From positions 1,127 through 65,126 of the forward strand of contig JAZTXJ010000093.1 of assembly GCA_045636285.1 (NCBI GenBank): a stretch of DNA of 64,000 nt, given 5' to 3'. Position numbers and translations under genes: made by a program. This document shows, piece by piece, positions 1 through 64,000 of this stretch (positions are counted from its first letter, which is position 1; each line of letters begins with the position of its first letter). The notes under the pieces are model-generated. The model did no database searches, was not told where the DNA came from, and saw only the letters and a program-made list of their open reading frames with translations. The stretch is from Eubacteriales bacterium. GTDB lineage: Bacteria; Bacillota; Clostridia; Oscillospirales; CAG-382.

Positions 1-1374
1 CCGACAATCCAGAACAATTTCGAGCTCCCGCCGTACCGTCTGTTCGGTAACCGCGATGCTTTTGATTGCCACGGTGCCGTAAACTTTATCAACCGATTAA
101 ACGCACGTTTTGCCGAATACGCCGCTAATAACCAGGGCTTTTATATCTGTGATATAAACTATGTGGCTTCCTGCTTCGGTTTGGATAAATGGTACGACGA
201 TCAGGCTTGGTATATGTATAAATACGCCTGCTCGCTCGAAGCGGTTCCCCACGTTGCATACAATCTTTCCCATATTATCAAATCGCTCTTCGGCAAAAAC
301 AAAAAGGTTCTTGCGCTCGATCTCGATAATACACTTTGGGGCGGCGTTGTAGGTGACGACGGAGTAGAAGGAATCGAAATAGGCGAAGAAACCGCAACCG
401 CAGAATGCTTCAAAGCGTTTCAGGAATACGTAAAGAAGCAAAAGAGTATCGGTATTATGCTCACGGTTGCTTCTAAAAACGATCACGAAAACGCTATTGC
501 GGGATTAAATCACCCCGACGGTGTCCTTCGCCCCGATGATTTTATAGTTATCAAAGCAAATTGGGAAACAAAGGACAGAAACCTCGCCGCAACCGCTTCG
601 GAAATGGATCTCGGAGTAGATTCGTTCGTATTTGCGGACGATAATCCTACCGAACGCGCGTTGGTCGAACGAAGCATCAAAGGCATTGCAGTTCCTTTAA
701 TGGATAACCCCTCTGACTATATTCGCACGATTGACAGAAACGGTTATTTCGAAGTAACCAACTTCTCTTCCGACGACCTTAAGAGAAACGAAATGTATAA
801 AGCCAACGTCAAACGCGCCGAAATGTCGACCGAATTCACAGACTATAACGAATATCTGTTAAGTCTTGATATGAAAGCCGAAATCAAGCCGTTTGCGCCG
901 GTTTATATGCAGCGTATAACTCAGCTCACAAACAAGTCAAACCAATTCAATCTTACCACAAAGCGCTACACACAGCAGGAAATCGAATCCGCTGTCGAAG
1001 ACGGAAAGCATATAACGCTCTACGGAAAGCTTGCCGATATGTTCGGTGATAACGGTGTAGTATCGGTGGTTATAGGCGAAATCAAAGACGACGTATGCGA
1101 TATCGAATTGTGGCTTATGAGCTGCCGCGTTCTTAAAAAGAATATAGAATACGCAATGCTCGATACACTTGTTTCGGAATGCAAGGCCCGCGGATTAAGC
1201 AAGATTATCGGTCACTATTACCCCACCGCAAAGAACGGAATGGTTAAAAATCTATTCGCCGATTTCGGATTTGAAAAGGTTTTAGAAGCCGAAGACGGAA
1301 CAACCGAATGGATCCTTTCTACCGAAAACTATGAAAATAAAAACAACGTTATAAAAGTAAACACGGAGGAATAA
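1..1374 (+). CDS. FkbH-like HAD-superfamily (subfamily IIIC) protein, 5' end cut by the window edge
   Basis: Frame 1 is open from nt 1, and the listed start at 163 is an internal GTG, so the gene begins upstream of the window. HAD motif I 'LDLDNTLWGGVVGDDG' and a later 'FADDNP' are present. An acyl carrier protein gene follows after a 1-nt gap, which is the typical FkbH-ACP arrangement. Confidence 0.75.
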   Translation, partial: PTIQNNFELPPYRLFGNRDAFDCHGAVNFINRLNARFAEYAANNQGFYICDINYVASCFGLDKWYDDQAWYMYKYACSLEAVPHVAYNLSHIIKSLFGKNKKVLALDLDNTLWGGVVGDDGVEGIEIGEETATAECFKAFQEYVKKQKSIGIMLTVASKNDHENAIAGLNHPDGVLRPDDFIVIKANWETKDRNLAATASEMDLGVDSFVFADDNPTERALVERSIKGIAVPLMDNPSDYIRTIDRNGYFEVTNFSSDDLKRNEMYKANVKRAEMSTEFTDYNEYLLSLDMKAEIKPFAPVYMQRITQLTNKSNQFNLTTKRYTQQEIESAVEDGKHITLYGKLADMFGDNGVVSVVIGEIKDDVCDIELWLMSCRVLKKNIEYAMLDTLVSECKARGLSKIIGHYYPTAKNGMVKNLFADFGFEKVLEAEDGTTEWILSTENYENKNNVIKVNTEE

Positions 1375-1375
1375 A

Positions 1376-1612
1376 ATGGCTAACAACATTAACGAAAGAC
1401 TCAACGAAGTATTCCAGAACGTTTTCGATGACGAAGATATCACTGTCGACAGAGATACCACCGCAGATGATATCGAAGATTGGGATAGCCTTGAGCATAT
1501 AAGACTCATCGCGGCAGTTGAACGTGAATTCGGCGTTAAATTCACTATGAAAGAAGTCAGCTCGATGAAAAACGTCGGCGAAATGATGGATATAATCGCC
1601 GAAAGAGGATAA
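1376..1612 (+). CDS. Acyl carrier protein (phosphopantetheine-binding)
   Basis: 78 aa and acidic, with 'EDWDSLEHIRLIAAVEREFGV' carrying the DSL serine attachment motif. GGAGGA RBS lies 6 nt upstream of the ATG. Confidence 0.85.
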   Translation: MANNINERLNEVFQNVFDDEDITVDRDTTADDIEDWDSLEHIRLIAAVEREFGVKFTMKEVSSMKNVGEMMDIIAERG

Positions 1613-1616
1613 TAAC

Positions 1617-1656
1617 GAAAAAGAAGTTATGGTCGTGTATCATAACTTCTTTTTAC
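1617..1656 (+). terminator. Intrinsic terminator/attenuator hairpin between the ACP and methyltransferase genes
   Basis: AAGAAGTTATG (1621-1631) pairs with CATAACTTCTT (1641-1651) and is followed by a T-run. Confidence 0.6.
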
Positions 1657-1667
1657 AGGAGATAATT

Positions 1668-2393
1668 ATGCCTAGTTCTATTAATGATTACAGAAGCCTT
1701 ATCGAAAAACCGTACGGTAGAATATTTTACGACATTGTTTTTTCACAGCTTGAAATCAACAGCGATAAAAAACTTGATATACTCGACTATGGCGCAGGAT
1801 TCTGTGTAACCGCCAATCAGTACGCAAAACATCATAACGTAACCGCTTACGAGCCAAATCCCGATATGTTAATGCACAGAGTTATCACCAACAAATATTC
1901 TGTTATCGATTCTCATTCGGAAATCAAAGAATTGCCCGATGAATGCTTCGACTATATAATTTGTCACAACGTTTTGGAATATGTTCCAAGCAAAGAAGAA
2001 ATAATTCCGGAGCTCGCGCGTTTACTTAAACCGAACGGAATACTCTCTATTGTCAAGCACAATAAGGCAGGGCGAATAATCGCAACCGCCGTCTTTTCGG
2101 ATTCTCCGAAAGAAGCGCTTGAACTTATAAAAAACGAAGCTTCAATAGACAGTATGTTTGGCAAACGCGACTCCTTTTCTAACGAAACGCTGATCCAATT
2201 AATGAAAATCCAAGGATTAGACCATCAAAAAACTTTTGGTGTACGAGCATTTTACGGCTTATCTTCAAATAACGATATAAAATATACCGACGAATGGTAT
2301 GAAAATATGCTCGAGTTAGAAATCAAAGTCGCTGAAATGGAAGAATACAGACAAATCGCCTTTTTTAATCATTTAAAATTCATCAAGAAATAA
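1668..2393 (+). CDS. Class I SAM-dependent methyltransferase
   Basis: SAM motif I 'ILDYGAGFCV', then 'IICHNVLEYV' and 'LLKPNGILSIV'. I chose the ATG at 1668 (AGGAGA RBS) because the ORF-track start at 1629 lies inside the terminator hairpin. Confidence 0.8.
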   Translation: MPSSINDYRSLIEKPYGRIFYDIVFSQLEINSDKKLDILDYGAGFCVTANQYAKHHNVTAYEPNPDMLMHRVITNKYSVIDSHSEIKELPDECFDYIICHNVLEYVPSKEEIIPELARLLKPNGILSIVKHNKAGRIIATAVFSDSPKEALELIKNEASIDSMFGKRDSFSNETLIQLMKIQGLDHQKTFGVRAFYGLSSNNDIKYTDEWYENMLELEIKVAEMEEYRQIAFFNHLKFIKK

Positions 2394-2551
2394 TTATCCA
2401 ACGGCATTATCGATAACATAGAAAGCGATTGAACGGTATTCGTACTTAACCTACGGTTAATTTCAAGTTGCGATTTAGTGTCTTCAACTTTTAAAGTTCC
2501 TATGCCATAATCTATACACGGTACCGAATTAATGATTGGAGGTCATAAGAC

Positions 2552-3709
2552 ATGGCAGAAACAATGGGACAAATAATAAAGCGCTTACGAAAAGAACGAA
2601 ATCTTACTCAGGAAGAACTTGCAGAGCATTTAGGCATATCCGCACCTGCCGTTTCAAAGTGGGAAAACAATACCGCTATGCCGGACATCTCGCAAGTTGT
2701 GCCGCTCGCAAATCTGTTTGGAGTTACGACAGATGTTTTGTTTGGTACATACGGCATAGAACACGAAAATGAAGTAAATTCTCGTCTTAAAGAAATTTAT
2801 GAAATATATGATAGTTGCAAACACGGGGATGAAGGCGCTACTGCTCTAGTTATACTCGAAAAATATCGTGATGCAATTCGTACCTATCCCAACAATCCCA
2901 CATTATTGTTAGAAGCTTCTGCTTTCGGAACAATGATACTGCAAAATAACGAATCGGAATTAAAAGATATTATTGGAGATAACGGTATTATTTCGCTTTC
3001 AAATGAAATAATACATTGGGCAGAGCTGGTCGTTAAATACAGTTCATCGGTCGAACATATATTGTCAGCAAAACGATATTTAATCGATATTTACGTATAT
3101 CGAAAAAATTGGGACGCCGCATACGCTTTAGCAGAAACTTTTCCGAATTCTATTGAAAACATTCGTAGTTTTCTGATGGCGGATTTGAAATATCGGGCAT
3201 CCAAGAGCGATGAAGAAAAAACATATCGTTATGATAATATATGCACGCTTTCATCAAGATTAGGGCACGAAGTAGCTACACTCGGCAATTTGTATATGCG
3301 AGAAGGAAGACTCGAAGACGCGCTTTATTGCTACACTTTTCTTCGCAATATGGTTGAAACGATGTATATGGAAGAAAAATACCGACCCCCATTTGTTTTC
3401 GATTACTATCCTATGTATCGCTTTCCGGCAGAATGTCTTGTAAAGTTAGGACGAATTGATGAAGCAATCAAACTACTTAACGAAGGTGTTGCATTTATTC
3501 TGGATCAAGCCGAAAGCTTCAACAAAAAGAAACAACTTGATATTCCTCTTCTGCGTGATTATTCGTTTGGTTACGGCCACGACGGCAATGCAAATTACCC
3601 CGATCTTTCGGGAAGATTAAAACACTTCTTGAATTCCGATACCTTTAAGGTATTGGAAAACAATTCCAAATACAATGCTCTACTCAAAAAAGTAAATAGT
3701 CATAAATAA
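2552..3709 (+). CDS. XRE-family HTH transcriptional regulator with a long helical (TPR-like) C-terminal domain
   Basis: N-terminus 'IIKRLRKERNLTQEELAEHLGISAPAVSKWENNTAMPDI' is a classic Cro/C1 HTH. About 300 aa of helical repeats follow. GGAGG RBS lies 8 nt upstream. Confidence 0.85.
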   Translation: MAETMGQIIKRLRKERNLTQEELAEHLGISAPAVSKWENNTAMPDISQVVPLANLFGVTTDVLFGTYGIEHENEVNSRLKEIYEIYDSCKHGDEGATALVILEKYRDAIRTYPNNPTLLLEASAFGTMILQNNESELKDIIGDNGIISLSNEIIHWAELVVKYSSSVEHILSAKRYLIDIYVYRKNWDAAYALAETFPNSIENIRSFLMADLKYRASKSDEEKTYRYDNICTLSSRLGHEVATLGNLYMREGRLEDALYCYTFLRNMVETMYMEEKYRPPFVFDYYPMYRFPAECLVKLGRIDEAIKLLNEGVAFILDQAESFNKKKQLDIPLLRDYSFGYGHDGNANYPDLSGRLKHFLNSDTFKVLENNSKYNALLKKVNSHK

Positions 3710-3711
3710 AA

Positions 3712-3745
3712 AACAGAAAGACCCCCGATCAGGTGGTCTTTTCTA
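3712..3745. terminator. Bidirectional hairpin between convergent genes
   Basis: CAGAAAGACC...GGTCTTTTCT is flanked by an A-run and a T-run, between the stop codons at 3709 (+) and 3748 (-). Confidence 0.6.
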
Positions 3746-3747
3746 AA

Positions 3748-5592
3748 TCAGTTGTTCTGAGCAGCTTTCTTTGCTCTGCTTTCCGCCTTCATACGCAATT
3801 CCTTATTAAGAATACGCTTGCGAATACGAATCGATTGAGGTGTAACCTCGATAAGCTCGTCATCTGCGATAAATTCAATAGCTTCTTCGAGCGACATAAT
3901 AATAGGCGGTGTAAGAATAAGCTTTTCATCGGCACCTGCGGAACGAATAGCGGTAAGCTGCTTCTTCTTGCAAGGATTTATTGCCATATCTTCGCCTTTG
4001 GGGTTAATACCTACAACCATTCCCTCATATACATTCATACCGGGGGATACAAACAAATTGCCGCGTTCCTGCGAGTTATAGCAACCGTAAGAGGTGGTTT
4101 CGCCGTCTTCACTTGCAATAAGCGAGCCGGTAAAGCGGATCTGGATTTCTCCCTTGAACGGCTTATAGCCTTCGAAAATGCTGTTCAAAATACCTTCGCC
4201 GCGGGTTGCGGACATAAACATACTTCTGTAACCGATAAGACAGCGTGCGGGAATAGAATATTCTATTCTCATACGAGTACCGTTACCGTTGGGGTTCATC
4301 TGTAAGAGCTCACCCTTACGGCGACTCAATTCTTCAACTACCGTTCCGACATAATCGTTGGGTACATCGGCGGTAACCAATTCAAACGGTTCACATTTAA
4401 CACCGTCTATTTCTTTATAAAGAACACGAGGTGTAGAACAGCAGAGCTCGAATCCTTCGCGGCGCATATTTTCGATAAGTATCGAAAGATGCATTTCACC
4501 GCGGCCCGCAACGTTAAAGCAATCGGTGGTATCGCCTTCGCTTACACGAAGCGAAACGTCTTTCAAAAGCTCTTTAAAGAGTCTGTCACGAAGCTGGCGA
4601 GAAGTAACGAACTTACCTTCTCTACCCGCAAAGGGAGAATCATTGACAGAAAAGGTCATTTCCATAGTAGGCTCGCCAACCTTGACAAATTCAAGAGGTT
4701 CGGGGCAAGCAACGGAGGTAATGGTATCGCCGATAGTAATGTCTTCTGCACCGGAGAAGCATACAATATCGCCCATTGTCGCATTCTGAACAGGCACACG
4801 GTTCAAGCCGTCTATCTGATAAAGAGAAACGATTTTTGTTTTCTTCGGAGCGGCGTTGGAGTGGAAGTTGGTTATCAAGGCTTCCTGACCTTGTCTTATC
4901 GCACCGCGTTCGATTCTGCCTATGCCGATACGACCAACGTATTCGTTGTAGTCGATAGAGGAAACCAAAAGCTGTAATTCACCTTCGGGATCGCCTTCGG
5001 GTGCGGGAATATGAGAAAGAATGGTTTCGAACAAGGGCTGTAAGTCAGTGCCCTGTTCATAAGGCGAAAGCGATGCTGTGCCCGCTCTGCCCGAGCAGAA
5101 AAGAGTGGGGCTTTCAAGCTGTTCGTCGCTTGCGTCGAGATCGAACAAGAGCTCGAGAACCTCGTCCATAACCTCTTCGATACGTGCATCGGCACGGTCG
5201 ATCTTATTAACAACAACGATTACCTTGTGGTTCAATTCGAGTGCTCTCTGCAATACAAAGCGCGTCTGGGGCATGGGGCCCTCTGCGGCGTCAACGAGAA
5301 GAATAACGCCGTTAACCATTTTAAGAATTCTTTCGACCTCTCCGCCGAAGTCTGCGTGGCCGGGAGTGTCGATAACGTTTATCTTAACGTTTTTATAATG
5401 AATTGCCGTATTCTTTGCCAATATAGTAATTCCGCGTTCACGTTCGAGAGCATTGTTATCCATAACTCTGTCTTCCGTAACTTGATTCTCGCGAAATACA
5501 CCGCCCTGCTTGAGCATTTCATCTACCAAAGTTGTTTTACCGTGGTCAACGTGTGCGATTATGGCGATATTTCTCAAATCTTCTCTGATCAT
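3748..5592 (-). CDS. typA: Translational GTPase TypA/BipA
   Basis: 'NIAIIAHVDHGKTTLVD' (G1), 'DTPGHADFGGEV' (G3), 'NKIDR' (G4). 614 aa with the EF-G-like domain order typical of BipA. Confidence 0.95.
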   Translation of the reverse strand: MIREDLRNIAIIAHVDHGKTTLVDEMLKQGGVFRENQVTEDRVMDNNALERERGITILAKNTAIHYKNVKINVIDTPGHADFGGEVERILKMVNGVILLVDAAEGPMPQTRFVLQRALELNHKVIVVVNKIDRADARIEEVMDEVLELLFDLDASDEQLESPTLFCSGRAGTASLSPYEQGTDLQPLFETILSHIPAPEGDPEGELQLLVSSIDYNEYVGRIGIGRIERGAIRQGQEALITNFHSNAAPKKTKIVSLYQIDGLNRVPVQNATMGDIVCFSGAEDITIGDTITSVACPEPLEFVKVGEPTMEMTFSVNDSPFAGREGKFVTSRQLRDRLFKELLKDVSLRVSEGDTTDCFNVAGRGEMHLSILIENMRREGFELCCSTPRVLYKEIDGVKCEPFELVTADVPNDYVGTVVEELSRRKGELLQMNPNGNGTRMRIEYSIPARCLIGYRSMFMSATRGEGILNSIFEGYKPFKGEIQIRFTGSLIASEDGETTSYGCYNSQERGNLFVSPGMNVYEGMVVGINPKGEDMAINPCKKKQLTAIRSAGADEKLILTPPIIMSLEEAIEFIADDELIEVTPQSIRIRKRILNKELRMKAESRAKKAAQNN

Positions 5593-5766
5593 CAGCTGTC
5601 TCCATTATAATATTTCGTCTATTTTCTACTTTACTATAAAATTATACACAAAAAACATCACTATGCAATGTGCATATTTAATAATATTTATCTTATGCGT
5701 AATTTTCTCTTTATTTTATTTCCCAAAAGTGTTATAATAACGTAGTTAATTGTATAAATTCGGTAG

Positions 5767-7137
5767 GTGAATATATTGAACATAAACGAATTGAATCTGA
5801 ATTCCGGTCTGTATTTTCTCGGTATCGGCGGCATCAGTATGTCCGCTATCGCAATGATTCTCGCGGGAAAAGGCTACAGTATTTCGGGATACGACCGCAC
5901 CCTTGGCGAAGTTACCGATAAGCTCGAATCCAACGGCATAAAGGTATACGATAACTTCGAATCATCACAGCTAGAAAACTGCGGCGCCGTTATATATTCT
6001 GCCGCTTTCGGAAACGATCATCCTATTATGCAAGAGGTTCTCAAAAGCGGAAAACCGCTTTATTCGAGAGCCGAAGTGCTCGGTGCGCTCGCAAAGCTTT
6101 ACAAAAATTCTGTTGCAGTAGCGGGTACCCACGGTAAATCCACGACAACCGGCATGCTCGGTCACGTTCTTCTTAATGCCTTGGGGTGCGATCCCACGGT
6201 TGTTGTCGGTGCAGTTATGCGCGACGTCGGTTCGACATACAGAATCGGCAAGGATGAAAACTTCGTCTTCGAAGCTTGCGAATACAAGGACAGCTTTTTG
6301 TCCTTCTTCCCCAAAATAGCCGTGGTTTTAAACATCAAGCTCGACCACACCGATTATTTCAGCGGAATTGAGCATATGCGCGATTCCTTCACGAAGTATA
6401 TGAACAACAGCGGAACGGACGGCTATGCGGTATACAATTTCGACTGTGAAAATTCCGTGCTTGCCGCAAAGGAATATAAAGGAACACACGTCACGTTCAG
6501 CTCCTGCGGCAATAAAGAAGCCGATTATTCCGCGCAAAATATATCATTCACCAATGGGTTTGCTACGTACGATGTTTTCAAAAAAGGCGAATTCTTTATG
6601 TCGCTTAAGCTTTCTTCTCCCGGTGAACACAATGTATCCAATTCTTTAGCGGTCGTCGCCGTGTGCGATATTAACGGAATTTCCAAAGAAGATATTGTAA
6701 AGGGTCTGTACAGCTATGCAGGCGTTGGCAGACGCTTCGAATATAAAGGAAGCTTTTGCGGTGCAGAGGTGTATGACGATTACGCTCATCACCCCGATGA
6801 AATCAAGGTCACACTTGCCGCGGCAAAGGCTATTTCGCGCGGAAGAGTTATATGCGTTTTCCAGCCTCATAACTATTCCCGTTTAAGAGATCTCTTCGAA
6901 GACTTCAAATTCTCGTTCACCGATGCTGATCTGCTTGTTCTCTGTCCTCTTTATGCGGCAAGAGAAGCTTGCGGAACCGAAGTTTCGTCGGAACTGCTCG
7001 CGAAAGAAATTGAAGGCGCCGTTTATCTCGATAGCTTCGAACGCGTAAAAGATTACCTTAAATCAGAATTAAAAAGCGGAGATCTGCTTTTAATAATGGG
7101 TGCAGGCGATATTTCGAAGCTCGCAAACAGTATTTAA
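5767..7137 (+). CDS. murC: UDP-N-acetylmuramate--L-alanine ligase
   Basis: 'FLGIGGISMSAIA' (Rossmann), 'VAVAGTHGKSTTTGM' (Mur ligase P-loop), 'DDYAHHPDEI'. The start (GTG 5767 versus TTG 5776) is uncertain. Confidence 0.92.
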   Translation: MNILNINELNLNSGLYFLGIGGISMSAIAMILAGKGYSISGYDRTLGEVTDKLESNGIKVYDNFESSQLENCGAVIYSAAFGNDHPIMQEVLKSGKPLYSRAEVLGALAKLYKNSVAVAGTHGKSTTTGMLGHVLLNALGCDPTVVVGAVMRDVGSTYRIGKDENFVFEACEYKDSFLSFFPKIAVVLNIKLDHTDYFSGIEHMRDSFTKYMNNSGTDGYAVYNFDCENSVLAAKEYKGTHVTFSSCGNKEADYSAQNISFTNGFATYDVFKKGEFFMSLKLSSPGEHNVSNSLAVVAVCDINGISKEDIVKGLYSYAGVGRRFEYKGSFCGAEVYDDYAHHPDEIKVTLAAAKAISRGRVICVFQPHNYSRLRDLFEDFKFSFTDADLLVLCPLYAAREACGTEVSSELLAKEIEGAVYLDSFERVKDYLKSELKSGDLLLIMGAGDISKLANSI

Positions 7138-7168
7138 CATAATTATTTATCAAAAATCAAAAAAAGAC

Positions 7169-7197
7169 TTGACAAAACACAAAAAGTGTTATATATT
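7169..7197 (+). promoter_or_regulatory. Sigma-70 type promoter for rpmB
   Basis: TTGACA (7169-7174), 17-nt spacer, TATATT (7192-7197). Confidence 0.6.
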
Positions 7198-7241
7198 AAA
7201 TTGTTCGAATTTTTACGCAAAATCTTGTGGAGGTGGAATAA

Positions 7242-7430
7242 ATGGCAAAGTGTTCAGTTTGCGGAAAGGGCGTAACGTTCGGTTGCAACGTTTCCCACTC
7301 GCACAGAAAAACTAACAGAAGTTGGAAGCCCAACATCAGAAGAGTCAAGGCTAATCTCAACGGTACCGTTAAGCACGTTTACGTTTGCTCCCGCTGCCTT
7401 AGAAGCGGCAAGGTTACCAGAGCTATATAA
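7242..7430 (+). CDS. rpmB: 50S ribosomal protein L28
   Basis: 62 aa; 'CSVCGKG...GCNVSHSHRKTNRSWKPNIRRVK' is the L28 signature. Confidence 0.95.
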   Translation: MAKCSVCGKGVTFGCNVSHSHRKTNRSWKPNIRRVKANLNGTVKHVYVCSRCLRSGKVTRAI

Positions 7431-7445
7431 GCCCACATTAACTCA

Positions 7446-7482
7446 AAAAAACGAAGCGGTTATTTAACCGCTTCATTTTTTT
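7446..7482. terminator. Bidirectional intrinsic terminator
   Basis: GAAGCGGTT (7453-7461) pairs with AACCGCTTC (7466-7474), with an A-run before and a T-run after. It overlaps the stop codon of the convergent GNAT gene. Confidence 0.75.
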
Positions 7483-8047
7483 CGTATTGCTCTCTATATA
7501 AAATGTAATCGATAACGTATCGCGTTTCACCTTTTATTTCCAGAGGATATTCTCCGTACGGATCACGCGTAAAACCCAATCTTTCCGCAAGCTTTATCGA
7601 ATCGGTATTTTCCCTTATGATCCTCAGCTTTACTTTTTCAAACCCCAGCTCTTTAAAGGAAAGCGCAAGCACCGCTTCGACTGCTTCGGTCATATAACCC
7701 TTTTTTCTGTAATAGGGCGACAAAACATATCCTATCTCGCAGGAATTTTCTTCGGAATCGATTGAAGCAAAGCCGCATGTACCAATCATTTTCCCGTTTT
7801 CCTTTAATTCCACTGCCCAATCCGCATATAAGCCGCGAAGATACCTTTTTTCGAGAAATTCGATATAGCCTTCGGTTGCCGCTATATTTAAATGAGGGCT
7901 CCATAAAAGATACCTGCAAACCTCATCAATAGAAGAATATTCATACATATCATAGGCATCCGATTGCGACACGTAGCGTATATTTAAACGCTCGGTTTCA
8001 ATCGGAATTGCTTTTTTAAATTGCCTTCTGATCTTTCTGTCTGTCAT
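7460..8047 (-). CDS. GNAT-family N-acetyltransferase (RimJ/RimL-like)
   Basis: 195 aa. 'IGYVLSPYYRKKGYMTEAVEAVL' is the acetyl-CoA binding motif A region. GAGGTG RBS. Confidence 0.8.
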   Translation of the reverse strand: MTDRKIRRQFKKAIPIETERLNIRYVSQSDAYDMYEYSSIDEVCRYLLWSPHLNIAATEGYIEFLEKRYLRGLYADWAVELKENGKMIGTCGFASIDSEENSCEIGYVLSPYYRKKGYMTEAVEAVLALSFKELGFEKVKLRIIRENTDSIKLAERLGFTRDPYGEYPLEIKGETRYVIDYILYREQYEKNEAVK

Positions 8048-8180
8048 AACAACACCTCTTTTTTGGATTATAATCTGTTATTTTTCTTTTTGCAATAGCA
8101 AAAAAAATAATAATATGTTTTTATTTAAAAAAATCCCAATAAATATCTGTTTTCTTGTACCTAAATTTCATATAACTACC

Positions 8181-8209
8181 TTGACATAATCGACCAAACA
8201 GTGTATAAT
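8181..8209 (+). promoter_or_regulatory. Consensus sigma-70 promoter
   Basis: TTGACA (8181-8186), 17 nt, TATAAT (8204-8209), upstream of the lipoprotein gene. Confidence 0.7.
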
Positions 8210-8250
8210 GGCGTTATGTATAAATAACAGATTTATAGGAGGACCGCCTA

Positions 8251-10686
8251 ATGAAAAAAGGCATCTTATGTATTCTGCTGTCTCTTCTTTTGCTTGCACC
8301 GATGTTTGCATCCTGTCAACAAGAAGCAGACTTCTCCGAAACGGAAGCTCGTATTTACACTCTTTACACTATCGTTGAAGAATCTACGACTCCCGAAGCA
8401 ATCAAGCAAGTAGAGCTCTCTCTCAACAGAATTTTATTCTATCGCTTAGGCGTAATCCTCAAGCTCGAAATGGTTACCGAAGAACAGTACGACAAGCTTA
8501 TCGAAGATAAGTTTGCCGAAATGGAAGCGTACCAGCTCGAAAAGAAGAACAAGAAAAAGGAAACCTCTTCCGCGGCTTCCGGCGACGAAACCTCCGTTGA
8601 TATTATCTCCGGTGATGACGTTCTCGATATCCTCGAAGAAGGCGGAGATATTCCTCTCGATGAACCGAGATTGGACATCTTCCTCGTACAGGGCTACGAT
8701 AACTACTACGAACTTGCAACAGGTGGCAAGCTCGCAGATATCGATACTCAGTTAAACAACGAAGCGAAGGCTCTTAAATCTTCTATTCACTCTACCCTCT
8801 TCACTGCGGCAAAGGTGAACAAGAAGACCTACGGCGTACCCGTTAACAACGCTATCGGCGAATACACCTATCTCGTATTCGACAAAGAGCTTCTTTCCAA
8901 ATACGGCAAGGACCCCAACACCCTTAAAACCGTTGAAGACCTTCAGGATTATTTGGCAGAAATCGAACAGAACGAACCCGACGTTGTTCCCTTGAAGGGC
9001 GCAAAGATCGCTACCGACCTCAGCTTCCTCAGCAACGAAGGCTTCCCTGCTTTGATCAATAATAACGGCGAAGTTATCGATGCTTATAAGAACAGCAGAT
9101 TTACCAGCTACTTCGCAATGCTCGCAAGATATCAGGCTTTGAACTATCTTGCAGACGGCGCTTCTACCGAAGAAGATGAAAACGCACGTTATGCTGTAAG
9201 AATTGAAACCGGCAACATCGATTCCATCTCCGCTAACCTTAAGGATACCGGTTACGAATACGATTTCAGCCTCTATTCTGCACCCTTGGCAACCAACGAA
9301 ACCACTATTGATAACATTTTCTGTGTTTCCAAATATGTAGTTGCAGACGAACTCACCGACGTTATGAAGATCTTGGCTACCATCAATACCGATGCGCCTC
9401 TTATGAACCTTCTTACCTACGGTGTTGAAAACGAAAACTACGTACTCGATGACGAAGGTCAGGTTGAACGTCTTAACGACAGCTACATCATCGACCCCAA
9501 CCACGCAGGCAACTGCTTTATCACCTACACTCTTAAGGGCGAAAACCCCGAAAAGTGGAACAACGATATCAAGCAGAATCAGGACGCTATCGTTTCTCCT
9601 TCTCTCGGCTTCACTTCTTCGCTTACCAAGTTCACCTATAAAGAAAAGGTAGAAGTTGAAGATCCCGAAAATCCCGGTCAAATGATCGAACAGGAAAAAG
9701 AAGTTGATGTTTACGAACCCGATTACGTTCAGATCATCAACACCGTCGTTGATAAATACTACCCCGCTCTCTTGAACGGTACCGCAATCGAATTCGATTA
9801 CGAAGCATTCTTGAACCAGGCTACCGCAGAAATCACCGAAGATTTCGTATACAGACTTGATGAAACCTTCGAAGAAAACTTCCTCAAGCCCATGTTCGCG
9901 GAACGTATGCGCGATCAGATCACCAAAACAAAGGGTCCGCAGATTTACAAAGAAACCGCTGAAGAAATCACCGAAGAATACTACGGCCGTGTAGAAAACA
10001 ACCTCAAGAACAAGCTCAAATCTCAGTTCAAGGCTGAAGATCCCGAAGCTTCCGACGAAGATATCAACGCAAAGGTTGAAGAAACTCTTACCGAAGATTA
10101 TATTGAAGAACATTTCACCGATTACTTCACCAAAGAAGAAATGAATGAAATGATCGAAGAAATCTATCAGAGCAACCTCGAAAGCGAAATCGAAGACGCT
10201 ATCGACGAAATCTCCGACAGCGCTGAATACGACAGAGAATTCGCAAAGCTCAAGAATTCCGACGAATATCAGACAAGACTCGCAGATATGCTCAAATTCG
10301 ACGCTCCTCCCAAGATTCAGGCAAGAGTCGATGAATTTATCGCAGAAGCGCTTGTTGCTTATACCGATAATATGATCGCGGAAATGAACGTTGAAATCGA
10401 AACCGCTATCAACGCATTTATCGAAGAAAATGCCGAAAAGCTTGGCAAGACTCGCGACGAAATGCTCTTCGATATGGGTTATCTCGAAGAAGATAAGCCC
10501 GCCGAAGGCGAAGAAGGCGCAGAAGGCGAAACCTCCACCGAAGACGCTGAAGGCGCCGAAGGCGAAGAAGGCGAAGGCGAAGCCGAAATCACCTACAAGC
10601 AGGTTTATGAAACTTGGTACGATTTTGTTTTCGCAGTAAAGCTCCAGAAGGTTTATTACAGCCTCTATCCCCTTCCCACAACCTGA
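8251..10686 (+). CDS. Lipoprotein with a solute-binding-protein-like N-terminal part and a long acidic helical C-terminal extension
   Basis: Signal peptide with lipobox 'MFASC'. The central region 'KKTYGVPVNNAIGEYTYLVFDKELLSKYGKDPNTLKTVEDLQDYL' resembles family-1 extracellular SBPs. The last ~300 aa are E/D-rich and end in an (E-G-E/A) low-complexity run. Confidence 0.65.
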   Translation: MKKGILCILLSLLLLAPMFASCQQEADFSETEARIYTLYTIVEESTTPEAIKQVELSLNRILFYRLGVILKLEMVTEEQYDKLIEDKFAEMEAYQLEKKNKKKETSSAASGDETSVDIISGDDVLDILEEGGDIPLDEPRLDIFLVQGYDNYYELATGGKLADIDTQLNNEAKALKSSIHSTLFTAAKVNKKTYGVPVNNAIGEYTYLVFDKELLSKYGKDPNTLKTVEDLQDYLAEIEQNEPDVVPLKGAKIATDLSFLSNEGFPALINNNGEVIDAYKNSRFTSYFAMLARYQALNYLADGASTEEDENARYAVRIETGNIDSISANLKDTGYEYDFSLYSAPLATNETTIDNIFCVSKYVVADELTDVMKILATINTDAPLMNLLTYGVENENYVLDDEGQVERLNDSYIIDPNHAGNCFITYTLKGENPEKWNNDIKQNQDAIVSPSLGFTSSLTKFTYKEKVEVEDPENPGQMIEQEKEVDVYEPDYVQIINTVVDKYYPALLNGTAIEFDYEAFLNQATAEITEDFVYRLDETFEENFLKPMFAERMRDQITKTKGPQIYKETAEEITEEYYGRVENNLKNKLKSQFKAEDPEASDEDINAKVEETLTEDYIEEHFTDYFTKEEMNEMIEEIYQSNLESEIEDAIDEISDSAEYDREFAKLKNSDEYQTRLADMLKFDAPPKIQARVDEFIAEALVAYTDNMIAEMNVEIETAINAFIEENAEKLGKTRDEMLFDMGYLEEDKPAEGEEGAEGETSTEDAEGAEGEEGEGEAEITYKQVYETWYDFVFAVKLQKVYYSLYPLPTT

Positions 10687-10698
10687 TTAGCATAATTT

Positions 10699-10727
10699 AA
10701 AGAGCCGCATTAGCGGCTCTTTTTTTA
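10699..10727 (+). terminator. Intrinsic terminator
   Basis: AGAGCCGC (10701-10708) pairs with GCGGCTCT (10713-10720), followed by TTTTTT. Confidence 0.8.
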
Positions 10728-11834
10728 TTTTAATTTCTCTGCGCGTTCAAATAGCTTATTAAAACGTTCATCGTTCCTGATAGATTCAAAAGCGTTCCAA
10801 TTCAATGCCTTTAATATACGACCTTTAAAAGACCCTTTTGGGATTCTGTTGTTGTCATAGGGCGGCATTGCATTCGGGTAAAGAATACATCCGGTTTCGA
10901 AATTCTTCCCGTATTGTTTTTCGTATTCTTCTGCAAGTCGTATCATTTCTTCGATATGCATAAAAGCATCTTCCACAGCACCTATTCTCGAACAGTGTGC
11001 CGCCAACTGACGATTTGCGTTGATCAACTCACCCGATAAGGGCAACGGGAACATATTATCGTTATACAAGAAATGTATAAGGTCATATTCGAGCTTAAAG
11101 AGCTTCATCGAATATGAATTATCGTCGGTTAGTTTCCAATTACAGTATGCCGAGCATTCTATATCGTAGCACAGCCACCTTAAAGCGTCGGATATTGATT
11201 CACGGTACTGTTCCAACGCTTCCGACCATTTATTTTCACGCTGCCTTAAATCCCCTAGCATTCTTGATTTGCCGTATCTGCAATACGGCAGATGATTAAT
11301 TTCGCCTTCGGCTTTTTCGTATTCTTCTACACACATATACACTTGTGCCATAATTCCGTGCGAGAAGGTATAATCTTCGCCTTTTCTTTCGCCGACTTTT
11401 CGCATATTTTCAGAATAACGCTCTGCCGCTTTAATATAGTCCTCACGTTCTTCTGCGCTCATTCCTTTGCCTTTTAATTTCAAAATAGCATAAACACATT
11501 GAATCAATCGCGCGTATACGTCGGCACTGTGAGGATAGAGCTTTAGCATTTCCAAATACTTTTTATACTTTTCTTCTGCGGTGATTTTAGAAACACTCGT
11601 TTCGTATAACTCATCATTAATTTCTTCGCAATCCTTATAATTGTTCCCCAACAATTCATCGGTAGTTATACCAAACAGGCGAGATATTGGCACCAACAGG
11701 GTGATATCGGGCATTGCGTTACCCGTTTCCCATTTCGAAACCGCCTGCGAAGTAACGTTAAGTATCGCCGCAATTTCTTCCTGCGTGTAAGAGCAGCTTT
11801 TTCTATGAAACTTAAAAATTTCCGAAAACGTCAT
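10725..11834 (-). CDS. XRE-family HTH regulator with a TPR-like C-terminal domain (paralog of 2552-3709)
   Basis: 'YTQEEIAAILNVTSQAVSKWETGNAMPDITLLVPISRLFGITTDELLG'. The start is set at ATG 11834 (AGGAGA RBS). The ORF-track start at 11972 adds 46 non-homologous residues across the promoter. Confidence 0.85.
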   Translation of the reverse strand: MTFSEIFKFHRKSCSYTQEEIAAILNVTSQAVSKWETGNAMPDITLLVPISRLFGITTDELLGNNYKDCEEINDELYETSVSKITAEEKYKKYLEMLKLYPHSADVYARLIQCVYAILKLKGKGMSAEEREDYIKAAERYSENMRKVGERKGEDYTFSHGIMAQVYMCVEEYEKAEGEINHLPYCRYGKSRMLGDLRQRENKWSEALEQYRESISDALRWLCYDIECSAYCNWKLTDDNSYSMKLFKLEYDLIHFLYNDNMFPLPLSGELINANRQLAAHCSRIGAVEDAFMHIEEMIRLAEEYEKQYGKNFETGCILYPNAMPPYDNNRIPKGSFKGRILKALNWNAFESIRNDERFNKLFERAEKLK

Positions 11835-11864
11835 AATAATTCTCCTTTGAATAATGTCAAGATT

Positions 11865-11893
11865 ATTATAGCGAGCATAAATACAAAATTCAA
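11865..11893 (-). promoter_or_regulatory. Sigma-70 type promoter for the XRE-TPR regulator
   Basis: On the minus strand: TTGAAT, 17 nt, TATAAT. Confidence 0.5.
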
Positions 11894-11937
11894 GCGAGTA
11901 TATTTTTACAAAAGGACAACCGTAGGTTGAAAAAAGA

Positions 11938-11974
11938 GCCGATATGTCAAACACATCGGCTCTTAAAAGCATTA
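11938..11974 (-). terminator. Intrinsic terminator after the CofE-like gene
   Basis: On the minus strand: AAGAGCCGAT...ATCGGCTCTT followed by TTTTTT, immediately after the stop at 11975. Confidence 0.75.
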
Positions 11975-13168
11975 TTATGCAGTATAGTTATCAAAATAAC
12001 CCTGAATCCAAACGATAGGCGTGCCCTTATCGCCACTGCCGGAGGTAAGGTCGCACAGCGAACCGATAAGGTCGGTAAGTCTGCGAGGAGTAGTACCCTG
12101 AGAAACCATCTGACCTACAAGATCGCCGTCCTTCTTGCGAATATATTCGCTGATTGCATCCTTCAATTCTTTACCCGAAAGATGTTTAAAGTCATTATCG
12201 GCAAGATACTTAAGCTTAACTTCGTTGGGCTGACCTTCAAGGCCTTTGGTATAAGCGGGAGAAACAACAGGGTCTGCAAGCTCCCAAATCTTTCCTACGG
12301 GATCCTTGAACGCACCGTCGCCGTATACCATCACTTCGACGTTTTTGCCGGTCTTTTCGAGAAGAGTGTTTGCAATGCTGTCTACAACAGACTGACATTC
12401 ACGAGGGAAAAGCTTAACGGTATCTTCGGTAGCCTTGTTACTGCCGAGCAAACCATAATTTTCGTTATAACCGGAACCGTTAACGGAAGCGGTAAGAATT
12501 TCATCAAGACCGAAAACGCGCTTTGCGCCTGCAGCTTTAAGCAAACGCTTGCTGCGTACGCGGGTGTGAATATCGCAGGTAAGAACACAGTCGGTATAAT
12601 CGAGAACCTTGCGGCAATCGTTAGCAAGAATGATTTCTGCTTCGCAACCCTGAGATTCGATAAGATTGCGGTAGTATTCAATATAATCAACACCGGTGAA
12701 GGGATGCTTTACAATACCGAAAAGCTCACGGTACTTAGCTTCGGTAAGTACGTCGGTCCAGGGATTAACGCCTGCAGCATCAAGCGAATCGAAATCGATA
12801 AGATGATTACCGACTTCATCGGAAGGATAAGAAAGCATAAGAACGATCTTCTTTGCACCGCGTGCAATACCCTTAAGGCAAATTGCAAAACGGTTACGCG
12901 AAAGTATAGGGAAAATTACGCCGAAGGTTCCTTCGGGGAATTTATTTCTGATATCTTCAGCAATGTGATCCACAGAAGCATAGTTACCCTGAGCACGAGC
13001 AACAACCGCTTCGGTTACGGCAACAACGTCACGATCTCTGATTTCGATATTTTCGCTTTCTGCAGCGGCAAGAACGCTTTCTGCAACGATAGCGGCAATA
13101 TCATCGCCCTGACGGATAATAGGTGCTCTAACACCGCGTGAAACTGTGCCAATAAGTCTTTCATCCAT
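11975..13168 (-). CDS. CofE / F420-0:gamma-glutamyl ligase-family protein (function unknown here)
   Basis: N-terminus 'GVRAPIIRQGDDIAAIVAESV...IRDRDVVAVTEAVVARAQGN' resembles the CofE-family fold. At 397 aa it is longer than canonical CofE. GGAGG RBS. Confidence 0.5.
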   Translation of the reverse strand: MDERLIGTVSRGVRAPIIRQGDDIAAIVAESVLAAAESENIEIRDRDVVAVTEAVVARAQGNYASVDHIAEDIRNKFPEGTFGVIFPILSRNRFAICLKGIARGAKKIVLMLSYPSDEVGNHLIDFDSLDAAGVNPWTDVLTEAKYRELFGIVKHPFTGVDYIEYYRNLIESQGCEAEIILANDCRKVLDYTDCVLTCDIHTRVRSKRLLKAAGAKRVFGLDEILTASVNGSGYNENYGLLGSNKATEDTVKLFPRECQSVVDSIANTLLEKTGKNVEVMVYGDGAFKDPVGKIWELADPVVSPAYTKGLEGQPNEVKLKYLADNDFKHLSGKELKDAISEYIRKKDGDLVGQMVSQGTTPRRLTDLIGSLCDLTSGSGDKGTPIVWIQGYFDNYTA

Positions 13169-13192
13169 TTTAAATTACCTCCAAAAATGGTA

Positions 13193-13221
13193 TTGACATT
13201 TTACCTCTACTATTATATTAT
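13193..13221 (+). promoter_or_regulatory. Sigma-70 type promoter for the LysR gene
   Basis: TTGACA (13193-13198), 17 nt, TATTAT (13216-13221). Confidence 0.5.
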
Positions 13222-13275
13222 ATTCCTATACATAAGTCAAACAATTATTAATAATGTTATATATAAGGTGTTCTT

Positions 13276-14166
13276 ATGAATGTCAAGCTCGAACAATACA
13301 AAGTGTTTTATACTGCCGCGATATGCGGAAGCTTTTCCGAAGCGGCGAAGCAATTATTTATAACACAAAGTGCAGTAAGCCAGCAAATCCGTTCGCTCGA
13401 AGAAGAACTAGGTGTAACCTTGTTCGCCCGCGGACGAAAGGGTGCAAAGCTTACCGCCTATGGCGAACTTCTGTTTAGCTATGCACGACGCTCTATCGAA
13501 GAAATAGAAAACGCAGAAAGCCTGTTTTCGAGAATGAAGACGCTTGATGAAGGAAGCCTTCGCATTGGCGCGGGCGATACTATTACAAGGCATTTTCTGC
13601 TCAATAAGCTTGCGCGATTCCATAGCACATACCCCGGTATAAAAATAGAAATCGTGAACAGAGTTACAGAAGAAACCTTATCACGTTTGTATGCAGGTAA
13701 AGTCGATATAGCCTTTATTTCACTTCCGATTGACAGCTCGAAATACAACGGCATAACAATACGCAAAACAGGAACTCTGCACGATATTTTTATTGCAGGC
13801 GATAAATACGCACACCTTAAAGACGAAAAGCTCACCATGAAACAGATATCCGAGCTTCCTTTGGTTATGCTCGAGCCCAAATCCAACACGCGTAAAACCA
13901 CCGATGAATATTTTTCGAAATTCGGAATAAAGCTTAACCCTGAATTTGAATTGGGTTCTCACGATCTTCTTGTAGATTTCGCGAGCAAAAATCTCGGTAT
14001 AGCTTGTATTACCGAGGAATTTTCGGGTGATCTGACAAACTGCAACGTATTTAGGCTGAATACCGATTTCTCGCTTCCCGAACGAAGCATCGGTATCTGT
14101 ACTCTCGACAGCGTTTCCCCGCCGCCTACGGTAATAAAGCTTATCGAAATGATAAATATTGAATAA
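13276..14166 (+). CDS. LysR-family transcriptional regulator
   Basis: 'LEQYKVFYTAAICGSFSEAAKQLFITQSAVSQQIRSLEEELGVTLF' is the LysR wHTH. 296 aa with a substrate-binding domain. Confidence 0.92.
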   Translation: MNVKLEQYKVFYTAAICGSFSEAAKQLFITQSAVSQQIRSLEEELGVTLFARGRKGAKLTAYGELLFSYARRSIEEIENAESLFSRMKTLDEGSLRIGAGDTITRHFLLNKLARFHSTYPGIKIEIVNRVTEETLSRLYAGKVDIAFISLPIDSSKYNGITIRKTGTLHDIFIAGDKYAHLKDEKLTMKQISELPLVMLEPKSNTRKTTDEYFSKFGIKLNPEFELGSHDLLVDFASKNLGIACITEEFSGDLTNCNVFRLNTDFSLPERSIGICTLDSVSPPPTVIKLIEMINIE

Positions 14167-14169
14167 CAT

Positions 14170-14202
14170 AATCAAAGAGCGCACGTTGTGCGCTCTTTGA
14201 TT
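14170..14202. terminator. Strong 15-bp hairpin between convergent genes
   Basis: AATCAAAGAGCGCAC pairs with GTGCGCTCTTTGATT. There is no clean external T-run, so terminator function is inferred. Confidence 0.55.
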
Positions 14203-14304
14203 AAAGGGGTTGGGGTATATTATGATTCATCACCGAAAGGGGGACGGTGATGCGAAGCAATCGTTTCTTCCCTACCATTATACTCCCTTCCCTTAAATAA
14301 ATCT

Positions 14305-15363
14305 TTATAATAGCTTAAAATAGTTAATCAGCGCAGTCGCGGCGGTTTGAGCCGTTTCCTCCGGCATCCAGAAAAATTCTTCAACAATTTTTAACGCCAA
14401 AACAACAAGATAGAATATCGCCACAGCCAAAAGTATTTTGGGTATAAGCATAATCTGGCGACGGTGCTTGCGCTGTTCTTCATAGGCAATGTTCTTCATC
14501 GCCTTTTCGTATTCCTGAATCTTCTTTTCGTTTTCTTCCTCGGATTCAAGATATTTATTTTGCTTGAACTTGGATTTATCGTGCAGTACGCGTTCCTGAG
14601 GATCGTTTATCATTGTGGTTCTTGTCTGTTCAAGCACTTCGGAGCTGACAGATTTTTCCTGCCACTCTTTTTCTCTTCCGCACTTTTCGCAAACGTCGCT
14701 CGAATTGGGATTCTTGTTTCCGCAACAGCAAAGCCATACGGTTTTACCAAATTGAGGGATAACCTTTGTGGGAAATTTCTCTTCTGCGGATTTGTATATA
14801 TTCACGCGAGTGTAAACGATTTTACTGATATTATCCAATTCGGAATATCGTTTGCTGTTACCTGCAACGAGTGTATTCAGCTGAACAACGTCCCCACCCG
14901 CATATTCTGCAGAAAGCAAAATAACTTCCATCTTTGTGAAATAGCTTTCGGGCAAAGGAATATAAACGCACGAACCAAAGGTTTCGCTCTTTTCGATCGC
15001 AACGCGCTCATTCGATTCCTTTAATTTAAGATTAACGTCATCCTTCGCTATTATGCCGAAGGTGAGATCATCGTGCGAATAGGTGAAATCAATATTGGTA
15101 TACGGTATATTTTGATTCAAATAACATGCAATACGTATTGTCAGCTTACGCAACGGACGCTCCGATACGTTTTTGAAAATAAAAGATGCAAAAACGTCGT
15201 ATGTATCCATATCGGAAACTATATAGCCCTCGTCCAATTCAACAGGACTATCCGGCAATATAAACGGATACTCGAGATATTTTACTACTCGCAAAGAACG
15301 CATACGATCGTACTTTTGCTTTTTGATTTTTTCTTTCATTTCTTTTTTAGAGGCAGCACACAT
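14305..15363 (-). CDS. Hypothetical membrane-anchored protein with an internal zinc ribbon
   Basis: 'WLCCCGNKNPNSSDVCEKCGREK' (CxxC...CxxC-like ribbon), a K/E-rich coiled region, and a C-terminal TM 'IMLIPKILLAVAIFYLVVLALKI'. I recognise no family. Confidence 0.6.
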   Translation of the reverse strand: MCAASKKEMKEKIKKQKYDRMRSLRVVKYLEYPFILPDSPVELDEGYIVSDMDTYDVFASFIFKNVSERPLRKLTIRIACYLNQNIPYTNIDFTYSHDDLTFGIIAKDDVNLKLKESNERVAIEKSETFGSCVYIPLPESYFTKMEVILLSAEYAGGDVVQLNTLVAGNSKRYSELDNISKIVYTRVNIYKSAEEKFPTKVIPQFGKTVWLCCCGNKNPNSSDVCEKCGREKEWQEKSVSSEVLEQTRTTMINDPQERVLHDKSKFKQNKYLESEEENEKKIQEYEKAMKNIAYEEQRKHRRQIMLIPKILLAVAIFYLVVLALKIVEEFFWMPEETAQTAATALINYFKLL

Positions 15364-15402
15364 CTTAACAGAATCCCTTCAAAAAAGCGTTTTTAACAAA
15401 AA

Positions 15403-16206
15403 TCAGAATTCAAAATAATGCTCGATATCCGCAAGCGTTCCTTTACGGGTATAGGCATCCACTGTTTCGAATCGCGTATTATCGGGGTTGCGAAGATTGC
15501 ACCCCTGAGCATATTCGATTCTCTTATAAGAAACGGTTAATTCAAGCGGTTCTTCAATCGTATATACCTTCATTTTATCAAGCTCTTCGACCGCTTTCGT
15601 AACCTCTGCATAAATCTCTTCGCATACAGCGGCAGGATGCTTGCTTATACAGCTGTTCCACGCAAGCGCTTGCTTCGTAACGACCGTTTTTGCCCACGGG
15701 AATGTTTCTTTCGCCTGTGCGACACAAATATCGTCCGATGAAACAAAAATGGTTTTAACGCCTCTCTTGCCTGCGATAGCGGCATCTATTTGCAGTTCTC
15801 CCACTTCTTTGCCGTTTATTATATGAGAAGTAAACGTAGAAGAAGAATAAACGTGAGAAAGCGTTGCATTTGCGGCATCAAAAGCATGATAACCTATAAA
15901 AAGCACGCCGTCGAAGCTGTTATCCACACCGGGAAACCTCTTTCTGCTTCCTGCACCAAGAATAAACCTGCATCTTTTATCAAAAGCAGTATAATCAAGA
16001 TTCAGTCCCGTACCATGACAATCCCAAATCCATACCTCTTCGGCACCGCTGTCGAACAATGCGTTCGCCGCGGCAGAAGCTTCTCGCGCGCCTTGCTGAG
16101 CAGCGAAAGCATAGTTTTTGCTTCCGTCGGCAAGTCCTTGACCGTAACTGCCTATAACGCATGCAAGCCCTTCAAGATCTACACTGATACAATATTTTCT
16201 GCCCAT
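15403..16206 (-). CDS. M55-family D-aminopeptidase (DppA-like)
   Basis: 'YCISVDLEGLACV' at the N-terminus and 'IGYHA' are typical of the DppA/M55 family. 267 aa. Confidence 0.7.
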   Translation of the reverse strand: MGRKYCISVDLEGLACVIGSYGQGLADGSKNYAFAAQQGAREASAAANALFDSGAEEVWIWDCHGTGLNLDYTAFDKRCRFILGAGSRKRFPGVDNSFDGVLFIGYHAFDAANATLSHVYSSSTFTSHIINGKEVGELQIDAAIAGKRGVKTIFVSSDDICVAQAKETFPWAKTVVTKQALAWNSCISKHPAAVCEEIYAEVTKAVEELDKMKVYTIEEPLELTVSYKRIEYAQGCNLRNPDNTRFETVDAYTRKGTLADIEHYFEF

Positions 16207-16278
16207 AAATTGAACCGCCTATTGAAAAAATATGATTTATAAGTATAATATAATAAAAGTACACGAAAGGAAACTGTT

Positions 16279-17058
16279 ATGAATAAGTCAGAATTAAAAA
16301 GAATCAACCTTTTTGTTCTTGATATGGATGGCACGATATATCTTGGAGAAAAGATTCTCCCCGGTGCAATCGAGTTTGTCCATACCGCAAGAAAGATGGG
16401 TAAAAAAGTCGTGTTTTTCACAAATAACGCTTCCAAAAACCCGAACAACTATGTTGAAAAGCTCAACCGTATGGGATTCGGCGCAACGCGTGAAGACGTT
16501 GTAACCGCCGGAGACGTTACAATAGAGTACTTAAAGCAAAACAAGCCCGGTCAGCCCGTATATCTCGTCGGCACGCCCGCATTGCACAAATCGTTTGAAG
16601 AAGCAGGAATCGAAATAAGCGAAAACGCAAATATTGTAGTAAGCTCCTTCGATACAACGCTTACCTATGAAAAGCTTGTTATTTCATGCGATCTTATAAG
16701 AAACGGCGCCGAATTCTATTGCACGCATCCCGACTACAACTGTCCCACCGAAAACGGATTCATTCCTGACAGCGGAGCTATTGCGGCATTGATAACAGCC
16801 TCTACAAACAAAACCCCGAAATATTTCGGCAAGCCCCATAAGGAAACCGCTGATATGATTTCAAATCTCTTCGGTGTTCCGTTTAGCGAAACCGCTATTG
16901 TCGGAGATCGCCTTTATACCGATATCGCACTCGGCAAAAACAACGGTCTTATGTCCGTTCTGGTTTTAAGCGGCGAGACAAAGATCGAAGACGTCAACGA
17001 TGATAACGCACCCGATATTATCTTAAACGGTATCGGTGAAATTATTGATTACCTTTAA
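16279..17058 (+). CDS. HAD-IIA family hydrolase (NagD-like sugar phosphatase)
   Basis: 'FVLDMDGTIYLG' (motif I), 'FFTNNASK' (motif II), 'VGDRLYTDI' (motif IV). Confidence 0.85.
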   Translation: MNKSELKRINLFVLDMDGTIYLGEKILPGAIEFVHTARKMGKKVVFFTNNASKNPNNYVEKLNRMGFGATREDVVTAGDVTIEYLKQNKPGQPVYLVGTPALHKSFEEAGIEISENANIVVSSFDTTLTYEKLVISCDLIRNGAEFYCTHPDYNCPTENGFIPDSGAIAALITASTNKTPKYFGKPHKETADMISNLFGVPFSETAIVGDRLYTDIALGKNNGLMSVLVLSGETKIEDVNDDNAPDIILNGIGEIIDYL

Positions 17059-18253
17059 AATATCCTAACTTAACACCGTTAACCGATTCTCCCCTGCCAA
17101 CGCTTACTATTACACCGAAGCAATTTTCGGGCAGTTGCGCAAGAGGTACGTATTCGAGATCGGTTCTCGACAAACGATGAATAACCTTCGAGATGTTCTC
17201 TCTTATCGGGAGGACATCTTTTATTATATTCATTTTCTTTTTTTCGGTAAGATAATAGTATAGCTGACCGTAATGCGCCTTATCGGGCAAGCCGTTGACG
17301 TCGTTACGAAGCTTGAGTAAATACAAATAATCTCCGTCGCAAATGGTAGGACGCGACACCGCTACCGAAACGGTTTTTTCGTTCGTATAGACCATACGGA
17401 TCGGTAAGGTCTTCAAATAAGTGAGTGCGCTGTATATACCTAACGCTTTTGCACAAATCGAAGAAATATCATCACCCAAGCCGAAGCGTATAATGTTATT
17501 CACGCTGACACAGTTACAAAGAGCGAGCGAGCAGACAGCATTATAGCCCGCAGTGAATGCAGAATAACATTCGGTGCCAAGTGCAACAGAAATTGCGGTA
17601 TCTTCCTGCATAGCGGCTTTATCGACTTCTGCTATGATTTCGTTATTGCGCGCAAGATATATTTTGTTTTCGGATATAACCTCGCCTGCCTTCGAAACGG
17701 GAATTTCGTTATGGCGAGCAATTTCGAGAAATTTTTCAACCTTTTTGGGAGGCAAGATCAAATAACGCTTTGCTTCTGCCGCTGGAACACTGCTTCCGAT
17801 AGAATCGATATCAAGCGCCAAGCCGTTATGAATGGAAAATAAAGTATAAATTCCGCCGACAGAATTAGCTAACAGCTTCGAAGAAACGCTTTTATTCGCA
17901 ATATTAATATGGTCGTAGCAATAAATCTGGTTGCCTGCGTTTTCTTTGGGTTCGCCGTTCTTGACAACCGCTTCTGCCGTATTCAAAATATCGATAATTC
18001 TGAAGGTTTTTCCGCATTCAACCTCTTTTAGAAAAGCTGAAAAAACCTCGGCAATGCGCGAGTCGGTTATTGTCATATTACCGATCTTTTTATACAGCAC
18101 AGAATGAAGACCGTTCGAAAGATCGTTAGTCAAGTTCTCGGAAAAAGTCGAAATGCGTTCGCTTTTTTCTTCAGAAACTTGAGGCTGTTCAACAACCTCT
18201 GCATTTTCTATATTTTCGTTCATATTCAGGTTATCGTTCATAACTACCTCCAA
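17042..18253 (-). CDS. Hypothetical protein, last gene of the comEC-holA-mtaB string
   Basis: 403 aa with an acidic, low-complexity N-terminus. No motif recognised. Coding is supported by a 3-nt gap to mtaB and ordinary codon usage. The 3' end overlaps the convergent HAD gene by 17 nt. Confidence 0.65.
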   Translation of the reverse strand: MEVVMNDNLNMNENIENAEVVEQPQVSEEKSERISTFSENLTNDLSNGLHSVLYKKIGNMTITDSRIAEVFSAFLKEVECGKTFRIIDILNTAEAVVKNGEPKENAGNQIYCYDHINIANKSVSSKLLANSVGGIYTLFSIHNGLALDIDSIGSSVPAAEAKRYLILPPKKVEKFLEIARHNEIPVSKAGEVISENKIYLARNNEIIAEVDKAAMQEDTAISVALGTECYSAFTAGYNAVCSLALCNCVSVNNIIRFGLGDDISSICAKALGIYSALTYLKTLPIRMVYTNEKTVSVAVSRPTICDGDYLYLLKLRNDVNGLPDKAHYGQLYYYLTEKKKMNIIKDVLPIRENISKVIHRLSRTDLEYVPLAQLPENCFGVIVSVGRGESVNGVKLGYFKGNQ

Positions 18254-18256
18254 CTA

Positions 18257-19537
18257 CTAAAAGCAACCGCGAACACAGCCGTCGCCATAGGATTTGATTT
18301 TTACGTTTACTATCGAACCGACAGTTATATCGTCGCTTGCGGGAAACTCAGTTTCGATAAATTCATTCGAATGGCCCTTAGCCACTCCATCTTCTATTTT
18401 TTCCACGAGAACCGTAAGAGAATTACCGATTTTCGATTCGAACATTTCATTTCTTACTTTTTCACATTCGGAAAGTAAATATGTATTTCTTCTCGCTCTT
18501 ACGTCTTTCGGTATGCTTTCGGGCATAGAAGCCGCAGGCGTACCGCTGCGCTCGGAATACGGGAACGAATGGACGTGGAATATCTTTAATTCCTTTAAAA
18601 GCTCAACCGTTTCAAGAAATTCTTCGTGTGTTTCACCCGGGAAACCGACAATTATATCCGCAGAAATCATACATTGCGGGATATATTTTCTTATCGCATT
18701 CACACGCTCGATAATATCTTTCTTTGTATAAGGCCGTTTCATCAAGCGTAAAATTCTGTCGTTGCAGGATTGCAGTGACAAATGTATATGAGGCATAAAT
18801 TTTTCGTTTTTGGAAACCGAATTCAAAAACGCATCGTTGATAATATTGGGCGACAACGAGCCTAATCGAATACGCTTAATGCCGTCTAACGAAGCAACCT
18901 TGGTTATAAGCTCATAAAGCGGGAGCTTATTATATGCACCGACCTCGATACCGGTAAGAATAACTTCCTGATATCCCTTTTCGATCAAGCGCTCGGCTTC
19001 CGCCATTATATCTTCGTAATCTCTCGAACGAACACTGCCGCGGCAGGTAGGAATAATACAGTAGGTGCATTTTCCGTTACAGCCGTCCTGTATCTTTATA
19101 AATGCTCGACATTCGGAAAACAGTTCGTCGGTGCCGTTAAGATACATCTGTTCGTAAGGCGCGTTTGTCATCGGCTCGACAGCATTTCCGTTTACGTCGC
19201 ATTCTTCACAGAGGAAGTCGACAACTCGAGCTTTATTTCTGTTTCCGCCATTATATATAACGTTGGGTATATTCAGATATTCGGGATTGAGCTGAGAAGC
19301 ACAGCCGATGACCAGCACTTCGCCTTTCGATGCACAACGCCTTATAAGCTGTCGGCTTTTACGTTCGCTTTCAGAGGTAACCGCGCAGGTGTTCACAATA
19401 TAATAATCACAATCCCCGCCGTGCGAAACCTCAAATCCGCGTTCCTTCAAGCGCTCGGCAATGGCGCAGGATTCATACATATTAACCCTGCATCCAAGCG
19501 TATATATCCCAACTTTTTTATTGTTCTTCATTGACAC
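18257..19537 (-). CDS. mtaB: Radical-SAM tRNA methylthiotransferase (MtaB-type)
   Basis: 'TLGCRVNMYES' (UPF0004 domain), 'CNGKCTYCIIP' (radical SAM CxxxCxxC), and a C-terminal TRAM-like domain. Confidence 0.8.
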   Translation of the reverse strand: MSMKNNKKVGIYTLGCRVNMYESCAIAERLKERGFEVSHGGDCDYYIVNTCAVTSESERKSRQLIRRCASKGEVLVIGCASQLNPEYLNIPNVIYNGGNRNKARVVDFLCEECDVNGNAVEPMTNAPYEQMYLNGTDELFSECRAFIKIQDGCNGKCTYCIIPTCRGSVRSRDYEDIMAEAERLIEKGYQEVILTGIEVGAYNKLPLYELITKVASLDGIKRIRLGSLSPNIINDAFLNSVSKNEKFMPHIHLSLQSCNDRILRLMKRPYTKKDIIERVNAIRKYIPQCMISADIIVGFPGETHEEFLETVELLKELKIFHVHSFPYSERSGTPAASMPESIPKDVRARRNTYLLSECEKVRNEMFESKIGNSLTVLVEKIEDGVAKGHSNEFIETEFPASDDITVGSIVNVKIKSYGDGCVRGCF

Positions 19538-20108
19538 TCTTTACCGCTCTTTCGTACTCTTCTTCGGTAATCAATAAATTAATAGCTTCCAATAACGCTT
19601 TCGAAGACAACGTTGACGGAAGATTCAAAGCTCTTGCCAGCTTAGCGCGTCTGTTGCTCGAATCTGTTCCTCCCGAAAAACCGTCTTCATAAAAACGCGT
19701 TTTCGAAACGTTTCCGACTGCCAAAGCGTTATTATCCGCAAAGGGCTCGAGAACCTTTCTTATAATTTGGGTATCTATTCCTTCGACACCGAGCAAGCCG
19801 TCTGCCGAAAAGGTTTTCTTTCTACGCTCTTTGCCTTCGACCGCGGGCACATATACATTATATATGGTTCCCTTAATTATACCTTTTAACTTCGACCTGA
19901 TAAAATTACCCGCTTTATCACTGTCTGTCAAAAGAATTACTCCGTTTTCGCGTGATAAACGCATTAACAGCAGTTTCTTTTCTTGATTATTGAAAATTTG
20001 AAAACCGTCAAGTGTAATTACGGGAGTCGATACAACCAAACAAACTTTTGCTTTATCGTATCTTCCCTCCACAATAACGGGATATTTTAATTTAAGCTTT
20101 TCTTCCAT
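19518..20108 (-). CDS. Toprim-domain protein (RNase M5-like / DUF4093-type)
   Basis: 'PVIVEGRYDKAKV' and 'VILLTDSDKAGNFIRSKL' match the Toprim E...DxD motifs. Confidence 0.7.
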   Translation of the reverse strand: MEEKLKLKYPVIVEGRYDKAKVCLVVSTPVITLDGFQIFNNQEKKLLLMRLSRENGVILLTDSDKAGNFIRSKLKGIIKGTIYNVYVPAVEGKERRKKTFSADGLLGVEGIDTQIIRKVLEPFADNNALAVGNVSKTRFYEDGFSGGTDSSNRRAKLARALNLPSTLSSKALLEAINLLITEEEYERAVKSVNEEQ

Positions 20109-21138
20109 AGGTGCAAATTCTGTAAAAACTCAATTCCAATACTTTTTTGGGGTCGCCGCGAAAGCTTTTGATTTTCGTGTCTGCATTGGCAAGCTCGTTG
20201 ATCGCAAACGAAAGTGTTTTAATATCCGATTGACCTATTGACTGTGCAATTTTGCTTATACGCCAACTCGGAATTTTCATATCCTTCGCAAGAGCATCAA
20301 AGCCTCTTCCGGAATCGAGCGCTATTCTCACAAGCAACATTTCCGAATAATTCTTTGCCAAAAAACCGACGGCAAGCGGAAGCTTGTCTCTGCCGAGATC
20401 AAGGCTTTCCAATATTCTTTTTGCCGAAACCATATCCCGCCTGTTTAATGCGGCGGCAATATCGAAATATTTATACGAGCTGTTGGAGCAACAGTATTTC
20501 TTTACGTCGGCTACGGTGATAGGTGTTCCCGAATATACTTCGGTAAGCTTTAAAATCTCTCCTTGAAGTATATACATATCGGTACCGCAAACGTTTATTA
20601 TTTCTCGCGGAACGAGCGGATCGAATTTTACGTTTTTGGCATTGAAATGACGGGTTATCCAAGCAACGAGTTTATCGGCTTTTTCGGTTTCGAATTCTAC
20701 AACAATGCCATTTTCTTTTACAGCGGCGATAAATGAAGAAATCCCGCCTTTAGTGTTTTTGGCGTTTTTGCTTTCTTCGATTTGTTCGTCGGCTCTTAAA
20801 ACAATAAGAACAGTAAGATATTCGGGAATATCCGAAAATATTCGTGAATATTCGCTTGCATCGGCTTCTGTAATGCGTGCCGATTCGATATCTGTTATTT
20901 CTATAAGCTTGCTTTCCCACATATACGGCAATGAATACACCGCATCCTCAAGTTCGCTGAGCTTATCGGAAGCAGCGTTAAAATATATATGGTTAAATTC
21001 GGGAAGCGGCGAAGAATCGACCTTTTTTCTTATAAGTCCCGCATAGTGATCCTTTGTGTATTCTTCGGGGCCGCAAAACAAAAACACTCCCGAAAGATCG
21101 TTTTCTTTAATTTTCTTTTTTAATATTTCAAGACTCAT
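20092..21138 (-). CDS. holA: DNA polymerase III delta subunit
   Basis: 348 aa, 'VFLFCGPEEYTKD' at the N-terminus, and the conserved Firmicute synteny directly after comEC. Confidence 0.85.
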   Translation of the reverse strand: MSLEILKKKIKENDLSGVFLFCGPEEYTKDHYAGLIRKKVDSSPLPEFNHIYFNAASDKLSELEDAVYSLPYMWESKLIEITDIESARITEADASEYSRIFSDIPEYLTVLIVLRADEQIEESKNAKNTKGGISSFIAAVKENGIVVEFETEKADKLVAWITRHFNAKNVKFDPLVPREIINVCGTDMYILQGEILKLTEVYSGTPITVADVKKYCCSNSSYKYFDIAAALNRRDMVSAKRILESLDLGRDKLPLAVGFLAKNYSEMLLVRIALDSGRGFDALAKDMKIPSWRISKIAQSIGQSDIKTLSFAINELANADTKIKSFRGDPKKVLELSFYRICTYGRKA

Positions 21139-23335
21139 AAGCTACAAAATCGCTTTCATCAACGCGGCCGACAAACCGCACGGTATTAATATACTGTGTG
21201 AATCCAATATAGTTGCCGCTATATTTTTCGGCAACGCTTTGCTTTATAAAACTCTCTTTTGAATTCAGCATATATTCGCTTTCGGTATATGTATCTGTCA
21301 AAACAATATAATCTGCAGATATTGCATAGGGATAATCACCGCAAACAACCGCAATACTCGTGCCGTTGTGATCGATTCCTATCAAGTGCGAAGCTCCCAC
21401 CCCGTCACCAATCATATAAACGGCGGAATTATCGCTTATTTCCTTTGAATATATACTCTCATATTGAATTATATCACAATTTCTTGTGTTTGCCAACTCT
21501 TTTATTTGCAAATATGCTTCCATTTCGAAAATATTTTGCGGTTTCTTCACATAAATCTCGTGAATCATAAGATAACCGCTCATATAGTCAAACCGTTTAA
21601 GCGTATACTCGTCATATTTGGTAATCACATACGTATCCAAAGAAACGTCGCCCTGTTCGAAAACAATATCGCTGTCAGGAAGATATCCGCTCACGTCGAT
21701 ATAAATATTCTCTTCCGAGGATTTGAAATATACGTATTCCCCGTTCTCGCTTCCGTACTCAAAAACCGTAACTCCCGAATAATAAATTTCCGCAAAAACA
21801 CAGGAAATCGACATTGCGACAACGAAGAATACAGATGTTAAAATAAAATAATTCCTGCGTTTATTAATTTTAAACACCAACACCGCTATCATCAAAACAG
21901 ACGCAACCAAAGGAAGTATCATAAAAGGAGAACGGACCGAAACAACGCCTATATCGTATTCATACAGAATACCGTTAAGAAAAGTAGAAGCATCGAATAT
22001 TATGCCTGCGGGATATGCAATTATCGTAGAAACAGGGATTGAGATCAACGAAACGATAACCGCAATTATCGAAATACCGATAGCGTAAGAGAAAAAAGGA
22101 ACAAGCAGAATATTCGTAATAGGCGATATATACGAAACGGTATCGAATCTGGTAAATATTACGGGAAGCGAAAATACCGATGAAGAAAACGAAATTATTG
22201 CAGGAATCAGCAAGGAAATTCCCGTTCTTGTAAGTATACGAACAACTCTTCTCGGTTCCTTGCGTTTATCCGCGGCAATCGATTCGAGCGTATTGATATA
22301 AGGGGTTACCAATATTATGCCCAACGTGCACAAAAAAGATAGCTGTAACCCAACCGAGCATATAGCATACGGATTAAAAAACAACAGAAAGAAAAGTGCT
22401 ATCGAGAGCGTAGTTATTCCATCCGAACGAACAAAGGTCATTTCGGAAACAAGTAGAAAAGCAATCATTATCGCCGCCCTGACGGCACCCGCCGTGAACC
22501 CTACCAGCGCGGTATAAAAGAAAGCCAACAGCAAAGATATTATCGCGCTCGGCTTTCTTCTTCGCAACAAAAACAGCAATAAACGATAAAACGTCATTAC
22601 GATCAACGTTATGTGCAATCCGCTTATTGCGAGAATATGCGAAACACCGCCCGAACGAAAAGTGGCATAAATATAAGAATCAAGATCCGTGCGATCCCCC
22701 GCAGTAACGGCTTTTGAAATAGAGGGCGCATATATAAAATCAGAAAATATAGTTGCCGAATTATCCGAAACGGTGTTTCTGATCCTATACAGTATCCCTT
22801 CACCCGCAACGACCGAGGAAATTCGTGCAGAAGAAGTGAGCATTATCTTTTCGGAATACAAATCGGAATCATAGGTGCTTTTATATCTGACCTCAGCTGT
22901 GATTTTATCGCCGATGCGGATTTCACTCGTATCGGAATCGGAATAAATTCTGACCTTGGTTCCTTTGACCATTCCGATTTCACTTTCTTCGACAGAAACG
23001 TCGAGAGAGCCGTTATTAACTTCGGAAACAGAAGCGACTATCGAATCGCTTTTTCCGTTATATGCGTGCTTTTCTCCGGATACGATATTAAACAGAGAAA
23101 CACGCATTACGCCAAAAGTGAAGGCGGCGACCGCAAGGGCCACCGCCATAGTGTTTTTGGGCAAGGATATACCTTTGTAAAAACGGGATACGATCGCAAA
23201 AGACACCGAGATCATCGCCATTATCGCAAAAAGCGCACGGAAAAATATCGTGTCATAATTTCTGAAAAAGACAGCAAACACAACACCGAGCGTAAATAAT
23301 GAAATTAGCGATGCCACAATACGTTTTTTAAACAC
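21128..23335 (-). CDS. comEC: ComEC/Rec2 DNA internalization channel protein
   Basis: 735 aa and polytopic. 'FRSGGVSHILAISGLHITLIV' is the competence-domain signature. Confidence 0.88.
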   Translation of the reverse strand: MFKKRIVASLISLFTLGVVFAVFFRNYDTIFFRALFAIMAMISVSFAIVSRFYKGISLPKNTMAVALAVAAFTFGVMRVSLFNIVSGEKHAYNGKSDSIVASVSEVNNGSLDVSVEESEIGMVKGTKVRIYSDSDTSEIRIGDKITAEVRYKSTYDSDLYSEKIMLTSSARISSVVAGEGILYRIRNTVSDNSATIFSDFIYAPSISKAVTAGDRTDLDSYIYATFRSGGVSHILAISGLHITLIVMTFYRLLLFLLRRRKPSAIISLLLAFFYTALVGFTAGAVRAAIMIAFLLVSEMTFVRSDGITTLSIALFFLLFFNPYAICSVGLQLSFLCTLGIILVTPYINTLESIAADKRKEPRRVVRILTRTGISLLIPAIISFSSSVFSLPVIFTRFDTVSYISPITNILLVPFFSYAIGISIIAVIVSLISIPVSTIIAYPAGIIFDASTFLNGILYEYDIGVVSVRSPFMILPLVASVLMIAVLVFKINKRRNYFILTSVFFVVAMSISCVFAEIYYSGVTVFEYGSENGEYVYFKSSEENIYIDVSGYLPDSDIVFEQGDVSLDTYVITKYDEYTLKRFDYMSGYLMIHEIYVKKPQNIFEMEAYLQIKELANTRNCDIIQYESIYSKEISDNSAVYMIGDGVGASHLIGIDHNGTSIAVVCGDYPYAISADYIVLTDTYTESEYMLNSKESFIKQSVAEKYSGNYIGFTQYINTVRFVGRVDESDFVAYES

Positions 23336-23362
23336 GATCCCGTTCCTTGAACATTCGGGTTA

Positions 23363-23701
23363 TTAAGCAAGCTTTACGGGAAGCTTTTCTCCACCCAAAA
23401 TATGAAAATGAATATGCTTAACAGACTGACCGCCATCTTCGCCGACGTTTGTAATAACGCGGTATCCGTTTGCCAAGCCGCATTCCTTTGCGACAACGGG
23501 AATCGCCTTTATCACATTCGCAACCGCTTCGATATTAGATTCATCTACGCAGTCTATCGACTCGATATGAGTCTTCGGAACAACCAAAACGTGCACCTTT
23601 GCATTCGGATTAATGTCCTTGAAGGCAAGAACGTTTTCATCCTCGTAAACCTTTGCGGAGGGGATATCTCCGTTTATGATTTTGCAAAAAAGACAGTCCA
23701 T
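23363..23701 (-). CDS. HIT-family (histidine triad) nucleotide-binding protein
   Basis: 'CLFCKII' and 'QSVKHIHFHILGG' (HxHxHxx motif). 112 aa. Confidence 0.92.
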   Translation of the reverse strand: MDCLFCKIINGDIPSAKVYEDENVLAFKDINPNAKVHVLVVPKTHIESIDCVDESNIEAVANVIKAIPVVAKECGLANGYRVITNVGEDGGQSVKHIHFHILGGEKLPVKLA

Positions 23702-23713
23702 ACAAGTTACTCC

Positions 23714-26347
23714 TTATTTAATCTGAGAAGAAAGTACGTTTTCTGCTTCGGAAAGTGCTTCGGGAATCTTCGAAGCGTCCTTACCGCCGGAGGATGCGCT
23801 GTTGGGACGTCCGCCGCCACCGCCGCCTACGATAGGCGAAACAGCCTTCAAAAGATTGCCCGCATGTGCGCCGTTCTTAACTGCCGCAGCACCGCAAGCG
23901 GAAACCAAAAGAACCTTGCCTTCGTTAACCGTTGCAAATACGCAAACTACGTTTTCGTCCTTCGCAACAATCTTATCTGCGGTATCTCTCAATGCATCTA
24001 CCGTAACGCCTTCAAAAGAAGCACGAACAAGCTTAACGCTCTTAACAGATACTGCGTTATCGTAAGCCTTTTCTACTGCTTCGGAAGCGGCTTTGCGGTT
24101 GTATGCTTCAATTTCCTTTTTAAGAGTTTTGCCTTCGGCAATTATCTGTTCAGCCTTTGCGGTAATATCTTCGTTGCTTACAGCCTTTACGGTCTTCTTA
24201 ACATCTTCGAGAAGCTTTTCCTGAGCACGCATTGCGTTAAAAGTATTAATACCTGTAAGGCATTCTATTCTTCTTACGCCTGCCGCTACGGAAGATTCGG
24301 AAACGATTCTGAACAAGCCCAACGAACCGGTTGCGGATACGTGAGTACCGCCGCAAAGCTCAACCGAAAATTCGCCCATCGATACAACGCGTACGGAGGA
24401 ACCGTATTTTTCTCCGAACAACGCCATTGCGCCCTTTGCTCTCGCTTCATCGGGAGTCATTACTTCGGTAACAACCGCGTTGTTTTTAAGTATTTCTTCA
24501 TTGACAGCCAATTCTACTGCGGTTAATTCTTCGAAGGTGAGCGCGGAACCGTGAGTAAAGTCGAATCTGCCGCGTTCTTCGGTAACGTAAGAGCCTGCCT
24601 GTTCAACGTGAGTACCAAGTACTTTTCTGAGCGCCGCCTGAAGCAAATGGAGAGAAGAGTGATTTCTTCTTATAGCTTCACGACGCGCAACGTCAATTAT
24701 TGCTTTTGCATTACCCTTTTCGACAGTACCTTCCGAAACGTAACCGATATGGAGATATTGTCCTTCGGGGGTTTTCTGTGTATCTTCAACAACGAATTTG
24801 CCGTTTGCGGTAACGATAACGCCCTTGTCGCCGATCTGTCCGCCGCCTTCTGCATAGAAAGGCGTTTTATCGAGTATAATCGTAGCCTTACCGCCTGCAA
24901 GAACGCCAACGTCTTCGCCGTCGGAGATAATATATTCGATATCGCAGTCGCATTCGTTTTCGGTATAACCGATAAATTCCGTTGTTTTGGATTTGTCGAT
25001 CATAGCGAGTGTATCGCCCGCCCAGCCTGCATCGATATTCGCTCTTGCTTCTCTTGCACGCTTCTTCTGCTCGAGCATAAGCGCACGGAAGGATTCTTCA
25101 TCAACCGCAATTCCCTTTTCTTCGGTAATTTCCTTTGTGAGATCGATCGGGAATCCATAGGTATCGTAAAGCTTGAACACGTTTTCACCGGAGAGAGTCT
25201 TTTCGCCCTTCGATTCGGTTTCGGAGATCATCTTTTCGAGTATCGCAAGGCCTGCATCGAGTGTTTGTGCGAATCTGTCTTCTTCGGCTTTGATAGTCTT
25301 TTTAATATATTCCTTGCGTTCTGCAAGCTCGGGATATGCTTCGCAGTTATTTGCGATAACAACGTCGCAAACTTCGCCGAGGAACGTACCCTTAATGCCT
25401 AAAAGTCTGCCGTGGCGAGCCGCACGACGCAATACACGGCGAAGAATATAGCCTCTTCCCTCGTTGGAAGGAATAACGCCGTCGCCGATAAGGAAGGTTG
25501 CGGTTTTAATATGGTCAGTGATAACACGAATAGAAACGTCGTTATCTGCGGCGCTTCCGTGATATTCCTTACCGCAAAGCGCGCAAACCTTATCGAGTAT
25601 GCTTCTGTTGGTATCAACTTCAAAGAGGTTACCTACGTCCTGCATTACGCAAGCAAGGCGTTCAAGTCCCATACCGGTATCGATATTGGGATGAGCGAGA
25701 CGGGTATAAGTGCCTGCGCCGTCGCTGTCGAACTGAGTGAAAACAATATTCCAAACTTCGATAAATCTGTCACAGTCACAGCCTACCTTACAATCGGGCT
25801 TACCGCAACCGTACTTTTCACCGCGGTCGAAATAGATTTCGGAACAGGGACCGCAAGGACCGGAACCGATTTCCCAGAAGTTGTCTTCTTTGCCGAAACG
25901 CACTATGCGTTCTGCGGGAATGCCGTTCTTTACCCAAATATCGAACGCTTCATCGTCTTCGAGATAGATGCTGGGATAAAGACGGTCTTCGGGAATTTCC
26001 ATAACCTTTGTAAGAAACTCCCAAGCCCACGGAATTGCTTCTTCCTTGAAGTAATCACCGAAGGAAAAGTTGCCGAGCATTTCAAAAAACGTGCCGTGGC
26101 GTGCAGTCTTACCAACGTTGTCGATATCGAGGGTTCTGACACACTTCTGGCAGGTGGTCACTCTCTTGCGGGGAGGAACTCGTTCACCGGTAAAATATTT
26201 TTTAAGCGGAGCCATACCGGCATTTATAAGCAGGAGAGAATCATCGTCCTGCGGAACGAGAGGAAAAGAATTAAGGCAAAGATGTCCTTTGCTCTCGAAA
26301 AATTCAAGATACTTTTTTCTGATCTCGTTAAGGGAAATGGGTTTCAT
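23714..26347 (-). CDS. alaS: Alanine--tRNA ligase
   Basis: 877 aa. 'FFESKGH', 'RHGTFFEMLGNFSFGDYFK', editing-domain 'HSSLHLL' and a C-terminal DHHA1 'GGGGGGRP'. Confidence 0.97.
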   Translation of the reverse strand: MKPISLNEIRKKYLEFFESKGHLCLNSFPLVPQDDDSLLLINAGMAPLKKYFTGERVPPRKRVTTCQKCVRTLDIDNVGKTARHGTFFEMLGNFSFGDYFKEEAIPWAWEFLTKVMEIPEDRLYPSIYLEDDEAFDIWVKNGIPAERIVRFGKEDNFWEIGSGPCGPCSEIYFDRGEKYGCGKPDCKVGCDCDRFIEVWNIVFTQFDSDGAGTYTRLAHPNIDTGMGLERLACVMQDVGNLFEVDTNRSILDKVCALCGKEYHGSAADNDVSIRVITDHIKTATFLIGDGVIPSNEGRGYILRRVLRRAARHGRLLGIKGTFLGEVCDVVIANNCEAYPELAERKEYIKKTIKAEEDRFAQTLDAGLAILEKMISETESKGEKTLSGENVFKLYDTYGFPIDLTKEITEEKGIAVDEESFRALMLEQKKRAREARANIDAGWAGDTLAMIDKSKTTEFIGYTENECDCDIEYIISDGEDVGVLAGGKATIILDKTPFYAEGGGQIGDKGVIVTANGKFVVEDTQKTPEGQYLHIGYVSEGTVEKGNAKAIIDVARREAIRRNHSSLHLLQAALRKVLGTHVEQAGSYVTEERGRFDFTHGSALTFEELTAVELAVNEEILKNNAVVTEVMTPDEARAKGAMALFGEKYGSSVRVVSMGEFSVELCGGTHVSATGSLGLFRIVSESSVAAGVRRIECLTGINTFNAMRAQEKLLEDVKKTVKAVSNEDITAKAEQIIAEGKTLKKEIEAYNRKAASEAVEKAYDNAVSVKSVKLVRASFEGVTVDALRDTADKIVAKDENVVCVFATVNEGKVLLVSACGAAAVKNGAHAGNLLKAVSPIVGGGGGGRPNSASSGGKDASKIPEALSEAENVLSSQIK

Positions 26348-26384
26348 AATCGTTTTTTATTCCTTTCAGAATGTATATCGGTAC

Positions 26385-27257
26385 TTAATTATCAACACTT
26401 GTTGCTTCATCTTTGGAAACTGCCGAAGATGCTTCGTTTTCGGGGACAATCGCTTCTATATCTTTTGAAGTGCTCCAGCGTAATCCGTTATCCTCGCAAT
26501 ATTTTTTCGCAGAGGAGGACTCGGTTGAAATAACGACGTTCTTTTCGCATTTTTCAAAAACGTCGTTACCCAAAACGGTAGATTCACCTTCGAAATAAAC
26601 GTATTCAAGATTCGAGCAGGAGTCGAATACTCTTTCTCCGAGCTCTGTTACTGTTTGAGGAATTACAACTTCGGTCATTGCGTTGCAATAGGAAAAGGCA
26701 CGGGTATTGATTTTCGTAATCTGTGCGGGAATGCTGACGGTTTTGAGCGAAGAGCAGTGGTTAAAGCAATATTCGGGAATTTCTTCGATACCGCTTCCGA
26801 TTGTAACCGTTTCGAGATTATTGCACCACGCAAAAGCGCGTGAACCGATTTTCGTAACGGAATCCGGAATAGTAATTTCGGTTATTCCGTCTACGTAATA
26901 AAACGCATTTTCATCGATCGTTGTAACAGAGGAAGAAATAATAACCTGCGTAACTGCGTTTTCGGTTTCGTAAAAGCAGAGAGAGCCTATGCAGGTAACC
27001 GGTCTTCCGTCAATTTCAGAAGGAATATATACGATCGTATCGCTGCCCTCGGGAGCGATGTATTTAGTTAGTTTAACGTAAGAATCGTAAAGCTCATAAG
27101 TAAATTGTTCGTTTTCGAGCGTTGCGATATAGTCGTCCGGCATTTCCGATTCTTGTTCGCCTGTAACTGCGGATTTAGCCTTTTTCAAAATCGTATCGCA
27201 CGAGCATAACGATATGCACAGAGTCACAGCGACCAAAAGCACCAATATCTTTTTCAT
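26385..27257 (-). CDS. BspA-type leucine-rich-repeat lipoprotein
   Basis: Lipobox 'ISLCSC'. Repeated 'I.IP.SVT.IG..AF..C..L' units. Confidence 0.8.
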   Translation of the reverse strand: MKKILVLLVAVTLCISLCSCDTILKKAKSAVTGEQESEMPDDYIATLENEQFTYELYDSYVKLTKYIAPEGSDTIVYIPSEIDGRPVTCIGSLCFYETENAVTQVIISSSVTTIDENAFYYVDGITEITIPDSVTKIGSRAFAWCNNLETVTIGSGIEEIPEYCFNHCSSLKTVSIPAQITKINTRAFSYCNAMTEVVIPQTVTELGERVFDSCSNLEYVYFEGESTVLGNDVFEKCEKNVVISTESSSAKKYCEDNGLRWSTSKDIEAIVPENEASSAVSKDEATSVDN

Positions 27258-27287
27258 CGACAGGTTCCTTTCGCGTTTTTCTTACCA

Positions 27288-27316
27288 ATTATAGCACCAC
27301 AAAACAGTTTTGTCAA
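27288..27316 (-). promoter_or_regulatory. Consensus sigma-70 promoter heading the LRR-alaS-...-mtaB string
   Basis: On the minus strand: TTGACA, 17 nt, TATAAT. Confidence 0.7.
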
Positions 27317-27345
27317 TTTACATTGAGTAAAAAGAGAGATTTTTA

Positions 27346-27374
27346 TTGACATAAAGGAAATTTAAGGTTAAAAT
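27346..27374 (+). promoter_or_regulatory. Sigma-70 promoter for the AGE-SGNH pair
   Basis: TTGACA (27346-27351), 17 nt, TAAAAT (27369-27374). Confidence 0.65.
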
Positions 27375-27408
27375 ATAAGAAATTAATTTCAAGAGAGGTT
27401 AAACAATT

Positions 27409-28629
27409 ATGGATAAGGCAACATTCGCATCCTACCGCAAATTTTATAACGATCAGCTTATGAAGGACTGTATCCCCTTCTGGATGAACAGCGACCTTCT
27501 CGACAAAGAAAACGGCGGCTATATCACAAGCGTAGACCGCGAAGGAAAGGCGTACAACTCCGATAAATCCGGCTGGTTCCAGGGCAGATGTCTTTGGACC
27601 TTCTCGCATCTTTGCAATCTTTACGGCATCCGTCCCGAATGGGAAGAAGCTGCAAAGCTCGGTAAGGACTTCATCGATAAATACATCGCAGACGAAGACG
27701 GAAGAATGTATTTCACTCTCACCAAGGAAGGTCTTCCTTTGAGAAAGCGCCGTTACTTCTTCACCGAAAGCTTCTACGTTCTTTCTATGGCTGAGTATTC
27801 CATTATGTCGGGCGACAAGGAAGCATTGAGAAAAGCAGAAGAATGCTTCGAAATGATGCTTTCCATCTTCCGCGACGGCAGCACCGATCCTTATAAGATC
27901 ACTCCCAAGGGAATCGCTTCTACAAGAGAAGACCGTGCTGTTTCCTATCCTATGGTTCTTATCAGCAGTGCTCAGACTCTTCGCCGCGCAGATCCCGAAA
28001 AGGCTGAATATTACACCGCTGTTGCTCAGGAAATGGCTGATATTATCATCAACATCCACTACAAGCCCGAGCTCGGATGCGTTCTTGAAACAGTTGGCCC
28101 CAACGGCGAATTTATCGATAACCCCGCAGGCAGAACCATCAACCCCGGTCACTCTATGGAAAACAGCTGGTTCCTTATGAATCAGGCAATCTACACCGGC
28201 GATAAGAAGCTCCTCGAAAACGCTCTTAAGATTCTTGACGTTTCTCTCGAATGGGGCTGGGATAAGGAATACGGCGGATTTATCTACTTTACCGACGTAA
28301 GCGGACGTCCCTGCGAACAGCTCGAACACGATATGAAGCTTTGGTGGGTACACAACGAAGCTTGTATCGCTACCCTTCTCGCATACAGCATTACCGGCGA
28401 CGAAAAATACTGGAAATGGTTCGAAAAAGCTCATTTCTATGCATTCGGTCACTTTGCAGATAAAGAATACGGCGAATGGTACGGCTATCTCCACAAGGAC
28501 GGCACCGTTTCTCACACCCAGAAGGGTTCTATGTGGAAGGGTCCCTTCCATCACCCCCGCTTCCTTATGTGCTGTGAATACATTTTCGCCTGCTTGGAAG
28601 AAGGTAGACCTGTCGAAACTCTTCTCTAA
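27409..28629 (+). CDS. AGE-family epimerase/isomerase (N-acylglucosamine 2-epimerase / cellobiose 2-epimerase family)
   Basis: 406 aa with alpha/alpha-barrel repeat signatures: 'GGYITSVDREGK', 'GRCLWTFS', 'INPGHSMENSWFLM', 'WWVHNEA', 'PFHHPR'. Confidence 0.8.
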   Translation: MDKATFASYRKFYNDQLMKDCIPFWMNSDLLDKENGGYITSVDREGKAYNSDKSGWFQGRCLWTFSHLCNLYGIRPEWEEAAKLGKDFIDKYIADEDGRMYFTLTKEGLPLRKRRYFFTESFYVLSMAEYSIMSGDKEALRKAEECFEMMLSIFRDGSTDPYKITPKGIASTREDRAVSYPMVLISSAQTLRRADPEKAEYYTAVAQEMADIIINIHYKPELGCVLETVGPNGEFIDNPAGRTINPGHSMENSWFLMNQAIYTGDKKLLENALKILDVSLEWGWDKEYGGFIYFTDVSGRPCEQLEHDMKLWWVHNEACIATLLAYSITGDEKYWKWFEKAHFYAFGHFADKEYGEWYGYLHKDGTVSHTQKGSMWKGPFHHPRFLMCCEYIFACLEEGRPVETLL

Positions 28630-28649
28630 TATTGCTCTCGGTGATATTT

Positions 28650-30869
28650 ATGAAGAAAATTGCTTTAGTTTTATGTTTTGTGTTGTTGTTGCCTATATTC
28701 TGTATATACGCAACAGCCGCAGATTACGGCACCGCAACACAAAAGCTTATCGTTACACACATAAACGAAAACTATTCCTTGCTTGAAGGTACGGGTGTAA
28801 TTTACTCGACCTCTTCAAACGGAACCATATCCTCGTACGGCTCGTTCGACTGGTGGTACGTTGTCGTATTTGAATGGAACTCAAGCGATAAATGCTTCGA
28901 AGTCAAAAGCGTCAATACCGCTATGGGATCTTCGAAGGCGGATACCGTGATCCCCGAAAACGGTTTTGTATACTGCTGTAACACGGGTAACGACTACCCT
29001 GCTTTAGGTGTTCCCTCGAAGCCCAATTATGTTACAAAAGCAGTGTCCGATTCCTGCACACTCGCAACATCGCTCAAAAAGGGTGACAAGGCATATCTTT
29101 ATAATACCGACCTTTTAAATGCCATTGTGAAGAACAACGGCAAGGAATGGTACAAGGACGGCTATTCAAGCGAATCCTTTATAAAGATAGGTACCCCCGA
29201 AAAGAATTTGACAGCGTATGACCCGACCAACGCTTCGGAAAAAGCTCCCGAATACAGCTTTGGTATAAACGCAATCAATTCATCTGTTGCGGAAGGTCAA
29301 TCGATGATTCTTACTCCCGCATTCGGTAAAACCGTTACCGCAAAAGGCGGCGGTTACGATTGGAGCAGAATTGCAATCTTCGATTGGAGTGCCGAAGACG
29401 GTGCGTATGTTCTGAAGTATTACGACACAGCTGTCGGCACCGGCTCCAACAAAGAAGCAGTAATCCCTCCCAACGGCTTTGCGCTTTCCGTAAACACCGG
29501 CAACGACTACCCTGCTCTCGGTCAAGCTGGAAAGCCCAATTATCAGAATCCTGTTGCTAACAACACCTATAATAACCTTGCAAACATTCCTGTCGGAACA
29601 AAGGTATATCTCGTTGGCATAGATCTTGCAAAGGGCACCTTCGAATACGAAGGAAACCTTTCGAAATACTATTCCTCCGATGATTTTACCACCAAAGCGT
29701 TTATTAAGGTTTGCGAAGAAAAGCCCGAAAACTGTTATGAGCCGAAAATAAACGAACAGCTTTCTTCCCCCGAATTCAAAACAACCGAAACCATATATAC
29801 AAAGGGTGACGTTACTCTTGAATGGGAAGCTGTTGAAGGCGCAGACGGATATTATATAAGCGTAACCAATACCACCGCAACAATAAGCGGCTCCGCCGTA
29901 TATTCGGCAGAAACCTCCGAAACAAAAATAACCGTTTCCGCTTCGAACCTCAGCATAGGCACCTGCCTTACGGCAAGAATCTACGCAAAGGGCGCAAAAT
30001 CCTCGTCGGAAATTTCCGAATTCACCTTCAGAATCGTCAGCGAACGAGCATTGAACAGTGTTCTCAAGGACAAAACCATCGTAGCGTTCGGCGATAGTAT
30101 TACTGCCGCTGCAGGCGGTTGGGTTTCGATGCTTTACGGCGAATTCGGAGGCGAAGTAATAAACGCAGGCGTAGGCGGCAACGTTACCGCACAGGCGCTT
30201 GAAAGAATCGAAAGCGACGTAATCGCAAAAAATCCCGACCTTGTAATTATCAACTTCGGTATGAACGATCAGGCTTTCCAGGAAAGCTCGAACAAGAATC
30301 TTACCCCTATCGATAAATACGAGGAAAATTACCGTAATATTATCGAGCAGATCAAAGCAACCGGTTCGGACATCATACTCGTTGCAGTTCACGACGTTAA
30401 CCCGAAATATCACACTCACAGCGGCTTGAACTACTGCGGTTCCGAAACGCTTGAAGACGGAAGCACCAAAACCTATATCGATAAATACAACGAGGTTGTG
30501 AAAAAGCTTGCCGAAGAATACAAGCTTGGCTTTATCGATATAAATTCGCTTGCACAGAACGATCTCGATAATATCACCATTGCTGCGGACGGCATTCACC
30601 TTTCCGCACACGGACAACAAAAATACGCAGAATGGATCGCGGATTATTGCTATAAATTCTATGAAGAAAACGCAAACAATACCGAATCCGAAACCACCAC
30701 AGAAAACAACGCCGAATCGGAAAGCTCTGTTGCTGACGAAGAATCGGTCGCCAACACCGTAAACACAAACGAATCTTCGTGGCAGATGGTTGTTACCATT
30801 TGCGTAATGTTTGTCGGCGTATCGTTCTTCGGAATACTCTTTATTAAAACGATAAAGAAGAACAAATAA
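28650..30869 (+). CDS. Secreted, C-terminally membrane-anchored multidomain SGNH/GDSL hydrolase
   Basis: Signal peptide 'MKKIALVLCFVLLLPIF', two copies of an unknown ~170-aa domain, an FN3-like segment, SGNH blocks 'VAFGDSIT', 'GVGGN', 'NFGMNDQ', 'DGIHLS', an acidic linker and a terminal TM plus 'KTIKKNK'. The start is set at ATG 28650. Confidence 0.8.
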   Translation: MKKIALVLCFVLLLPIFCIYATAADYGTATQKLIVTHINENYSLLEGTGVIYSTSSNGTISSYGSFDWWYVVVFEWNSSDKCFEVKSVNTAMGSSKADTVIPENGFVYCCNTGNDYPALGVPSKPNYVTKAVSDSCTLATSLKKGDKAYLYNTDLLNAIVKNNGKEWYKDGYSSESFIKIGTPEKNLTAYDPTNASEKAPEYSFGINAINSSVAEGQSMILTPAFGKTVTAKGGGYDWSRIAIFDWSAEDGAYVLKYYDTAVGTGSNKEAVIPPNGFALSVNTGNDYPALGQAGKPNYQNPVANNTYNNLANIPVGTKVYLVGIDLAKGTFEYEGNLSKYYSSDDFTTKAFIKVCEEKPENCYEPKINEQLSSPEFKTTETIYTKGDVTLEWEAVEGADGYYISVTNTTATISGSAVYSAETSETKITVSASNLSIGTCLTARIYAKGAKSSSEISEFTFRIVSERALNSVLKDKTIVAFGDSITAAAGGWVSMLYGEFGGEVINAGVGGNVTAQALERIESDVIAKNPDLVIINFGMNDQAFQESSNKNLTPIDKYEENYRNIIEQIKATGSDIILVAVHDVNPKYHTHSGLNYCGSETLEDGSTKTYIDKYNEVVKKLAEEYKLGFIDINSLAQNDLDNITIAADGIHLSAHGQQKYAEWIADYCYKFYEENANNTESETTTENNAESESSVADEESVANTVNTNESSWQMVVTICVMFVGVSFFGILFIKTIKKNK

Positions 30870-30901
30870 CTAAAGAACGAAATTCTTTCATTTTCGTTAT
30901 C

Positions 30902-30935
30902 AACCGCCCTTTGCTTGAGCATTGGGCGGTTTTTA
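30902..30935 (+). terminator. Intrinsic terminator
   Basis: AACCGCCC...GGGCGGTT followed by TTTT. Confidence 0.7.
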
Positions 30936-31000
30936 TATGTTTTTAATAAAAAAACGCTGTAATATCGGCATAAATAAGCTATATTTTTATTGAAAACATA

Positions 31001-31029
31001 TTGATTTTTAGCTTAATTCGTGGTAAAAT
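31001..31029 (+). promoter_or_regulatory. Sigma-70 promoter (extended -10) for rpsB-tsf
   Basis: TTGATT (31001-31006), 17 nt ending in TGG, TAAAAT (31024-31029). This predicts a leader of about 120 nt. Confidence 0.6.
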
Positions 31030-31154
31030 ACATAGGATTTTGCGAAAGGCAAAAATACACACACCGTATATGCCTTGCCGGGGTGCACCGTTTGGTGTTA
31101 TTGGGCGGGTAAATTCAAAATGCGGTGGCGGGTAAAAACCCGAAGGAGAAAAAC

Positions 31155-31886
31155 ATGGCAGTAGTATCCATGAAGCAGCTTCTCGAAGCAGGTGTACATT
31201 TCGGTCACCAGACGAGAAGATGGAACCCGAAGATGGCTGAATACATCTTCACCGAGAGAAACGGCATCTACATCATCGACCTTCAGAAAACCGTTAAGAA
31301 GATCGAAGAAGCTTATCTCTTCATTCGCGACATCGCTGCAGAAGGCGGCAACATCCTCTTTGTCGGCACCAAGAAGCAGGCACAGGATGCAATCAAGGAA
31401 GAAGCACTCCGTTCCGAAATGTACTATGTAAACGTACGTTGGCTCGGCGGTATGCTCACCAACTTCAAAACCATCAAGAAGTCCATTCAGAAGCTTCACA
31501 ACCTCAACAAAATGGCAGAAGACGGCACCTTCGATCTTCTTCCCAAGAAGGAAGTTGCAGCTCTTCAGAAGGAAATGAACGACCTCGAAAAGAACCTTGG
31601 CGGTATCAAGGATATGAAGGGTCTTCCCTCTGCAATTTTCATTGTTGACCCCAAGAAGGAAAAGAACGCTGTTGACGAAGCAAGAAAGCTCGGCATTCCC
31701 GTTGTAGCTATCGTTGATACCAACTGCGATCCCGATGAAGTTGACTACGTTATCCCCGGTAACGATGACGCTATCCGCGCTATCAAGCTTATTGCCGGCA
31801 CTCTCGCAGACGCTATCATCGAAGGCAAGCAGGGCGAACAGCTTACCGACTCCTCTGAAAACGCAGAAGAATCCGCTGCTGAATAA
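31155..31886 (+). CDS. rpsB: 30S ribosomal protein S2
   Basis: '[22 protein letters not shown]'. The start is at ATG 31155 (AAGGAGA RBS); the ORF-track start at 31125 is upstream of the RBS. Confidence 0.97.
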
Positions 31887-31920
31887 TTGTTTATTAACTA
31901 AAATTTAGGAGGAAAATAAA

Positions 31921-32844
31921 ATGGCAAATATTTCCGCAAAAGACGTAATGGAGCTCCGCAAGAAGACCGGTTGCGGTATGATGGAGTGCAAAAAGGCACT
32001 TGTTGAAACCGACGGCAACTTCGACGAAGCTATTAAGTATCTCCGCGAAAAGGGCCTCTCTGTTGCAGCTAAGAAGGCTGACAGAATCGCAGCTGAAGGC
32101 GTTGTTGACATCCTCACCGAAAACGGCGTTACCGCTATTATCGAAGTTAACGCTGAAACCGACTTCGTTGCAAAGAACGCTTCCTTCCAGGAATTCGTTA
32201 AGGGCATCCTCAGAACTATCGTTGCAAACAAGCCCGCTGATCTCGCAGCACTCAACGCTCTTAATTTCGACGGCACCGAAGTTACCGTTGAAGCAGAGCT
32301 CAAGAATATGATCTTCACCATCGGTGAAAACATGAGCATCCGCCGTTTCGATATCATCGAAGGCACCACCGGCTGCTATATCCACGGCGGCGGTAGCGCA
32401 GGCGTTGTTACCAAGTTCGAAACCGACGTTGACACTGCAAGCGCAACCTTCGTTGAATACGCAAAGAACGTTTGCATGCAGATCGCTGCAATGAGCCCCA
32501 GCTACGTTGACAGAGATACCGTTCCCGCTTCTGTTATCGAAAACGAAAAGGCTATTCTTCTCAGCCAGATCGAAAACGACGAAAACCTCGCTAAGAAGCC
32601 CGATGCAGTTAAAGAAAAGATGGTTATCGGTAGAATCAGCAAGTTCTACGACAACAACTGCTTGGTTGACCAGGAATACGTTAAGGATAGCGATCTTACC
32701 GTTGGTAAGTACACTGAAAACGTTGCTAAGGAACTTGGCGGCAGCATCAAGATTGTATCTTTCATCAAGTATGAAAGAGGCGAAGGTATCGAAAAGAAAG
32801 AAGACAACTTCGCAGAAGAAATCAACAAGCTCGTTAACGGCTAA
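31921..32844 (+). CDS. tsf: Elongation factor Ts
   Basis: 'VMELRKKTGCGMMECKKALVETDGNFDEAIKYLREKG' (UBA-like N-terminus). The rpsB-tsf synteny is conserved. Confidence 0.97.
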   Translation: MANISAKDVMELRKKTGCGMMECKKALVETDGNFDEAIKYLREKGLSVAAKKADRIAAEGVVDILTENGVTAIIEVNAETDFVAKNASFQEFVKGILRTIVANKPADLAALNALNFDGTEVTVEAELKNMIFTIGENMSIRRFDIIEGTTGCYIHGGGSAGVVTKFETDVDTASATFVEYAKNVCMQIAAMSPSYVDRDTVPASVIENEKAILLSQIENDENLAKKPDAVKEKMVIGRISKFYDNNCLVDQEYVKDSDLTVGKYTENVAKELGGSIKIVSFIKYERGEGIEKKEDNFAEEINKLVNG

Positions 32845-32856
32845 TATCCAAATACA

Positions 32857-32887
32857 ACAGCCCGATATTTTTCGGGCTGTTTTTTTG
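32857..32887 (+). terminator. Intrinsic terminator after tsf
   Basis: ACAGCCCGA...TCGGGCTGT followed by TTTTTT. Confidence 0.85.
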
Positions 32888-33016
32888 CGCTTTGATTCAC
32901 TTCCCTCTTTTAATCAAAGAGTTTTGAAATTCACAATCGCTCCGCTTGACAGATTTTAAAAAATATAATAAAATGTATTTTAGAAATTATTAATGAATTG
33001 CTTAACGGAGTTATAT

Positions 33017-33214
33017 ATGAAGATAAGATATAACGAAAACACCGAAATAGTAAATATAGTTAAGCAAGGGCTTGAAAAGAGCGGCGGTTATTGCCCCTGC
33101 CGCAGAGAGAAGAGCGAAGATAACAAGTGCATTTGCAAGGAATTCAGAGAGCAGATCAAGGACCCCAATTTCGAAGGATATTGTCACTGTATGCTCTATT
33201 ACAAAGAGGCGTAG
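33017..33214 (+). CDS. Small Cys-rich protein resembling the ferredoxin:thioredoxin reductase catalytic subunit
   Basis: 65 aa. 'GGYCPCRREKSEDNKCICKEFREQIKDPNFEGYCHCMLY' has a CPC / CxC / CHC six-cysteine pattern. GGAG RBS before ATG 33017. Confidence 0.6.
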   Translation: MKIRYNENTEIVNIVKQGLEKSGGYCPCRREKSEDNKCICKEFREQIKDPNFEGYCHCMLYYKEA

Positions 33215-33215
33215 T

Positions 33216-33602
33216 ATGCTTTTCGGCAAAGACGGACCCAAACGTGCTAAACCTTTAAAAATAAATGCATGGAACTTTGATGATTACGTTCTGCCGTCCG
33301 AGCTTCCCGCATTGGTGGCTTTCGGCGCCGATTGGTTAATCGATAGCTTGCGTCTGTGCAGCTGTCTTGAATGGTACTGCCATCGGTTCGACGGTAAAAT
33401 GATAGTCGCGTTTGCAGATATTGACTACGTACCGGAGCTATTTTATCGTTACAACGTCACCGAATTCCCTACGTTGATCATTTTCGAAGACGGTAAGGAA
33501 TTCGCAAGGCTCGAAGGATTCAAGCATCACCAGCAGATCGATGATTTAATATTTAAATTCTACGGATACCTTCCTTACGATCCCAAAGCAAAAAGGATGT
33601 AA
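33216..33602 (+). CDS. Thioredoxin-fold protein lacking the canonical CXXC
   Basis: 'LVAFGADWLIDSL...VAFADIDYVPELFYRYNVTEFPTLIIFEDGKEF' aligns with the thioredoxin beta-alpha-beta core, but WCGPC is replaced by 'WLIDS'. The ATG lies 1 nt after the upstream TAG. The ORF-track start at 33072 overlaps the previous gene. Confidence 0.6.
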   Translation: MLFGKDGPKRAKPLKINAWNFDDYVLPSELPALVAFGADWLIDSLRLCSCLEWYCHRFDGKMIVAFADIDYVPELFYRYNVTEFPTLIIFEDGKEFARLEGFKHHQQIDDLIFKFYGYLPYDPKAKRM

Positions 33603-33616
33603 ATACATTTTTGCTA

Positions 33617-33645
33617 TTGACAAAACTTCTTTTTTGTTATACAAT
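33617..33645 (+). promoter_or_regulatory. Sigma-70 promoter for tRNA-Leu
   Basis: TTGACA (33617-33622), 17 nt, TACAAT (33640-33645). Confidence 0.7.
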
Positions 33646-33670
33646 ATCCTTCGGTTGCGAAACCGAATAA

Positions 33671-33757
33671 GCGGATGTGGCGGAATCGGCAGACGCGCTA
33701 GATTCAGGTTCTAGTGGTAGCAATACCGTGTGGGTTCAAGTCCCTTCATCCGCACCA
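33671..33757 (+). tRNA. tRNA-Leu (anticodon CAG), class II with a long variable arm and encoded CCA
   Basis: Acceptor GCGGATG/CATCCGC, anticodon stem CTAGA/TCTAG with loop TTCAGGT, variable arm TGGTAGCAATACCGT, T-arm GGGTTCAAGTCCC, 3' ACCA. Confidence 0.9.
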
Positions 33758-33760
33758 ATA

Positions 33761-33795
33761 AAACGGCAAGTTCAATAACTTGCCGTTTTTATTTT
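33761..33795 (+). terminator. Intrinsic terminator after the tRNA
   Basis: AAACGGCAAGTT...AACTTGCCGTTT followed by a T-run. Confidence 0.85.
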
Positions 33796-33863
33796 ATGTT
33801 TTTTCCTTTGGTATATTAGCCGGTAAAATAAAAGCCGAGCTTTTTAAGCCCGACTTTTTATTA

Positions 33864-34679
33864 TCACTCTTCGATTGCTATCAGAATCAATCGTGCTTCC
33901 CTATTATCTCCGCCCTGGCAGGTAGATAGTGTTAATATCTGTTTATCTTGTGTAGGAACAACGTCAGATTTATGCACCGCACGAGTCAAAATACGTTCGA
34001 ACTGTGCTTCGAAATTCTTTGTATTTTCGGTATCCAAGAAGCTATACCATTTATCTGTTGATTTTACTTCGCACATTGCAAACACTCTGTATTTTTTACA
34101 GCCTTGAAGCGTTTCGTATTCTATAATCGGGTGCGAATCGAAAAATTCTTTATCGCGGTATTTTTTGATTGCCGCGAACATCGAGCCGTTTTTCATATGG
34201 TGGCCGTAAATTATAACGTGGTTGCTATAAGGAGTACAGTCACCTTCAATAAACGGAACACCGTAAGAGCTCGATTTAAGATCAAAGCTTTTATCGATAT
34301 ATTTATGGGGCTCATTCGGAGTATACATAACGGGATAATTCACCTGCGTATCCTCGATATATATCCAACCGACACAATCGCCGTTCTTTTCGATAACCGG
34401 AGCAAGATTTCTCTTATGATAAACCTTCGGCTTTTCGGGCTTGCCGACCTCGCCCGTGCCCGATTGTTCGTCATAATCACTTTCGTTACCCAAATATTCG
34501 CTATCTTCTTCGGGCTCCTCGATTATTTCTGTCATTAAAATAAGATCTGCGAGCTCGTCAAACGTTTCGTCATCGCGCTCTCTTTGCATAAGCTCGGTAA
34601 AAAGCATAACACCGCTATATATAAAAACGCTGCAAAACAAAACCATTAAAATTATAAAAATCGGTTTTCTGTTTTTCAT
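33864..34679 (-). CDS. Class B sortase
   Basis: N-terminal TM, 'CVGWIYIEDTQVNYPVMY', 'VIIYGHHMKNGSMFAAI', catalytic 'LTLSTC', and a downstream Arg ('REARLIL'). Confidence 0.85.
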   Translation of the reverse strand: MKNRKPIFIILMVLFCSVFIYSGVMLFTELMQRERDDETFDELADLILMTEIIEEPEEDSEYLGNESDYDEQSGTGEVGKPEKPKVYHKRNLAPVIEKNGDCVGWIYIEDTQVNYPVMYTPNEPHKYIDKSFDLKSSSYGVPFIEGDCTPYSNHVIIYGHHMKNGSMFAAIKKYRDKEFFDSHPIIEYETLQGCKKYRVFAMCEVKSTDKWYSFLDTENTKNFEAQFERILTRAVHKSDVVPTQDKQILTLSTCQGGDNREARLILIAIEE

Positions 34680-34700
34680 AAAAACCTCGAATCCATTTTA

Positions 34701-35129
34701 TTAATAACCGCGCATATCAAGTCCGGAGCAAGGAGCTTTCTTAAAATACTCTACAATATAGTAATTCTGTGATTTATCAAATTCTGCGTTTTCGAATTTA
34801 ATGCCCACGAAAGACATAGTACTTGTTTGTATTTCCGCGCTATCAACCTTCGTAATAACCGTTGCATCGTTCAAATATTCTTCGAATTTATCCTCTTTGA
34901 GTGCGGTTTTAACGAGCACACAAACATATATATCGGTACGGTTTCCCGTGCCTGCGGTGTTGCCGCAGAATGAATATATTTGTTCTACCGTTGTGTTTTC
35001 GATAACGGAAATTTTGTTTTCGATATTATTTTCAAAATTCGTCGCAGAGATATTGTCGATTAAATACGGCGAAGCGAGAAGCAAAACGAGCATTATTGCG
35101 ACCGCAACTAAGATTATATATCTTTTCAT
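34701..35129 (-). CDS. Hypothetical small membrane-anchored or secreted protein
   Basis: 142 aa with an N-terminal hydrophobic segment 'YIILVAVAIMLVLLLA'. No recognised motif. Confidence 0.55.
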   Translation of the reverse strand: MKRYIILVAVAIMLVLLLASPYLIDNISATNFENNIENKISVIENTTVEQIYSFCGNTAGTGNRTDIYVCVLVKTALKEDKFEEYLNDATVITKVDSAEIQTSTMSFVGIKFENAEFDKSQNYYIVEYFKKAPCSGLDMRGY

Positions 35130-35168
35130 AACAGTTCCTAATTTAAATTTTTATTCGAAAGTCAGTCT

Positions 35169-35741
35169 TTATTCTGCTGCTAGTGAATCAAAAATATAAC
35201 ACAAACATTCGTCAACCGAATCCCAAGTAGCGGTGACAGCAAGTTGATTGGAGCTCTGCTCTACCGCAAATACCTTTAAATTATCGGTATCGACAAACAA
35301 ATCAAACCTTTCTACGTTGCCGAGAGCATAATAAGAACCGAATTTCAGCCAACTATCAGGAGTACCGTCAGGTCTGCTTAAATCCTCTATACGTATATCA
35401 AACGGTTCTATATGGTTTCGATCAAAAGTGAGCGGTATACCGTAAATAGAAAAACGGCAAAAAGGAATACGAATATTCTTTTTTCCGACATACCTTACTG
35501 TCCAGAACAAATCCGCGCCGTTAAATGCTTTATATAACTCAAGGAGTTCAGCAGGAAAGCTTCGTTTATATTCATTTATCAAATTCTGTATAATTTCATC
35601 ACTCATGGTGTTAAAAAGTATATGTGTTGCCAACGGCGGCGACGGTTCACAAACACCAAACAACAACGCATTATCTTTAGTTGAGCACAAATTATGATCA
35701 TAGGAAAGACGCAAAGCATCGATCTTATTCAAGAATTTCAT
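35169..35741 (-). CDS. SMI1/KNR4 (SUKH-1) family protein
   Basis: 'FPAELLELYKAFNGADLF' is the typical SMI1_KNR4 core. 190 aa. Confidence 0.7.
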   Translation of the reverse strand: MKFLNKIDALRLSYDHNLCSTKDNALLFGVCEPSPPLATHILFNTMSDEIIQNLINEYKRSFPAELLELYKAFNGADLFWTVRYVGKKNIRIPFCRFSIYGIPLTFDRNHIEPFDIRIEDLSRPDGTPDSWLKFGSYYALGNVERFDLFVDTDNLKVFAVEQSSNQLAVTATWDSVDECLCYIFDSLAAE

Positions 35742-35807
35742 ATTTTGTCTGTTTTCTCCCTTATATTAATTTTTTTATATTTTATCATAAAATTATGAAC
35801 ATTTCAA

Positions 35808-35845
35808 TACAAATAACGGTCGGTGCACAAAACACCGACCGTTTA
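35808..35845 (-). terminator. Intrinsic terminator after trpB
   Basis: On the minus strand: AACGGTCGGTG...CACCGACCGTT followed by a T-rich run. Confidence 0.75.
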
Positions 35846-35848
35846 ATT

Positions 35849-37069
35849 TTATCTTATACCGTAGTTTTCGATAACGTAGTCCATATCCTTATCGCCTCTG
35901 CCCGAAAGGTTAATAAGAACAGAGCCGTGTTCCATTGTTTTTGCAAGCTTCATACCGTAAGCAACGGCGTGGGAGCTTTCGATTGCGGGGATTATGCCTT
36001 CGAGGCGAGCAAGCTTGTAAAAAGCATCGATCGTTTCTTCGTCGTCGATAACGTCGTATTTAACTCTGCCGATTTCCTGAAGGAAGGCGTGCTCGGGACC
36101 CGAAGAAGGATAGTCAAGACCGCTTGCAACCGAATATACGGGCGCAGGATCGCCGTTTTCGTCCTTGAGCATGATACTGTTGAAGCCGTGCATAACGCCT
36201 TCTGTGCCGTATTTAAGGCTCGCTGCGTGGTCGCCAAGCTTGGGACCTCTGCCAAGAGGCTCGATACCGTAAATTTCAACAGGATCATTAAGGAATCCTG
36301 CAAACAAGCCTGCCGCGTTCGAACCGCCGCCAACACAAGCAACGATGCTTGTGGGAAGATGTCCTGTCATTTCGATAAACTGTTCGCGCGCTTCTATGCC
36401 GACAACGCTCTGGAAATCACGCACCATCATAGGAAACGGATGCGGACCGAGAACCGAGCCGATGCAGTAAATAGAATCCTTATATTCCTTGCTGTACGCA
36501 TCAAATGCGGCGTCAACGGCTTCTTTTAAGGTTTGCAGACCGTGGGTAACCTCGATAACGTTCGCGCCGAGAATCTTCATTCTTGCAACGTTGGGCGCCT
36601 GTTTTTTAATATCAACGGTACCCATATAAATATCACATTCCAAACCGAAATATGCAGCAGCGGTAGCAAGAGCAACGCCGTGCTGACCTGCACCTGTTTC
36701 GGCGATTACCTTCTTCTTGCCCATATACTTTGCGAGCAACGCTTCACCCATGCAGTGATTAAGCTTGTGAGCTCCCGAATGGTTGAGGTCTTCACGCTTT
36801 GCATAAAGCTGTACTCTTCCGCCCAATGCATCGGAAAGGCGTTCCAAGTGCGAAACGGGCGTAGGTCTGCCCTGAAATTCCTTACGGATTCTGCGAAGCT
36901 CTGCAATAAATTTGCGGGATTGGCAGATCGAATAATAAGCATAGGTGATTTCTTCCATAGCGGCTTTAAGCTTATCATCAATATAAACGCCGCCGTACTT
37001 TCCGAAGTAGCCGTCTTTATCGGGGTAGTTATTAAAATATGTTTCAAAATCCACGTTATTAAGTATCAT
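35849..37069 (-). CDS. trpB: Tryptophan synthase beta-chain family PLP enzyme (stand-alone)
   Basis: '[12 protein letters not shown]', '[43 protein letters not shown]' (PLP lysine in GAHK), 'GGGSNAAG'. No trpA or other trp genes are adjacent. Confidence 0.88.
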
Positions 37070-37169
37070 CTTTCAAGCTCCATTCAAAATATATATAATA
37101 AGTTATTGACTGCAATTCGGAAATCGCCATCGTTTTGTTAAAAGCATATTAAATCATCCTGCTTTCCCT

Positions 37170-37455
37170 GCCAAAACAAAAACGCCCTGACAGAATATTC
37201 TGCCAAGGACGAATAATTACTTATCCGCGGTGCCACCTTGAATTCACGGAAACCCGTGCACTTTTGGGATACAAATATATCCACGGCAACTAACGCGTGC
37301 CTTGCGTTGCAGAATACTTTGCGTATAACGCATTTCCTTGCACCCTCCGCGGTCCATTTGCCAAACTGTTTCTTGCCCGATTTTCAGCATCGCGGGCTCT
37401 CTGTAAAGGCGTGTTTTGGCTTTATCTCCGCTTCAACGGTTTAAACTATTAACTT
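37170..37455 (-). promoter_or_regulatory. T-box riboswitch leader, Trp specifier
   Basis: On the minus strand: AG-bay 'CAGAGAG', distal 'GCUGAAAA', candidate specifier 'AAAUGGACC' (UGG followed by a purine), T-box 'AAUUCAAGGUGGCACCGCGG', terminator 'CGUCCUUGGCAGAAUAUUCUGUCAGGGCGUUUUUGUUUU'. The bulge UGGC predicts discriminator G73, as in bacterial tRNA-Trp. Confidence 0.85.
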
Positions 37456-37461
37456 GTTTTT

Positions 37462-37491
37462 GATTATATCACCAAAAGACACCATTGTCAA
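37462..37491 (-). promoter_or_regulatory. Consensus sigma-70 promoter for the T-box/trpB unit
   Basis: On the minus strand: TTGACA, 17 nt, TATAAT. Confidence 0.75.
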
Positions 37492-37581
37492 TAGAAATAC
37501 TGCGGAAATATACGAAAAGAGAGTGACAAACCGCAATAAATGTGCTATAATTAAGCGAAATCGCTTTTTCAGGAGATAAAA

Positions 37582-38727
37582 ATGCTTGAATTAACCGAAA
37601 TTCTTAACAAAATAGTCGAAGACAACGCTTTAAAAATCACAATAAGCAACCCAATTAATAAATCCGTAGTTTATAAAAAAATCGTCGCAGAGCGCAAAAA
37701 CGATAAATACTTTTTATCGAAATATACCGAAAAACAGGTATTCCACGAAAGTATAGCGATCTCTGATTTTGCGAAAGCAATATACGAAACCGTTTTCGGA
37801 AATTACAAACAGCTCAATGCGATTTCGGAAAAATCCGAGCATATCGTACTTATTTCCAAAAAAGGCGCTTGTACCTATAAAGCAAAGGCATTAAACAAAA
37901 GCATCGAAACGCCAAAAAACACAGATCATAACCGCAAAAAGAATTATTTATTGAAAGAAGGCGAAATAATAAAGCCTTTGATCGATATGGGTATTTTTAC
38001 CCCCGACGGAAAAATCGTTAACTCGATGTATTCGAAGTACAAGCAGATAAACCGTTTTCTCGAAATAATAGACGACGAAATTTCAAAAAGCGAAAAGAAG
38101 CACTTCAACGTCATTGATTTCGGTTGCGGAAAATCATATCTTACGTTTATACTTTATTATTATCTGACCGTAATCAAAAAGATTGAAATCAATATGATCG
38201 GGCTGGATCTTAAAGCAGACGTTATAGAAAAATGCAATGCCGCCGCCGAAAAATACGGATACAACAGCTTGAAATTCGAATTGGGCGATATCAACGGATA
38301 TAAAGCACCCTTCGACGTCGATATCGTCGTTTCGCTCCATGCCTGCGATACCGCAACCGATTATGCGCTATATAACGCGATTAGCTGGGATGCGGAATAC
38401 ATCTTCTCTGTTCCCTGCTGTCAGCATGAATTAAATTCCCAAATTTCCCCGCAAAGCCTTTCGATCATTTCGAGATACGGAATTATTCAAGAGCGTTTTT
38501 CCGCTTTGGCAACAGATGCGATCAGAGCAAATCTTTTGGAATATCGCGGATATAAAACACAGCTCCTTGAATTTATCGATTTCGACCACACACCGAAAAA
38601 CATACTCATAAGAGCCGTTAAGAAAAACAGCAATACAAAAGAGCACCGCGAAAAGATGCTTAAAGAAGCGGATGCAATAATTAAAGAATTCTCGTTCAAG
38701 CCCACGCTTTACGATCTTCTTGTTTAA
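37582..38727 (+). CDS. SAM-dependent methyltransferase with an N-terminal extension
   Basis: 'VIDFGCGKSYLT' (motif I), 'DIVVSLHACDTATD'. 381 aa. The substrate is unknown. Confidence 0.75.
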   Translation: MLELTEILNKIVEDNALKITISNPINKSVVYKKIVAERKNDKYFLSKYTEKQVFHESIAISDFAKAIYETVFGNYKQLNAISEKSEHIVLISKKGACTYKAKALNKSIETPKNTDHNRKKNYLLKEGEIIKPLIDMGIFTPDGKIVNSMYSKYKQINRFLEIIDDEISKSEKKHFNVIDFGCGKSYLTFILYYYLTVIKKIEINMIGLDLKADVIEKCNAAAEKYGYNSLKFELGDINGYKAPFDVDIVVSLHACDTATDYALYNAISWDAEYIFSVPCCQHELNSQISPQSLSIISRYGIIQERFSALATDAIRANLLEYRGYKTQLLEFIDFDHTPKNILIRAVKKNSNTKEHREKMLKEADAIIKEFSFKPTLYDLLV

Positions 38728-38765
38728 GAAAAAATCCTATGCAGATACGCATAGGATTTTTATTT
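38728..38765. terminator. Bidirectional intrinsic terminator
   Basis: AAAATCCTATGC...GCATAGGATTTT flanked by an A-run and a T-run. Confidence 0.85.
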
Positions 38766-39256
38766 TAACCGTTAAGCACGCGTGAGCCTCTTTCGAGCGC
38801 GACAACGCCCGTACGGCACATTTCGACAATTCCCATCGGCTTCATTACTTCTATAAAGGCTTTGATTTTCGAAGGCTCGCCCGTAACCTCGACACAGATC
38901 GATTCTGTCGTATAATCGATTATTTTTGCGCGGTATATTTCGGTCGCCGCCATTATTTCCTGTCTGTTTTCGGTTGTGTTCTTAACCTTTACCAAAAGAA
39001 GCTCGCGTTCGACGGAAGCGTTCGAATCTAAAAGCTTTACCTTTTTTACGTTATAAAGCTTTGTAAGCTGTTTGATAAGCTGCTCGCGAGCATAGTCGTC
39101 ACCATTTAAGGTGATTGTTATTCTTGAGTAATCGGGATCATCGGTTTCGCCAACGGTCAGAGAATCGATATTAAATCCTTTTCTCATAAAAAGTCCCGAA
39201 ACGCGCGAAAGAACACCGTATTTATTTTCTACGTAAACTGCGATTACACTTCTCAT
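38765..39256 (-). CDS. ilvN: Acetolactate synthase small (regulatory) subunit
   Basis: 'VIAVYVENKYGVLSRVSGLFMRKGFNIDSLTVGETDDPDYSRITI' (ACT domain). The start is ATG 39256, 5 nt after the ilvB stop; the ORF-track start at 39331 overlaps ilvB. Confidence 0.9.
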   Translation of the reverse strand: MRSVIAVYVENKYGVLSRVSGLFMRKGFNIDSLTVGETDDPDYSRITITLNGDDYAREQLIKQLTKLYNVKKVKLLDSNASVERELLLVKVKNTTENRQEIMAATEIYRAKIIDYTTESICVEVTGEPSKIKAFIEVMKPMGIVEMCRTGVVALERGSRVLNG

Positions 39257-39260
39257 TAAT

Positions 39261-40961
39261 TTATCCCTTCGTTTTTGTAATAATATTATCCACAGTACCG
39301 CCCGGCGGAAGCATAGGAAGCACAAGCTCATCCATATTTATCGCCACGTCTATCAAAAACGGACCGTTGTGGGAATAGGCTTCTTTAAAAGCATTTTCGA
39401 ATTCTTCGATATTTTCCGCGCGTAAAGCCTTCGCGCCAAAAGCCTCTGCAAGCTTCACAAAATCGGTTTTTCTTTCGAGCACGGTATTACTGTATCTTTT
39501 TTCATAAAACAGCGTTTGCCATTGCCTTACCATACCGAGAACGCCGTTGTTCATAAGAACGATAACAATATCAGAGTTATAAGTAACCGCTGTTGCAAGC
39601 TCGTTAAGATTCATACCGAAGCTTCCGTCGCCCGTAATAAGAACGGTTTTATCGTTCGAAGCAATATTGGCACCGATAGCCGCACCAAGTCCGTATCCCA
39701 TAGTGCCCAAACCGCCCGAAGAAGCAAATCTTCGCTTGCTTTCGAAATTCGCAAACTGCGCTGTCCACATCTGATGCTGACCTACGTCGGTAACGATTAT
39801 ATCGCGCTTACTTTTTTGAGCATTGATGACATCAAATATCTTTTGGGGTGTCATCGTATCCTCGGAACGCTTTTCGCTTTCTTCGGATATACGCTTCCCT
39901 TCGGATTTGAACCTTTCGACTTCATCTCTCCATACAGGATGCTCTTTCTTTTCGACCGCATTAAGTATTCTTCCGAACGAATCCTTAATATCTCCGATCA
40001 AGCCGATATCCACGCTTACGTTTTTATTGATTTCGGATACGTCTATATCGAGCTGAATGATTTTCGCATTCGGTGAATATTTGGAAACGTCGCCTGTCGC
40101 ACGGTCGGAAAAACGTACACCCACGCCAATAATCAAATCGGCCGCACGGTTCGCAACCGACGAGGCATACTGTCCGTGCATACCCTGCATTCCCAAAAAT
40201 CGTTCATAAGAATTCGGCATTGCCGAAAGTCCCATCAGAGAACAGCCTATATACGCGTCAATCTTTTCGGCAAGAGCCATGATTTCCTTTGTCATTCCCT
40301 CGCCCGCGGCGCCGCCGCCGATATAAATATAAGGGCGTTCGGATTGATTTATCAGCTTCACAGCCTGCTCGATCTGCAAATCAGAAACCGTATCGGTTTT
40401 AAAGGGTTCTACAATACCCTGCGGTACAAAAGCACATTCTGCGTCCTGAACGTCTTTGGGAATATCGATAAGTACGGGACCGGGTCTGCCTGATTTTGCG
40501 ATTCTGAATGCTTCACGAATAGTATCTGCAAGCTCGGTTACCTCTGTAACAAAGAAATTATGCTTCGTTATCGGAAGAGTTACGCCCGTAATATCTATTT
40601 CCTGAAAGCTGTCTTTACCGATAAGATTAGTCGGAACGTTGCCCGTTATGGCAATCATCGGAACGGAATCGAGCATAGCGGTCGCCAAGCCCGTAACAAG
40701 ATTAGTCGCACCGGGACCCGAGGTTGCAATAACAACGCCAACCTTGCCTGTAACGCGCGAATAGCCGTCTGCCGCATGCGCCGCCCCCTGCTCGTGTGCA
40801 GTGAGGTAGTGATTGATTCTGTCGTTTGCTTTATAGAGTTCATCGTAAAGGCTTAAAACCTGACCTCCGGGATAGCCGAAAACATCCGAAACACCCTGCT
40901 CTATAAGGGTTTCGATAATTATTCGTGCTCCCGTGAGGATATTTTTAGCAGACTTTCTCAT
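39261..40961 (-). CDS. ilvB: Acetolactate synthase large subunit (ThDP-dependent)
   Basis: 'GARIIIETLIEQGVSDVFGYPGG', 'GPGATNLVTG', 'GLGTMGYGLGAAIGA...ITGDGSFGMN'. The start is ATG 40961 (GGAGG RBS); the ORF-track start at 41054 runs through the T-box terminator. Confidence 0.93.
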   Translation of the reverse strand: MRKSAKNILTGARIIIETLIEQGVSDVFGYPGGQVLSLYDELYKANDRINHYLTAHEQGAAHAADGYSRVTGKVGVVIATSGPGATNLVTGLATAMLDSVPMIAITGNVPTNLIGKDSFQEIDITGVTLPITKHNFFVTEVTELADTIREAFRIAKSGRPGPVLIDIPKDVQDAECAFVPQGIVEPFKTDTVSDLQIEQAVKLINQSERPYIYIGGGAAGEGMTKEIMALAEKIDAYIGCSLMGLSAMPNSYERFLGMQGMHGQYASSVANRAADLIIGVGVRFSDRATGDVSKYSPNAKIIQLDIDVSEINKNVSVDIGLIGDIKDSFGRILNAVEKKEHPVWRDEVERFKSEGKRISEESEKRSEDTMTPQKIFDVINAQKSKRDIIVTDVGQHQMWTAQFANFESKRRFASSGGLGTMGYGLGAAIGANIASNDKTVLITGDGSFGMNLNELATAVTYNSDIVIVLMNNGVLGMVRQWQTLFYEKRYSNTVLERKTDFVKLAEAFGAKALRAENIEEFENAFKEAYSHNGPFLIDVAINMDELVLPMLPPGGTVDNIITKTKG

Positions 40962-40974
40962 TTGAACCTCCATA

Positions 40975-41235
40975 CAATAAAAAAACACTTTCATCTCTTT
41001 TAAAGAGACGAAAGTGTTATTACAATACTTCCGCGGTACCACTCTTTTTCGCAATAATGCGCACTCCGATGCTTAAACATCATACTCTGTAACGGGAGCA
41101 CCCGTCTGTAACTAATCTCTTTCGATTTCATCACAGCCGCTCAACGGCGACTTCGGCAAACAATACGTTATGTCTCGCACCAACCGACAATTCTCTGAAA
41201 CGATTAATTTGCTTACTATTCCGCATCACTGCGTT
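40975..41235 (-). promoter_or_regulatory. T-box riboswitch leader of ilvBN (branched-chain specifier; candidate GUC, Val)
   Basis: On the minus strand: K-turn 'UGAUG...AGUA', AG-bay 'CAGAGAA', 'GGUGCGAGA', 'GAAGUCG' specifier candidate, T-box 'GAGUGGUACCGCGG', terminator 'AACACUUUCGUCUCUUUAAAAGAGAUGAAAGUGUUUUUU'. The bulge UGGU predicts discriminator A73. Confidence 0.85.
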
Positions 41236-41241
41236 TTTAAT

Positions 41242-41270
41242 ATAGTATCATCACGGCATTATTTTGTCAA
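41242..41270 (-). promoter_or_regulatory. Sigma-70 promoter for the ilvBN leader
   Basis: On the minus strand: TTGACA, 17 nt, TACTAT. Confidence 0.65.
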
Positions 41271-41292
41271 GTATTTAAATAAATTTATGCTA

Positions 41293-42906
41293 TTATAAGT
41301 CGTTTCCGAGCGAAAGACTGTATATCCATTCGATTTTATCTCCCGCCTTGACTATATATTCACCGCAGCTCACAGAGGGCTTTTCTCCGTTAACCAAATA
41401 CTGCCAGCCCGAAAGATCGCCGTGATCAAATTCATAAACGTTGGCAATACCCTCAACGTATACCGACGAACCCGAACCGTTTGTTTCCAAATGAATCGCA
41501 TTTGCGGCTGTTATTTCAGAAAGCACTTCGTAAACCGAATCGCCTTCAGAAATATTGCATACGGTTTCTTTAAGTATTACCCCGTTTGGAATTTCGGAAT
41601 TATCGATAACGTCACAAACTATCGAAATAGTAACCGTACCGATATAATCGTCTTCCGAAGCCGCGTTTTCGTAATAGCCTTCTTTCGTTTCGAAATCAGT
41701 TAAAAGCACAAAAGCCAATACCGCGACGATAATTACCGCCAACAGTAAAATATTTTTTGCGTTAATCTTCTTTTTAATCAGCAAAGCAATAAACGCACAT
41801 ACCGAAACAAGCGCTATAATTATAATCGCATATACCTTATAGCTAAGGTTATCTTTTTCATCGTTATGCTCGGATTTACTTGCTTCGTTGCTTGTGCTTG
41901 TATGCTCGTCCTGCGAAGGCTCGCTTTCCTCGGGAGCAGAAACAGAATCGCTTACGTTTTTATCAAACGTATAGAGCGGACCCTTTCCCTGCTTCATTTG
42001 CATATATGCAACCGAAGCAAAAAACACCTGAACGGTAGCATTTGAATTTGTTGTTCCGCCGAATATATGACTGAATCCGCCATCCTCGTTTCTGTAACGC
42101 GAAATTACGTCAAAGAGATCGCACTCATTTTTAATAAAGCGTTCATCCTCTTTGCAATCGATTCCTAACGCAGAAAGCGCCACAATAACCTGTGCTGCGC
42201 TTTCGGGGTTGTTAATGCCGTAGCTCATAAATTCTCCGTTTTCGTCCTGACGGCTCGCAAGGAGCTTCACAGCACGATCGACAGACAATTTTACTTTTTC
42301 GGTTACGTTATAAAACGGAGCAAACGATTGAATCACCATTGCGGTTACATCTACGTCTGCGTTTTTTCCGTTTAATGCCCAGCCGCCGTCATCCAACTGC
42401 ATCGAAAGAATTTTATCAATAAGGGTATTCGGGGTGTGCTTCTCAGATTCCGCTCCGTTGTTGAGTATATGTAATCCGTAAACAAGACTCATAATGCCCT
42501 GCTCGCCTATCGACTTTTCGGTTTGTTCGGCAATGTATTCATCGTCACTGCCAATCGCTACCAATGCCAGAGCATATTTCAATCGCGTAGATGCAGAATT
42601 GGTTTCGTTATTTCGCAGATATTCAAGCAATGCATTCTCGTAGCTTGAAAAATCGTAATTTCCCGTTTGCGATAATGCAATAACGTACCATTCCGAAGAA
42701 ATACCCGCTTTTTCTGTCAACGCTTCATCGATAAAACCTTGAATGCTTTTTTCTTGCAACGGTTTATAGTTATATTCAAGAACAGCGTCAATCAAATCCT
42801 GCGGTTCGCTTATTTCTTCATTTCCCAAGACCGTTACCGTTGTTAAGCAAACAAACAACAAGCTTAAGAACGCGGAGAAAATACGAAACGTTAATTTATC
42901 TTTCAT
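41293..42906 (-). CDS. Surface protein: prenyltransferase/terpene-cyclase-like alpha/alpha-toroid domain, two TM helices, then a C-terminal DUF4430 domain
   Basis: Signal peptide. Repeats 'QLDDGGWAL', 'RQDENGEFMSYG', 'RNEDGGFSH'. S/E-rich linker. TMs 'VYAIIIIALVSVCAFIALLI' and 'ILLLAVIIVAVLAFVLL'. C-terminus 'YEFDHGDLSGWQYLVNGEKPSVSCGEYIVKAGDKIEWIY' (DUF4430-type). Confidence 0.75.
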   Translation of the reverse strand: MKDKLTFRIFSAFLSLLFVCLTTVTVLGNEEISEPQDLIDAVLEYNYKPLQEKSIQGFIDEALTEKAGISSEWYVIALSQTGNYDFSSYENALLEYLRNNETNSASTRLKYALALVAIGSDDEYIAEQTEKSIGEQGIMSLVYGLHILNNGAESEKHTPNTLIDKILSMQLDDGGWALNGKNADVDVTAMVIQSFAPFYNVTEKVKLSVDRAVKLLASRQDENGEFMSYGINNPESAAQVIVALSALGIDCKEDERFIKNECDLFDVISRYRNEDGGFSHIFGGTTNSNATVQVFFASVAYMQMKQGKGPLYTFDKNVSDSVSAPEESEPSQDEHTSTSNEASKSEHNDEKDNLSYKVYAIIIIALVSVCAFIALLIKKKINAKNILLLAVIIVAVLAFVLLTDFETKEGYYENAASEDDYIGTVTISIVCDVIDNSEIPNGVILKETVCNISEGDSVYEVLSEITAANAIHLETNGSGSSVYVEGIANVYEFDHGDLSGWQYLVNGEKPSVSCGEYIVKAGDKIEWIYSLSLGNDL

Positions 42907-43717
42907 AAATACCTTTACCGATTACAAAAACAGTTATTAAGGAAGCAAGTGCAATGATTATAAACACAAAAACGTTTGAAGTATCACCCGGTTCGGGTAT
43001 TTCGTTAACGTTACCATCATTTTCTGCTTCGGAAACGCTGAAAATGCATACAGGAGGAACTATAATCGTTTCTTCGGTAACTGCGCTTACAACATACCTG
43101 CCGCCCGATTCAAGCGATATAGACACTTTTCCGTCTTTATCTGTAATATAATCGTTTTTTTCTCCGTTTATAGTTATAGCCGCGTCCTTCAAGGGCAAGG
43201 TGATAGAATTCCACGATTCATCAAAGCCCGCAACGGATAACGTTAAGGTTATCGATTCGTTTTCCTTTGCATCTACTTTGTTGACATCGAAAAACGAATA
43301 GGAATCCGACCAGCCGAGCGTATCGGTATATACAAAAGCAGAAACGAGATCGCCGCTCTTAACGGGATCTGCAAGACTCCACGCAGAAGCATTATTGATA
43401 TAATAGCCATAACTGCCCGAGGTGTCGCCCCAAAGCTTTACGATAGAAACACCGAATTCGCTTTCAGCAGAAGCATATCCGCTTTCTGCTCCGCCTTTAT
43501 AGAATGCATCGTGTGCCGCCACGAGCGTATCGTTTATTGTAAGAGCTCCGTCATCATCGATATCGGTAACGGTAACCTTTTCATAAGTTACTGCAAGAGC
43601 GCCCTTATCGGATATATTTACATATACCTCTGCTTTTAATTCTTCTGCGCTTGCGACAGTAACGCACGTCGAAAATACTATAATTAGACAGATTAATATA
43701 TAAGTGATTTTTTTCAT
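42896..43717 (-). CDS. DUF4430-domain surface protein with an Ig-like domain and a C-terminal TM anchor
   Basis: Signal peptide 'ILICLIIVFSTCVTVASA'. 'GVSIVKLWGDTSGSYGYYINNASAWSLADPVKSGDLVSAFVY' (DUF4430-type). 'DKDGKVSISLESGGRYVVSA' beta-sandwich. TM plus 'GKGIYER'. Confidence 0.7.
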   Translation of the reverse strand: MKKITYILICLIIVFSTCVTVASAEELKAEVYVNISDKGALAVTYEKVTVTDIDDDGALTINDTLVAAHDAFYKGGAESGYASAESEFGVSIVKLWGDTSGSYGYYINNASAWSLADPVKSGDLVSAFVYTDTLGWSDSYSFFDVNKVDAKENESITLTLSVAGFDESWNSITLPLKDAAITINGEKNDYITDKDGKVSISLESGGRYVVSAVTEETIIVPPVCIFSVSEAENDGNVNEIPEPGDTSNVFVFIIIALASLITVFVIGKGIYER

Positions 43718-44427
43718 TGTTTTTTCCTTTCAAATTGTTGTACGGCAAACAAGCCGTATTTCTTCTTGATTCTTAAAAGTTTGTTTCCAAACGGTTTTGC
43801 AAGCAAGAACACAAAAACAACGTTAGAGACCGCATATTCAACCGTAGTAGGCAACGCGGCAATAACGGTTGCGATATATCGCGTAAGATTAAAAGTATTT
43901 TCCGCCCAAACCGTCGCCCAGACGTCCATCGTCAAGGAATATAAAATTCCCGAAAGTCCTGCATAAACGCATAGTACGATTCTGTTTTTACGCAAAAATA
44001 CACCAAATGCACCCGCCGTAAATCCGATTAATCCCCAAGCAAACATCTGGAACGGAGTCCACGGACCCTGCCCGAAGTAGAAATTGGAAATCACGGCAGA
44101 AACGGCGCCAACCGCAAACCCCGCTTCTTTTCCCAACCATACAGCCGATATTACGGTTATTGCGGTTATCGGCTTAAAGCCGGGTAACCACGCAAAAACA
44201 AATCTGCCCAATACAGACAAAGCGATCAGAACCGCCAACACGGTAAGCTCTGAAGAGGTTACGTCTTTTCTGTCAAATGCATAAAACAGCGGTACACAGG
44301 CAAGTAACGCAACGCAAAGCGAGATCCACAAATAATACTTCTCTTTAAAAAGCACAGCGCCGAAATATACCGTAAGCGGAATAGCAACAAGCAAAATGAG
44401 CAGTGTTATTATACTTTTGTGCTTCAT
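43714..44427 (-). CDS. ECF transporter substrate-specific (S) component
   Basis: 237 aa with about 6 TM helices. It sits directly between the EcfA and DUF4430 genes with 1-4 nt overlaps. Corrinoid specificity is inferred only from the riboswitch. Confidence 0.7.
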   Translation of the reverse strand: MKHKSIITLLILLVAIPLTVYFGAVLFKEKYYLWISLCVALLACVPLFYAFDRKDVTSSELTVLAVLIALSVLGRFVFAWLPGFKPITAITVISAVWLGKEAGFAVGAVSAVISNFYFGQGPWTPFQMFAWGLIGFTAGAFGVFLRKNRIVLCVYAGLSGILYSLTMDVWATVWAENTFNLTRYIATVIAALPTTVEYAVSNVVFVFLLAKPFGNKLLRIKKKYGLFAVQQFERKKQ

Positions 44428-46106
44428 TATTGCTCACCTACCCGTGCGTTCAATCTGCACATTTCCGCCACGTGCTCACAAAGAAAGGTATTTTTGTAAT
44501 AACCGCGCGCTATTCGGTTTGCGGCAGTGGTGTAGAAGCTGTTGTCCGAAAAGAATCTCGACGTAATATCCGAAGAAACGATCTGTCCGTCAAAGAACAA
44601 GCTGCATTTATCCGAAGTCGTAGCAGAAAATTCCACGTCGTGCGTTACCGTGATAACCGTAACGCCCTCATCGTTTAAGGTCTTTATTATTTCGCCCAGA
44701 ACCATTTTTCCGGTTGCATCGATCCCCTTTGTAGGCTCGTCGAGCAACAAAATTTTCGGATCTGCAAGCAATACCTTCGCAAGCGCCGCCTTTTGCTGTT
44801 CGCCTCCGCTCAGATCGTAAGGGTGATTATCGAGAAGATGCGAAATCGAAAGCTTATGCGAAATTGCTTTTATTCTTTCTTCGGTTTCTTCCTTTGAATA
44901 TTTCAAGGTTTTGCAAATTTCAGCAAGGTCTTCCTTCACGGTCATTTCAACAAAAACCGTCTGGGGATCCTGCGGAAGAAAAGCAACGTTTTTCACGTAC
45001 AAAGAACCGTTCTTATAATCCGAAATCGTTTTTTTGTTTATATAAACTTTTCCTCTGTACGGTTTTAAAAGACCTGCAATAATATTCAGGGTTGTCGTTT
45101 TGCCGGTACCGTTACCACCCAAAATACAGTGGTGCTCACCTTTATTGATCTTTACCGAAACGCCCTTTACAACGTCATCGGATTCACGCTCATAACGGAA
45201 ATATACGTTTTCCAGCTCAACGGCAATTTCACTTTCAAATTCAGAAAGCGAATGGACGAATATGCCCTTCTTGTTTGCATAGTTAGTTCTTATAAATTCG
45301 CGTCCGTCGCGCACGGTTATAGGCGCTTTTCCTTTTCCGCCGAGCATTTCGAATATTCTCATTGCGGCAGGAAGTGAATTCTTTATAGGATGATTAGCTT
45401 TATCCGCAAAAAAATCTGTAACGGTATTCGGTGTGCCGTTAAAGGCTATACCGCCTTGCTCCATAATCAACACGCGGTCGCAAATCGGAAAAACCTCTTC
45501 CAAACGATGCTCGATAAGCAAAACGGTTATACCGAGCTCTCTGTTCAACTTCTGCAACGTTGCGATAAAGTTTGAAGCGGCTATCGGATCGAGCTGTGCG
45601 GTAGGTTCATCGAGCATAAGTATTTTGGGTTGCATAACCATAACCGATGCAAGATTAAGAAGCTGCTTTTCACCGCCCGAAAGCTCGCTCGTTTTTTTAT
45701 AAAACCAATCCTGAATGCCGAAATAGCTTGCCATTTCAGCCGTTTTTCTTCGAATTTCCTGCGTTTCAAGCCCAAGACTTTCGAGCCCGAACGCAAGCTC
45801 GTGCCAAACAAGATCGGTAACTATCTGGCTTTCGGGATTTTGCAAAACGAAGCCGATCTCCGAAGCAGATTGACGGTTGTCGATTTCATTTCGAGGAATG
45901 CCTCTATAAATAATCGAACCGTCAATTTCTCCGTAGGGCGCCGTTTCGCGCTTCAAAAGCTTCAGCAGTGTAGATTTTCCGCAACCGGATTCGCCGCAAA
46001 GAACCACGAATTCGCCTTCTTTTACGCTAAACGAAACGTCTTTTACTGCATACACAGAAGATTCGTTATATCGAAAACTTAAATTTTCGACCTGTAATAT
46101 TTCCAT
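44427..46106 (-). CDS. ecfA: Fused tandem ECF/ABC ATPase (EcfA-EcfA')
   Basis: Two Walker A sites ('GESGCGKST', 'GGNGTGKTT'), two signatures ('LSGGEKQ', 'LSGGEQQ') and two Walker B sites ('MLDEPT', 'LLDEPT'). Confidence 0.92.
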   Translation of the reverse strand: MEILQVENLSFRYNESSVYAVKDVSFSVKEGEFVVLCGESGCGKSTLLKLLKRETAPYGEIDGSIIYRGIPRNEIDNRQSASEIGFVLQNPESQIVTDLVWHELAFGLESLGLETQEIRRKTAEMASYFGIQDWFYKKTSELSGGEKQLLNLASVMVMQPKILMLDEPTAQLDPIAASNFIATLQKLNRELGITVLLIEHRLEEVFPICDRVLIMEQGGIAFNGTPNTVTDFFADKANHPIKNSLPAAMRIFEMLGGKGKAPITVRDGREFIRTNYANKKGIFVHSLSEFESEIAVELENVYFRYERESDDVVKGVSVKINKGEHHCILGGNGTGKTTTLNIIAGLLKPYRGKVYINKKTISDYKNGSLYVKNVAFLPQDPQTVFVEMTVKEDLAEICKTLKYSKEETEERIKAISHKLSISHLLDNHPYDLSGGEQQKAALAKVLLADPKILLLDEPTKGIDATGKMVLGEIIKTLNDEGVTVITVTHDVEFSATTSDKCSLFFDGQIVSSDITSRFFSDNSFYTTAANRIARGYYKNTFLCEHVAEMCRLNARVGEQ

Positions 46107-46957
46107 TGCAGATCCTCCTTTAACTCAATAATCAACGGCATAAAGCAAAGTAAACCGAAGCCGATAAAAGCGATTATCGCCACAATATCCGCTTTTTGTG
46201 CTTTTATCGCGGGATAGTACGAAAATGCGAGCTTTTCGCTGAACATTCCATAAAAAACCAGAGCGTCTAAAAGAACTATCATAACAAGCATCGCAAAATC
46301 TCTTGCTTTGAAACGAAACAAAGAAAAATGCGTTCTTCCCTTTAATCCGTAACCGCGGCTTTTCATAGAAGTACCCGTATCTATCGCATTTTCAAGCGCC
46401 CAGCCAATCAGCGACGAATACGTTCTCATAGTGCTTTTAATCTTGTCGGTATATGCATCAGACGAATACATACCCATTGCTTTTTGCGAAGCCTTTATCC
46501 TGCCATAACGTTCCTTTAGCAACGGAACGAATCTGAGTGCAGACGATATAAGCAACGCAAATTTAGGCGAAAATTCTCCGAACAGGCAAAGTAATTTATC
46601 CTCGGTCATAATAATGCCGAAGCATTTAAACCAATATATTACCGAAATTACCATCAATGCTATCCCTAACCCATATAAAAACGCTTCAAGGGTTATAGGG
46701 TTTCTGTTCACAAAGAAAAGAACGGTTACCCCTTTATGCGAAAAGAAGGGATTTATTATTGCCACAAGCATCAGCATAAATAAATATACCGAAAATTCCT
46801 TAATGAATTTCGCTTTGTTGATTTTGAGAAAATAAGCCATTGCACCGACAAACGAAATCAAATGCAATATAGGGTTTTGAGAAAACATCGAAACGACAAG
46901 CACAGAGGCGAAATAAACCGCCGCTGTTATTGGGTGAAATGTACCGAAGCTTATCAT
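46079..46957 (-). CDS. ecfT: ECF transporter transmembrane (T) component (CbiQ family)
   Basis: Polytopic, about 292 aa. 'RALRFVPLL'-type coupling-helix region ('SSALRFVPLLKERYGRIKASQKAMG'). The start is ATG 46957, overlapping the stop of the upstream small ORF (ATGA). Confidence 0.85.
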   Translation of the reverse strand: MISFGTFHPITAAVYFASVLVVSMFSQNPILHLISFVGAMAYFLKINKAKFIKEFSVYLFMLMLVAIINPFFSHKGVTVLFFVNRNPITLEAFLYGLGIALMVISVIYWFKCFGIIMTEDKLLCLFGEFSPKFALLISSALRFVPLLKERYGRIKASQKAMGMYSSDAYTDKIKSTMRTYSSLIGWALENAIDTGTSMKSRGYGLKGRTHFSLFRFKARDFAMLVMIVLLDALVFYGMFSEKLAFSYYPAIKAQKADIVAIIAFIGFGLLCFMPLIIELKEDLQWKYYRSKI

Positions 46958-47169
46958 TTTCTTTTCCTCTTTCGATTTTTGGATGTTTCTGTTTTCGTGC
47001 TCTCTTTCAAGCCTGCAGACTCTAACGCTCTCGGCCACGGACCGAGAAACGCCTTAATGCGAGATCTTGTGACTTCATCGAAGTCGTCTTTTTTCGGTAA
47101 CCTATCAACCTCCCTATGCTTTTGTATGAGCAATTCTATTGCCCACTGCTTTTTCTCATCGGGTGTCAT
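46954..47169 (-). CDS. Small basic protein (71 aa) with one homing-endonuclease-associated-repeat-like motif
   Basis: GGAGG RBS 8 nt before ATG 47169. 'LPKKDDFDEVTRSRIKAFLGPWPRALESAGLKE' resembles the HNH-associated repeat (...FGSWneALeaAGL). K/R-rich tail. The stop overlaps the ecfT start. Confidence 0.55.
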   Translation of the reverse strand: MTPDEKKQWAIELLIQKHREVDRLPKKDDFDEVTRSRIKAFLGPWPRALESAGLKESTKTETSKNRKRKRK

Positions 47170-47261
47170 CAGCCATACCTCCGAAATTTAATAAATAAAA
47201 TACCCTTTAACCATACCGGTCAAAGAGTACAACAGATTTACCGCGCAACGAAAAATGTGTG

Positions 47262-47515
47262 CAAAACAAAAAGAGTGCATACACCGAGCAATGATAAATC
47301 GGTTGCACTCTTCACACCAAAGTTGTGTTAAACCTACGGAAAAATTCCAAAAAGACACGGCAGGTATCCTGACTTATGATGAAGCGGCAAATGCCGCAAA
47401 AGAACGCGCCTTCTCGGTATTAACCAATGGCACAATACGTCCTTTATCTTGTCAAATACAGTAATGGCGGTTGTTCCGGATTCGAACCGGATTCCCTTTT
47501 ACATCTACTCAGCGT
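47262..47515 (-). promoter_or_regulatory. Cobalamin (B12) riboswitch with a terminator expression platform
   Basis: On the minus strand: 'AAAAGGGAAUCCGGUUCGAAUCCGGAACAACCGCCAUUACUGUA', 'GUGCCAUUGGUUAAUACCGAGAAGGCGC', B12 box 'AAGUCAGGAUACCUGCC', then the hairpin 'GAAGAGUGCA...UGCACUCUUUUUGUUUU'. Confidence 0.85.
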
Positions 47516-47560
47516 ACAACTTTTCAAACCGTATCTTCTTAATCGGTATTTAATTTTAAG

Positions 47561-47591
47561 TGATTATAACATACTATTTTGTATTTTTCAA
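47561..47591 (-). promoter_or_regulatory. Sigma-70 promoter of the riboswitch/ECF operon
   Basis: On the minus strand: TTGAAA, 17 nt, TATAAT. Confidence 0.7.
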
Positions 47592-47611
47592 TACAATTAT
47601 CGATTTTGTCG

Positions 47612-48562
47612 CTATGCCTTCTGAATTTCTTTTTGAGTAAGCTTTACAAATTCGGTTATGGCGTTGTCGTATTTATTCGTATCGACAAACCTCAACTGCG
47701 AGTGTGCGCCGTGCTCGAACCAAACAAGCGATTTTTCGCTGTTGCATTTATCAAACAGAATCTGCGCAGTTTCGGGCAACGAATAAAGATCTTCTTTGCT
47801 GTGGATCATAAGCAGCGGCTTTTCCAACCGTTCGATAATATCGATCGGGCCGTACTTCATGGTTACGCCTATTTCCTTGCGTACCAAACGCTCTACCAGC
47901 TGAAGACAAGGAAACACAGGCTTTTTCAGCGCAATCATATGGTTTTTAAAGCTTTCGTAAAAGTTCGGGTACATACCCTCCGCAGTCATTCCCGAAAAAT
48001 AATCGGGACATTGAGGGTTTGTAAGAGCGAACATAGCGCACGAAGAACCGATACAAATTCCGTGAAGCCATATTTGCTTTACGCCGAATTGTTCGTGTAA
48101 CATTCTGCCCCAAGCAAGAATATCCTTGTGCTCATTAAAGCCGATAGAATTGTATTTTCCGTCGCTTTTGCCGTGAGCACGTTGGTCGATTGTCAAAATA
48201 TTGTATCCGCTTTTTGCATACGCTTCTGCGAAATAGTAGCCGTAGTTCAAGGCTTCGGTTCTGCCGGGTATTATAATCACGGCTTTGTCGTAGCCCAAAT
48301 CGGTGTATTCACCAAAAAGCTTATATCCCTCGTTTTCGAGCGTTAACTCCTTAATATCGGTTAATTGAGCGCGGTATTCGAGCGCAGATTCATACATGGA
48401 GCACTGTATCGGCTCGTTCACCGAACAGCTTCTGTCCCATTTTTTCTTGCTCGTGCGGTTAAGATGAATATTGAACAGAATACGCGCAACGATAAAAAAC
48501 GACCATACCGTAAATATTAAAATTGCCGCAATGCAGAGAAGCAAAATGTATTCAAGTTTCAA
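47612..48562 (-). CDS. Membrane-anchored alpha/beta-fold hydrolase with a Cys in the nucleophile elbow
   Basis: N-terminal TM. 'IIIPGRTE' (oxyanion region), elbow 'LHGICIGSS' (G-x-C-x-G), 'IHSKEDLY' (Asp), 'EHGAHS' (His). The preferred start is TTG 48562 (GAGGT RBS 7 nt upstream, 1 nt after the plsC-like stop); ATG 48595 is the alternative. Confidence 0.75.
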   Translation of the reverse strand: MKLEYILLLCIAAILIFTVWSFFIVARILFNIHLNRTSKKKWDRSCSVNEPIQCSMYESALEYRAQLTDIKELTLENEGYKLFGEYTDLGYDKAVIIIPGRTEALNYGYYFAEAYAKSGYNILTIDQRAHGKSDGKYNSIGFNEHKDILAWGRMLHEQFGVKQIWLHGICIGSSCAMFALTNPQCPDYFSGMTAEGMYPNFYESFKNHMIALKKPVFPCLQLVERLVRKEIGVTMKYGPIDIIERLEKPLLMIHSKEDLYSLPETAQILFDKCNSEKSLVWFEHGAHSQLRFVDTNKYDNAITEFVKLTQKEIQKA

Positions 48563-48563
48563 A

Positions 48564-49208
48564 TCATTTACCTCGCTTTGCTTGTACTCGTGCATCGAGC
48601 TCGTTTTTGAGCTCAACCGCCTTTGCACGAACCATATCATTAAGCGCAACAATTTCTTCACGCGTCGGATTCAACGAGGTACAGTAATCGGAAAGATAAA
48701 TCTTTTTGCCGATAATAATATGTACCCTCTTGAAAAAACCGTAATTTCCGTCCGTCATAATCGGGATTATGGGGACGTTTGCGCGAAGTGCGATCATAAT
48801 ATAGCTCGGCTTGAAGTCAAGCATCGAGCCGTCTTTGGTAATATGCGCTTCTGGATATATCTGTACGAGCTTACCTTTTTCGAGAACCTTTACGCTTTCA
48901 TCGATAAAGCGCATACCCATAATATCTCTGTCGGAACGAATACCGCCAAAGCAACGCATTGCCCAATGGAAGAACTTTCCCCTTTTGAATATCATTTCCG
49001 CCATAACGACGAAAAGCTTTCTTCCGGGAAAGAGAAACAAGTTTACCATATAGTCGAATACGCTGTAATGATTCGATATTATCAGCGCACCGCCCTTAAC
49101 AAAGCGGTTTGATGATTTTTTGTCCTCATAATATGTTTTTCTTTTAAAAAAGAGAACCTGAAACGGCCATGCGGATATAATCGCAAGCCAACGGAAAAAG
49201 CCGTACAT
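48564..49208 (-). CDS. 1-acyl-sn-glycerol-3-phosphate / lysophospholipid acyltransferase (PlsC family)
   Basis: 'ISNHYSVFD' (HX4D motif), 'IYPEAHITKDG' (motif III). 214 aa. Confidence 0.85.
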   Translation of the reverse strand: MYGFFRWLAIISAWPFQVLFFKRKTYYEDKKSSNRFVKGGALIISNHYSVFDYMVNLFLFPGRKLFVVMAEMIFKRGKFFHWAMRCFGGIRSDRDIMGMRFIDESVKVLEKGKLVQIYPEAHITKDGSMLDFKPSYIMIALRANVPIIPIMTDGNYGFFKRVHIIIGKKIYLSDYCTSLNPTREEIVALNDMVRAKAVELKNELDARVQAKRGK

Positions 49209-49209
49209 A

Positions 49210-51141
49210 TTATTTAATCAAATCCTTTATTAATCTTTCGAAATGGTTGACGGTATAACCAAACTTTTCAACGTCGTAATCGCTTCCGAAATCAATTTTC
49301 AGATTGAAACGGGTGTCAAGCTCATTTATAAGTGTGAAATAATCAAGACTCGTTCCGCCCAGATCGTTCATAAAATGCATGTCGTCGCCTATGTTTTCGA
49401 TATCGGTATCAAGAACCTTGGCAAACAATTCTCTTATTATCTGTTTGATTTCGCTTTCGGAATTCTTTTGTCCCGACTGTTCTTTTACGGGATCAAACAA
49501 ATTGATCTTTCCTTGCGAAAGAGCCGATTTCAAATATGCGCGGCTTACCTTTATCGCTCCGCTTTGCATCAACGGATCAAACGTGAATTTAATATCGTGA
49601 ATACGGTAAGACGAGGGCAACGAAGCATTACCGTTTTCAATATCTTCGATAATACGCTTCTTTTGCTCGTTAATTATTCCGTTCGGCACGCGAACAACAA
49701 GCATAAGCTTGGAACCGTCATCGTTACCTATAACCGAAAATTCAAGCGCGTCACGTATCGAAAACGCTTTTTCCGCAAGATCGGGATTTAGGTTTTCTCC
49801 GTTATCCGAAAATACAATATCGGAATAACGGCCGCTTATATAATATCTTCCGTCTGCCGAAACAGAAACGATATCGCCCGTATCAAACCAATCGTCGAAG
49901 CTTAATTCCACCTTATCGACAATGATTGTTTTGCTCACAGAGGAGCCCCTGACGCAAAGCCTGCCGTCTTCCCCGATTCTGTATTCAAGCGAATCGAACG
50001 GTGTTCCGATAGAGCACAGCATTCTTTCTTTGGGTGTTTTTCCGAGTTCGACAGAGCATATACCGATTTCGGTCATACCGTATCCGTTGCAAAGCGGATA
50101 GCCGATTGCATTCATCATTTCTACCGCAGACGCTTTTATATAGCTTCCGCCGGAAATACAAAAACGAATACTTTCACCGAGAAGCTTATATCGCATATCG
50201 CGGAACATCAGCGAAGCGATTTTTGCGCCGAGCTTGGGAGAGATGTTCTGAAGCTTCAAAGAGATTACGGAAGCTTTTTTGAACTTATTGCGAGTTTTTT
50301 CGTCTTTCTGCGATAATTCCTTGTTAATCGCTTTTTCAAGAGCGTGCCACAATATCGGAACCGAAAAAACGTGCGTAACTTCGTGATTGCGAATGGTACG
50401 CAAAATATTTTCGGGCGAGAGGTCGTTCAACAGCACGAACGTAGCACCGAGAAACGAATACCACAACAACACCGCTTCAAGTCCGAAAATATGGTAGAAC
50501 GGAAGAAACGCAAGCGTTTTCATCGTGCCGTTATACGTTCCGATAATATCGGGATTGGTTTTTATGATTTTTTCGAGATTAAGTATTTGTTCGGAAACCT
50601 GAAAACCGGTATAAATACAGATTTTTTCCTTTAAAGAAGTTCCGCTCGTGGAAATCGCGAAAATATCGGAAAATGCGGGAAGCTCCTTTTCGGGATCAAC
50701 GCCGATTGCTTCAAGCTCGGAAAAGCTTACGGTTTCGGTGCTGTAATTCGTGTTTGAATTTACGGTAATTACACACCTTGCACAAAGCGTATCGAGAATG
50801 CTCTGAGTAAATCCCTGCGGTTGCTTTAAATTAACAAGATAAGGCTTGTTGCCGCTTTTAAGAATCGCCCAGAAGGCAATAATCCATTCTGCTGAATTTT
50901 CGCCGTGCAGTCCGATATATTCCCCGCATACAGAAAGCTTTTGCATTATCGCGCGGGCAATTTGATCTACCCTTACGGCAATATTATTATAGGTATATGT
51001 GACTTTGCGAGTCATTGTCGGGCATTCGATAAAAACGTTTTCACCATAGGAAGTGATTATCGAATAAATATCGCAAAGTGTTTTTTTGCTTTTTTTCAGC
51101 TTATCTGCATTTTGAAGAATAGTCTTTTTTACTTTATTCAT
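49210..51141 (-). CDS. Acyl-AMP ligase (ANL superfamily) fused to a C-terminal carrier-protein domain
   Basis: 'AISTSGTSLKEK' (A3-like), 'NGYGMTEIG' (A5), 'WFDTGDIV' (A7), C-terminal 'FMNDLGGTSLDYFTLINEL' (phosphopantetheine Ser). Confidence 0.82.
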   Translation of the reverse strand: MNKVKKTILQNADKLKKSKKTLCDIYSIITSYGENVFIECPTMTRKVTYTYNNIAVRVDQIARAIMQKLSVCGEYIGLHGENSAEWIIAFWAILKSGNKPYLVNLKQPQGFTQSILDTLCARCVITVNSNTNYSTETVSFSELEAIGVDPEKELPAFSDIFAISTSGTSLKEKICIYTGFQVSEQILNLEKIIKTNPDIIGTYNGTMKTLAFLPFYHIFGLEAVLLWYSFLGATFVLLNDLSPENILRTIRNHEVTHVFSVPILWHALEKAINKELSQKDEKTRNKFKKASVISLKLQNISPKLGAKIASLMFRDMRYKLLGESIRFCISGGSYIKASAVEMMNAIGYPLCNGYGMTEIGICSVELGKTPKERMLCSIGTPFDSLEYRIGEDGRLCVRGSSVSKTIIVDKVELSFDDWFDTGDIVSVSADGRYYISGRYSDIVFSDNGENLNPDLAEKAFSIRDALEFSVIGNDDGSKLMLVVRVPNGIINEQKKRIIEDIENGNASLPSSYRIHDIKFTFDPLMQSGAIKVSRAYLKSALSQGKINLFDPVKEQSGQKNSESEIKQIIRELFAKVLDTDIENIGDDMHFMNDLGGTSLDYFTLINELDTRFNLKIDFGSDYDVEKFGYTVNHFERLIKDLIK

Positions 51142-52471
51142 TTTCCGACTTATGTTTTCCTATTAATGCTATTGATTTGGGGAGCAGGAACGCGAGAAGG
51201 AATGCCGCGGCACAGAAAAACGCTACGATAAGCGTCATATACTGAACAAGATCGGATTGCTTAAGATAAACAAGAATCAATCCTGTTGCGCTACCTGCGG
51301 AAACACCTTCAAACAAGCCCTGAACGGCAAAATACATCGAAGAAGCACAAACACCGCTTTTTTTGTTTTCTTCCGCTGCAAGATGCGCAGGCACGGTATA
51401 GCTGACCGAGAAGAACGCACCGATAGCAAACGAAACGATAACGCTACACAAAATCGCCACGGGAAGCATTATGGATTTATCGAGCATGCGGCAGAAGAAC
51501 ATCAACGACATACCGAGCGCAAACATCAATATTACGTATTGGTATGCAAACTTCAAGCCCTTCTTTTTTACAACCTTATTGTAAAGAATAAGCGTAAGCG
51601 GTACAGGCACAAAGGATGATGCCATAACAAACGTCATATTAAGTCCTGTGGTCGAAAAATATTCGTTAATACCGCCAAGGAAAAGCTGGAGGCCCGTATT
51701 GAGCACGGCGTGGGTACAGAGCCAGAAGATAAAATGCTTGTTTTTAAAGGAATATACGAGAGATTTAATGAAACCGACACGCTGTTCGGGAACAAAGCCT
51801 TCACGGGTTACGACACCGTTGACCGTAGATTCTTCTTTTATCATAAACAACGGGATAAGCATCGTTGCGGCAAGAGGCAAGAAGATAAGAGCGACAAAGC
51901 GAATATTTACGCCCATGCTGACAAAAGCGGGTACGAGCGCGAATCCGAGCGAGAAATAAACAACGTCACAAACCGATTTTATGTTGGACAAAAATACGCG
52001 TTCGTGCTCGGTTTCTACAATTTCGGCAAAGGTCGCATAATACGTAACCATAGTAAGCGTATAGGAAGCATAATAAACCGCAAGAAGCAACGCAAACCAA
52101 ACGGTGTTGATAGTGCTTGCTTCGTTGTTCAAGGGGCACAAGAAAAGCAGATAAGCGATCAACAAGGGTACAAGACCGATAAGTATCGCGGGACGACGTC
52201 TTCCCCATTTTGTTCTTAAATTGTCGGTCAAGGAAGAAAGAGGAATGTCGATAATTCCGTCGAATATCTTAATTGCGAATACCAAAATCGCCCACAGACC
52301 GCCAATAACCAAATCCTTGTTCGCGTACGTCCAGGATTCGACGTTGGATTCAAAGCCGCCGACCAATAATGCACTGCAAAGGTAGGAGCCTACGATAAGG
52401 TTCAGCATATTAAGACCGAGTCCTGCACAGCCATACAGTACCATTTGCCATTTCTTTTGCAAAAGTTTCAT
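51134..52471 (-). CDS. MFS/GPH-family transporter
   Basis: About 12 TM helices. 'LSSLTDNLRTKWGRRRPAILIG' is the GPH-type D-x-x-x-x-x-G-R-R-R-P loop 2-3 motif. Confidence 0.8.
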   Translation of the reverse strand: MKLLQKKWQMVLYGCAGLGLNMLNLIVGSYLCSALLVGGFESNVESWTYANKDLVIGGLWAILVFAIKIFDGIIDIPLSSLTDNLRTKWGRRRPAILIGLVPLLIAYLLFLCPLNNEASTINTVWFALLLAVYYASYTLTMVTYYATFAEIVETEHERVFLSNIKSVCDVVYFSLGFALVPAFVSMGVNIRFVALIFLPLAATMLIPLFMIKEESTVNGVVTREGFVPEQRVGFIKSLVYSFKNKHFIFWLCTHAVLNTGLQLFLGGINEYFSTTGLNMTFVMASSFVPVPLTLILYNKVVKKKGLKFAYQYVILMFALGMSLMFFCRMLDKSIMLPVAILCSVIVSFAIGAFFSVSYTVPAHLAAEENKKSGVCASSMYFAVQGLFEGVSAGSATGLILVYLKQSDLVQYMTLIVAFFCAAAFLLAFLLPKSIALIGKHKSENE

Positions 52472-52485
52472 GTTTATCTCCTTTT

Positions 52486-54132
52486 CTATTCGAGAGTCAA
52501 AATCAAATTATAAAAATCATCGTTCACATCGATAACGTCAACCTCTGTGAGAGGACTGTGATTGTCAACGTAAGCTATAATCGCTTCTTTTATGTTTTGA
52601 GGTACGGATTTATCGGCAAAAACCGTTATTATTTCCCTTTCACGCTTTGAAAACGATTTTTTAAGCGCAGAACCAACAACGTAAGCGAGCGAATTGCCGT
52701 TTGCAAGAATCTTGCGATCGCTCATCATTGCAATAAAATCTCCGTTTTTAACGTTGTGCTCTTCAAAATCGGCGTTTTTGGTGGCGCGCGTAATGATAAT
52801 AGTATCTATATCGCTTAATGCCGAGTTGAGAGTTTTAGCAAGCTCATCAATATCGTCGATTTCAAAATCCACAAGCGGAAGCAATGCATAGCATTCGCTG
52901 TCGGTTTTTGTTTTGATAATCCGTACGTCGATTCCTTCGCAAACCGAAGATGCCTGACGAACGGTAAGAACGGTATTTTTGTCGTTTGCGAAAACAATCG
53001 CTTTTTTCGTTTTTGCGGCTTCGAAAGCATTCACAAAATCCGAAGCGGTAGGTTGATATCCGTGACTGCCGTTGATAACGACATCGGCGCCCATTTCCAA
53101 GAAAAACCTTTCCATATCCGAATTATGCGCCACGGTTATCAAAGAAAAGTTCGTAGATTCATTTTCGGAAACGGTTATGTTCGGCGAAAAGCTTTCCTTA
53201 TGCTGAACACTCATGTTTTCTATTTTTACCGTAAGAAACTCGCCGTAGGTATGGCAATGCTTCATAATCGCTTCGGGGGTATGGGAGTGTATGTGAAGCT
53301 TTACTTTATCTCCCTGCGGCGATATAACTATCGAATCGCCGAGCTCCGAAAGCTCGTTTCGAAAATCCTGCAAGGAAAACGAATCTGCTCTGAAGGTAAG
53401 CTGAATCAACAGCTCGGTGCAATATCCGTATTCAAAAACGCTGTTCTTGTTAAATCCCGAATAATCGTGTTCGGCTTTATGCTCGGGTGTTTGGTATTCA
53501 AAAACGGGAAGGCTTTCTCCTTCGAGATATCTTCTCATACCTTCAAAGACATAAATAATACCGGCACCGCCGCTATCAACGACGTTTGCGCTTTTTAAAA
53601 CCGCCAGCATATTCGGCGTATTGTTCAACGTTGCCTTCGCTTTTTTCAAAAATTCGCTTATAACCTCGTTCACCGAATCAAGACGGTAATCATCAAGCTC
53701 GGCACGAACGTGTTCAATTGCTTCACGTATAACCGTAAGAATCGTACCCTCTACGGGATTGCTTACCGATTCATAAGCGCAGGCAACACCGTTTTCGAGC
53801 GCAGAAACCAGTTCGCAGAAATCAGCCGATGCTTTTTCGTAAAACGATTCGGAAAGTCCGCGAAAGAACTGCGATACGATTACACCCGAATTTCCGCGGG
53901 CGCCGAATATAACCGCGCGCGCAAAGGTTTTAGCCATTTCGCCAAGCGGAATATCGGAACCTTCTATTGCCGCAAATCCGTTTTGGAGCGTGAGCAGCAT
54001 ATTCGTGCCCGTATCTCCGTCCGGTACGGGAAAAACGTTCAACGCATTAACTTTATCTTTATATACAGCAAGACTGCGTATTCCGTAATCAAGAAGATTG
54101 TAGAAATGCAATCCATTGATGTTATATATCAT
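52486..54132 (-). CDS. yloV: DAK2-domain fusion protein YloV (fatty acid kinase FakA-type)
   Basis: 'NVFPVPDGDTGTNMLLT' (Dak2 phosphate-binding motif). 548 aa. It lies directly downstream of a DegV gene. Confidence 0.85.
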   Translation of the reverse strand: MIYNINGLHFYNLLDYGIRSLAVYKDKVNALNVFPVPDGDTGTNMLLTLQNGFAAIEGSDIPLGEMAKTFARAVIFGARGNSGVIVSQFFRGLSESFYEKASADFCELVSALENGVACAYESVSNPVEGTILTVIREAIEHVRAELDDYRLDSVNEVISEFLKKAKATLNNTPNMLAVLKSANVVDSGGAGIIYVFEGMRRYLEGESLPVFEYQTPEHKAEHDYSGFNKNSVFEYGYCTELLIQLTFRADSFSLQDFRNELSELGDSIVISPQGDKVKLHIHSHTPEAIMKHCHTYGEFLTVKIENMSVQHKESFSPNITVSENESTNFSLITVAHNSDMERFFLEMGADVVINGSHGYQPTASDFVNAFEAAKTKKAIVFANDKNTVLTVRQASSVCEGIDVRIIKTKTDSECYALLPLVDFEIDDIDELAKTLNSALSDIDTIIITRATKNADFEEHNVKNGDFIAMMSDRKILANGNSLAYVVGSALKKSFSKREREIITVFADKSVPQNIKEAIIAYVDNHSPLTEVDVIDVNDDFYNLILTLE

Positions 54133-54166
54133 TTATTGCGATTGCTCCTTGTTTTTTTAGGGGCTT

Positions 54167-55099
54167 TTATTTTCCGAGTACTCTGTTCATTGCTTCTTTT
54201 TCGCAAGAAAGGTCTTCCGAAACGCTTTCGCCGAGATAGTATACGCCTACCATACCCGGTCCGATATTGGCACCGCAACCCGAAAATACCTCGGAAAGAT
54301 ATATCTTTTTGGGTGCAAGCTCCGTTGCAACCTTTTCTTTAAGCGCATTTGCATAGGCTTCTCTGTCGGAATGAACGATCAATACGTAATTGTTTTCGAT
54401 ATCCTTAGCCGTTTCTTTTACATATTTAACGGTTGTATCGAGCGCATTGCCGATTCCCTTGACCTTTGCGATAACGGTGGTATAGCCTTCTGCGTTGCAA
54501 TCGCCCATAGGCTTTACACCCGCAAAGCTGCCCATTATGGCTTTACCCATAGAAATTCTTCCGCGTCGCGCGATAAAGAACAAATCGTCTATCGGGCCCA
54601 TTTGATGAACTCTGCTCTTGTTTTGTTCGAGCCATTCAACAATTTCTTCGAAGGACGCTCCGTCCTGCTTCATAATATGCGCATATATTGTCAAAAGACC
54701 TATTCCGCCCGACATACGCATCGAATCAACACAGTGAATCTTAATTTCGGGATAAGCAGTCGCAATACGGTTTGCGGCTTTTGATGCAAATACAAAGGTC
54801 GAGCTGATTTTCGAAGAAAGCGAAATGCTTATTATCGATTCGCCTTGCTTTGCAAATTCTTCGAAATATGCATAATACTCTTCCTCGTTAAGAGGAGAAG
54901 TAGAAATATTGTTTTTCTTATCCGAAAGAGCACTGTAAAAATCAGTACGGGAGATATGTTGCCAATCGAGTGTTCCGCTTATATCCCTGCCGTCGCCGAG
55001 ATGTATATGACCGAGAGCATAGCTTTGCATACCGATATCTGCGCGAACAGCTTCGGAAAGGTCGCAAGTAAAGTCTGCAAGAATCACAAATTTTTCCAT
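54167..55099 (-). CDS. DegV-family fatty-acid-binding protein (FakB-type)
   Basis: 310 aa; N-terminal 'FVILADFTCDLS' and 'ISTSPLNEEEY' fit DegV. GGAGA RBS. Confidence 0.72.
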   Translation of the reverse strand: MEKFVILADFTCDLSEAVRADIGMQSYALGHIHLGDGRDISGTLDWQHISRTDFYSALSDKKNNISTSPLNEEEYYAYFEEFAKQGESIISISLSSKISSTFVFASKAANRIATAYPEIKIHCVDSMRMSGGIGLLTIYAHIMKQDGASFEEIVEWLEQNKSRVHQMGPIDDLFFIARRGRISMGKAIMGSFAGVKPMGDCNAEGYTTVIAKVKGIGNALDTTVKYVKETAKDIENNYVLIVHSDREAYANALKEKVATELAPKKIYLSEVFSGCGANIGPGMVGVYYLGESVSEDLSCEKEAMNRVLGK

Positions 55100-55147
55100 A
55101 AGAGCTTCTCCAAACGAATATATTTAAAGAATGTCAAATTCCGTTTC

Positions 55148-55176
55148 ATTATAGCACACAACAATACATTAATCAA
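55148..55176 (-). promoter_or_regulatory. Consensus sigma-70 promoter for the degV-yloV-...-hydrolase string
   Basis: On the minus strand: TTGATT, 17 nt, TATAAT. Confidence 0.65.
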
Positions 55177-55235
55177 CAATTTTTCGTCTTTTTTCTATCC
55201 TTTTATTGCTATTTGTTAATATTTTGGCAACAAAT

Positions 55236-55272
55236 AGAAAAACACCCGCAGTAGTTTATTGCTACCGCGGGC
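55236..55272 (-). terminator. Intrinsic terminator after the EEP gene
   Basis: On the minus strand: CCCGCGGTAG...CTACTGCGGG followed by a T-run. Confidence 0.7.
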
Positions 55273-55288
55273 GCATACCTCTATGTAG

Positions 55289-56110
55289 TTATTTTGCAAT
55301 ATATTCGAATTCGGCATAGAGAAGCACGTGATCGGAATGATTCTTCTGGAAAATACCGTGACCGCCTTCAACCAACGTAAATTCCGAAGAGAAACAGATA
55401 TTATCGATCTTTCTATCTCCTTCGGGATGAGTAATATACGCCGTTTCGGGTGTATTGATATAAGAAAGAGGCTTCAAAATTTCGAATTCTTCATAACCGT
55501 CAACGTTGAAATCTCCGACAAGGATGCAGTTTTCAACATTCTTTACGTTATCGGAAACTATTTTGAATTCATCCGCGCGAATAGAATCGCTCGCTATTGT
55601 AAGGTGAGTGTTGAAGAAATTGATTTCCGTACCTTCAACGTCTATTTTCGCATAAGTCAAAAGACGGCGTTCAACGCTCGATCCGTCGTTGAGCTCAATT
55701 TCCTTTGTTTCGAGTATCGGGTATTTGGAAAGTATTGCAGTGCCGTATTCTCCGCCGTCGTAATTGATACATCTGAAGAAAGCATAATACTGCATGCCGG
55801 TATATTCCTGCAAGCGCGCCATCGTATCGGATTTTTTGGAGCGGTTGCAAAATTGGTCAACCTCCTGTATGCCGACAATATCCAATCCGTTTTCGATAAT
55901 ATCGTCTGCAATAAGCTTAAAATCCCAATTGATTTCTCTGCCGTTAGCAATGTTATAAGAGCCGATTTTTAATTTTTTCGTCGTCACTGTGCTTATCTCG
56001 CTTTCTTGACTGATTGTCGATGATTCGTCCTTGTCCTCTGCACAACCGCTTATCAAAAGCGCACTCGAGAACAAAACAAAAACAAGAAACAAGGAAATGA
56101 TTTTTTTCAT
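55289..56110 (-). CDS. Endonuclease/exonuclease/phosphatase (EEP) family lipoprotein
   Basis: Lipobox 'LISGC'. 'IGSYNIANG', 'VGIQEVD', 'GDFNV', 'HSDHVLLYAEF'. Confidence 0.85.
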   Translation of the reverse strand: MKKIISLFLVFVLFSSALLISGCAEDKDESSTISQESEISTVTTKKLKIGSYNIANGREINWDFKLIADDIIENGLDIVGIQEVDQFCNRSKKSDTMARLQEYTGMQYYAFFRCINYDGGEYGTAILSKYPILETKEIELNDGSSVERRLLTYAKIDVEGTEINFFNTHLTIASDSIRADEFKIVSDNVKNVENCILVGDFNVDGYEEFEILKPLSYINTPETAYITHPEGDRKIDNICFSSEFTLVEGGHGIFQKNHSDHVLLYAEFEYIAK

Positions 56111-56188
56111 AATTCACCTCGTATTGTCTTTTTGAGCATTATACTACTTTGCAGACCGTTTGGCAAGCGTTATTCTGTATTTTGGAAA

Positions 56189-57364
56189 TTAAAATTTAAA
56201 GCGCTTGGCAACCTTCGACGCTATTCTGTATATCGGACCTTCCAATTCCTTTTGTGCTTCTTTAAGCTGTTTTCTTATCTCGATATGCTGCGGGCAATGC
56301 GCTTCGCATTTTCCGCAACCCACACAGTTCGAAGCGGCAGTAGAATTACTTCGCAATGCCGTACACATAAAATATTCCACGTACGCCCAGAATCGTCCTT
56401 CGGAATATCTGCGGTTATAAGCCGCAAACGTTCCGGGAATATCGACCTTCTTCGGACAAGGCATACAGTATCCGCAACCGGTGCAGCCGACCTTCATTTT
56501 AGCGTTGATAGCCGCCAAAACCGCCTTCAGCATCTCTTCGTCCTTTCCCGTCATACTTCCGACCTCGGTATCGGACGCGGTGCTAATATTATCGAGAAGC
56601 ATTTCTTGCGAATTCATACCCGATAAAACCACCGTCACCTCGGGCTGATTCCAAAGCCAGCGGAACGCCCACTGTGCAGGGGTGTGTTTGGGCTCATAAT
56701 TTTCGAAAATACGTTTTGCTTCATCGGGCAAGCGTGTGACAAGCTTACCGCCGCGAAGCGGTTCCATTATTACAACGGGCAAGCCCTTTGAATTCGCATA
56801 GTGCAGACCGCGCCTGCCCGCTTGCGAATGCTCGTCCATATAGTTATACTGAATCTGACAAAAATCCCATTCAAACGCATCGATCAGACTGCAAAACATA
56901 TCCGTGTTTCCGTGATAAGAAAAGCCTATCTGCCGTATTTCTCCCGATGCCTTCTTTTCGTTAATCCATTCAAGAATACCGAGCTTTACAAGACGGTTCC
57001 ACGTATCGACGTCACTCAGCATATGCATAAGATAATAATCGATATGGTCGGTACGCAAACGAGTAAGCTGTTCCTTGAACTTCTTTTCAAGCTCTTCCCT
57101 GCTTTTGATAAGATAATGCGGAAGCTTTGTAGCTATATATACCTTGTCGCGCAGTGAATTCTTTTCGAGTATTTCGCCCAAAACGGCTTCGCTCGAACCG
57201 TATACGTAAGCGGTATCGAAATAATTAATACCGTTTTCGACAGCGGTAATAATTTCACGTTCGGTTTCTTTAAAATCAATACCCGTTCCCTTTCGCGGAA
57301 AACGCATACAGCCAAATCCGAGTACAGACAATAAGTTGCCGTATTTATCCTTGCGGTAGTTCAT
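56189..57364 (-). CDS. Aldo/keto reductase with a C-terminal 4Fe-4S ferredoxin-type domain
   Basis: 'LGFGCMRFP', 'FDTAYVYG', 'DYYLMH'. C-terminal 'CTGCGYCMPCP' and 'CVGCGKCEAHCP'. Confidence 0.88.
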   Translation of the reverse strand: MNYRKDKYGNLLSVLGFGCMRFPRKGTGIDFKETEREIITAVENGINYFDTAYVYGSSEAVLGEILEKNSLRDKVYIATKLPHYLIKSREELEKKFKEQLTRLRTDHIDYYLMHMLSDVDTWNRLVKLGILEWINEKKASGEIRQIGFSYHGNTDMFCSLIDAFEWDFCQIQYNYMDEHSQAGRRGLHYANSKGLPVVIMEPLRGGKLVTRLPDEAKRIFENYEPKHTPAQWAFRWLWNQPEVTVVLSGMNSQEMLLDNISTASDTEVGSMTGKDEEMLKAVLAAINAKMKVGCTGCGYCMPCPKKVDIPGTFAAYNRRYSEGRFWAYVEYFMCTALRSNSTAASNCVGCGKCEAHCPQHIEIRKQLKEAQKELEGPIYRIASKVAKRFKF

Positions 57365-57449
57365 TTAATCATCTCCGAAAATTTATATAAAAAGTATAAC
57401 ACAACAAGCAATAAAAAACAAGCAAAATCACTTTGTTTTTATATGTCGA

Positions 57450-57493
57450 CATAAAACAAAATCCCTCGGCGCTGTTTTTTCAGTACCGAGGGC
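57450..57493 (-). terminator. Probable intrinsic terminator
   Basis: On the minus strand: CCCTCGG...CCGAGGG (large loop) followed by ATTTTGTTTT. Confidence 0.5.
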
Positions 57494-57534
57494 GACTTGT
57501 TATTTAGTTTTGTTAATTATATACGCAACAGCTT

Positions 57535-58659
57535 TTACAGCGTTTCGATAATAAGCATAAAACCGGTAAGGACTATCAAAAACGAGAAATTAAATACCGA
57601 AAATGTTTTTACATATTTTCCCGTCATTCCGGGGTTATGCCTTGTATATTCGCGGAAGGTGATAAGGCTGGCGAGCGAGGAAATCAAGGTGCCGACACCG
57701 CCGATATTTACGCCGACAAGCAATTCGCTGTAATTATCGGTAAACTGCGAAAGTAAAATTGCCGAGGGTACGTTGCTTATAAATTGACAAGATACAACGC
57801 TGAAAAGCAGTGTGCTTTTTTCGAGCAAAGCTGAAAAGAAGGTTTGAATTACCTCTATGCGTGCCATATTGCCCGAAAATACAAAAAAGAATACAAATGT
57901 CAGAAGCAACGGATAATCGACCGAAGCAAGTGCTTTTTTATCGGTGAAAAGCAATACCGCAGGAATTACGATCAAGCCTATCCAATAAGGAATTCCTCTG
58001 AAAACTATTGCGATCGATAACGCAAAAAGCGCAAGATAAAGAATCGTTTTAGCCTTCGGAAGCTTGGTTTTCGAATCCTCGATCTGAAGCGGTTCGGGCT
58101 TAACGAAAATAAGACAGCAAAGCGTAATGATGGCAACCGACAAAACGAAAGGCACCAACATAATGCTCATAAATTCGCCGTTAGGAATTTGGAACTTTGT
58201 ATACAGATAAAGATTTTGCGGGTTCCCAAACGGTGTGAGCATGCCGCCGAGGTTCGCGGCGATATTTTGCATTACAAACGTAAACGCCATATACTTTTCT
58301 TTTCCCGTTGATGTTAAAACGAGATATCCAAGCGGCAAAAAGGTGAGCAGTGCCATATCGTTTGCGATAAGCATCGAGCCGATAAACGTGATATATACAA
58401 GTGCCAGAACGCACATTCTTATGTTCCCGAACAATATTACGATCTTTTCCGCCAAAGTATAGAAAAAGCGAATATTTTTTAAGGCGCAAACAACAGCCAA
58501 AACGCAAAACAGACAAGTAAGGGTTTTGAAATCAAAATAACCCAAATATTCTGCATCGGGCGGTACGATAAAAGACGTTATCACAGCCGCAATAAATGCA
58601 ATAATCATAACGGTATTCTTTTTTGCAAAATTATTTAACCGTATAAGCATCCTTAACAC
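57535..58659 (-). CDS. ArsB/NhaD-superfamily (CitMHS/SLC13-like) anion permease
   Basis: 374 aa with about 10 TM helices. 'GGMLTPFGNPQNL' and 'GGVGTLISSLASL' are hairpin-loop motifs typical of this superfamily. Confidence 0.65.
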   Translation of the reverse strand: MLRMLIRLNNFAKKNTVMIIAFIAAVITSFIVPPDAEYLGYFDFKTLTCLFCVLAVVCALKNIRFFYTLAEKIVILFGNIRMCVLALVYITFIGSMLIANDMALLTFLPLGYLVLTSTGKEKYMAFTFVMQNIAANLGGMLTPFGNPQNLYLYTKFQIPNGEFMSIMLVPFVLSVAIITLCCLIFVKPEPLQIEDSKTKLPKAKTILYLALFALSIAIVFRGIPYWIGLIVIPAVLLFTDKKALASVDYPLLLTFVFFFVFSGNMARIEVIQTFFSALLEKSTLLFSVVSCQFISNVPSAILLSQFTDNYSELLVGVNIGGVGTLISSLASLITFREYTRHNPGMTGKYVKTFSVFNFSFLIVLTGFMLIIETL

Positions 58660-58709
58660 CTCGCTTTCAGATTTTCCGAACCTGTGAAATTATATCATTT
58701 ATAAAATAC

Positions 58710-58738
58710 TTGTCAAGATAAATTTTTAATGGTAAAAT
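58710..58738 (+). promoter_or_regulatory. Sigma-70 type promoter for the sigma/anti-sigma pair
   Basis: TTGTCA (58710-58715), 17 nt, TAAAAT (58733-58738). Confidence 0.55.
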
Positions 58739-58810
58739 AAAAAAAGAGTGAGTGTTTTTTGTATTATATGCGTATAAACGTATGAAACCGAGTTAACGAG
58801 GTTCATAGCC

Positions 58811-59356
58811 ATGAACAACGATCAAGGTGCAGTTTTATATAGACGGTTTCTCGAAGGCGACGAAATCGCTTTCGAAGAGATACTTAATACCTATCGCGAA
58901 GGTCTTATGTTCTTTATAAACCGCTATGTACACAATTTAGACGTTGCCGAGGATATTGCGGCTGACGTATTTGCTTACCTTATCTTCAAGCCGAAGAAAT
59001 ACAATTTCAAAGTCAGCCTTAAAACCTATCTGTATATGATAGGTCGGTCTCGTGCGCTCGATTGGTTGAGAAGAGAATCAAAAAGACGTCATTTGCCGAT
59101 AGAATCGCTTTATAACGAGCCTTCCGACGTTTCTGCCGCTTTAGAGGAATCGGTGATAGCCGAAGAAGAAAAACGTCGCTTGTATGCGGCAATGGAACGG
59201 CTTCCCGAAGACTATAAAACCGCGATCTTCCTGATATATTTCGAAGGTCTTTCTTATGAAGAAGCCGCAACTGTTATGAAGAAGGATAAAAAGCAGATCG
59301 AAAACATAATCTACAGAGCAAAAAAGTCTTTACGTAAATTTTTAGAGGAGAGCTGA
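58811..59356 (+). CDS. ECF-type (sigma-70 family group 4) RNA polymerase sigma factor
   Basis: Region 2 'DVAEDIAADVFAYL' and region 4 'IYFEGLSYEEAATVMKKDKKQIENIIYRAKKSL'. Confidence 0.9.
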   Translation: MNNDQGAVLYRRFLEGDEIAFEEILNTYREGLMFFINRYVHNLDVAEDIAADVFAYLIFKPKKYNFKVSLKTYLYMIGRSRALDWLRRESKRRHLPIESLYNEPSDVSAALEESVIAEEEKRRLYAAMERLPEDYKTAIFLIYFEGLSYEEAATVMKKDKKQIENIIYRAKKSLRKFLEES

Positions 59357-59357
59357 T

Positions 59358-59948
59358 ATGAGAACAAACGAAGAATTCAAGCAGCTCGTTAACGATAAAT
59401 ACAAAAAACTGAAAGCAGAAAAAAAGCGCAGAACAAACAGAATAGTAACTCTTGGTTCGAGCCTTCTTCTCTGTTTGATTGTAAGCACGGTATTTATCGG
59501 AAACGGTATGTTCAAGAACGTTTTTTCGGAAGAAGGGCTTGACTCCCCTACCGAAGATTTCGAACCCAGCTCTGCCGTTTCGTCTTGGTATGGGGACGCC
59601 GTTCAAAGCGCAGAAGAAAGCCTTTATTCCGAAGAAGCAGAAATCAACTCCTCTGTCCATGAAGATTTCGAAAGCGCCGATCAAAACGCAAGTTATGTTC
59701 CCGATAAACTCCCCCAACCAACAGTAAGCGGAACGTCAGATGAGATTTTCGAAGAAGAACCGCTATTCCCTGAATTGGATTTCGAAGAATCCTGTAATGA
59801 AGATACCGATATGAATTCTTCCTTCAACTCGAGTTTTATTCAAGAGGAAATTTCCGAAAACGATAGTTCACCCGAAGAATCAACACCTAACGACGAGCAC
59901 ACGACACTCCGCTTTTCGTTTTTGGTCATAACGCGCGAAGCAAAATGA
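59358..59948 (+). CDS. Putative anti-sigma factor (single-pass, acidic extracytoplasmic tail)
   Basis: Starts 2 nt after the sigma gene stop. Basic N-terminus, TM 'IVTLGSSLLLCLIVSTVFI', then a D/E/S-rich region. Confidence 0.6.
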   Translation: MRTNEEFKQLVNDKYKKLKAEKKRRTNRIVTLGSSLLLCLIVSTVFIGNGMFKNVFSEEGLDSPTEDFEPSSAVSSWYGDAVQSAEESLYSEEAEINSSVHEDFESADQNASYVPDKLPQPTVSGTSDEIFEEEPLFPELDFEESCNEDTDMNSSFNSSFIQEEISENDSSPEESTPNDEHTTLRFSFLVITREAK

Positions 59949-60015
59949 TTTTCAAAAAGGCCTCTGTAAAAATTCTATGCACCGCGCACAAAAAGTGCTT
60001 TAACACAATAAGCAT

Positions 60016-60057
60016 AAAAAATCCGCGATATACACTCGTATAATCGCGGATTTTTCT
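60016..60057. terminator. Bidirectional intrinsic terminator
   Basis: AAAAATCCGCGAT...ATCGCGGATTTTT. Confidence 0.85.
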
Positions 60058-60082
60058 TTGTCTTGAAACAAAATATTCGGTT

Positions 60083-61327
60083 TTATTCTTCACCGAGCAT
60101 TTCGGCGATTGCGGTAAGTATACCGAGCTTGCCGCTTTCGTAAGTAAGTCCGCCCTGCATATAAACAATATAGGGCTCACGAAGCGGTGCGTCGGCAGAA
60201 AGCTCGATCGAGCTTCCCTGAGTAAAGGCTCCCGCCGCCATTACGACAGAATCGTTATACCCCGGCATTTCCCAGCCTTCTGGAGTTACGAAGCTATCGA
60301 CGGGCGAGCCCTTTTGAATACCGCGACAGAATTTCAGAACGTTTTCCGCATTATGCAAGCGGATAGTCTGAATAATATCACTTCTGCGCTCTTTCGAGGA
60401 AGGACTGCATTCAAAGCCCTGACGTTCAAACATCGCCGCAGCAAAATGCGCGGTTTTAATCGCCTGTGCCGTTATATGAGGCGCGAAGAAAAGACCTTTT
60501 ATCATCGGCTTTGTCGCACCCATAGATGCTCCCGCTTCAAGCCCTATTCCCGGTACGGTAAGGCGATAGGAAGCAAGCTCGACAGCGCGCTGTGTGCCGA
60601 CAATATATCCGCCCGTTTCGGCAATACCGCCGCCAGCATTCTTTATAAGCGAGCCGACAAGAAGATCGCCCTTGGGTTCTTCGGTTTCGGTAAATTCGCC
60701 GTAGCAGTTGTCGACAACGAGATACACGCCTTCGTATTCGCGTACGAGCGCGAAAAGCTCATTGATTTCGGCAACGGTAAGAGTACGTCTGTCGGCATAG
60801 CCCTTGGAACGCTGAACAAAAACAACCTTTATGCTCTTATCGGTATAAAGTACTTTTCGAACGGCTTCAAGGTTTAAATATTTACCCTCGATAAGCGGAA
60901 TTTCGCGGTAATTCACACCGTATTCCATCAGCGAGCCTTCGCCGTTTTTATCGCTTCCGCCCAATCCGATAACGTTATCAAGCGTATCGTACGGCTTGCC
61001 GCTTACGGAAAGCATCGTGTCGTTCGGTCTTAAAAGCCCGTACAGCGCGATAGCAAGTGCATGCGTGCCCGAAATTATCTGTGAGCGAGCAAATCCCGCT
61101 TCCGCGCCGAAGGCTTCGGCAAACATTTTATCGCAAAGGTCGCGGCCGTCATCGTTGTATCCGTACCCGCAGGTAGAATTAAAATGTCGGTCGGAAAGAC
61201 GGTTTTCGCGGAATACGGACATTACTTTTTCGGTGTTCTTAAATGCAACCGCATCGATTTCCGCAAAAACAGAAGACAAATCCCTTTCGCATTCCTCTGC
61301 AAGCTTTAAAAGTTTTTCGCTAAACAT
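60083..61327 (-). CDS. Methionine gamma-lyase-family PLP protein (YnbB / 'aluminium resistance' family)
   Basis: 'HFNSTCGYGYNDDGRD', 'ISGTHALA', 'QRSKGY' (PLP Lys region). 414 aa. Confidence 0.8.
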   Translation of the reverse strand: MFSEKLLKLAEECERDLSSVFAEIDAVAFKNTEKVMSVFRENRLSDRHFNSTCGYGYNDDGRDLCDKMFAEAFGAEAGFARSQIISGTHALAIALYGLLRPNDTMLSVSGKPYDTLDNVIGLGGSDKNGEGSLMEYGVNYREIPLIEGKYLNLEAVRKVLYTDKSIKVVFVQRSKGYADRRTLTVAEINELFALVREYEGVYLVVDNCYGEFTETEEPKGDLLVGSLIKNAGGGIAETGGYIVGTQRAVELASYRLTVPGIGLEAGASMGATKPMIKGLFFAPHITAQAIKTAHFAAAMFERQGFECSPSSKERRSDIIQTIRLHNAENVLKFCRGIQKGSPVDSFVTPEGWEMPGYNDSVVMAAGAFTQGSSIELSADAPLREPYIVYMQGGLTYESGKLGILTAIAEMLGEE

Positions 61328-61346
61328 ATTTATACTTCCGAGTATC

Positions 61347-62342
61347 TTATTCTGCGCCGTTCTCTATAAATGCAACGAGAAGGTCGGTGCAAGCCTTGAG
61401 GTCGTCAACGTCGATCGTTTCAACGGGGCTGTGAACGTAGCGGGTCGGCAAGGAAATACAGCCTGCATAAGAGCCTGCGCCTGCAAGCTGCATAGCGGAA
61501 GTATCGGTACCGCCTGCAAGAAGAACCTCGTACTGATATTTGATCTTCTTTTCTTCTGCGAGGTCGGTAAGACGGTCAACGATCTTTCCGGAGCAGATAA
61601 CCGAGCTGTCCTTGATCTTTATAGCCGCACCGTTTCCGAGCTTTGCGGTGAGGTGGTTGGGATTACCGCAAGCGGGTGCGGGGGTTACGTCAAGCGCGAT
61701 AGAATAATCGGGCATGATCGAGAACGACGAGGGCTTTGCACCGCGACAGCCGACTTCTTCCTGAGTAGTGAAGACAAAATAGGTGTCGTATGCGGGAGTA
61801 CCGCAATTAAGTGCGGCATAAGCGGAAATAGCACAGCAAACACGGTCGTCAAATGCTTTCGAAGCATATCTCTTCGAGGAAAGCTTTTTGAACATCGGAG
61901 AAAGCGCGCAAACGTCACCGATATTAACCTTGCGCTTCGCCTTTGCGGCAGAATCCGCGCCGATATCAACAAACAGCTTGCTTGCGGTAAGATCGGCTGC
62001 GCGTGTTCCGTCTTCAACAACAAGAATACCCGAGGTACCGTTGCGGAACTTTACGTTGTGATAGCAAGAAGCCATTGCGTTGATACCGCCGATAGGTGCT
62101 ACGCGAATCATACCGTTTTCTTCAACGTTTACGACCATAAAGCCGATTTCGTCCATGTGGGAAGCAACCATAAGCTTTTTAGAGGAATCTCTACCCTTTT
62201 TAAGTGCAATTACGTTGCCCATAGCGTCGATAGAAATTTCATCGCAAGCATTCGAAAGATCATTCTTTATGATTTCTGCAAGCTCTGTTTCAAAGCCCGA
62301 AACAGAGAAAGCGTTTTGATATTTTTTAACAAGGTTAAGCAT
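61347..62342 (-). CDS. M42-family (TET/FrvX-type) aminopeptidase, copy 1
   Basis: 'SHMDEIGFMV', 'SKAFDDRVC', 'TTQEEVGCRGA', 'YVHSPVE'. Confidence 0.88.
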   Translation of the reverse strand: MLNLVKKYQNAFSVSGFETELAEIIKNDLSNACDEISIDAMGNVIALKKGRDSSKKLMVASHMDEIGFMVVNVEENGMIRVAPIGGINAMASCYHNVKFRNGTSGILVVEDGTRAADLTASKLFVDIGADSAAKAKRKVNIGDVCALSPMFKKLSSKRYASKAFDDRVCCAISAYAALNCGTPAYDTYFVFTTQEEVGCRGAKPSSFSIMPDYSIALDVTPAPACGNPNHLTAKLGNGAAIKIKDSSVICSGKIVDRLTDLAEEKKIKYQYEVLLAGGTDTSAMQLAGAGSYAGCISLPTRYVHSPVETIDVDDLKACTDLLVAFIENGAE

Positions 62343-63361
62343 TAGTCAAAGCTCCTTTCATTCAATGCCGCGGCAAGATCCGCCACAGCCTGCATATCGT
62401 TAAGAGAAAGTACGTTTGATTGGGAATGTATATATCTTGCGGGTGCGCTTATCGCCAAAACTCTTGCACCCGATGCGGCACGCTGGTATACACCTGCTTC
62501 ATTACCGCCCGCAACAACGTTTTTGTACTGCCATTTGATATTCTTTTCGTCAGCAACCTCAGCCGCAAGCAATACGAGGTCCTTATCGTAAATAGTGCTT
62601 CTGTCCATAATCGAAAGCACTGCACCGTTTCCGATAGAGCATGCACATTTCGACTTCGGTACACCCAAAATATCGCCTGCCGTAGTTGCTTCGAGAGCGA
62701 TTACGATATCGGGACGCAAGCGGTTAGCAACCTCTTTTGCACCGTCGCATCCGACTTCTTCGCAGGTGTTGAATGCGAAATAGGTATCGTATTCAAGCTC
62801 GCTGTTTATCATTGCAACCAATGCCGCACAGCCGAATCGGTCGTCAAGCGCCTTCGAACGAACAAGACCGTTACCGAACTCTTCGTAATTGGGCTCGAAG
62901 GTGCAGCAATCTCCGACGCTGATATACTTCTTTGCCATTTCGCGGTTGTCAACACCGATATCGATGTGCATTTCGCTTATAGGCTCGCATTTGCCGCGTT
63001 CCTCGGGCGTTTGCATATGTACCGCTTTGGACGCAACCACGCCGTTAATACCGCTTTCGCAGAAAACAAGTCTTTTTCCGCTTACAACGCGACGGTCAAC
63101 ACCGCCGATCGCATCGAACCAAAGGTAGCCCTCTTCATCGATATACTTGACCATAAAGCCGACTTCATCGGTATGTGCGGAAAAAAGAACCTTTTTGCTT
63201 CTTCTGTTCTTGCCCTTTTTGAAAACGATAAGGTTTCCCATCGGGTCGGTTTCGTATTCGGCACCCGAATCCTTAATATCTTCGATAATTGCTTCGCGTA
63301 CAGCATCCTCCATTCCGGAAGGGCCGAGGATGTCGCAATACTTTTTGAGATATTTAATCAT
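62342..63361 (-). CDS. M42-family aminopeptidase, copy 2
   Basis: 'AHTDEVGFMV', 'SKALDDRFGC', 'NTCEEVGCDGA', 'YIHSQSN'. The stop overlaps the start of copy 1. Confidence 0.88.
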   Translation of the reverse strand: MIKYLKKYCDILGPSGMEDAVREAIIEDIKDSGAEYETDPMGNLIVFKKGKNRRSKKVLFSAHTDEVGFMVKYIDEEGYLWFDAIGGVDRRVVSGKRLVFCESGINGVVASKAVHMQTPEERGKCEPISEMHIDIGVDNREMAKKYISVGDCCTFEPNYEEFGNGLVRSKALDDRFGCAALVAMINSELEYDTYFAFNTCEEVGCDGAKEVANRLRPDIVIALEATTAGDILGVPKSKCACSIGNGAVLSIMDRSTIYDKDLVLLAAEVADEKNIKWQYKNVVAGGNEAGVYQRAASGARVLAISAPARYIHSQSNVLSLNDMQAVADLAAALNERSFD

Positions 63362-63375
63362 TGCATTATCCTCCT

Positions 63376-64000
63376 TTAAAGCGAGCGTATAACAGCCGCG
63401 ACAAAGCGCGAGGTGTTAAGCGCATCGTTCATATTTACAAGCTCGCTCATAGTGTGCATATTTTTGAGCGGGATCGATATAAGAAGTGTAGGAACACCGT
63501 TGCGTACGGTCTGCACCGCATTGGAGTTTGTACCCGTTCTTCCGGGAGCGGCGGAAATCTGATAAGGGATTTCTTCCTTATCGGCAACGCTCATTGCATA
63601 CTTGGTGAATGCACGGTTTGTTTGGGGAGAAAGACATACATCCCCGCCCTTGCCTGCTCTCACACCCTCACGCGTTTTGTGCGCGCCGGGTACGAATGCG
63701 TGGGTAACGTCGATAACGATTGCTTTATCGGGATTAAGCTGATAAGCGGCGGTCATTGCGCCCTTGTATCCGATTTCTTCTCCGCCGGAAAATTGGAATG
63801 CCACATCAACGTTCAATTCGCTCTTATCGAGCATCATAAGTGCTCGTACTATCGAAGCACCGCAAAGTCTGTCGTCGAATCCTGCTCCGGCAAGCGTATC
63901 GTTCAAAAGTCTTGTGAGCTTGCACGGAAATGCTACGGGTGTGCCGACACGAACTATTTCCTTGAGCTCGTCAAGCGAAAGACCGGTATCGATACAAAGA
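63376..64000 (-). CDS. M42-family aminopeptidase, copy 3, 5' end beyond the window
   Basis: 'AGFDDRLCG', 'SGGEEIGYKGA', 'NMHTMSE'. The reading frame stays open upstream of the listed TTG at 63906, all the way to nt 64000. Confidence 0.85.
   Translation of the reverse strand, partial: LCIDTGLSLDELKEIVRVGTPVAFPCKLTRLLNDTLAGAGFDDRLCGASIVRALMMLDKSELNVDVAFQFSGGEEIGYKGAMTAAYQLNPDKAIVIDVTHAFVPGAHKTREGVRAGKGGDVCLSPQTNRAFTKYAMSVADKEEIPYQISAAPGRTGTNSNAVQTVRNGVPTLLISIPLKNMHTMSELVNMNDALNTSRFVAAVIRSL

Follow-up and report, generated by a model that had tools for sequence, protein, structure and literature searches.

The window (the whole 64,000-nucleotide stretch of DNA analysed here, from a gut bacterium of the Clostridia) carries a six-gene minus-strand operon that is, in our judgement, quite probably a corrinoid scavenging and import system, shut off when B12 is sufficient. 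The genes stand behind a cobalamin riboswitch and encode a small HNH_repeat protein (p71), the three parts of an ECF importer and two extracytoplasmic proteins, p273 and p537, the second of which resembles animal transcobalamin in fold. When B12 is scarce, the importer and the two extracytoplasmic proteins would be made together. p537 and p273 would then capture scarce extracellular corrinoids and either concentrate them near the S-component or pass the ligand on to this protein, and the S-component would carry it across the membrane. We favor this reading because the S-component is CbrT-like, p537 is transcobalamin-like, the accessory and importer genes co-occur across genomes, and the accessory pair has a riboswitch of its own in eight loci. 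All of the computational evidence, from sequences and from models, supports the initial annotation in its proposal of a surface corrinoid-capture module feeding an ECF importer. The capture-and-import idea itself is not new, having been predicted from independent comparative genomics by Burroughs et al. 2007 (PMC1796856).

Table 1. Features of the operon and its leader, in order of transcription. Nucleotide positions are those of the window; residue ranges refer to the protein named.
Feature	Position	Strand	Description	Support
Promoter	47563..47591	(-)	sigma-70-type, TTGAAA-17-TATAAT, TG before the -10 hexamer	11/12 matches
Cobalamin riboswitch aptamer	47342..47548	(-)	long form with peripheral extension	RF00174
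Expression platform	47262..47312	(-)	terminator-like hairpin 47312-47271 (approx.), then UUUGUUUUG	fold + sequence
Second hairpin	47190..47230	(-)	hairpin and U/A-rich tail TTTATTTATT	14-pair stem at 47230-47200
p71	46954..47169	(-)	71 aa, cytoplasmic, HNH_repeat core, K/R-rich tail, first cistron	PF18780
EcfT	46079..46957	(-)	292 aa, CbiQ family	PF02361, 37.1 bits
EcfA-EcfA'	44427..46106	(-)	559 aa, fused ATPase, two ABC domains	ABC_tran twice, 217 bits
S-component	43714..44427	(-)	237 aa, CbrT-like	PF07155 37.1 bits, PF12822 31.5 bits
p273	42896..43717	(-)	273 aa, secreted surface protein	model pLDDT 86
p273 signal peptide	N-terminus			
p273 N-domain	residues ~28-143		beta-grasp-like fold, invariant DxDxDG loop	
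p273 second domain	residues ~147-229		Ig/CarboxypepD_reg-like	
p273 tail	C-terminus		sorting-signal-like: IPEPGD, hydrophobic stretch, K/R	
p537	41293..42906	(-)	537 aa, transcobalamin-like	DUF4430 66.8 bits + structure matches
p537 N-terminus	start of chain		signal peptide or N-terminal anchor	
p537 toroid	residues ~34-305		alpha/alpha toroid	
p537 linker	residues 317-353		acidic, disordered	
p537 TM hairpin	helices 356-377 + 383-402		KKKINAK between the helices	model + hydropathy
p537 beta-domain	residues ~420-530		DUF4430/SLBB	

A riboswitch-controlled leader and six overlapping genes

Transcription would start from the promoter at 47591-47563, which is present as described in the initial annotation, with a TG extension in addition. 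It was the top-scoring candidate within 41000-47700 (11/12). Since the total count of promoter-like sites in the region was not above chance, its position is the main argument for it. The riboswitch proposed downstream was recovered in a covariance-model search with RF00174, scoring 85.0 bits (E 1.6e-19; gathering score 31.5 bits) over full model positions 1-189, and the four motifs quoted earlier can all be read in the sequence. In related loci, homologous aptamers occupy the same position.

The terminator hairpin that had been claimed was found in the MFE fold and the centroid fold alike (leader RNA fold z = −3.99), and a second hairpin immediately precedes the GGAGG ribosome-binding site of p71. 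With the first hairpin and its U-tract at 47312-47262 and the second hairpin at 47230-47200, the expression platform should be capable of switching, as judged from the predicted fold. OFF-switch logic is typical of cobalamin riboswitches. By the logic of this class, a cobalamin-bound aptamer would favor the terminator hairpin and leave the six genes untranscribed. In the predicted fold of the leader, sequence 3' of the aptamer is base-paired to the segment that includes the ribosome-binding site, and such pairing might also exert translational control.

Successive genes overlap by 4, 28, 1, 4 and 11 nt, figures that assume an EcfT start at the ATG at 46957 (292 aa) and not at the GTG at 47038; with this start, the six overlapping ORFs (1-28 nt) reported before hold. 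The ATG overlaps the stop codon of p71 (ATGA), and homologues agree with both this start and the resulting length of 292 aa. The first ORF, previously listed as a 71-aa basic protein, exists as such and can be given a more specific identity, that of a PF18780 HNH_repeat protein (36.9 bits; cut-off 26). Its family is very conserved, with 24 invariant residues, and we found 1544 related clusters. Relatives of p71 head an ECF and DUF4430 operon in all six of the six contexts looked up, and p71 is a constant, cytoplasmic first cistron of the putative corrinoid system.

A group I ECF importer with a CbrT-like S-component

The assignments of EcfT, a fused EcfA-A' and an S-component all stood above model cut-offs. 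EcfT clears CbiQ (PF02361; cut-off 25 bits), the ATPase scored 372.5 bits against TIGR04520 (cut-off 315) and 347.4 bits against TIGR04521 (cut-off 330), and the S-component exceeds the cut-offs of both PF07155 (cut-off 26.7) and PF12822. EcfT, two EcfA-type ABC domains and an S-component in one operon make this a group I (dedicated) ECF transporter.

The closest solved structure, and the only significant one, was CbrT (6FNP_A; E 9.7e-9, 38.5 bits), which aligns over 167 residues (59-225 of the S-component against 10-177), whereas other S-components gave E >= 1. The sequence similarity is modest, and we therefore call this protein a probable member of the CbrT family of B12-specific S-components. 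ECF-CbrT of Lactobacillus delbrueckii (6FNP; Santos et al. 2018, PMC5997447) transports cobalamin and cobinamide; it is likewise an ECF-type ABC importer, and a B12-related genomic context is common to both systems. In contrast to the window operon, it belongs to group II: CbrT relies on an ECF module of general use, and no surface binding proteins accompany it. The operon described here brings its own EcfT and fused EcfA-A', two surface proteins and p71, and its S-component is extended at the N-terminus by about 55 residues, in which hydropathy predicts two hydrophobic helices.

A CbiMNQO-type transporter for cobalt or nickel would carry some of the same labels, as Pfam and NCBIfam call EcfT ‘CbiQ’ and, at lower rank, the ATPase ‘cobalt transporter ATP-binding’. 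Such transporters too commonly sit behind cobalamin riboswitches, and C. difficile offers an example of a cobalt ECF system in this position (PMC11477304). We nevertheless consider metal import extremely unlikely: the operon contains neither CbiM nor CbiN, EcfT reached only 33.8 bits against the CbiQ equivalog TIGR02454 (cut-off 111.8), the S-component is CbrT-like, and there is no evident reason for metal-ion uptake to involve transcobalamin-like proteins.

Two extracytoplasmic proteins, p537 and p273

The description of the 537-aa protein as a toroid joined to DUF4430 was upheld. Pfam DUF4430 matched residues 455-530 with 66.8 bits (gathering score 23.8), and the toroid barely cleared the thresholds for Prenyltrans (26.6 bits; cut-off 26.5) and SQHop_cyclase_C (26.3 bits; cut-off 26.1). 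When the AlphaFold model (pLDDT 82) was searched against the PDB with Foldseek, the top 15 matches were transcobalamin, intrinsic factor or haptocorrin (E 7e-8 to 3e-6), and all covered both domains (527-563 aligned columns). Sequence identity to these proteins was 11-13% and whole-chain TM-scores were moderate (0.48-0.56 on target), while the beta-domain by itself aligned to 5NO0 with a TM-score of 0.65. The domain orientation is unlike that of the ligand-bound crystal structures (rmsd 9-17 Å) and is uninformative in the model.

A TM hairpin, absent from the initial annotation, links the toroid to the beta-domain; its helices were modeled at a pLDDT of about 90. Animal transcobalamin, intrinsic factor and haptocorrin, the best whole-chain matches, share the toroid and beta-grasp architecture but are soluble and have a short flexible linker, whereas the linker of p537 is about 110 residues long and comprises the acidic disordered stretch and the membrane hairpin. 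This hairpin, with a positively charged loop on the cytoplasmic side, would staple p537 to the membrane with the toroid and the DUF4430/SLBB domain both facing outward. Because the hairpin would tether it close to the membrane, p537 should lie beside the transporter. p537 may act as a bacterial transcobalamin that probably clamps its putative ligand between its two domains in the manner of transcobalamin.

For the 273-aa protein, the claimed DUF4430 identity did not survive. The Pfam model matched neither the window protein nor any of 42 full-length relatives (E <= 1), and none of 27 isolated N-domains (E <= 10); Pfam and PDB sequence searches with the N-domain likewise gave no match. When deep profiles were compared with hhalign, however, the N-domain aligned to DUF4430 over 95 columns with 87.6% probability (P 3.5e-6), against a maximum of 2.6% in 22 reversed and shuffled controls; with a shallow alignment no link was found. 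The order of secondary structure in the N-domain model fits SLBB (b1-b2-helix-hairpin-b3-b4-b5), and a whole-chain Foldseek search returned Ig-like matches only. We regard the N-domain as an unannotated family that, to go by profile similarity, appears remotely DUF4430-like. Relatives of p273 fall into 1100 representative clusters, and a p273-type domain is fused with toroid and DUF4430 in one polypeptide in 12 representative proteins (e.g. P0305).

The TM anchor attributed to p273 corresponds to the hydrophobic stretch of what is probably a sorting signal of the sortase type at the C-terminus. The window copy ends in IPEPGD (without Thr), the hydrophobic stretch and GKGIYER. An xPxTG motif occurs at the C-terminus of 63 of 120 relatives, PF00746 matched 11 of 42, and some relatives have LPXTG or SLH anchors. 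A sortase-type or membrane tail would keep p273 at the surface, where an Ig-like stalk would present its divergent SLBB-like domain with the calcium-loop-like DxDxDG motif.

Distribution and comparison with known systems

A relative of p537 occurs in at least 578 species genomes. In the best 80 loci, p273 occurs together with p537 in 76 and ECF genes are found in 62-68, and accessory and ECF genes co-occur in three different gene orders. Of the 73 loci with enough upstream DNA, 63 have a B12 riboswitch (RF00174 or RF01689) directly upstream, and none was detected in 9. In eight loci, p273-p537 and p71-EcfT-EcfAA-S are split into two units, and each unit has a riboswitch to itself.

The importer could also take up corrinoids while p273 and p537 serve some other surface role and do not feed it; they might sequester or store corrinoids against competitors, select or remodel cobamides, or act as receptors for something else, for instance a phage or a host B12 carrier. 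ECF S-components usually bind their substrate alone, with nanomolar affinity and without a binding protein (PMC5997447), the accessory pair is a separate transcription unit in the eight loci above, and surface display varies among relatives (LPXTG, SLH, dockerin/cohesin and very large multidomain proteins), all of which would suit such a role. We think it unlikely, given the very tight linkage to ECF genes across the three gene orders, the short overlaps between the genes, and the TM hairpin of p537 as a membrane-proximal tether.

Capture coupled to import is also what was proposed for systems of the same kind by Burroughs, Balaji, Iyer and Aravind 2007 (PMC1796856). The portions of that paper drawn on here describe secreted toroid+SLBB proteins, frequently accompanied by another extracellular SLBB protein that is a paralogue. 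Their genes share operons with genes of the CbiO/CbiQ type, for an ABC ATPase and a protein resembling CbiQ; Ig-like domain fusions and Gram-positive anchors are described as well, and B12 scavenging is proposed. The same portions do not mention riboswitch control, a CbrT-like S-component, the TM hairpin, the p71 gene or the subfamily with a DxDxDG loop, which the DUF4430 model misses.

The initial annotation likened the two surface proteins to BtuG and BtuH of Bacteroides. BtuG, BtuH, BtuJ and BtuK are also riboswitch-controlled surface proteins encoded beside B12 transporter genes, and have been proposed to capture cobamides extracellularly (reviewed in PMC13616437). They are, however, outer-membrane lipoproteins that feed a TonB-dependent transporter, and their folds differ (beta-propeller, novel globular domain and jellyroll). 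None of the six window proteins contains a seven-bladed beta-propeller (BtuG) or a BtuH B12-binding domain. Since the folds are unrelated, the analogy stands as a functional one only.

The same set of parts has been described for the Lactobacillus sakei lsa1836-1840 operon (Verplaetse et al., bioRxiv 10.1101/864751), which encodes an S-component, a fused EcfA-A', EcfT, and exported transcobalamin beta-like and alpha-like proteins. There the alpha and beta domains are two proteins, whereas in the window they form one chain with a TM hairpin, accompanied by p273. This homologous operon has been deleted and modeled with heme as the read-out, so that the accessory proteins are not entirely unstudied, contrary to the earlier statement; in the literature searched, we found no report of corrinoid binding by a purified bacterial transcobalamin-like protein of this kind.

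Verplaetse et al. assigned their operon to heme, and the window operon could by the same token import heme or another non-corrin tetrapyrrole, with the transcobalamin-like proteins as heme scavengers. Deletion of the L. sakei operon reduced the uptake of heme, in docking the heme lay between the two modeled proteins, and the S-component lacks the residues that its authors took as cobalamin-binding (bioRxiv 10.1101/864751). This evidence consists of a whole-operon deletion and docking, and the text of that paper nowhere contains the word ‘riboswitch’. In ECF-CbrT, moreover, hemin does not compete with B12 (PMC5997447). We hold heme import by the window operon to be very improbable, as this operon and most related loci are under cobalamin riboswitches, including the separate riboswitch of the accessory pair in eight of them.

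The operon leader and the importer

The operon (41293-47591, minus strand) opens with a promoter and a full-length cobalamin aptamer, which are listed in the table below with the other features of this part of the window. The cobalamin riboswitch claimed in the initial annotation was borne out by a match to RF00174 well above the gathering score, and the four motifs cited there can be read directly in the window sequence. The 172 nt that separate the aptamer from the first start codon fold better than shuffled sequence (z = −4.0) and contain two hairpins as well as a GGAGG ribosome-binding site. Then come six reading frames, with overlaps of 4, 28, 1, 4 and 11 nt when EcfT is started at ATG 46957; this start yields a protein of 292 aa that matches its homologues, in place of the upstream GTG returned by the ORF lister. 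The operon ends at 41293, and downstream of it ilvB/ilvN have a promoter-like site of their own and a T-box leader, the first of two T-box leaders in the window; the interval from the last gene to this leader showed no terminator.

Features of the operon and its downstream neighbours in the window
Feature	Position	Strand	Remarks
Promoter TTGAAA-17-TATAAT	47591-47563	-	11/12, TG extension; best sigma-70-type match in region
Cobalamin riboswitch aptamer, full-length	47548-47342	-	RF00174, 85.0 bits (gathering score 31.5), E 1.6e-19
Hairpin, then UUUGUUUUG	~47312-47271	-	within 172-nt leader stretch
Second hairpin, U/A-rich tail	47230-47200	-	within 172-nt leader stretch
p71 gene	46954-47169	-	71 aa
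S-component gene	43714-44427	-	237 aa
p273 gene	42896-43717	-	273 aa
p537 gene	41293-42906	-	537 aa
Promoter-like site of T-box leader	41270-41242		ahead of ilvB/ilvN
First T-box leader	41001-41238	-	127.6 bits; directly downstream of operon, ahead of ilvB/ilvN
ilvB/ilvN	39261-41054, 38765-39331
Second T-box leader	37202-37445	-	97.4 bits

Three of the six genes encode an ECF transporter. EcfT matched CbiQ in Pfam, the fused 559-aa ATPase (EcfA-A′) contains two ABC domains and scored above the curated cut-offs of both ECF ATPase equivalogs, and the 237-aa protein matched two ECF S-component families, both above cut-offs. A cobalt transporter was considered and rejected, the CbiQ equivalog scoring 33.8 on EcfT (cut-off 111.8) and CbiM and CbiN being absent.

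Among PDB sequences, the S-component had 6FNP chain A as its sole significant match (E = 9.7e-9, residues 59-225 on 10-177), with the next-best S-component at E = 1. From its length of 182 residues and its ‘membrane protein’ label, we infer that chain A is CbrT. The 6FNP complex is ECF-CbrT of Lactobacillus delbrueckii, an ATP-dependent importer of cobalamin and cobinamide in which hemin does not compete (PMC5997447). ECF-CbrT borrows a shared ECF module, whereas the window system has a dedicated operon. In addition, the window S-component carries about 55 extra N-terminal residues (1-55), forming two hydrophobic helices, that are absent from CbrT of 6FNP; relatives’ matches to the window protein span ~180-235 of its 237 residues.

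The surface proteins and the first cistron

For p537, the last product of the operon, Pfam assigned DUF4430 to residues 455-530 (66.8 bits) and alpha/alpha-toroid families, barely at threshold, to residues 142-297. An AlphaFold model made with 40 homologues had a mean pLDDT of 82, rising above 90 through the toroid. In a Foldseek search of the PDB, the best 15 matches were all transcobalamin, intrinsic factor or haptocorrin (E = 7e-8 to 3e-6), in alignments of 527-563 columns that covered both domains; terpene cyclases and prenyltransferases ranked after them and matched the toroid only. The C-terminal domain compared with the isolated human transcobalamin beta-domain at a TM score of 0.65. 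Because identity to these carriers is low (11-13%) and the domains are oriented differently (rmsd 9-17 Å), the model supports the architecture and not a ligand-bound geometry. In the interdomain region, an acidic disordered stretch (317-353) is followed by hydrophobic helices at 356-377 and 383-402 (pLDDT ~90) with KKKINAK between them, and this transmembrane hairpin is conserved in the p537 family. By the positive-inside rule, the KKKINAK loop would be cytoplasmic and both domains extracellular, so that p537, as modeled, would in effect be a transcobalamin with a membrane staple for its interdomain linker.

The second surface protein, p273, had also been described as a DUF4430 protein, a description that did not hold: no DUF4430 match was found in p273 or 42 relatives (E ≤ 1), nor in 27 isolated N-domains of its family searched with the Pfam model (E ≤ 10). 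Searches of PDB sequences with phmmer and hmmsearch, profiles included, gave no match. The p273 model (pLDDT 86) has two domains, of which the second, an Ig/CarboxypepD_reg-like sandwich, was alone behind all whole-chain Foldseek matches, making that search uninformative on the N-domain. In the model, the N-domain (~28-143) runs strand, strand, helix, hairpin, three strands, the order given for the transcobalamin-like SLBB clade in PMC1796856. This domain forms a family of its own, without a Pfam model, that comprises ~1100 representative clusters in an exhaustive search and occurs singly, in tandem or within very large surface proteins. With shallow alignments (Neff 2.3), hhalign found no signal between the N-domain and DUF4430. 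When the alignment was deepened with sequences from the exhaustive search of representatives, hhalign matched the whole N-domain to the DUF4430 domain of p537-family proteins (probability 87.6%, P = 3.5e-6, 95 columns); the controls, comprising a reversed template, 20 column-shuffled ones and two unrelated domains, did not exceed 2.6%. The profile comparison makes the N-domain a probable but unproven remote member of the SLBB superfamily.

After strand 2 of this domain, ahead of the helix, comes a D-x-D-x-D-G loop (p273 residues 52-57) that is invariant in the family alignment (A2) and now and then scores as an EF-hand; our guess from this pattern is a putative calcium site. In twelve representative proteins, the p273 N-domain and DUF4430 occur within a single polypeptide, of which at least one, P0305, has a toroid too, and these fusions support p273 and p537 acting together. 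As for the transmembrane anchor ascribed to p273, the hydrophobic C-terminal tail is present but resembles a sorting signal: the tail motif is IPEPGD in the window copy and xPxTG in 63 of 120 relatives, the LPXTG anchor model matched 11 of 42 relatives, and other relatives have SLH domains.

The first cistron encodes p71, which matched PF18780 (HNH_repeat) above cut-off and whose relatives form 1544 clusters, all of small proteins. Its core has 24 invariant positions across 28 sequences and ends in a variable K/R tail, and p71 surpasses all other operon products in conservation (identity 66-81% vs. 40-65%). In all six contexts looked up, p71 was the first gene of an operon with CbiQ, ABC, S-component and DUF4430 proteins, usually right behind a B12 riboswitch. 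No structure in the PDB, phage family in PHROGs or paper was informative on its role.

Linkage under B12 riboswitches and a proposed model of corrinoid capture

At least 578 loci with a p537 relative emerged from a pattern scan in which each species was represented by one genome. The best 80 of these belong to uncultured Clostridia (Acutalibacteraceae, Oscillospiraceae, Ruminococcus, Lachnospiraceae), mostly of herbivore guts. Among the 80, p273 stands beside p537 in 76, EcfT, EcfA-A′ and the S-component (T, AA and S) are found in 62-68, contig ends truncating many others, and p71 in 48. Complete loci most often have the order p71-p273-p537-T-AA-S (24 with p71, 15 without), followed by the window order, p71-T-AA-S-p273-p537 (7 with, 4 without), and a split order in which p273-p537 is followed by p71-T-AA-S (8 loci). 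One related locus (L081, GCA_045546795.1) shares synteny with the window across both flanks.

The riboswitch core was recovered by a strict regular expression in only 37 of the 80 loci. In 56 loci, an nhmmer profile of nine Rfam-verified aptamers matched immediately ahead of the first gene, the following gene being p71 (39 matches), p273 (21) or EcfT (3); about 19 matches were weak, and of three retested with Rfam, one lay above the gathering score and two just below. Seventeen loci had no nhmmer match. By Rfam, five of these carry RF01689 and two a divergent RF00174, all above gathering score, one has a sub-threshold match, and nine gave no B12 riboswitch match. In total, a B12 riboswitch precedes the gene set in 63 of the 73 loci having sufficient upstream DNA. 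Since RF01689 occurs in some loci and RF00174 in others, one gene set stands under two B12 riboswitch families.

Each of the eight split-order loci carries two riboswitches, placed ahead of p273-p537 and of p71-EcfT, respectively. It follows that the accessory pair has B12 regulation of its own, which is the strongest contextual argument that the pair handles corrinoids. The B12-sensing leader, the dedicated CbrT-type importer and the two surface proteins are repeatedly and tightly linked under B12 riboswitches. In such a system, B12 binding to the leader would terminate transcription; when B12 is scarce, the surface proteins would capture corrinoids, which would be held, as in transcobalamin, in a clamp formed by the toroid and beta-grasp domains of p537, and the ligand would pass to the S-component, which would topple and release it inside the cell, driven by ATP. 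A possibility is that the surface proteins sequester corrinoids instead of delivering them. The same scheme was drawn for heme in a study of the Lactobacillus sakei homologue, lsa1836-1840 (bioRxiv 10.1101/864751). Heme import is unlikely for the window operon, given the B12 riboswitches here and in related loci and the failure of hemin to compete in CbrT.

The capture-and-import reading of the initial annotation is sound but about 19 years old. Burroughs et al. (2007; PMC1796856) describe bacterial toroid-SLBB proteins that bear signal peptides and Gram-positive anchors, together with a second SLBB paralogue encoded in the operon and adjoining CbiO/CbiQ genes, note that carriers tend to lack B12 synthesis, and propose scavenging. 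This operon type is likely the bacterial source of the animal transcobalamin family (PMC1796856). The type of system is already known and predicted, and the window operon, ordinary in principle, adds no new principle; it is a clean, compact and fully riboswitch-gated example. The literature searched, which included few subscription journals and is weak evidence in this respect, yielded no corrinoid-binding measurement on these bacterial proteins, and no mention of the p537-type membrane hairpin, the p273 N-domain as a separate family, p71, or the split, doubly riboswitched arrangement. The hairpin, the unannotated N-domain family and the conserved p71 are the details worth testing. A 2026 review of the Bacteroides relay calls extracellular capture in Firmicutes entirely uncharacterised (PMC13616437). 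Found in at least several hundred Clostridia species of animal guts, this operon type is an obvious candidate for it, and such a common system bears on the competition of Gram-positive gut bacteria for B12.

ECF transporters by definition work without soluble binding proteins, a view that a surface binder feeding an S-component, if shown, would alter. We also consider, as a rather improbable extension, a three-part machine of membrane-stapled p537, a calcium-dependent SLBB-like p273 and an obligatory cytoplasmic p71. [quoted passage not shown] Such a machine, if real, would give ECF transporters their first example of dedicated extracellular substrate-binding partners, and would be the bacterial prototype of the animal B12 carriers.

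Variant loci in other genomes

The aptamers of split-order loci (L015, L018, L025, L031, L037, L050 and L069) are short forms of ~75-170 nt (e.g. 2311-2481 and 5184-5316 in L015) without the peripheral extension that the window aptamer has. The Ruminococcus-type loci L048, L059, L061, L063 and L064 carry AdoCbl-II (RF01689) and not RF00174 (e.g. L059, 2924-2999). A further variant (L083-L086; e.g. L086, 7286-14285) starts with p71 and a ~930-980-aa protein, which in L086 has a weak Prenyltrans match and Dockerin_1. There follow a cohesin-like protein of ~200-215 aa, a DUF4430 protein of ~366-385 aa, CbiQ and, last, a triple fusion EcfA-EcfA′-S of ~880 aa; in these species, cohesin-dockerin pairing may provide surface display. 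Directly downstream of the S-component gene in L053, group II intron domains were found at 12309-12598 (RF02001, 142 bits; RF01998, 50 bits). Finally, L030 has a further strong cobalamin-riboswitch match at 14085-14278 (152 bits with the nhmmer profile), ~1.3 kb downstream of the S-component gene, which presumably controls another B12-related unit.

Follow-up and report, generated by a model that had tools for sequence, protein, structure and literature searches.

The window, a stretch of 64,000 nucleotides from a member of the Eubacteriales, contains an operon with a cobalamin riboswitch at its head and a gene for a protein of 537 amino acids at its end (p537; 41293..42906, minus strand, ATG start). 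From its translation, p537 had been described as a membrane-tethered "split transcobalamin". This raises two questions: whether p537 handles corrinoids at the cell surface, and why a membrane hairpin separates its two globular domains.

The preliminary description gave the domain order as signal peptide, alpha/alpha toroid, S/E-rich linker, two transmembrane (TM) helices and DUF4430. Pfam, hydropathy and the AF2 model agree with this order, and the motif strings quoted at the time (QLDDGGWAL, QDENGEFMSYG, RNEDGGFSH, GDLSGWQYLVNGEKP and GDKIEWIY) all occur in the p537 translation. The parts of p537 are as follows.

42823..42906, minus strand: signal peptide or signal anchor, aa 1-28 (MKDKLTFR plus hydrophobic core; hydropathy)
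41959..42819, minus strand: alpha domain, aa 30-316, an alpha/alpha toroid (Pfam; AF2, pLDDT mostly >90; Foldseek)
41848..41958, minus strand: S/E-rich disordered tether, aa 317-353 (AF2 pLDDT)
41695..41841, minus strand: transmembrane hairpin, aa 356-404, with TM1 (356-377), a predicted cytoplasmic loop (KKKINAK) and TM2 (385-404) (hydropathy, AF2)
41647..41694, minus strand: juxtamembrane spacer, aa 405-420, with the motif T-D/N-F-x-S-x-D-x-Y-Y (homologue alignment)
41296..41646, minus strand: beta domain, aa 421-537, a beta-grasp of the DUF4430/transcobalamin type (Pfam, Foldseek)

Pfam assigns DUF4430 to aa 455-530 (E=2.3e-18). Prenyltrans (aa 142-285, 26.6 bits, cut-off 26.5) and SQHop_cyclase_C (aa 184-280, 26.3 bits, cut-off 26.1) are matched just above threshold. 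Hydropathy gives three hydrophobic segments (aa 8-28, 358-377 and 385-405), with KKKINAK as the loop between the last two. At the N-terminus, basic residues (n-region) precede a hydrophobic stretch (h-region). Anchoring as a lipoprotein was considered and rejected, as LFVC does not read as a lipobox. In the AF2 model (pLDDT 85.5), the N-domain is all-helical (aa 34-305) and the C-domain is a beta-grasp. Aa 317-353 are rich in S and E, and aa 318-353 are disordered (pLDDT <50). The hairpin helices are placed at 356-377 and 383-402 (pLDDT ~90).

The hairpin is a stable feature of a large family. At E<=1e-5, 1,861 proteins in the database match p537. All of the best 120 homologues (41-56% identity) have two adjacent hydrophobic helices between the domains, which agrees with hydropathy and AF2 and upholds the earlier claim that a membrane hairpin replaces the flexible linker of transcobalamin. 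The hairpin is also found in 145 of 147 further representatives at 50% identity. A hydrophobic N-terminal segment is present in 110 of the 120. At E<=1e-30, the proteins with a hairpin make up a large, unnamed family in Clostridia of the gut and rumen, which comprises at least 1,343 clusters (at 50% identity) and occurs in at least 574 species genomes. Because hundreds of independent assemblies retain the hairpin architecture, a fusion caused by a frameshift or an assembly error was rejected.

All 72 p537 relatives analyzed with Pfam contain DUF4430. The alpha and beta domains are well conserved (0.69-0.72), compared to 0.45-0.49 for the TM helices and 0.44 for the signal peptide. Conservation is lowest in the tether (0.23), the length of which ranges from 11 to 155 aa (median 51). 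The juxtamembrane spacer has 10-17 aa in 72/72 aligned homologues, and Y412 is nearly invariant. Conserved motifs flank the hairpin: TM1 is preceded by Y-K-x-W, and TM2 is followed by F-V-x-x-T-D/N-F-Q-S.

The loop between the helices has 3-12 aa and a net charge of +2 to +6 in 120/120 homologues, while the 15 aa following TM2 have an average charge of -2. Since the loop is basic, it is predicted by the positive-inside rule to be cytoplasmic, so that both globular domains would be outside. The extracellular location that had been proposed for both domains is thus supported as a prediction (loop basic in all 120, flank past TM2 acidic). The partner protein p273 (see below) carries an LPXTG anchor in 16 of 71 relatives, which indicates that the module is extracellular.

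Several relatives have alternative arrangements of the two domains. In Lactobacillus curvatus, the alpha protein ends with LPQTG, a TM segment and KRQVEHR before its stop codon. Only 9 nt downstream, the next gene starts with MSKKR, followed by a TM segment, a linker and DUF4430; the genes for T, AA' and S come next. The alpha protein has 23% identity to p537 over 355 aa, and the beta protein has 48% over 85 aa. A Bacillus sp. has the same split arrangement, but its beta protein is a lipoprotein. In P0081, a hairpin of the same kind has arisen between p273 and p537. In P0329, a soluble Ig-like segment links alpha and beta. We infer that the hairpin most likely arose by read-through fusion of adjacent genes. 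An alpha protein anchored at its C-terminus (by a membrane segment or LPXTG) would have been joined to a beta protein with an N-terminal signal anchor, with the hairpin left as a relic. The hairpin would then illustrate, in nature, how read-through from an anchored gene into a secreted one can produce a two-helix membrane link and leave both domains outside.

The hairpin would serve chiefly as an anchor, because its helices are conserved to the same degree as the signal peptide and less than the domains. It might do more than this: TM2 could be an internal cleavable signal from which beta is released, or the hairpin could dock on EcfT or the S component. The retention of the hairpin in 120/120 and 145/147 relatives and the conserved flanking motifs would fit such a role, as would a T at -1 and L/V at -3 past TM2, residues that make up a conceivable signal-peptidase site. 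However, the helices are no better conserved than the signal peptide, and the hydrophobic run of TM2 (~20 residues) has no polar c-region and is anchor-like rather than cleavable. Moreover, relatives manage with alpha and beta on separate chains or joined by a soluble linker. We consider a function of the hairpin beyond anchoring unlikely.

By fold, p537 resembles the animal cobalamin carriers. When its AF2 model was compared to the PDB with Foldseek, the top 15 matches were transcobalamin, intrinsic factor and haptocorrin, with both domains aligned (E 4e-9 to 5e-7). These are followed by terpene cyclases, including drimenyl diphosphate synthase. The AF2 fold and this ranking support the initial proposal that the N-domain is a toroid and that the C-domain resembles the transcobalamin beta domain. 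The beta domain of human transcobalamin alone (5no0) aligns to the p537 model with a TM score of 0.77 and an rmsd of 3.0 A. As a rigid body, the model does not superpose on whole holo-transcobalamin-type carriers (TM 0.42-0.55, rmsd 11-14 A), and so gives no evidence of a closed clamp.

By sequence, the alpha domain has Q-x-x-D-G-G-W type repeats and a DVDVTAM motif, which is invariant in the family. Its only resemblance to transcobalamin is the short VD-TA-M motif. Pfam Cobalamin_bind (PF01122) gave no match to the alpha domain of p537 at E<=1, and is absent from the 25 families most often matched by the 72 relatives. A profile search of the PDB with the alpha domain returned cyclases only and no transcobalamin. 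Its sequence places this domain closer to terpene cyclases and prenyltransferases than to Cobalamin_bind.

The N-domain might thus be a surface enzyme of the terpene-cyclase/prenyltransferase type, with DUF4430 as an accessory domain, the likeness to transcobalamin being one of shared fold only. Matches of the alpha domain to SQHop_cyclase_C (62/72), Prenyltrans (34/72) and squalene-hopene cyclase in the PDB (E=1.4e-8) point this way, and in the alignment the acid motif of the cyclases, DVDDTA, falls on the invariant DVDVTAM. However, the catalytic DxDD motif is broken in the p537 family (D-V-D-V), and the scores are far below the cyclase cut-offs (TIGR01787: 25 bits vs 323; TIGR01507: 19.5 bits vs 431). 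Human transcobalamin has a similar motif (SVDTAAMA), so that a motif of the DVDVTAM type is probably structural. The protein has a single toroid on the outside of the cell, and isoprenoid diphosphates would not be expected there. Cobalamin carriers rank first in Foldseek, and the gene context is wholly that of B12 transport. An enzymatic function is highly improbable.

This gene context is an operon in the order cobalamin riboswitch, small ORF, EcfT, EcfAA', CbrT-like S component, p273 and p537. The features upstream of p537 are as follows.

47563..47591, minus strand: promoter-like site, TTGAAA-17-TATAAT with TG, directly 5' of the riboswitch (consensus scan, 11/12, pattern match only)
47342..47548, minus strand: cobalamin riboswitch aptamer (RF00174) at the operon head (Rfam cmscan, 85 bits, gathering score 31.5, full-length model match)
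47200..47230, minus strand: terminator-like hairpin and T tract (pattern scan)
46954..47169, minus strand: ORF of 71 aa, HNH_repeat-like, with a basic tail and without a signal peptide, the first gene past the riboswitch (Pfam PF18780, E=4.8e-9)
46079..46957, minus strand: EcfT, a CbiQ-type transmembrane component (Pfam CbiQ, E=3.4e-9; TIGR02454 match)
44427..46106, minus strand: fused EcfA-EcfA' ATPase with two ABC domains (ABC_tran x2, E=1.4e-64; TIGR04520 ECF_ATPase_1, 372 bits, cut-off 315)
43714..44427, minus strand: ECF S component, CbrT-like and predicted to be corrinoid-specific (Pfam ECF-ribofla_trS and ECF_trnsprt)
42896..43717, minus strand: p273, 273 aa, with signal peptide, two beta-rich domains and a C-terminal TM anchor (AF2 pLDDT 91.5)

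The terminator-like hairpin is likely to be the expression platform of the riboswitch, given its place between the aptamer and the first ORF. By tblastn, the 71-aa ORF was found in 42 of 80 related loci, each time between the cobalamin riboswitch and the first controlled gene. The start codon of EcfT is likely ATG 46957 rather than the listed GTG 47038. Homologues of EcfT align only from residue ~20-35 of the listed ORF, and the TGA of the 71-aa ORF overlaps the likely ATG (ATGA). EcfT, two EcfA domains and the S component are encoded together, so that the ECF module is of the dedicated (group I) type. The best PDB sequence match of the S component is 6FNP_A (E=9.7e-9), a chain of 182 aa labelled "Membrane protein" in the entry of the ECF-CbrT B12 transporter. 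From its length, this chain would be CbrT. A search for expression data returned no RNA runs and only two gut-metagenome DNA runs, which share 7-9% of the sampled words.

In most of the 80 loci, the gene for p273 adjoins that of the p537 homologue; whenever it is present nearby, it is directly upstream. In three proteins (P0243, P0247 and P0327), p273 is fused to the alpha domain. The second p273 domain is prealbumin/Ig-like, with Foldseek matches to tandem Ig-like surface proteins, and 61 of the 71 relatives are CarboxypepD_reg-like. The first domain has a beta-beta-alpha-beta order in the AF2 model, like a beta-grasp. We considered that p273 might be a second DUF4430/SLBB paralog, as in the class described in 2007 (see below), but this could not be established. 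When the family profiles of p273 and p537 were compared with hhalign, nothing beyond signal peptides or short stretches was aligned. An HMM of the beta domains scored 0-5 bits against p273, and Pfam DUF4430 was found in 0/71 p273 relatives.

The complete five-gene cluster is present in 61 of the 80 loci, in 56 as p273-p537-T-AA'-S and in five in the order of the window. A cobalamin riboswitch precedes 52 of 56 complete related clusters; among the eight loci first checked, seven had a gathering-score Cobalamin match (Rfam) upstream of the cluster. The association of the family with B12 riboswitches, which the preliminary description expected, is thus supported by these clusters and by the 85-bit match in the window. 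In five loci, the p273-p537 pair has one riboswitch and the ECF genes have another. Even where no ECF genes are adjacent (L001, L003, L010 and L026), the pair is under riboswitch control. Among the complete clusters, four lack a detectable riboswitch, as do two solo genes, and no cobalamin riboswitch turned up at the Lactobacillus and Bacillus loci with split genes, even at E<=0.1 for L082.

The domain folds, the conserved architecture, the operon, the riboswitch association and the split relatives, together with the predicted topology, are best explained as a whole if p537 is the cell-surface corrinoid capture protein of a B12-repressed, dedicated ECF importer, which we regard as probable. 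The toroid and the DUF4430 beta-grasp would be homologous to the pair of domains between which transcobalamin holds its cobalamin; both would lie outside the membrane, joined by the hairpin. The beta domain would be held ~15 residues off the membrane. The alpha domain would swing on its flexible S/E-rich tether of variable length and could close on beta around a corrinoid. When intracellular adenosylcobalamin is low, the riboswitch would permit expression of the entire operon. The tethered clamp would catch scarce corrinoid at the membrane surface and pass it to the neighbouring CbrT-like S component, powered by EcfT-EcfAA'. The Ig-like surface protein p273 may act together with p537. The Clostridia family would thus couple a dedicated, B12-riboswitch-controlled importer of the ECF-CbrT type to a transcobalamin-like two-domain surface binder.

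Alternatively, p537 may bind corrinoid at the surface without feeding the transporter, so that, with no involvement of the ECF proteins, it sequesters or stores B12 in competition with neighbours, or serves as a sensor or a shield. The relatives at L027 and L038 stand alone among housekeeping genes, without ECF genes or riboswitch, and four loci have the p273-p537 pair without adjacent ECF genes. Also, ECF-CbrT of Lactobacillus delbrueckii functions without such a protein (PMC5997447). The clustering of all five genes in 61/80 loci argues against this reading, shared riboswitch control suits induction in B12 starvation, and the short fixed spacer holds beta at the membrane surface beside the transporter. 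We see little likelihood of a role independent of transport.

Like p537, transcobalamin, intrinsic factor and haptocorrin (2BB5, 2PMV and 4KKI) have a toroid followed by a DUF4430 beta-grasp and are extracellular. However, the animal carriers are soluble and have a short flexible linker between the domains, whereas p537 has a long disordered tether and a two-helix membrane hairpin. The region of the cobalt-coordinating His173 of transcobalamin has no equivalent in p537 apart from the VD-TA-M motif. The animal carriers bind cobalamin; for p537, with an alpha domain devoid of detectable kinship to Cobalamin_bind, binding is postulated, and a search for binding data on bacterial members of the toroid + DUF4430 group found none. 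If the proposal is correct, these proteins are bacterial relatives, open to experiment, of the B12 carriers of animals, for which an origin from Gram-positive bacteria was proposed in 2007.

Burroughs, Balaji, Iyer and Aravind (2007, PMC1796856) predicted a role in B12 scavenging for bacterial surface proteins that combine a toroid with an SLBB domain of the transcobalamin-like clade and are encoded in CbiO/CbiQ operons. p537 belongs to this class. The shared features are the signal peptide, the toroid placed N- or C-terminal to SLBB and a second extracellular protein in the operon. A membrane hairpin separating the domains, as in p537, does not come up in the searched text of that paper, and its description does not include riboswitch control and a CbrT-like S component, which are both present here. 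The idea that the architecture is novel thus holds for the membrane hairpin but not for the pairing of a toroid with a transcobalamin-type beta domain, which was published in 2007 (PMC1796856), followed by a split pair in 2019 (10.1101/864751). Full-text searches of the literature outside subscription journals found no description of a toroid-TM-TM-DUF4430 protein. B12 scavenging itself is a known idea, while the joining of the halves by a hairpin is a common and apparently undescribed variant.

The split pair is that of Lactobacillus sakei, where Lsa1840 (alpha) and Lsa1839 (beta) are encoded with the ECF-like Lsa1836-1838 and are linked to heme uptake (Verplaetse et al., bioRxiv 10.1101/864751). 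This is the only homologous system that has been studied experimentally. The five functions encoded by lsa1836-1840 are those of the p537 operon (secreted toroid, secreted DUF4430 protein, EcfT, fused EcfAA' and S component). Alpha and beta are separate polypeptides there but one chain in p537. The L. curvatus alpha protein is, unlike p537, wall-anchored via LPXTG and has extra repeat domains. This split type has no p273-type gene and, at the L. curvatus locus, no cobalamin riboswitch was found; the experimental phenotype, in L. sakei, is heme uptake.

The clamp may bind heme, another tetrapyrrole or only incomplete corrinoids (such as cobinamide), with the ECF module importing that ligand. 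In L. sakei, heme uptake was impaired in a mutant deleted for the five-gene cluster and recovered on complementation (bioRxiv 10.1101/864751). The p537 beta domain has the above-mentioned 48% identity to the L. curvatus DUF4430 protein, and a reviewer of the 2007 paper warned against assuming B12 for every member (PMC1796856). However, a cobalamin riboswitch controls ~90% of the Clostridia clusters, some of which have two, while the Lactobacillus and Bacillus loci have none. The best solved relative of the S component is CbrT, part of a transporter for B12 and cobinamide. Cobinamide and other cobamides are still corrinoids and as such compatible with the capture function proposed above. A ligand other than that proposed is quite unlikely.

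Textbooks define ECF transporters as ABC importers that do without extracytoplasmic binding proteins. The absence of such a binder from the canonical systems counts against p537 as a feeder. ECF-CbrT of L. delbrueckii (6FNP; Santos et al. 2018, PMC5997447) is a B12 transporter of this kind. The window operon resembles it in having EcfT, two ATPase domains and an S component that is nearest to CbrT among solved structures. However, ECF-CbrT is of group II and uses a shared ECF module, whereas the window operon has a dedicated one with fused ATPases, two surface proteins and a small ORF. It is tempting to speculate that the alpha/beta clamp and p273, perhaps with the 71-aa ORF, form an obligate, physically docked capture subunit of an ECF-CbrT-type transporter, with the hairpin holding the clamp above the toppling S component so that the corrinoid is handed over directly. 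This would be the first ECF importer to depend on an extracytoplasmic binding protein, but we consider such a docked subunit rather unlikely.

BtuG and BtuH of Bacteroides, and the tethered or fused substrate-binding domains of Gram-positive ABC importers, provide a high-affinity surface binder beside a transporter, as proposed for p537. Their folds (beta-propeller or classical substrate-binding protein) are unrelated to that of p537, and their transporters (the TonB-dependent BtuB and type I/II ABC importers, respectively) differ from its ECF module. We know of none of these binders that is split by a membrane hairpin. If p537 does capture corrinoids and feed its transporter, it would be a Gram-positive counterpart of the Bacteroides surface binders and would account for the way in which Gram-positive anaerobes hold their own in the gut when B12 is scarce.

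The 537-aa protein (p537) had been described as a membrane-tethered "split transcobalamin", with a signal peptide, a toroid (alpha domain), an S/E-rich linker, two TM helices and a DUF4430 domain (beta domain). This observation is confirmed: the domain order is borne out by Pfam, hydropathy and AlphaFold2, and all motifs quoted in the preliminary description are present in the translation. Pfam assigns DUF4430 to aa 455-530 (E=2.3e-18), and three toroid models, Prenyltrans, SQHop_cyclase_C and SQHop_cyclase_N, match aa 142-297 with scores at or just under their cut-offs. Hydropathy places a signal segment at aa 8-28 and two strong helices at 358-377 and 385-405, with KKKINAK between them; S, E and D are abundant in aa 317-353. 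The AlphaFold2 model, based on a 72-sequence alignment (mean pLDDT 85.5, pTM 0.68), is all-helical at aa 34-305 and disordered at 318-353, followed by long helices at 356-377 and 383-402 (pLDDT ~90) and a beta-grasp-like fold at 421-530.

The transcobalamin-like interpretation is supported for both domains. The 15 top PDB matches of the model (Foldseek) are transcobalamin, intrinsic factor and haptocorrin, with both domains covered (E 4e-9 to 5e-7), and the isolated beta domain of human transcobalamin matches with TM 0.77 (rmsd 3 A). The next matches, terpene cyclases and prenyltransferases, cover the toroid alone (E ~1e-4). Whole-chain superposition on the carriers gives an rmsd of 11-14 A and TM 0.42-0.55, so the two domains of the model are arranged otherwise than in carriers with bound ligand, and the model does not demonstrate a closed clamp. 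At the sequence level, the toroid is nearer to squalene-hopene cyclase (E=1.4e-8) than to Cobalamin_bind, a Pfam family which it did not match. In p537, DVDVTAM takes the place of the cyclase acid motif DVDDTA. Because this form is invariant across the p537 family and residues 174-181 of human transcobalamin read SVDTAAMA, the motif looks structural rather than catalytic.

Both globular domains are predicted to be extracellular, as previously proposed. Two adjacent helices occur in all 120 best p537 homologues (41-56% identity), 110 of which have an N-terminal signal segment. The inter-helix loop, 3-12 residues long, has a net charge of +2 to +6 in 120/120 (mean +4.1), and the 15 residues following TM2 average -2. 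By the positive-inside rule, the basic loop would be cytoplasmic and both domains outside, with the signal peptide either cleaved or retained. Independently of loop charge, the secreted 273-aa partner protein (p273) points to a module outside the cell: 16 of 71 p273 relatives carry an LPXTG sortase signal, and p273 is fused straight onto the alpha domain in three metagenomic proteins (P0243, P0247, P0327). The first domain of p273 matched no Pfam family; homology to DUF4430 was looked for and not established.

The operon and its neighbours comprise the following features in the window.

47591..47563, minus strand: promoter-like site (pattern), first element of the p537 operon
47342..47548, minus strand: cobalamin riboswitch (85 bits)
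47230..47200, minus strand: terminator-like hairpin between riboswitch and 71-aa ORF
46954..47169, minus strand: 71-aa ORF (Pfam HNH_repeat, E=4.8e-9)
42896..43717, minus strand: p273 gene, encoding the secreted protein, directly upstream of the p537 gene
41293..42906, minus strand: p537 gene (ORF, 537 aa)
41001..41238, minus strand: T-box leader, preceding genes read from their translations as acetolactate synthase large (39261..41054) and small (38765..39331) subunits
37202..37445, minus strand: T-box leader, preceding a gene likewise read as a tryptophan-synthase-beta-like PLP enzyme (35849..37069)

After riboswitch and hairpin, the gene order is 71-aa ORF, EcfT/CbiQ, fused double ATPase (EcfAA'), S component, p273 and p537; the p537 stop is followed, 22 nt on, by a new promoter-like site and the T-box leader for ilvB. 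The closest solved structure to the S component is a 182-aa chain (E=9.7e-9) in 6FNP, a crystal structure of ECF-CbrT, which transports vitamin B12; by its length, this chain is taken to be the S component CbrT.

A full HMMER scan with the p537 family, covering 1.84 billion cluster representatives, gave 10,032 matches at E<=1e-3, of which 1,343 reached E<=1e-30. Relatives are encoded in at least 574 genomes (one genome per species), and the 80 genomes kept all belong to gut or rumen Clostridia (Oscillospiraceae, Ruminococcus, Acutalibacteraceae, Lachnospiraceae). All five genes (p273, p537 and the three ECF genes) are together in 61 of these 80 loci, 56 in the order p273-p537-EcfT-EcfAA'-S and five in that of the window. 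Wherever p273 adjoins a p537 homologue, it is immediately upstream.

The association with B12 riboswitches, seen in the window, extends to the family. Seven of the first eight loci checked have a gathering-score Rfam Cobalamin match upstream of the cluster. With an nhmmer profile iterated from Rfam-confirmed riboswitches, one was found just upstream of 52 of the 56 complete clusters with sufficient upstream sequence, and none was detected at the other four or at two stand-alone p537 relatives. The latter (L027, 7680-9368; L038, 7785-9551) also have neither p273 nor ECF genes nearby, and are flanked by a lipoate/biotin ligase family gene on one side and HD/OB-fold and PfkB genes on the other. 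The p273-p537 pair is under riboswitch control also where ECF genes do not adjoin. In five loci (L014, L017, L020, L023, L039), the p273-p537 pair and the ECF genes each have a riboswitch of their own, the second one located after p537 and ahead of the small ORF and EcfT (in L014, 6827-6996 and 9717-9849). These loci thus contain two separately B12-controlled units. Other RNA elements are a Clostridiales-1 sRNA immediately after the S component gene of L011 (12893-13059, 137.7 bits) and a SAM riboswitch downstream of the operon in L005 (10738-10834).

The 71-aa ORF has a K/R-rich tail and no signal peptide. In the 42 of 80 related loci that keep it (40-81% identity), a cobalamin riboswitch always precedes it and the first controlled gene follows, either p273 or, downstream of a second riboswitch, EcfT. 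This ORF appears to be a sixth member of the operon, and its product is possibly nucleic-acid-binding. The mechanical EcfT ORF begins at GTG 47038, overlapping the 71-aa ORF (46957..47038, minus strand). As EcfT homologues align only from residue ~20-35 onward and ATG 46957 overlaps the stop of the 71-aa ORF as ATGA, the true start is probably this ATG.

Relatives with separate chains suggest how the hairpin may have arisen. The toroid protein of Latilactobacillus curvatus (L082, CP117684.1) has LPQTG, a TM helix and KRQVEHR at its C-terminus. The next gene, nine bases on, encodes a DUF4430 protein that opens with MSKKR plus a hydrophobic signal anchor; EcfT, EcfAA' and S come after it. p537 matches this pair (alpha E=1e-11; beta 48% identity, E=6e-25). 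Read-through of such a gene pair would give precisely the p537 order: alpha, tether, TM, basic loop, TM and beta. Bacillus sp. N5-665 (L083, NZ_CP093325.1) has the same layout, with beta as a lipoprotein; its alpha protein has an additional N-terminal DUF4430-like domain and PKQEK repeats. No cobalamin riboswitch was found at either split locus. Both replicons (0.59 and 5.5 Mb) are labelled "plasmids" but look like chromosomes or chromids. In the metagenomic protein P0081, p273 is fused to the alpha domain, its anchor and the p537 signal peptide forming an extra TM hairpin; this is the same event, one gene upstream. P0329 connects alpha and beta by a soluble Ig-like linker. Alpha and beta thus occur separate, soluble-linked (as in animals) or hairpin-linked. 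L081 (Vescimonas fastidiosa, NZ_AP023416.1), P0329 and P0344 are giant surface proteins (1,100-2,200 aa) with several toroid copies and DUF4430 domains, beside cadherin-like beta-sandwich proteins, and are a different, multivalent deployment of these two domains.

Conservation of the hairpin helices (0.45-0.49) only matches that of the signal peptide (0.44; domains 0.69-0.72, tether 0.23), an argument for the hairpin serving mainly as an anchor. Its flanks have an asymmetric, conserved geometry: the tether before TM1 has 11-155 residues (median 51), the spacer past TM2 always 10-17.

From homology and context, we infer corrinoid binding by p537 and hand-over to the S component. In the most likely mechanism, the riboswitch would permit operon expression when B12 is scarce. 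With the beta domain at the membrane surface, the tethered alpha domain could then close over a corrinoid; the CbrT-like S component would receive this ligand, and the ECF module would import it.

Burroughs et al. 2007 (PMC1796856) described bacterial fusions of alpha/alpha toroids with a transcobalamin-type SLBB domain. According to that paper, the proteins carry signal peptides and Gram-positive anchors, their genes are in CbiO/CbiQ operons with B12 scavenging as a likely role, and animals are proposed to have obtained transcobalamin from bacteria of this kind. For an ECF-like system, Verplaetse et al. 2019 (bioRxiv 10.1101/864751) built models in which the transcobalamin-like alpha and beta parts are two different proteins, Lsa1840 and Lsa1839; deletion of their five-gene cluster impaired heme uptake. 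In p537, by contrast, both domains are in one hairpin-linked chain. The claim that the architecture is undescribed therefore stands only for this form, which was not found in the full text of papers outside subscription journals and has only the database name "DUF4430 domain-containing protein"; the toroid with a transcobalamin-type SLBB domain was described in 2007 and the split pair in 2019. p537 belongs to an already known kind with a predicted function, and new in its family are the membrane-hairpin link, riboswitch control, the conserved Ig-like partner and the small ORF.

Follow-up and report, generated by a model that had tools for sequence, protein, structure and literature searches.

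Within the window analysed here (the whole stretch of 64,000 nt), six minus-strand genes lie behind one promoter and encode, in this order, a DegV/FakB protein, FakA, an MFS_2 transporter, an ANL ligase with a carrier domain, a PlsC-family acyltransferase and an alpha/beta-fold enzyme (Table 1). This co-directional string and its gene order, read from the letters alone in the original prediction, were confirmed by domain profile matches, and the catalytic motifs are intact in all six proteins. Successive genes are spaced by 34, 14, -8, 1 and 1 nt. The last value is set by the start chosen for the alpha/beta enzyme: 1 nt with the TTG at 48562, which is preceded by a GAGG ribosome-binding site, or -32 nt with the ATG at 48595. 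With the TTG start, the predicted range of -8 to +34 nt holds for the string.

Table 1. Features of the six-gene unit (positions in the window)
Feature	Position	Strand	Evidence
Membrane-anchored alpha/beta-fold enzyme, Cys nucleophile, 316 aa	47612..48562	-	PF12146, PF00561; TTG start
Cys170 codon, nucleophile elbow LHGICIG	48053..48055	-	aligned with Ser of GFSMG (PDB 5g59) and GLSMG (4fbl)
PlsC-family (LPLAT) acyltransferase, 214 aa (P0003)	48564..49208	-	PF01553 74.9 bits
Acyl-adenylate (ANL) ligase + carrier domain, 643 aa (P0001)	49210..51141	-	PF00501 127.2 bits, PF00550 33.9 bits
Ser598 codon, predicted phosphopantetheine attachment (DLGGTSLDYF)	49348..49350	-	invariant in 14/14 sequences
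GPH-type (MFS_2) transporter, 445 aa (P0002)	51134..52471	-	PF13347 90.2 bits
D71..D75 codons (DxxxD on TM2), putative MFS cation site	52247..52261	-	invariant Asp pair
FakA/YloV-type fatty acid kinase catalytic subunit, 548 aa	52486..54132	-	Dak2 + FakA-like_M + FakA-like_C
DegV-family fatty-acid-binding protein, FakB-like, 310 aa	54167..55099	-	PF02645 165.5 bits, E 2.1e-48
Promoter, -35 TTGATT / 17-nt spacer / extended -10 TGcTATAAT	55148..55176	-	sequence scan + conservation
Intrinsic terminator of upstream gene, 5′ boundary of the unit	55242..55274	-	13 pairs, 8 G-C, then T run

The single heading promoter, proposed as TTGATT-17-TATAAT, was recovered with an additional TG extension. Among the relatives aligned, the two closest (L003 and L006) carry both hexamers unchanged, as well as the CGAAAAATTG block just 5′ of the promoter. 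Promoter-like matches as a whole occur at chance level (20 observed vs 21.9 ± 4.8 in shuffles), and this frequency also applies to two such sites inside the string (51015-50986 and 48820-48793). The string promoter occupies the sole sizeable intergenic gap, immediately past the terminator of the upstream gene, and a hairpin at the matching position is also found in L003 and L006. The claimed lack of an internal terminator holds for strong ones, but four weak minus-strand terminator-like sites with stems of 5–6 pairs are present within the string. No terminator was found between the stop of the alpha/beta enzyme and the next promoter (47591-47563). The six genes form one tight, conserved unit.

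The DegV gene is directly upstream of fakA. Its product passes the model of the full-length DegV family (TIGR00762, 173.8 bits vs a cut-off of 99.7), and FakA, in which PF02734, PF21645 and PF13684 are all present, passes TIGR03599 (472.6 vs 396.1 bits). The FakA/FakB-type pair was thus correctly named, the FakB role of the DegV protein being putative. The staphylococcal equivalog cut-offs were not reached, as judged by FakA NF038248 (372.6 vs 975 bits) and FakB1 (82.7 vs 350 bits). Each protein is the sole match to its family in the host genome (G000, a gut Clostridia MAG of roughly 2 Mb, 82% complete). Since this is the only Fak pair detected there, it is the housekeeping Fak of the cell rather than an additional, dedicated route. 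The Staphylococcus and Streptococcus systems of FakA/FakB with PlsX/PlsY/PlsC (PMC10848957) are matched here by a DegV protein and a three-domain FakA that pass the curated family cut-offs, and by PlsX, PlsY, PlsC and ACP in the genome. Here, in contrast, fakB-fakA is co-operonic with four further lipid genes, an arrangement undescribed in the literature that we found.

The predicted GPH type of the transporter agrees with its PF13347 match, well above the cut-off of 27 bits, and with its structure model (pLDDT 82.8), which has MelB and MFSD2A as top folds, although TIGR00792 stays below cut-off (48.3 vs 231.35 bits). MFSD2A is a Na+-dependent lysophosphatidylcholine symporter/flippase, whereas MelB transports sugars. 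In Foldseek, MelB (E 2e-9, TM 0.67–0.75) ranked marginally above MFSD2A (E 1e-8, TM 0.75–0.77), so that the fold does not discriminate between a sugar and a lysolipid transporter. Identity to these two solved GPH/MFS_2 branches is merely 12–18%, the likeness being at the level of global fold and motifs, and no PDB sequence match was obtained with the single sequence or a 6-sequence profile. D71 and D75 are invariant in an alignment of 14/14 orthologues. By a comparison at motif level only, K68-D71-D75, T123, K165 and K404 parallel the pattern of MelB (R52, D55, D59, T121, R149, K377) and hMfsd2a (R90, D93, D97, T154, R186, K436) (PMC10013850), that is, a basic-DxxxD on TM2, a Thr on TM4 and a Lys on TM11. 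As an LplT orthologue, the other placement raised by the original prediction, the protein was rejected: it shows no similarity to E. coli LplT (BLASTP E 0.19), its Pfam family is MFS_2, and no LplT model is among its NCBIfam matches at E <= 0.001.

In the ligase-carrier protein, the motifs LPFYHIFGL, NGYGMTE, WFDTGD and IKVSR are of the acyl-CoA-synthetase and not the amino-acid type. The P-loop (A3) is atypical yet conserved (STSGTxLKEKxCxY), and equivalents of A5, A7, A8 and A10 are conserved, which together with the carrier domain places the protein among ANL ligases fused to a carrier. The LGGTSL motif noted in the original prediction is present within the carrier attachment site, as is NHYSVFD in the acyltransferase. 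In family and PDB searches, the ligase comes closest to MenE and to aryl or generic acyl-CoA ligases, and its acid substrate could be other than a fatty acid. One homologue is named ‘non-ribosomal peptide synthetase’ in one source.

The acyltransferase conserves N46-H47-x4-D52, R94, P119-E120 and P149 in 15 sequences, as in the LPLAT superfamily. The housekeeping PlsC, whose gene sits in a cmk-plsC-ispH/rpsA arrangement, is a paralogue (21–25% identity). In the operon enzyme, motif III reads PEAHITKDG, where E. coli and housekeeping PlsC have EGTR/QGTR, and is nearer to that of Aas (PEGRITTTGS); a PE(A/G)xIT..GS motif is common to both. The operon enzyme scored 48.9 bits against the acyltransferase domain of E. 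coli Aas (∼25% identity), 40.8 against the housekeeping PlsC, from which it is about equally distant, and 34.7 against E. coli PlsC. However, the housekeeping PlsC itself scores 45.8 bits to Aas, and the operon enzyme is no closer. It remains below the cut-offs of TIGR00530 (AGPAT, 54.6 vs 102.95 bits) and PRK08043 (37.9 vs 886 bits).

The last gene was predicted to encode an alpha/beta hydrolase. The fold is borne out by a model with pLDDT 91, whose top folds are Pf2001 esterase, valacyclovir hydrolase, ABHD6 and MGLL, but the nucleophile is a cysteine, which the first reading of the sequence had not seen. A serine alpha/beta hydrolase was accordingly rejected: the elbow is G-I-C-I-G with Cys replacing Ser, though the fold and Asp258/His287 are conserved. 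Cys170 is kept in 6/6 close and 10/12 wider orthologues. Among 150 library representatives, 61 have a nucleophile Cys, including 47 of the 50 best and only 2 of the last 75. ABHD6 carries an N-terminal membrane anchor, and the enzyme resembles it in having a single one, a helix at residues 3–33 followed by a K/R-rich stretch, which by positive-inside inference would leave the catalytic domain on the cytoplasmic face. It has the alpha/beta fold and the triad Asp and His in common with ABHD6, monoacylglycerol lipases and the Pf2001 esterase (7ots, 3hju, 5g59; E 2.6e-15 for 5g59). It differs from them by Cys instead of Ser as nucleophile, within a coherent clade, at 14–24% identity. Alpha/beta-fold enzymes with a Cys nucleophile are known as acyltransferases rather than hydrolases (BAAT, PHA synthase). 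In cluster variants, LRAT (PF04970), a second Cys acyl-enzyme family, occupies the equivalent place.

The host appears to be without type II fatty acid synthesis and hence a fatty-acid auxotroph, as judged by gene content. FabF (PF00109) was found in 0/5 genomes (G000 and those of L003-L006) vs 14/14 controls, and FabZ (PF07977) in none of the same five. In G000, plsX adjoins rnc without fabD/fabG between them. The usual route downstream of Fak is in place: PlsX, PlsY, free ACP and PPTase were each present in 5/5 genomes searched, next to the housekeeping PlsC described above.

We followed the module through 27 related loci with fetched flanks and 401 genomes of the order. One or more acyltransferase genes stand directly past the ligase-carrier gene in 25/27 loci, DegV and/or FakA are inside the fetched flanks (∼8 kb) in 20/27, and an alpha/beta homologue and the MFS occur in 18/27 and 13/27, respectively. 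At least four gene orders of these components exist, in several families: the collinear six genes; PlsX-FakA-DegV-DegV beside alpha/beta-CE4-ligase-LPLAT-LPLAT-LRAT; ligase-LPLAT...LRAT::PPTase-alpha/beta-DegV-MFS-FakA; and ligase-MFS-diLPLAT. This recurrent adjacency in differing orders bears out the claimed functional association of Fak with the other four genes of the string. Orthologues of the MFS are present in 13 of the 401 genomes, all of them among the 37 that carry the ligase, and adjoin FakA in 11/13 and FakA or the ligase in 12/13. A KAS match is missing from 30/37 ligase-positive vs 174/364 ligase-negative genomes, in a hand cross-tabulation where kin are not independent; three of the seven ligase-positive genomes with a KAS match are weak ligase matches in long ORFs. 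The module is dispensable, 174 genomes having neither KAS match nor ligase, and the ligase is found in 0/8 other species of the host genus within this sample.

The best reading by comparison is that the module may work like LplT/Aas with non-orthologous parts, being analogous and not homologous. The common logic (PMC11416262) is an MFS gene beside those for acyl activation and for a PlsC-family acyltransferase; the role suggested here, in which a phosphopantetheinyl carrier gives up its acyl group to a lyso-acceptor, can be likened to that of Aas. E. coli lplT and aas overlap, as do module genes here. The rare MFS-enzyme fusion known for LplT/Aas has a counterpart in a natural MFS-ligase-carrier fusion (P0098), weak as evidence: it was found once, in one protein of one contig, and with the 8-nt gene overlap a frameshift artefact could explain it. 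On the other hand, the MFS here is GPH/MFS_2 without LplT similarity, ligase and acyltransferase are encoded separately and in reverse order, the ligase has its own carrier domain where Aas uses AcpP, and the Cys enzyme and the Fak linkage are extra. Membership in Aas was rejected on the two genes, their opposite order, the fused carrier domain and a generic ligase match (24% over 135 residues, E 5e-6, the general ANL level). The earlier wording that the locus ‘splits an Aas-like enzyme’ is therefore an analogy, similarity to Aas being generic for the acyltransferase (∼25%) as for the ligase. LplT-Aas has been identified in Gram-negatives only, as stated in PMC11416262, while the present host belongs to Gram-positive-type Clostridia. 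No description of the combination as a unit was found in the literature searched, in line with the original prediction.

Taken together, these results lead us to propose, with a little better than an even chance of being right, an operon for the uptake of exogenous acyl lipids and their transfer to the membrane in a fatty-acid-auxotrophic bacterium of the gut Clostridia. The substrates of the module proteins, as we infer them, would be handled as follows. The GPH/MFSD2A-like transporter, in which the cation-site Asp pair is kept, would import or flip a single-chain amphiphile (lysolipid, monoacylglycerol or free fatty acid). DegV/FakB would bind free fatty acid and FakA would phosphorylate it, the acyl-phosphate passing to PlsY and, via PlsX, to acyl-ACP and PlsC (all encoded elsewhere). 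In a parallel route, the ligase may adenylate fatty acid and load its own phosphopantetheinyl carrier domain, from which, like Aas in E. coli, the operon acyltransferase would pass the acyl group to a lyso-type acceptor different from lysophosphatidate. A precedent for the activation step is known from gut Clostridia, where dietary oleate is activated by a free-standing A domain plus ACP (PMC13310621). Via an acyl-thioester intermediate, the Cys enzyme could release fatty acid from monoacyl lipids after their import and so supply Fak, or move or clear carrier acyl groups. The whole operon looks like an undescribed route for lipid scavenging from the gut. A more specific version, which we put forward tentatively and with some doubt, would make the MFS a bacterial MFSD2A counterpart, a cation-coupled importer or flippase of lysolipids or of free fatty acids, feeding both FakB/FakA and the self-contained ligase-carrier/acyltransferase pair. 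The Cys enzyme would then be a transacylase that forms thioesters and works between monoacyl lipids and the carrier. If true, the MFS would be the first lipid-uptake transporter identified that supplies Fak in any bacterium of the Gram-positive type, and Clostridia that have lost fatty acid synthesis would have reinvented LplT/Aas convergently from non-orthologous parts.

It is very improbable that a housekeeping fakB-fakA pair merely stands by chance next to a sugar transporter and an NRPS-like/hydrolase set to which it has no functional relation. The MFS does come from a glycoside symporter family (MFS_2, with weak gph/MelB matches), the module is patchy and missing from most relatives, and promoter-like sites occur at 51015-50986 and 48820-48793. 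However, the frequency of such internal matches is that of chance, intergenic gaps are just -8 to 34 nt, the components recur together in differing orders and families, and the ligase is present in 13/13 MFS-bearing genomes. A stronger contender, though still unlikely in our view, is that the genes remodel or make a special envelope lipid instead of salvaging lipids. An endogenous lipid would then receive a particular acyl chain from the ligase-carrier and acyltransferase(s), either in a Lands-cycle-like exchange by deacylation and re-acylation or on a glyco- or amino-lipid, the Cys enzyme (LRAT in variants) would remove or transfer acyl groups and the MFS would flip or export the product, as LtaA does. 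Type B clusters have no MFS but a CE4 deacetylase-like gene, two acyltransferases and an LRAT-family Cys acyltransferase/phospholipase; with CE4 and without MFS, remodelling or biosynthesis fits them as well as salvage. An LRAT::PPTase fusion in L092 points the same way, aryl-polyene clusters are likewise reported to combine an adenylating enzyme with ACPs and an LPLAT (PMC8253772), and remodelling would presumably be useful to an auxotroph, since it cannot tune its acyl chains by synthesis. Against this, the MFS retains the DxxxD cation-site pattern of Na+-coupled symporters, its position between DegV and FakA in type C clusters points to uptake feeding Fak, the operon in the window is without a gene for an unusual acid or headgroup, and LRAT was found in 0/5 type A genomes searched.

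Distinctly improbable is the making of an acyl conjugate for secretion, as a signal of the fatty acid ester or amide type, for which the ligase-carrier would load a dietary fatty acid, the acyltransferase or the Cys enzyme would transfer it to a small-molecule acceptor and the MFS would export the product. Cys acyltransferases of the alpha/beta fold do exist, such as BAAT and PHA synthase, and the naming of one homologue mentioned above would suit this alternative. Nevertheless, no locus examined has a condensation domain, the transferase belongs to the PlsC family of membrane-lipid acyltransferases, the linked genes PlsX, FakA and DegV are those of membrane phospholipid synthesis, and the MFS has symporter features. 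A precedent (PMC13310621) is that of gut Clostridia whose A + ACP + C proteins turn exogenous fatty acids into amides, as in the OaaA/OaaACP/OaaC pathway of Coprococcus eutactus. Both systems belong to gut Clostridia; in the OaaA pathway, as proposed for the present one, an adenylating enzyme charges a dedicated carrier with long-chain fatty acid from outside and so bypasses CoA and FASII. The carrier of the OaaA pathway is free-standing and its transferase is an NRPS condensation domain making an amide, whereas the present system has a fused carrier, a PlsC-family transferase and a Fak/PlsX context.

The ligase-carrier gene and its neighbours form a compact minus-strand string of six ORFs, whose Pfam and NCBIfam assignments agree with the original prediction of a fatty-acid and lysolipid salvage cluster in gene content. 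The motifs DLGGTSLDYF and NHYSVFD are both present in the translated genes. Intergenic gaps of 34, 14, -8 and 1 nt confirm the tight spacing that had been described (-8 to +34 nt) and terminator-like sites within the string have just 5-6 pairs, consistent with the claim that no terminator interrupts it. For the hydrolase, TTG 48562 is the most likely start codon: it is preceded by GAGG, lies 1 nt past the acyltransferase stop and agrees with the short N-terminus of the orthologue in L006, a closely related locus. The promoter proposed to head the string was also located (TTGATT-17-TGcTATAAT). Matches to this consensus occur at chance level (20 sites vs 21.9 +/- 4.8 in shuffles); this one sits after a 13-pair terminator, and the two closest relatives show no change in either hexamer. 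Immediately 5' of the -35 hexamer lies a conserved block, GxCGAAAAATTG, with an imperfect inverted repeat (ATTAACAA / TTGTTGATTAA, ~35 nt apart), which may be a putative operator for a lipid-responsive regulator. On the 3' side of the hydrolase stop, no terminator was found before the next promoter, behind which lies a cobalamin riboswitch followed by a small ORF and the ECF T/A/S genes of a B12-type operon. A scan of 46800-56400 against Rfam returned nothing beyond this riboswitch.

Coordinates of the operon and of other features in the window
Feature	Position	Strand	Basis
DegV	54167-55099	-	Pfam/NCBIfam
FakA/YloV, all three domains	52486-54132	-	TIGR03599, 472.6 bits (cut-off 396.1)
MFS_2 transporter	51134-52471	-	Pfam/NCBIfam
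AMP-binding enzyme, PP-binding domain at C-terminus	49210-51141	-	Pfam/NCBIfam
PF01553 acyltransferase	48564-49208	-	Pfam/NCBIfam
alpha/beta-fold protein	47612-48562	-	Pfam/NCBIfam
Operon promoter	55176-55148		consensus match
Conserved block with inverted repeat	55177-55225	-	
Next promoter downstream	47591-47563		
Cobalamin riboswitch	47342-47548	-	RF00174, 85 bits
B12-type ECF operon	43714-47169	-	
EEP-family lipoprotein	55289-56110	-	
Promoter-like site of the lipoprotein gene	56166-56138		
Aldo/keto reductase fused to 4Fe-4S dicluster domain	56189-57364	-	
Small carrier-protein-like ORF	~1406-1591 (G000:C93:2532-2717)	+	PP-binding, 24.7 bits

The six-gene string is collinear in five related loci (L003-L007), with ligase identities of 43-75%. 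Among 401 genomes of the order, the ligase-carrier was found in 37, spread over 11 of 30 families, and in none of the 8 other same-genus species of this sample. Gene order was compared at 27 loci, comprising the ~8 kb flanks of 20 order-sample hits together with L003-L009. One or more acyltransferase genes immediately follow the ligase-carrier at 25 of the 27 loci; of the other two, one is a contig of just 2.6 kb and one a weak hit (29%). DegV and/or FakA lie within the fetched DNA at 20, an alpha/beta homologue is near the ligase-carrier at 18 and the MFS gene at 13. Besides the collinear string (type A), PlsX-FakA-DegV-DegV was found beside the alpha/beta gene, a CE4 deacetylase-like gene, the ligase-carrier, two acyltransferases and an LRAT-family protein (type B). 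In a further arrangement (type C), the ligase-carrier, acyltransferases, a second ligase, an LRAT::PPTase fusion and an alpha/beta enzyme with Ser precede DegV-MFS-FakA. Another locus, L091, reads ligase-MFS-di-acyltransferase. That the linkage recurs although the gene order is shuffled is the best evidence that the components work together and with Fak/PlsX. At L092 (12851-13885, +), an LRAT-family domain (PF04970) is fused to a 4'-phosphopantetheinyl transferase (PF01648) within a ligase-carrier/acyltransferase/Fak cluster, a fusion which links the carrier domain with the Cys enzyme of LRAT type.

AMP-binding and PP-binding domains are both present in 119 of the 120 best homologues of the ligase-carrier listed (the query among them), whose source names are merely generic. 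The ligase motifs (LP(L/F)YHIFGL, NGYGM(S/T)E, WFDTGD, GRxSD...GENLNPD and IKVSR) are of what we take to be the acyl/aryl-CoA-ligase type, not the amino-acid type. Its P-loop, STSGTxLKEKxCxY, is unusual yet conserved, and the carrier-domain serine is invariant across the aligned proteins. Since MenE and generic fatty or aryl ligases come out on top in both the family and the PDB comparison, we infer a fatty-acid substrate from the genomic context. The host genome also has a small carrier-protein-like ORF near the start of the window and, at G000:C48:1919-3853 (L042), a free-standing 78-aa carrier protein that follows a 570-aa AMP-binding enzyme, a combination similar to the A + ACP proteins in the fatty-acid-amide pathway of Clostridia.

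The transporter is closely linked to the ligase-carrier in occurrence and gene position. Its orthologues (E <= 1e-30) occur in 13 of the 401 genomes, all within the 37 ligase-positive ones, and the gene adjoins FakA in 11 of these 13 and FakA or the ligase in 12. In a collection of 5.8 billion proteins, P0098 fuses MFS, ligase and carrier, with 64% identity across the whole MFS; it is the sole longer fused form found there and could be a frameshift artefact, given the 8-nt gene overlap. The MFS is not LplT (E 0.19 against the E. coli protein), and the GPH subfamily model scores 48.3 bits, far under its cut-off of 231. PDB sequence searches with the protein and with a 6-sequence profile gave nothing at thresholds of E <= 1 and E <= 10, and an ESM Atlas search returned generic MFS_2 clusters only. 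A model built from 14 orthologues (pLDDT 82.8) resembles MelB (E 2e-9, TM 0.67-0.75) and MFSD2A (E 1e-8, TM 0.75-0.77) about equally. Invariant residues among the orthologues are K68..D71xxxD75 on TM2, T123, K165 and K404; at the motif level these parallel the cation-site residues given for MelB and MFSD2A in excerpts of PMC10013850. The transporter may thus be a cation-coupled symporter, a reading under which its direction would be import.

The operon acyltransferase is a PlsC-family paralogue with 21-25% identity to the housekeeping PlsC and with HX4D and the other motifs intact. In BLASTP against E. coli K-12 proteins, its match to the Aas acyltransferase domain reaches 48.9 bits and that to PlsC 34.7 bits. 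With 45.8 bits to Aas, the housekeeping PlsC comes near the former value, and the two score alike in NCBIfam, so that neither comparison separates Aas-type from PlsC-type acyltransferases. Its motif III (PEAHITKDGS) is similar to that of Aas (PEGRITTTGS) and unlike EGTR/QGTR of the two PlsCs, which, with the role we assume for the motif III Arg, may mean that the acceptor is not lysophosphatidate. Longer relatives were found in 44 proteins (~412-439 aa, up to 59% identical), two of which, from L084 and L091, are tandem di-acyltransferases with two PF01553 stretches each. Two more paralogues of the acyltransferase are encoded in the host genome, one of 405 aa (L040, G000:C1:397-1614) and one of 426 aa (L041, G000:C46:1195-2475).

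The last enzyme had been described as a lipase/thioesterase-like hydrolase. Its model (pLDDT 91) is nearest to Pf2001 esterase, valacyclovir hydrolase, ABHD6 and monoacylglycerol lipases, but the nucleophile is Cys instead of Ser. The Cys of the elbow LHGICIG stands where PDB 5g59 and 4fbl have their catalytic Ser in the alignment, and Asp258 and His287 are invariant in the orthologues. Cys is found in 6/6 close orthologues and in 10/12 of the wider cluster-linked proteins, Ser in two distant type C proteins. The 150 best representatives from a library of 1.84 billion proteins comprise 61 with Cys, 76 with Ser, 8 with a gap and 5 others, Cys being the residue in 47 of the 50 highest-ranked and in only 2 of the 75 lowest-ranked. 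These orthologue residues and the concentration of Cys among the top ranks indicate that, within a family of Ser hydrolases, the Cys proteins form a coherent clade of their own, as judged by sequence. A single N-terminal helix followed by a K/R-rich stretch would, by the positive-inside rule, place the catalytic domain in the cytoplasm, a site compatible with a thiol nucleophile.

The host is represented by a 1.99 Mb MAG (138 contigs, 82% complete), with relatives among Clostridia MAGs of human and animal guts. It contains one FakA and one DegV match, so that the Fak pair of the operon is the housekeeping Fak of the organism. In this genome and the four carrying L003-L006, no ketoacyl synthase (KAS) was found (0/5, with 14/14 controls positive) and FabA/FabZ dehydratase gave no match, yet PlsX, PlsY, free ACPs, PPTases and a housekeeping PlsC, arranged cmk-plsC-ispH/rpsA, were each found in 5/5. 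In the host, plsX abuts rnc, with fabD/fabG not between them. Fatty-acid auxotrophy therefore seems likely for these bacteria, in which Fak would supply acyl-phosphate to PlsY and, via PlsX, to PlsC along the canonical route. The presence of PlsX, PlsY, ACPs and the housekeeping PlsC rules out a scheme with the ligase-carrier as sole acyl donor for PlsC, in the absence of PlsX/AcpP.

In the order sample, a KAS match was found in 197 of 401 genomes and none in 204, among them 159 of the 324 high-quality genomes. KAS was without match in 30 of the 37 ligase-positive genomes and in 174 of the 364 ligase-negative ones, a cross-tabulation made by hand in which kin are not independent, so that it shows an association and does not amount to a test. 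The ligase is missing from the near-always KAS-positive families (f8, f9, f14, f30, f7, f11 and f6); there are seven ligase and KAS double-positives, three being weak ligase hits in long ORFs. Clearly, the module is not required for life without FASII. The genus is very diverse: among 21 of its genomes, FakA identity ranges from 31 to 69%, with a match at E <= 1e-30 in 9; of the 12 without such a match, four are at least 95% complete.

The best-supported reading, to which we give a little better than even probability, is that the operon serves uptake and incorporation of exogenous acyl lipids. The MFS would import a single-chain amphiphile, acyl-phosphate from Fak would supply PlsY/PlsX, and the ligase would load fatty acid onto its own carrier, from which the operon acyltransferase would acylate a lyso-type acceptor; the Cys enzyme might deacylate or transacylate via a thioester. 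The proposal of an Aas-like enzyme split into ligase-ACP and PlsC holds as an analogy for the likely manner of working, which resembles LplT/Aas, but is not borne out as common descent, the parts not being homologous one by one. Lipid remodelling or synthesis of a special lipid, with the MFS as flippase, is kept alive by type B, with its CE4 and LRAT genes, and seems to us unlikely, though deserving of attention. We consider quite improbable a secreted acyl conjugate, made after the manner of the Clostridia fatty-acid-amide pathway (as outlined in excerpts of PMC13310621), a condensation domain being seen in no locus examined. Both the phyletic distribution and the synteny speak against mere juxtaposition of the genes, and hardly any weight is left to it.

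In agreement with the original prediction, this combination is not described as a characterised unit in the full-text literature searched, subscription-only titles lying outside it. According to excerpts of a 2024 paper (PMC11416262), LplT-Aas has been identified in Gram-negatives only and other lysophospholipid transporters may exist; in those of PMC6805115, streptococci scavenge lysoPC through "unidentified transporters". Such a module does not figure in excerpts of a gut lipid gene survey which includes fakA (PMC13761379). For Gram-positive lysolipid uptake, the operon supplies clonable candidate genes. They encode an MFS that occurs only together with the ligase in the 401 genomes and nearly always adjoins FakA or the ligase, the carrier-bearing ligase itself, an acyltransferase that is not of AGPAT type and a lipase-like enzyme with Cys. 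Given the 204 genomes of the order without a KAS match, many gut anaerobes may build membranes from dietary and host lipids, which bears on cultivation and on diet-microbiome lipid exchange.

Just upstream of the operon lies the gene of an endonuclease/exonuclease/phosphatase (EEP)-family lipoprotein, with a signal peptide, the lipobox LISGC, its own promoter-like site and its own terminator. Its PDB similarity is weak, to the EEP protein 3teb (E 2e-6), and it is also weakly like S. aureus beta-hemolysin, a sphingomyelinase C (E 0.005). A surface phospholipase-C-like enzyme would make sense beside a lipid salvage operon. The gene is kept upstream in the closest relatives L003 and L006 only, where the aldo/keto reductase-4Fe-4S gene is likewise conserved two genes upstream of the operon.
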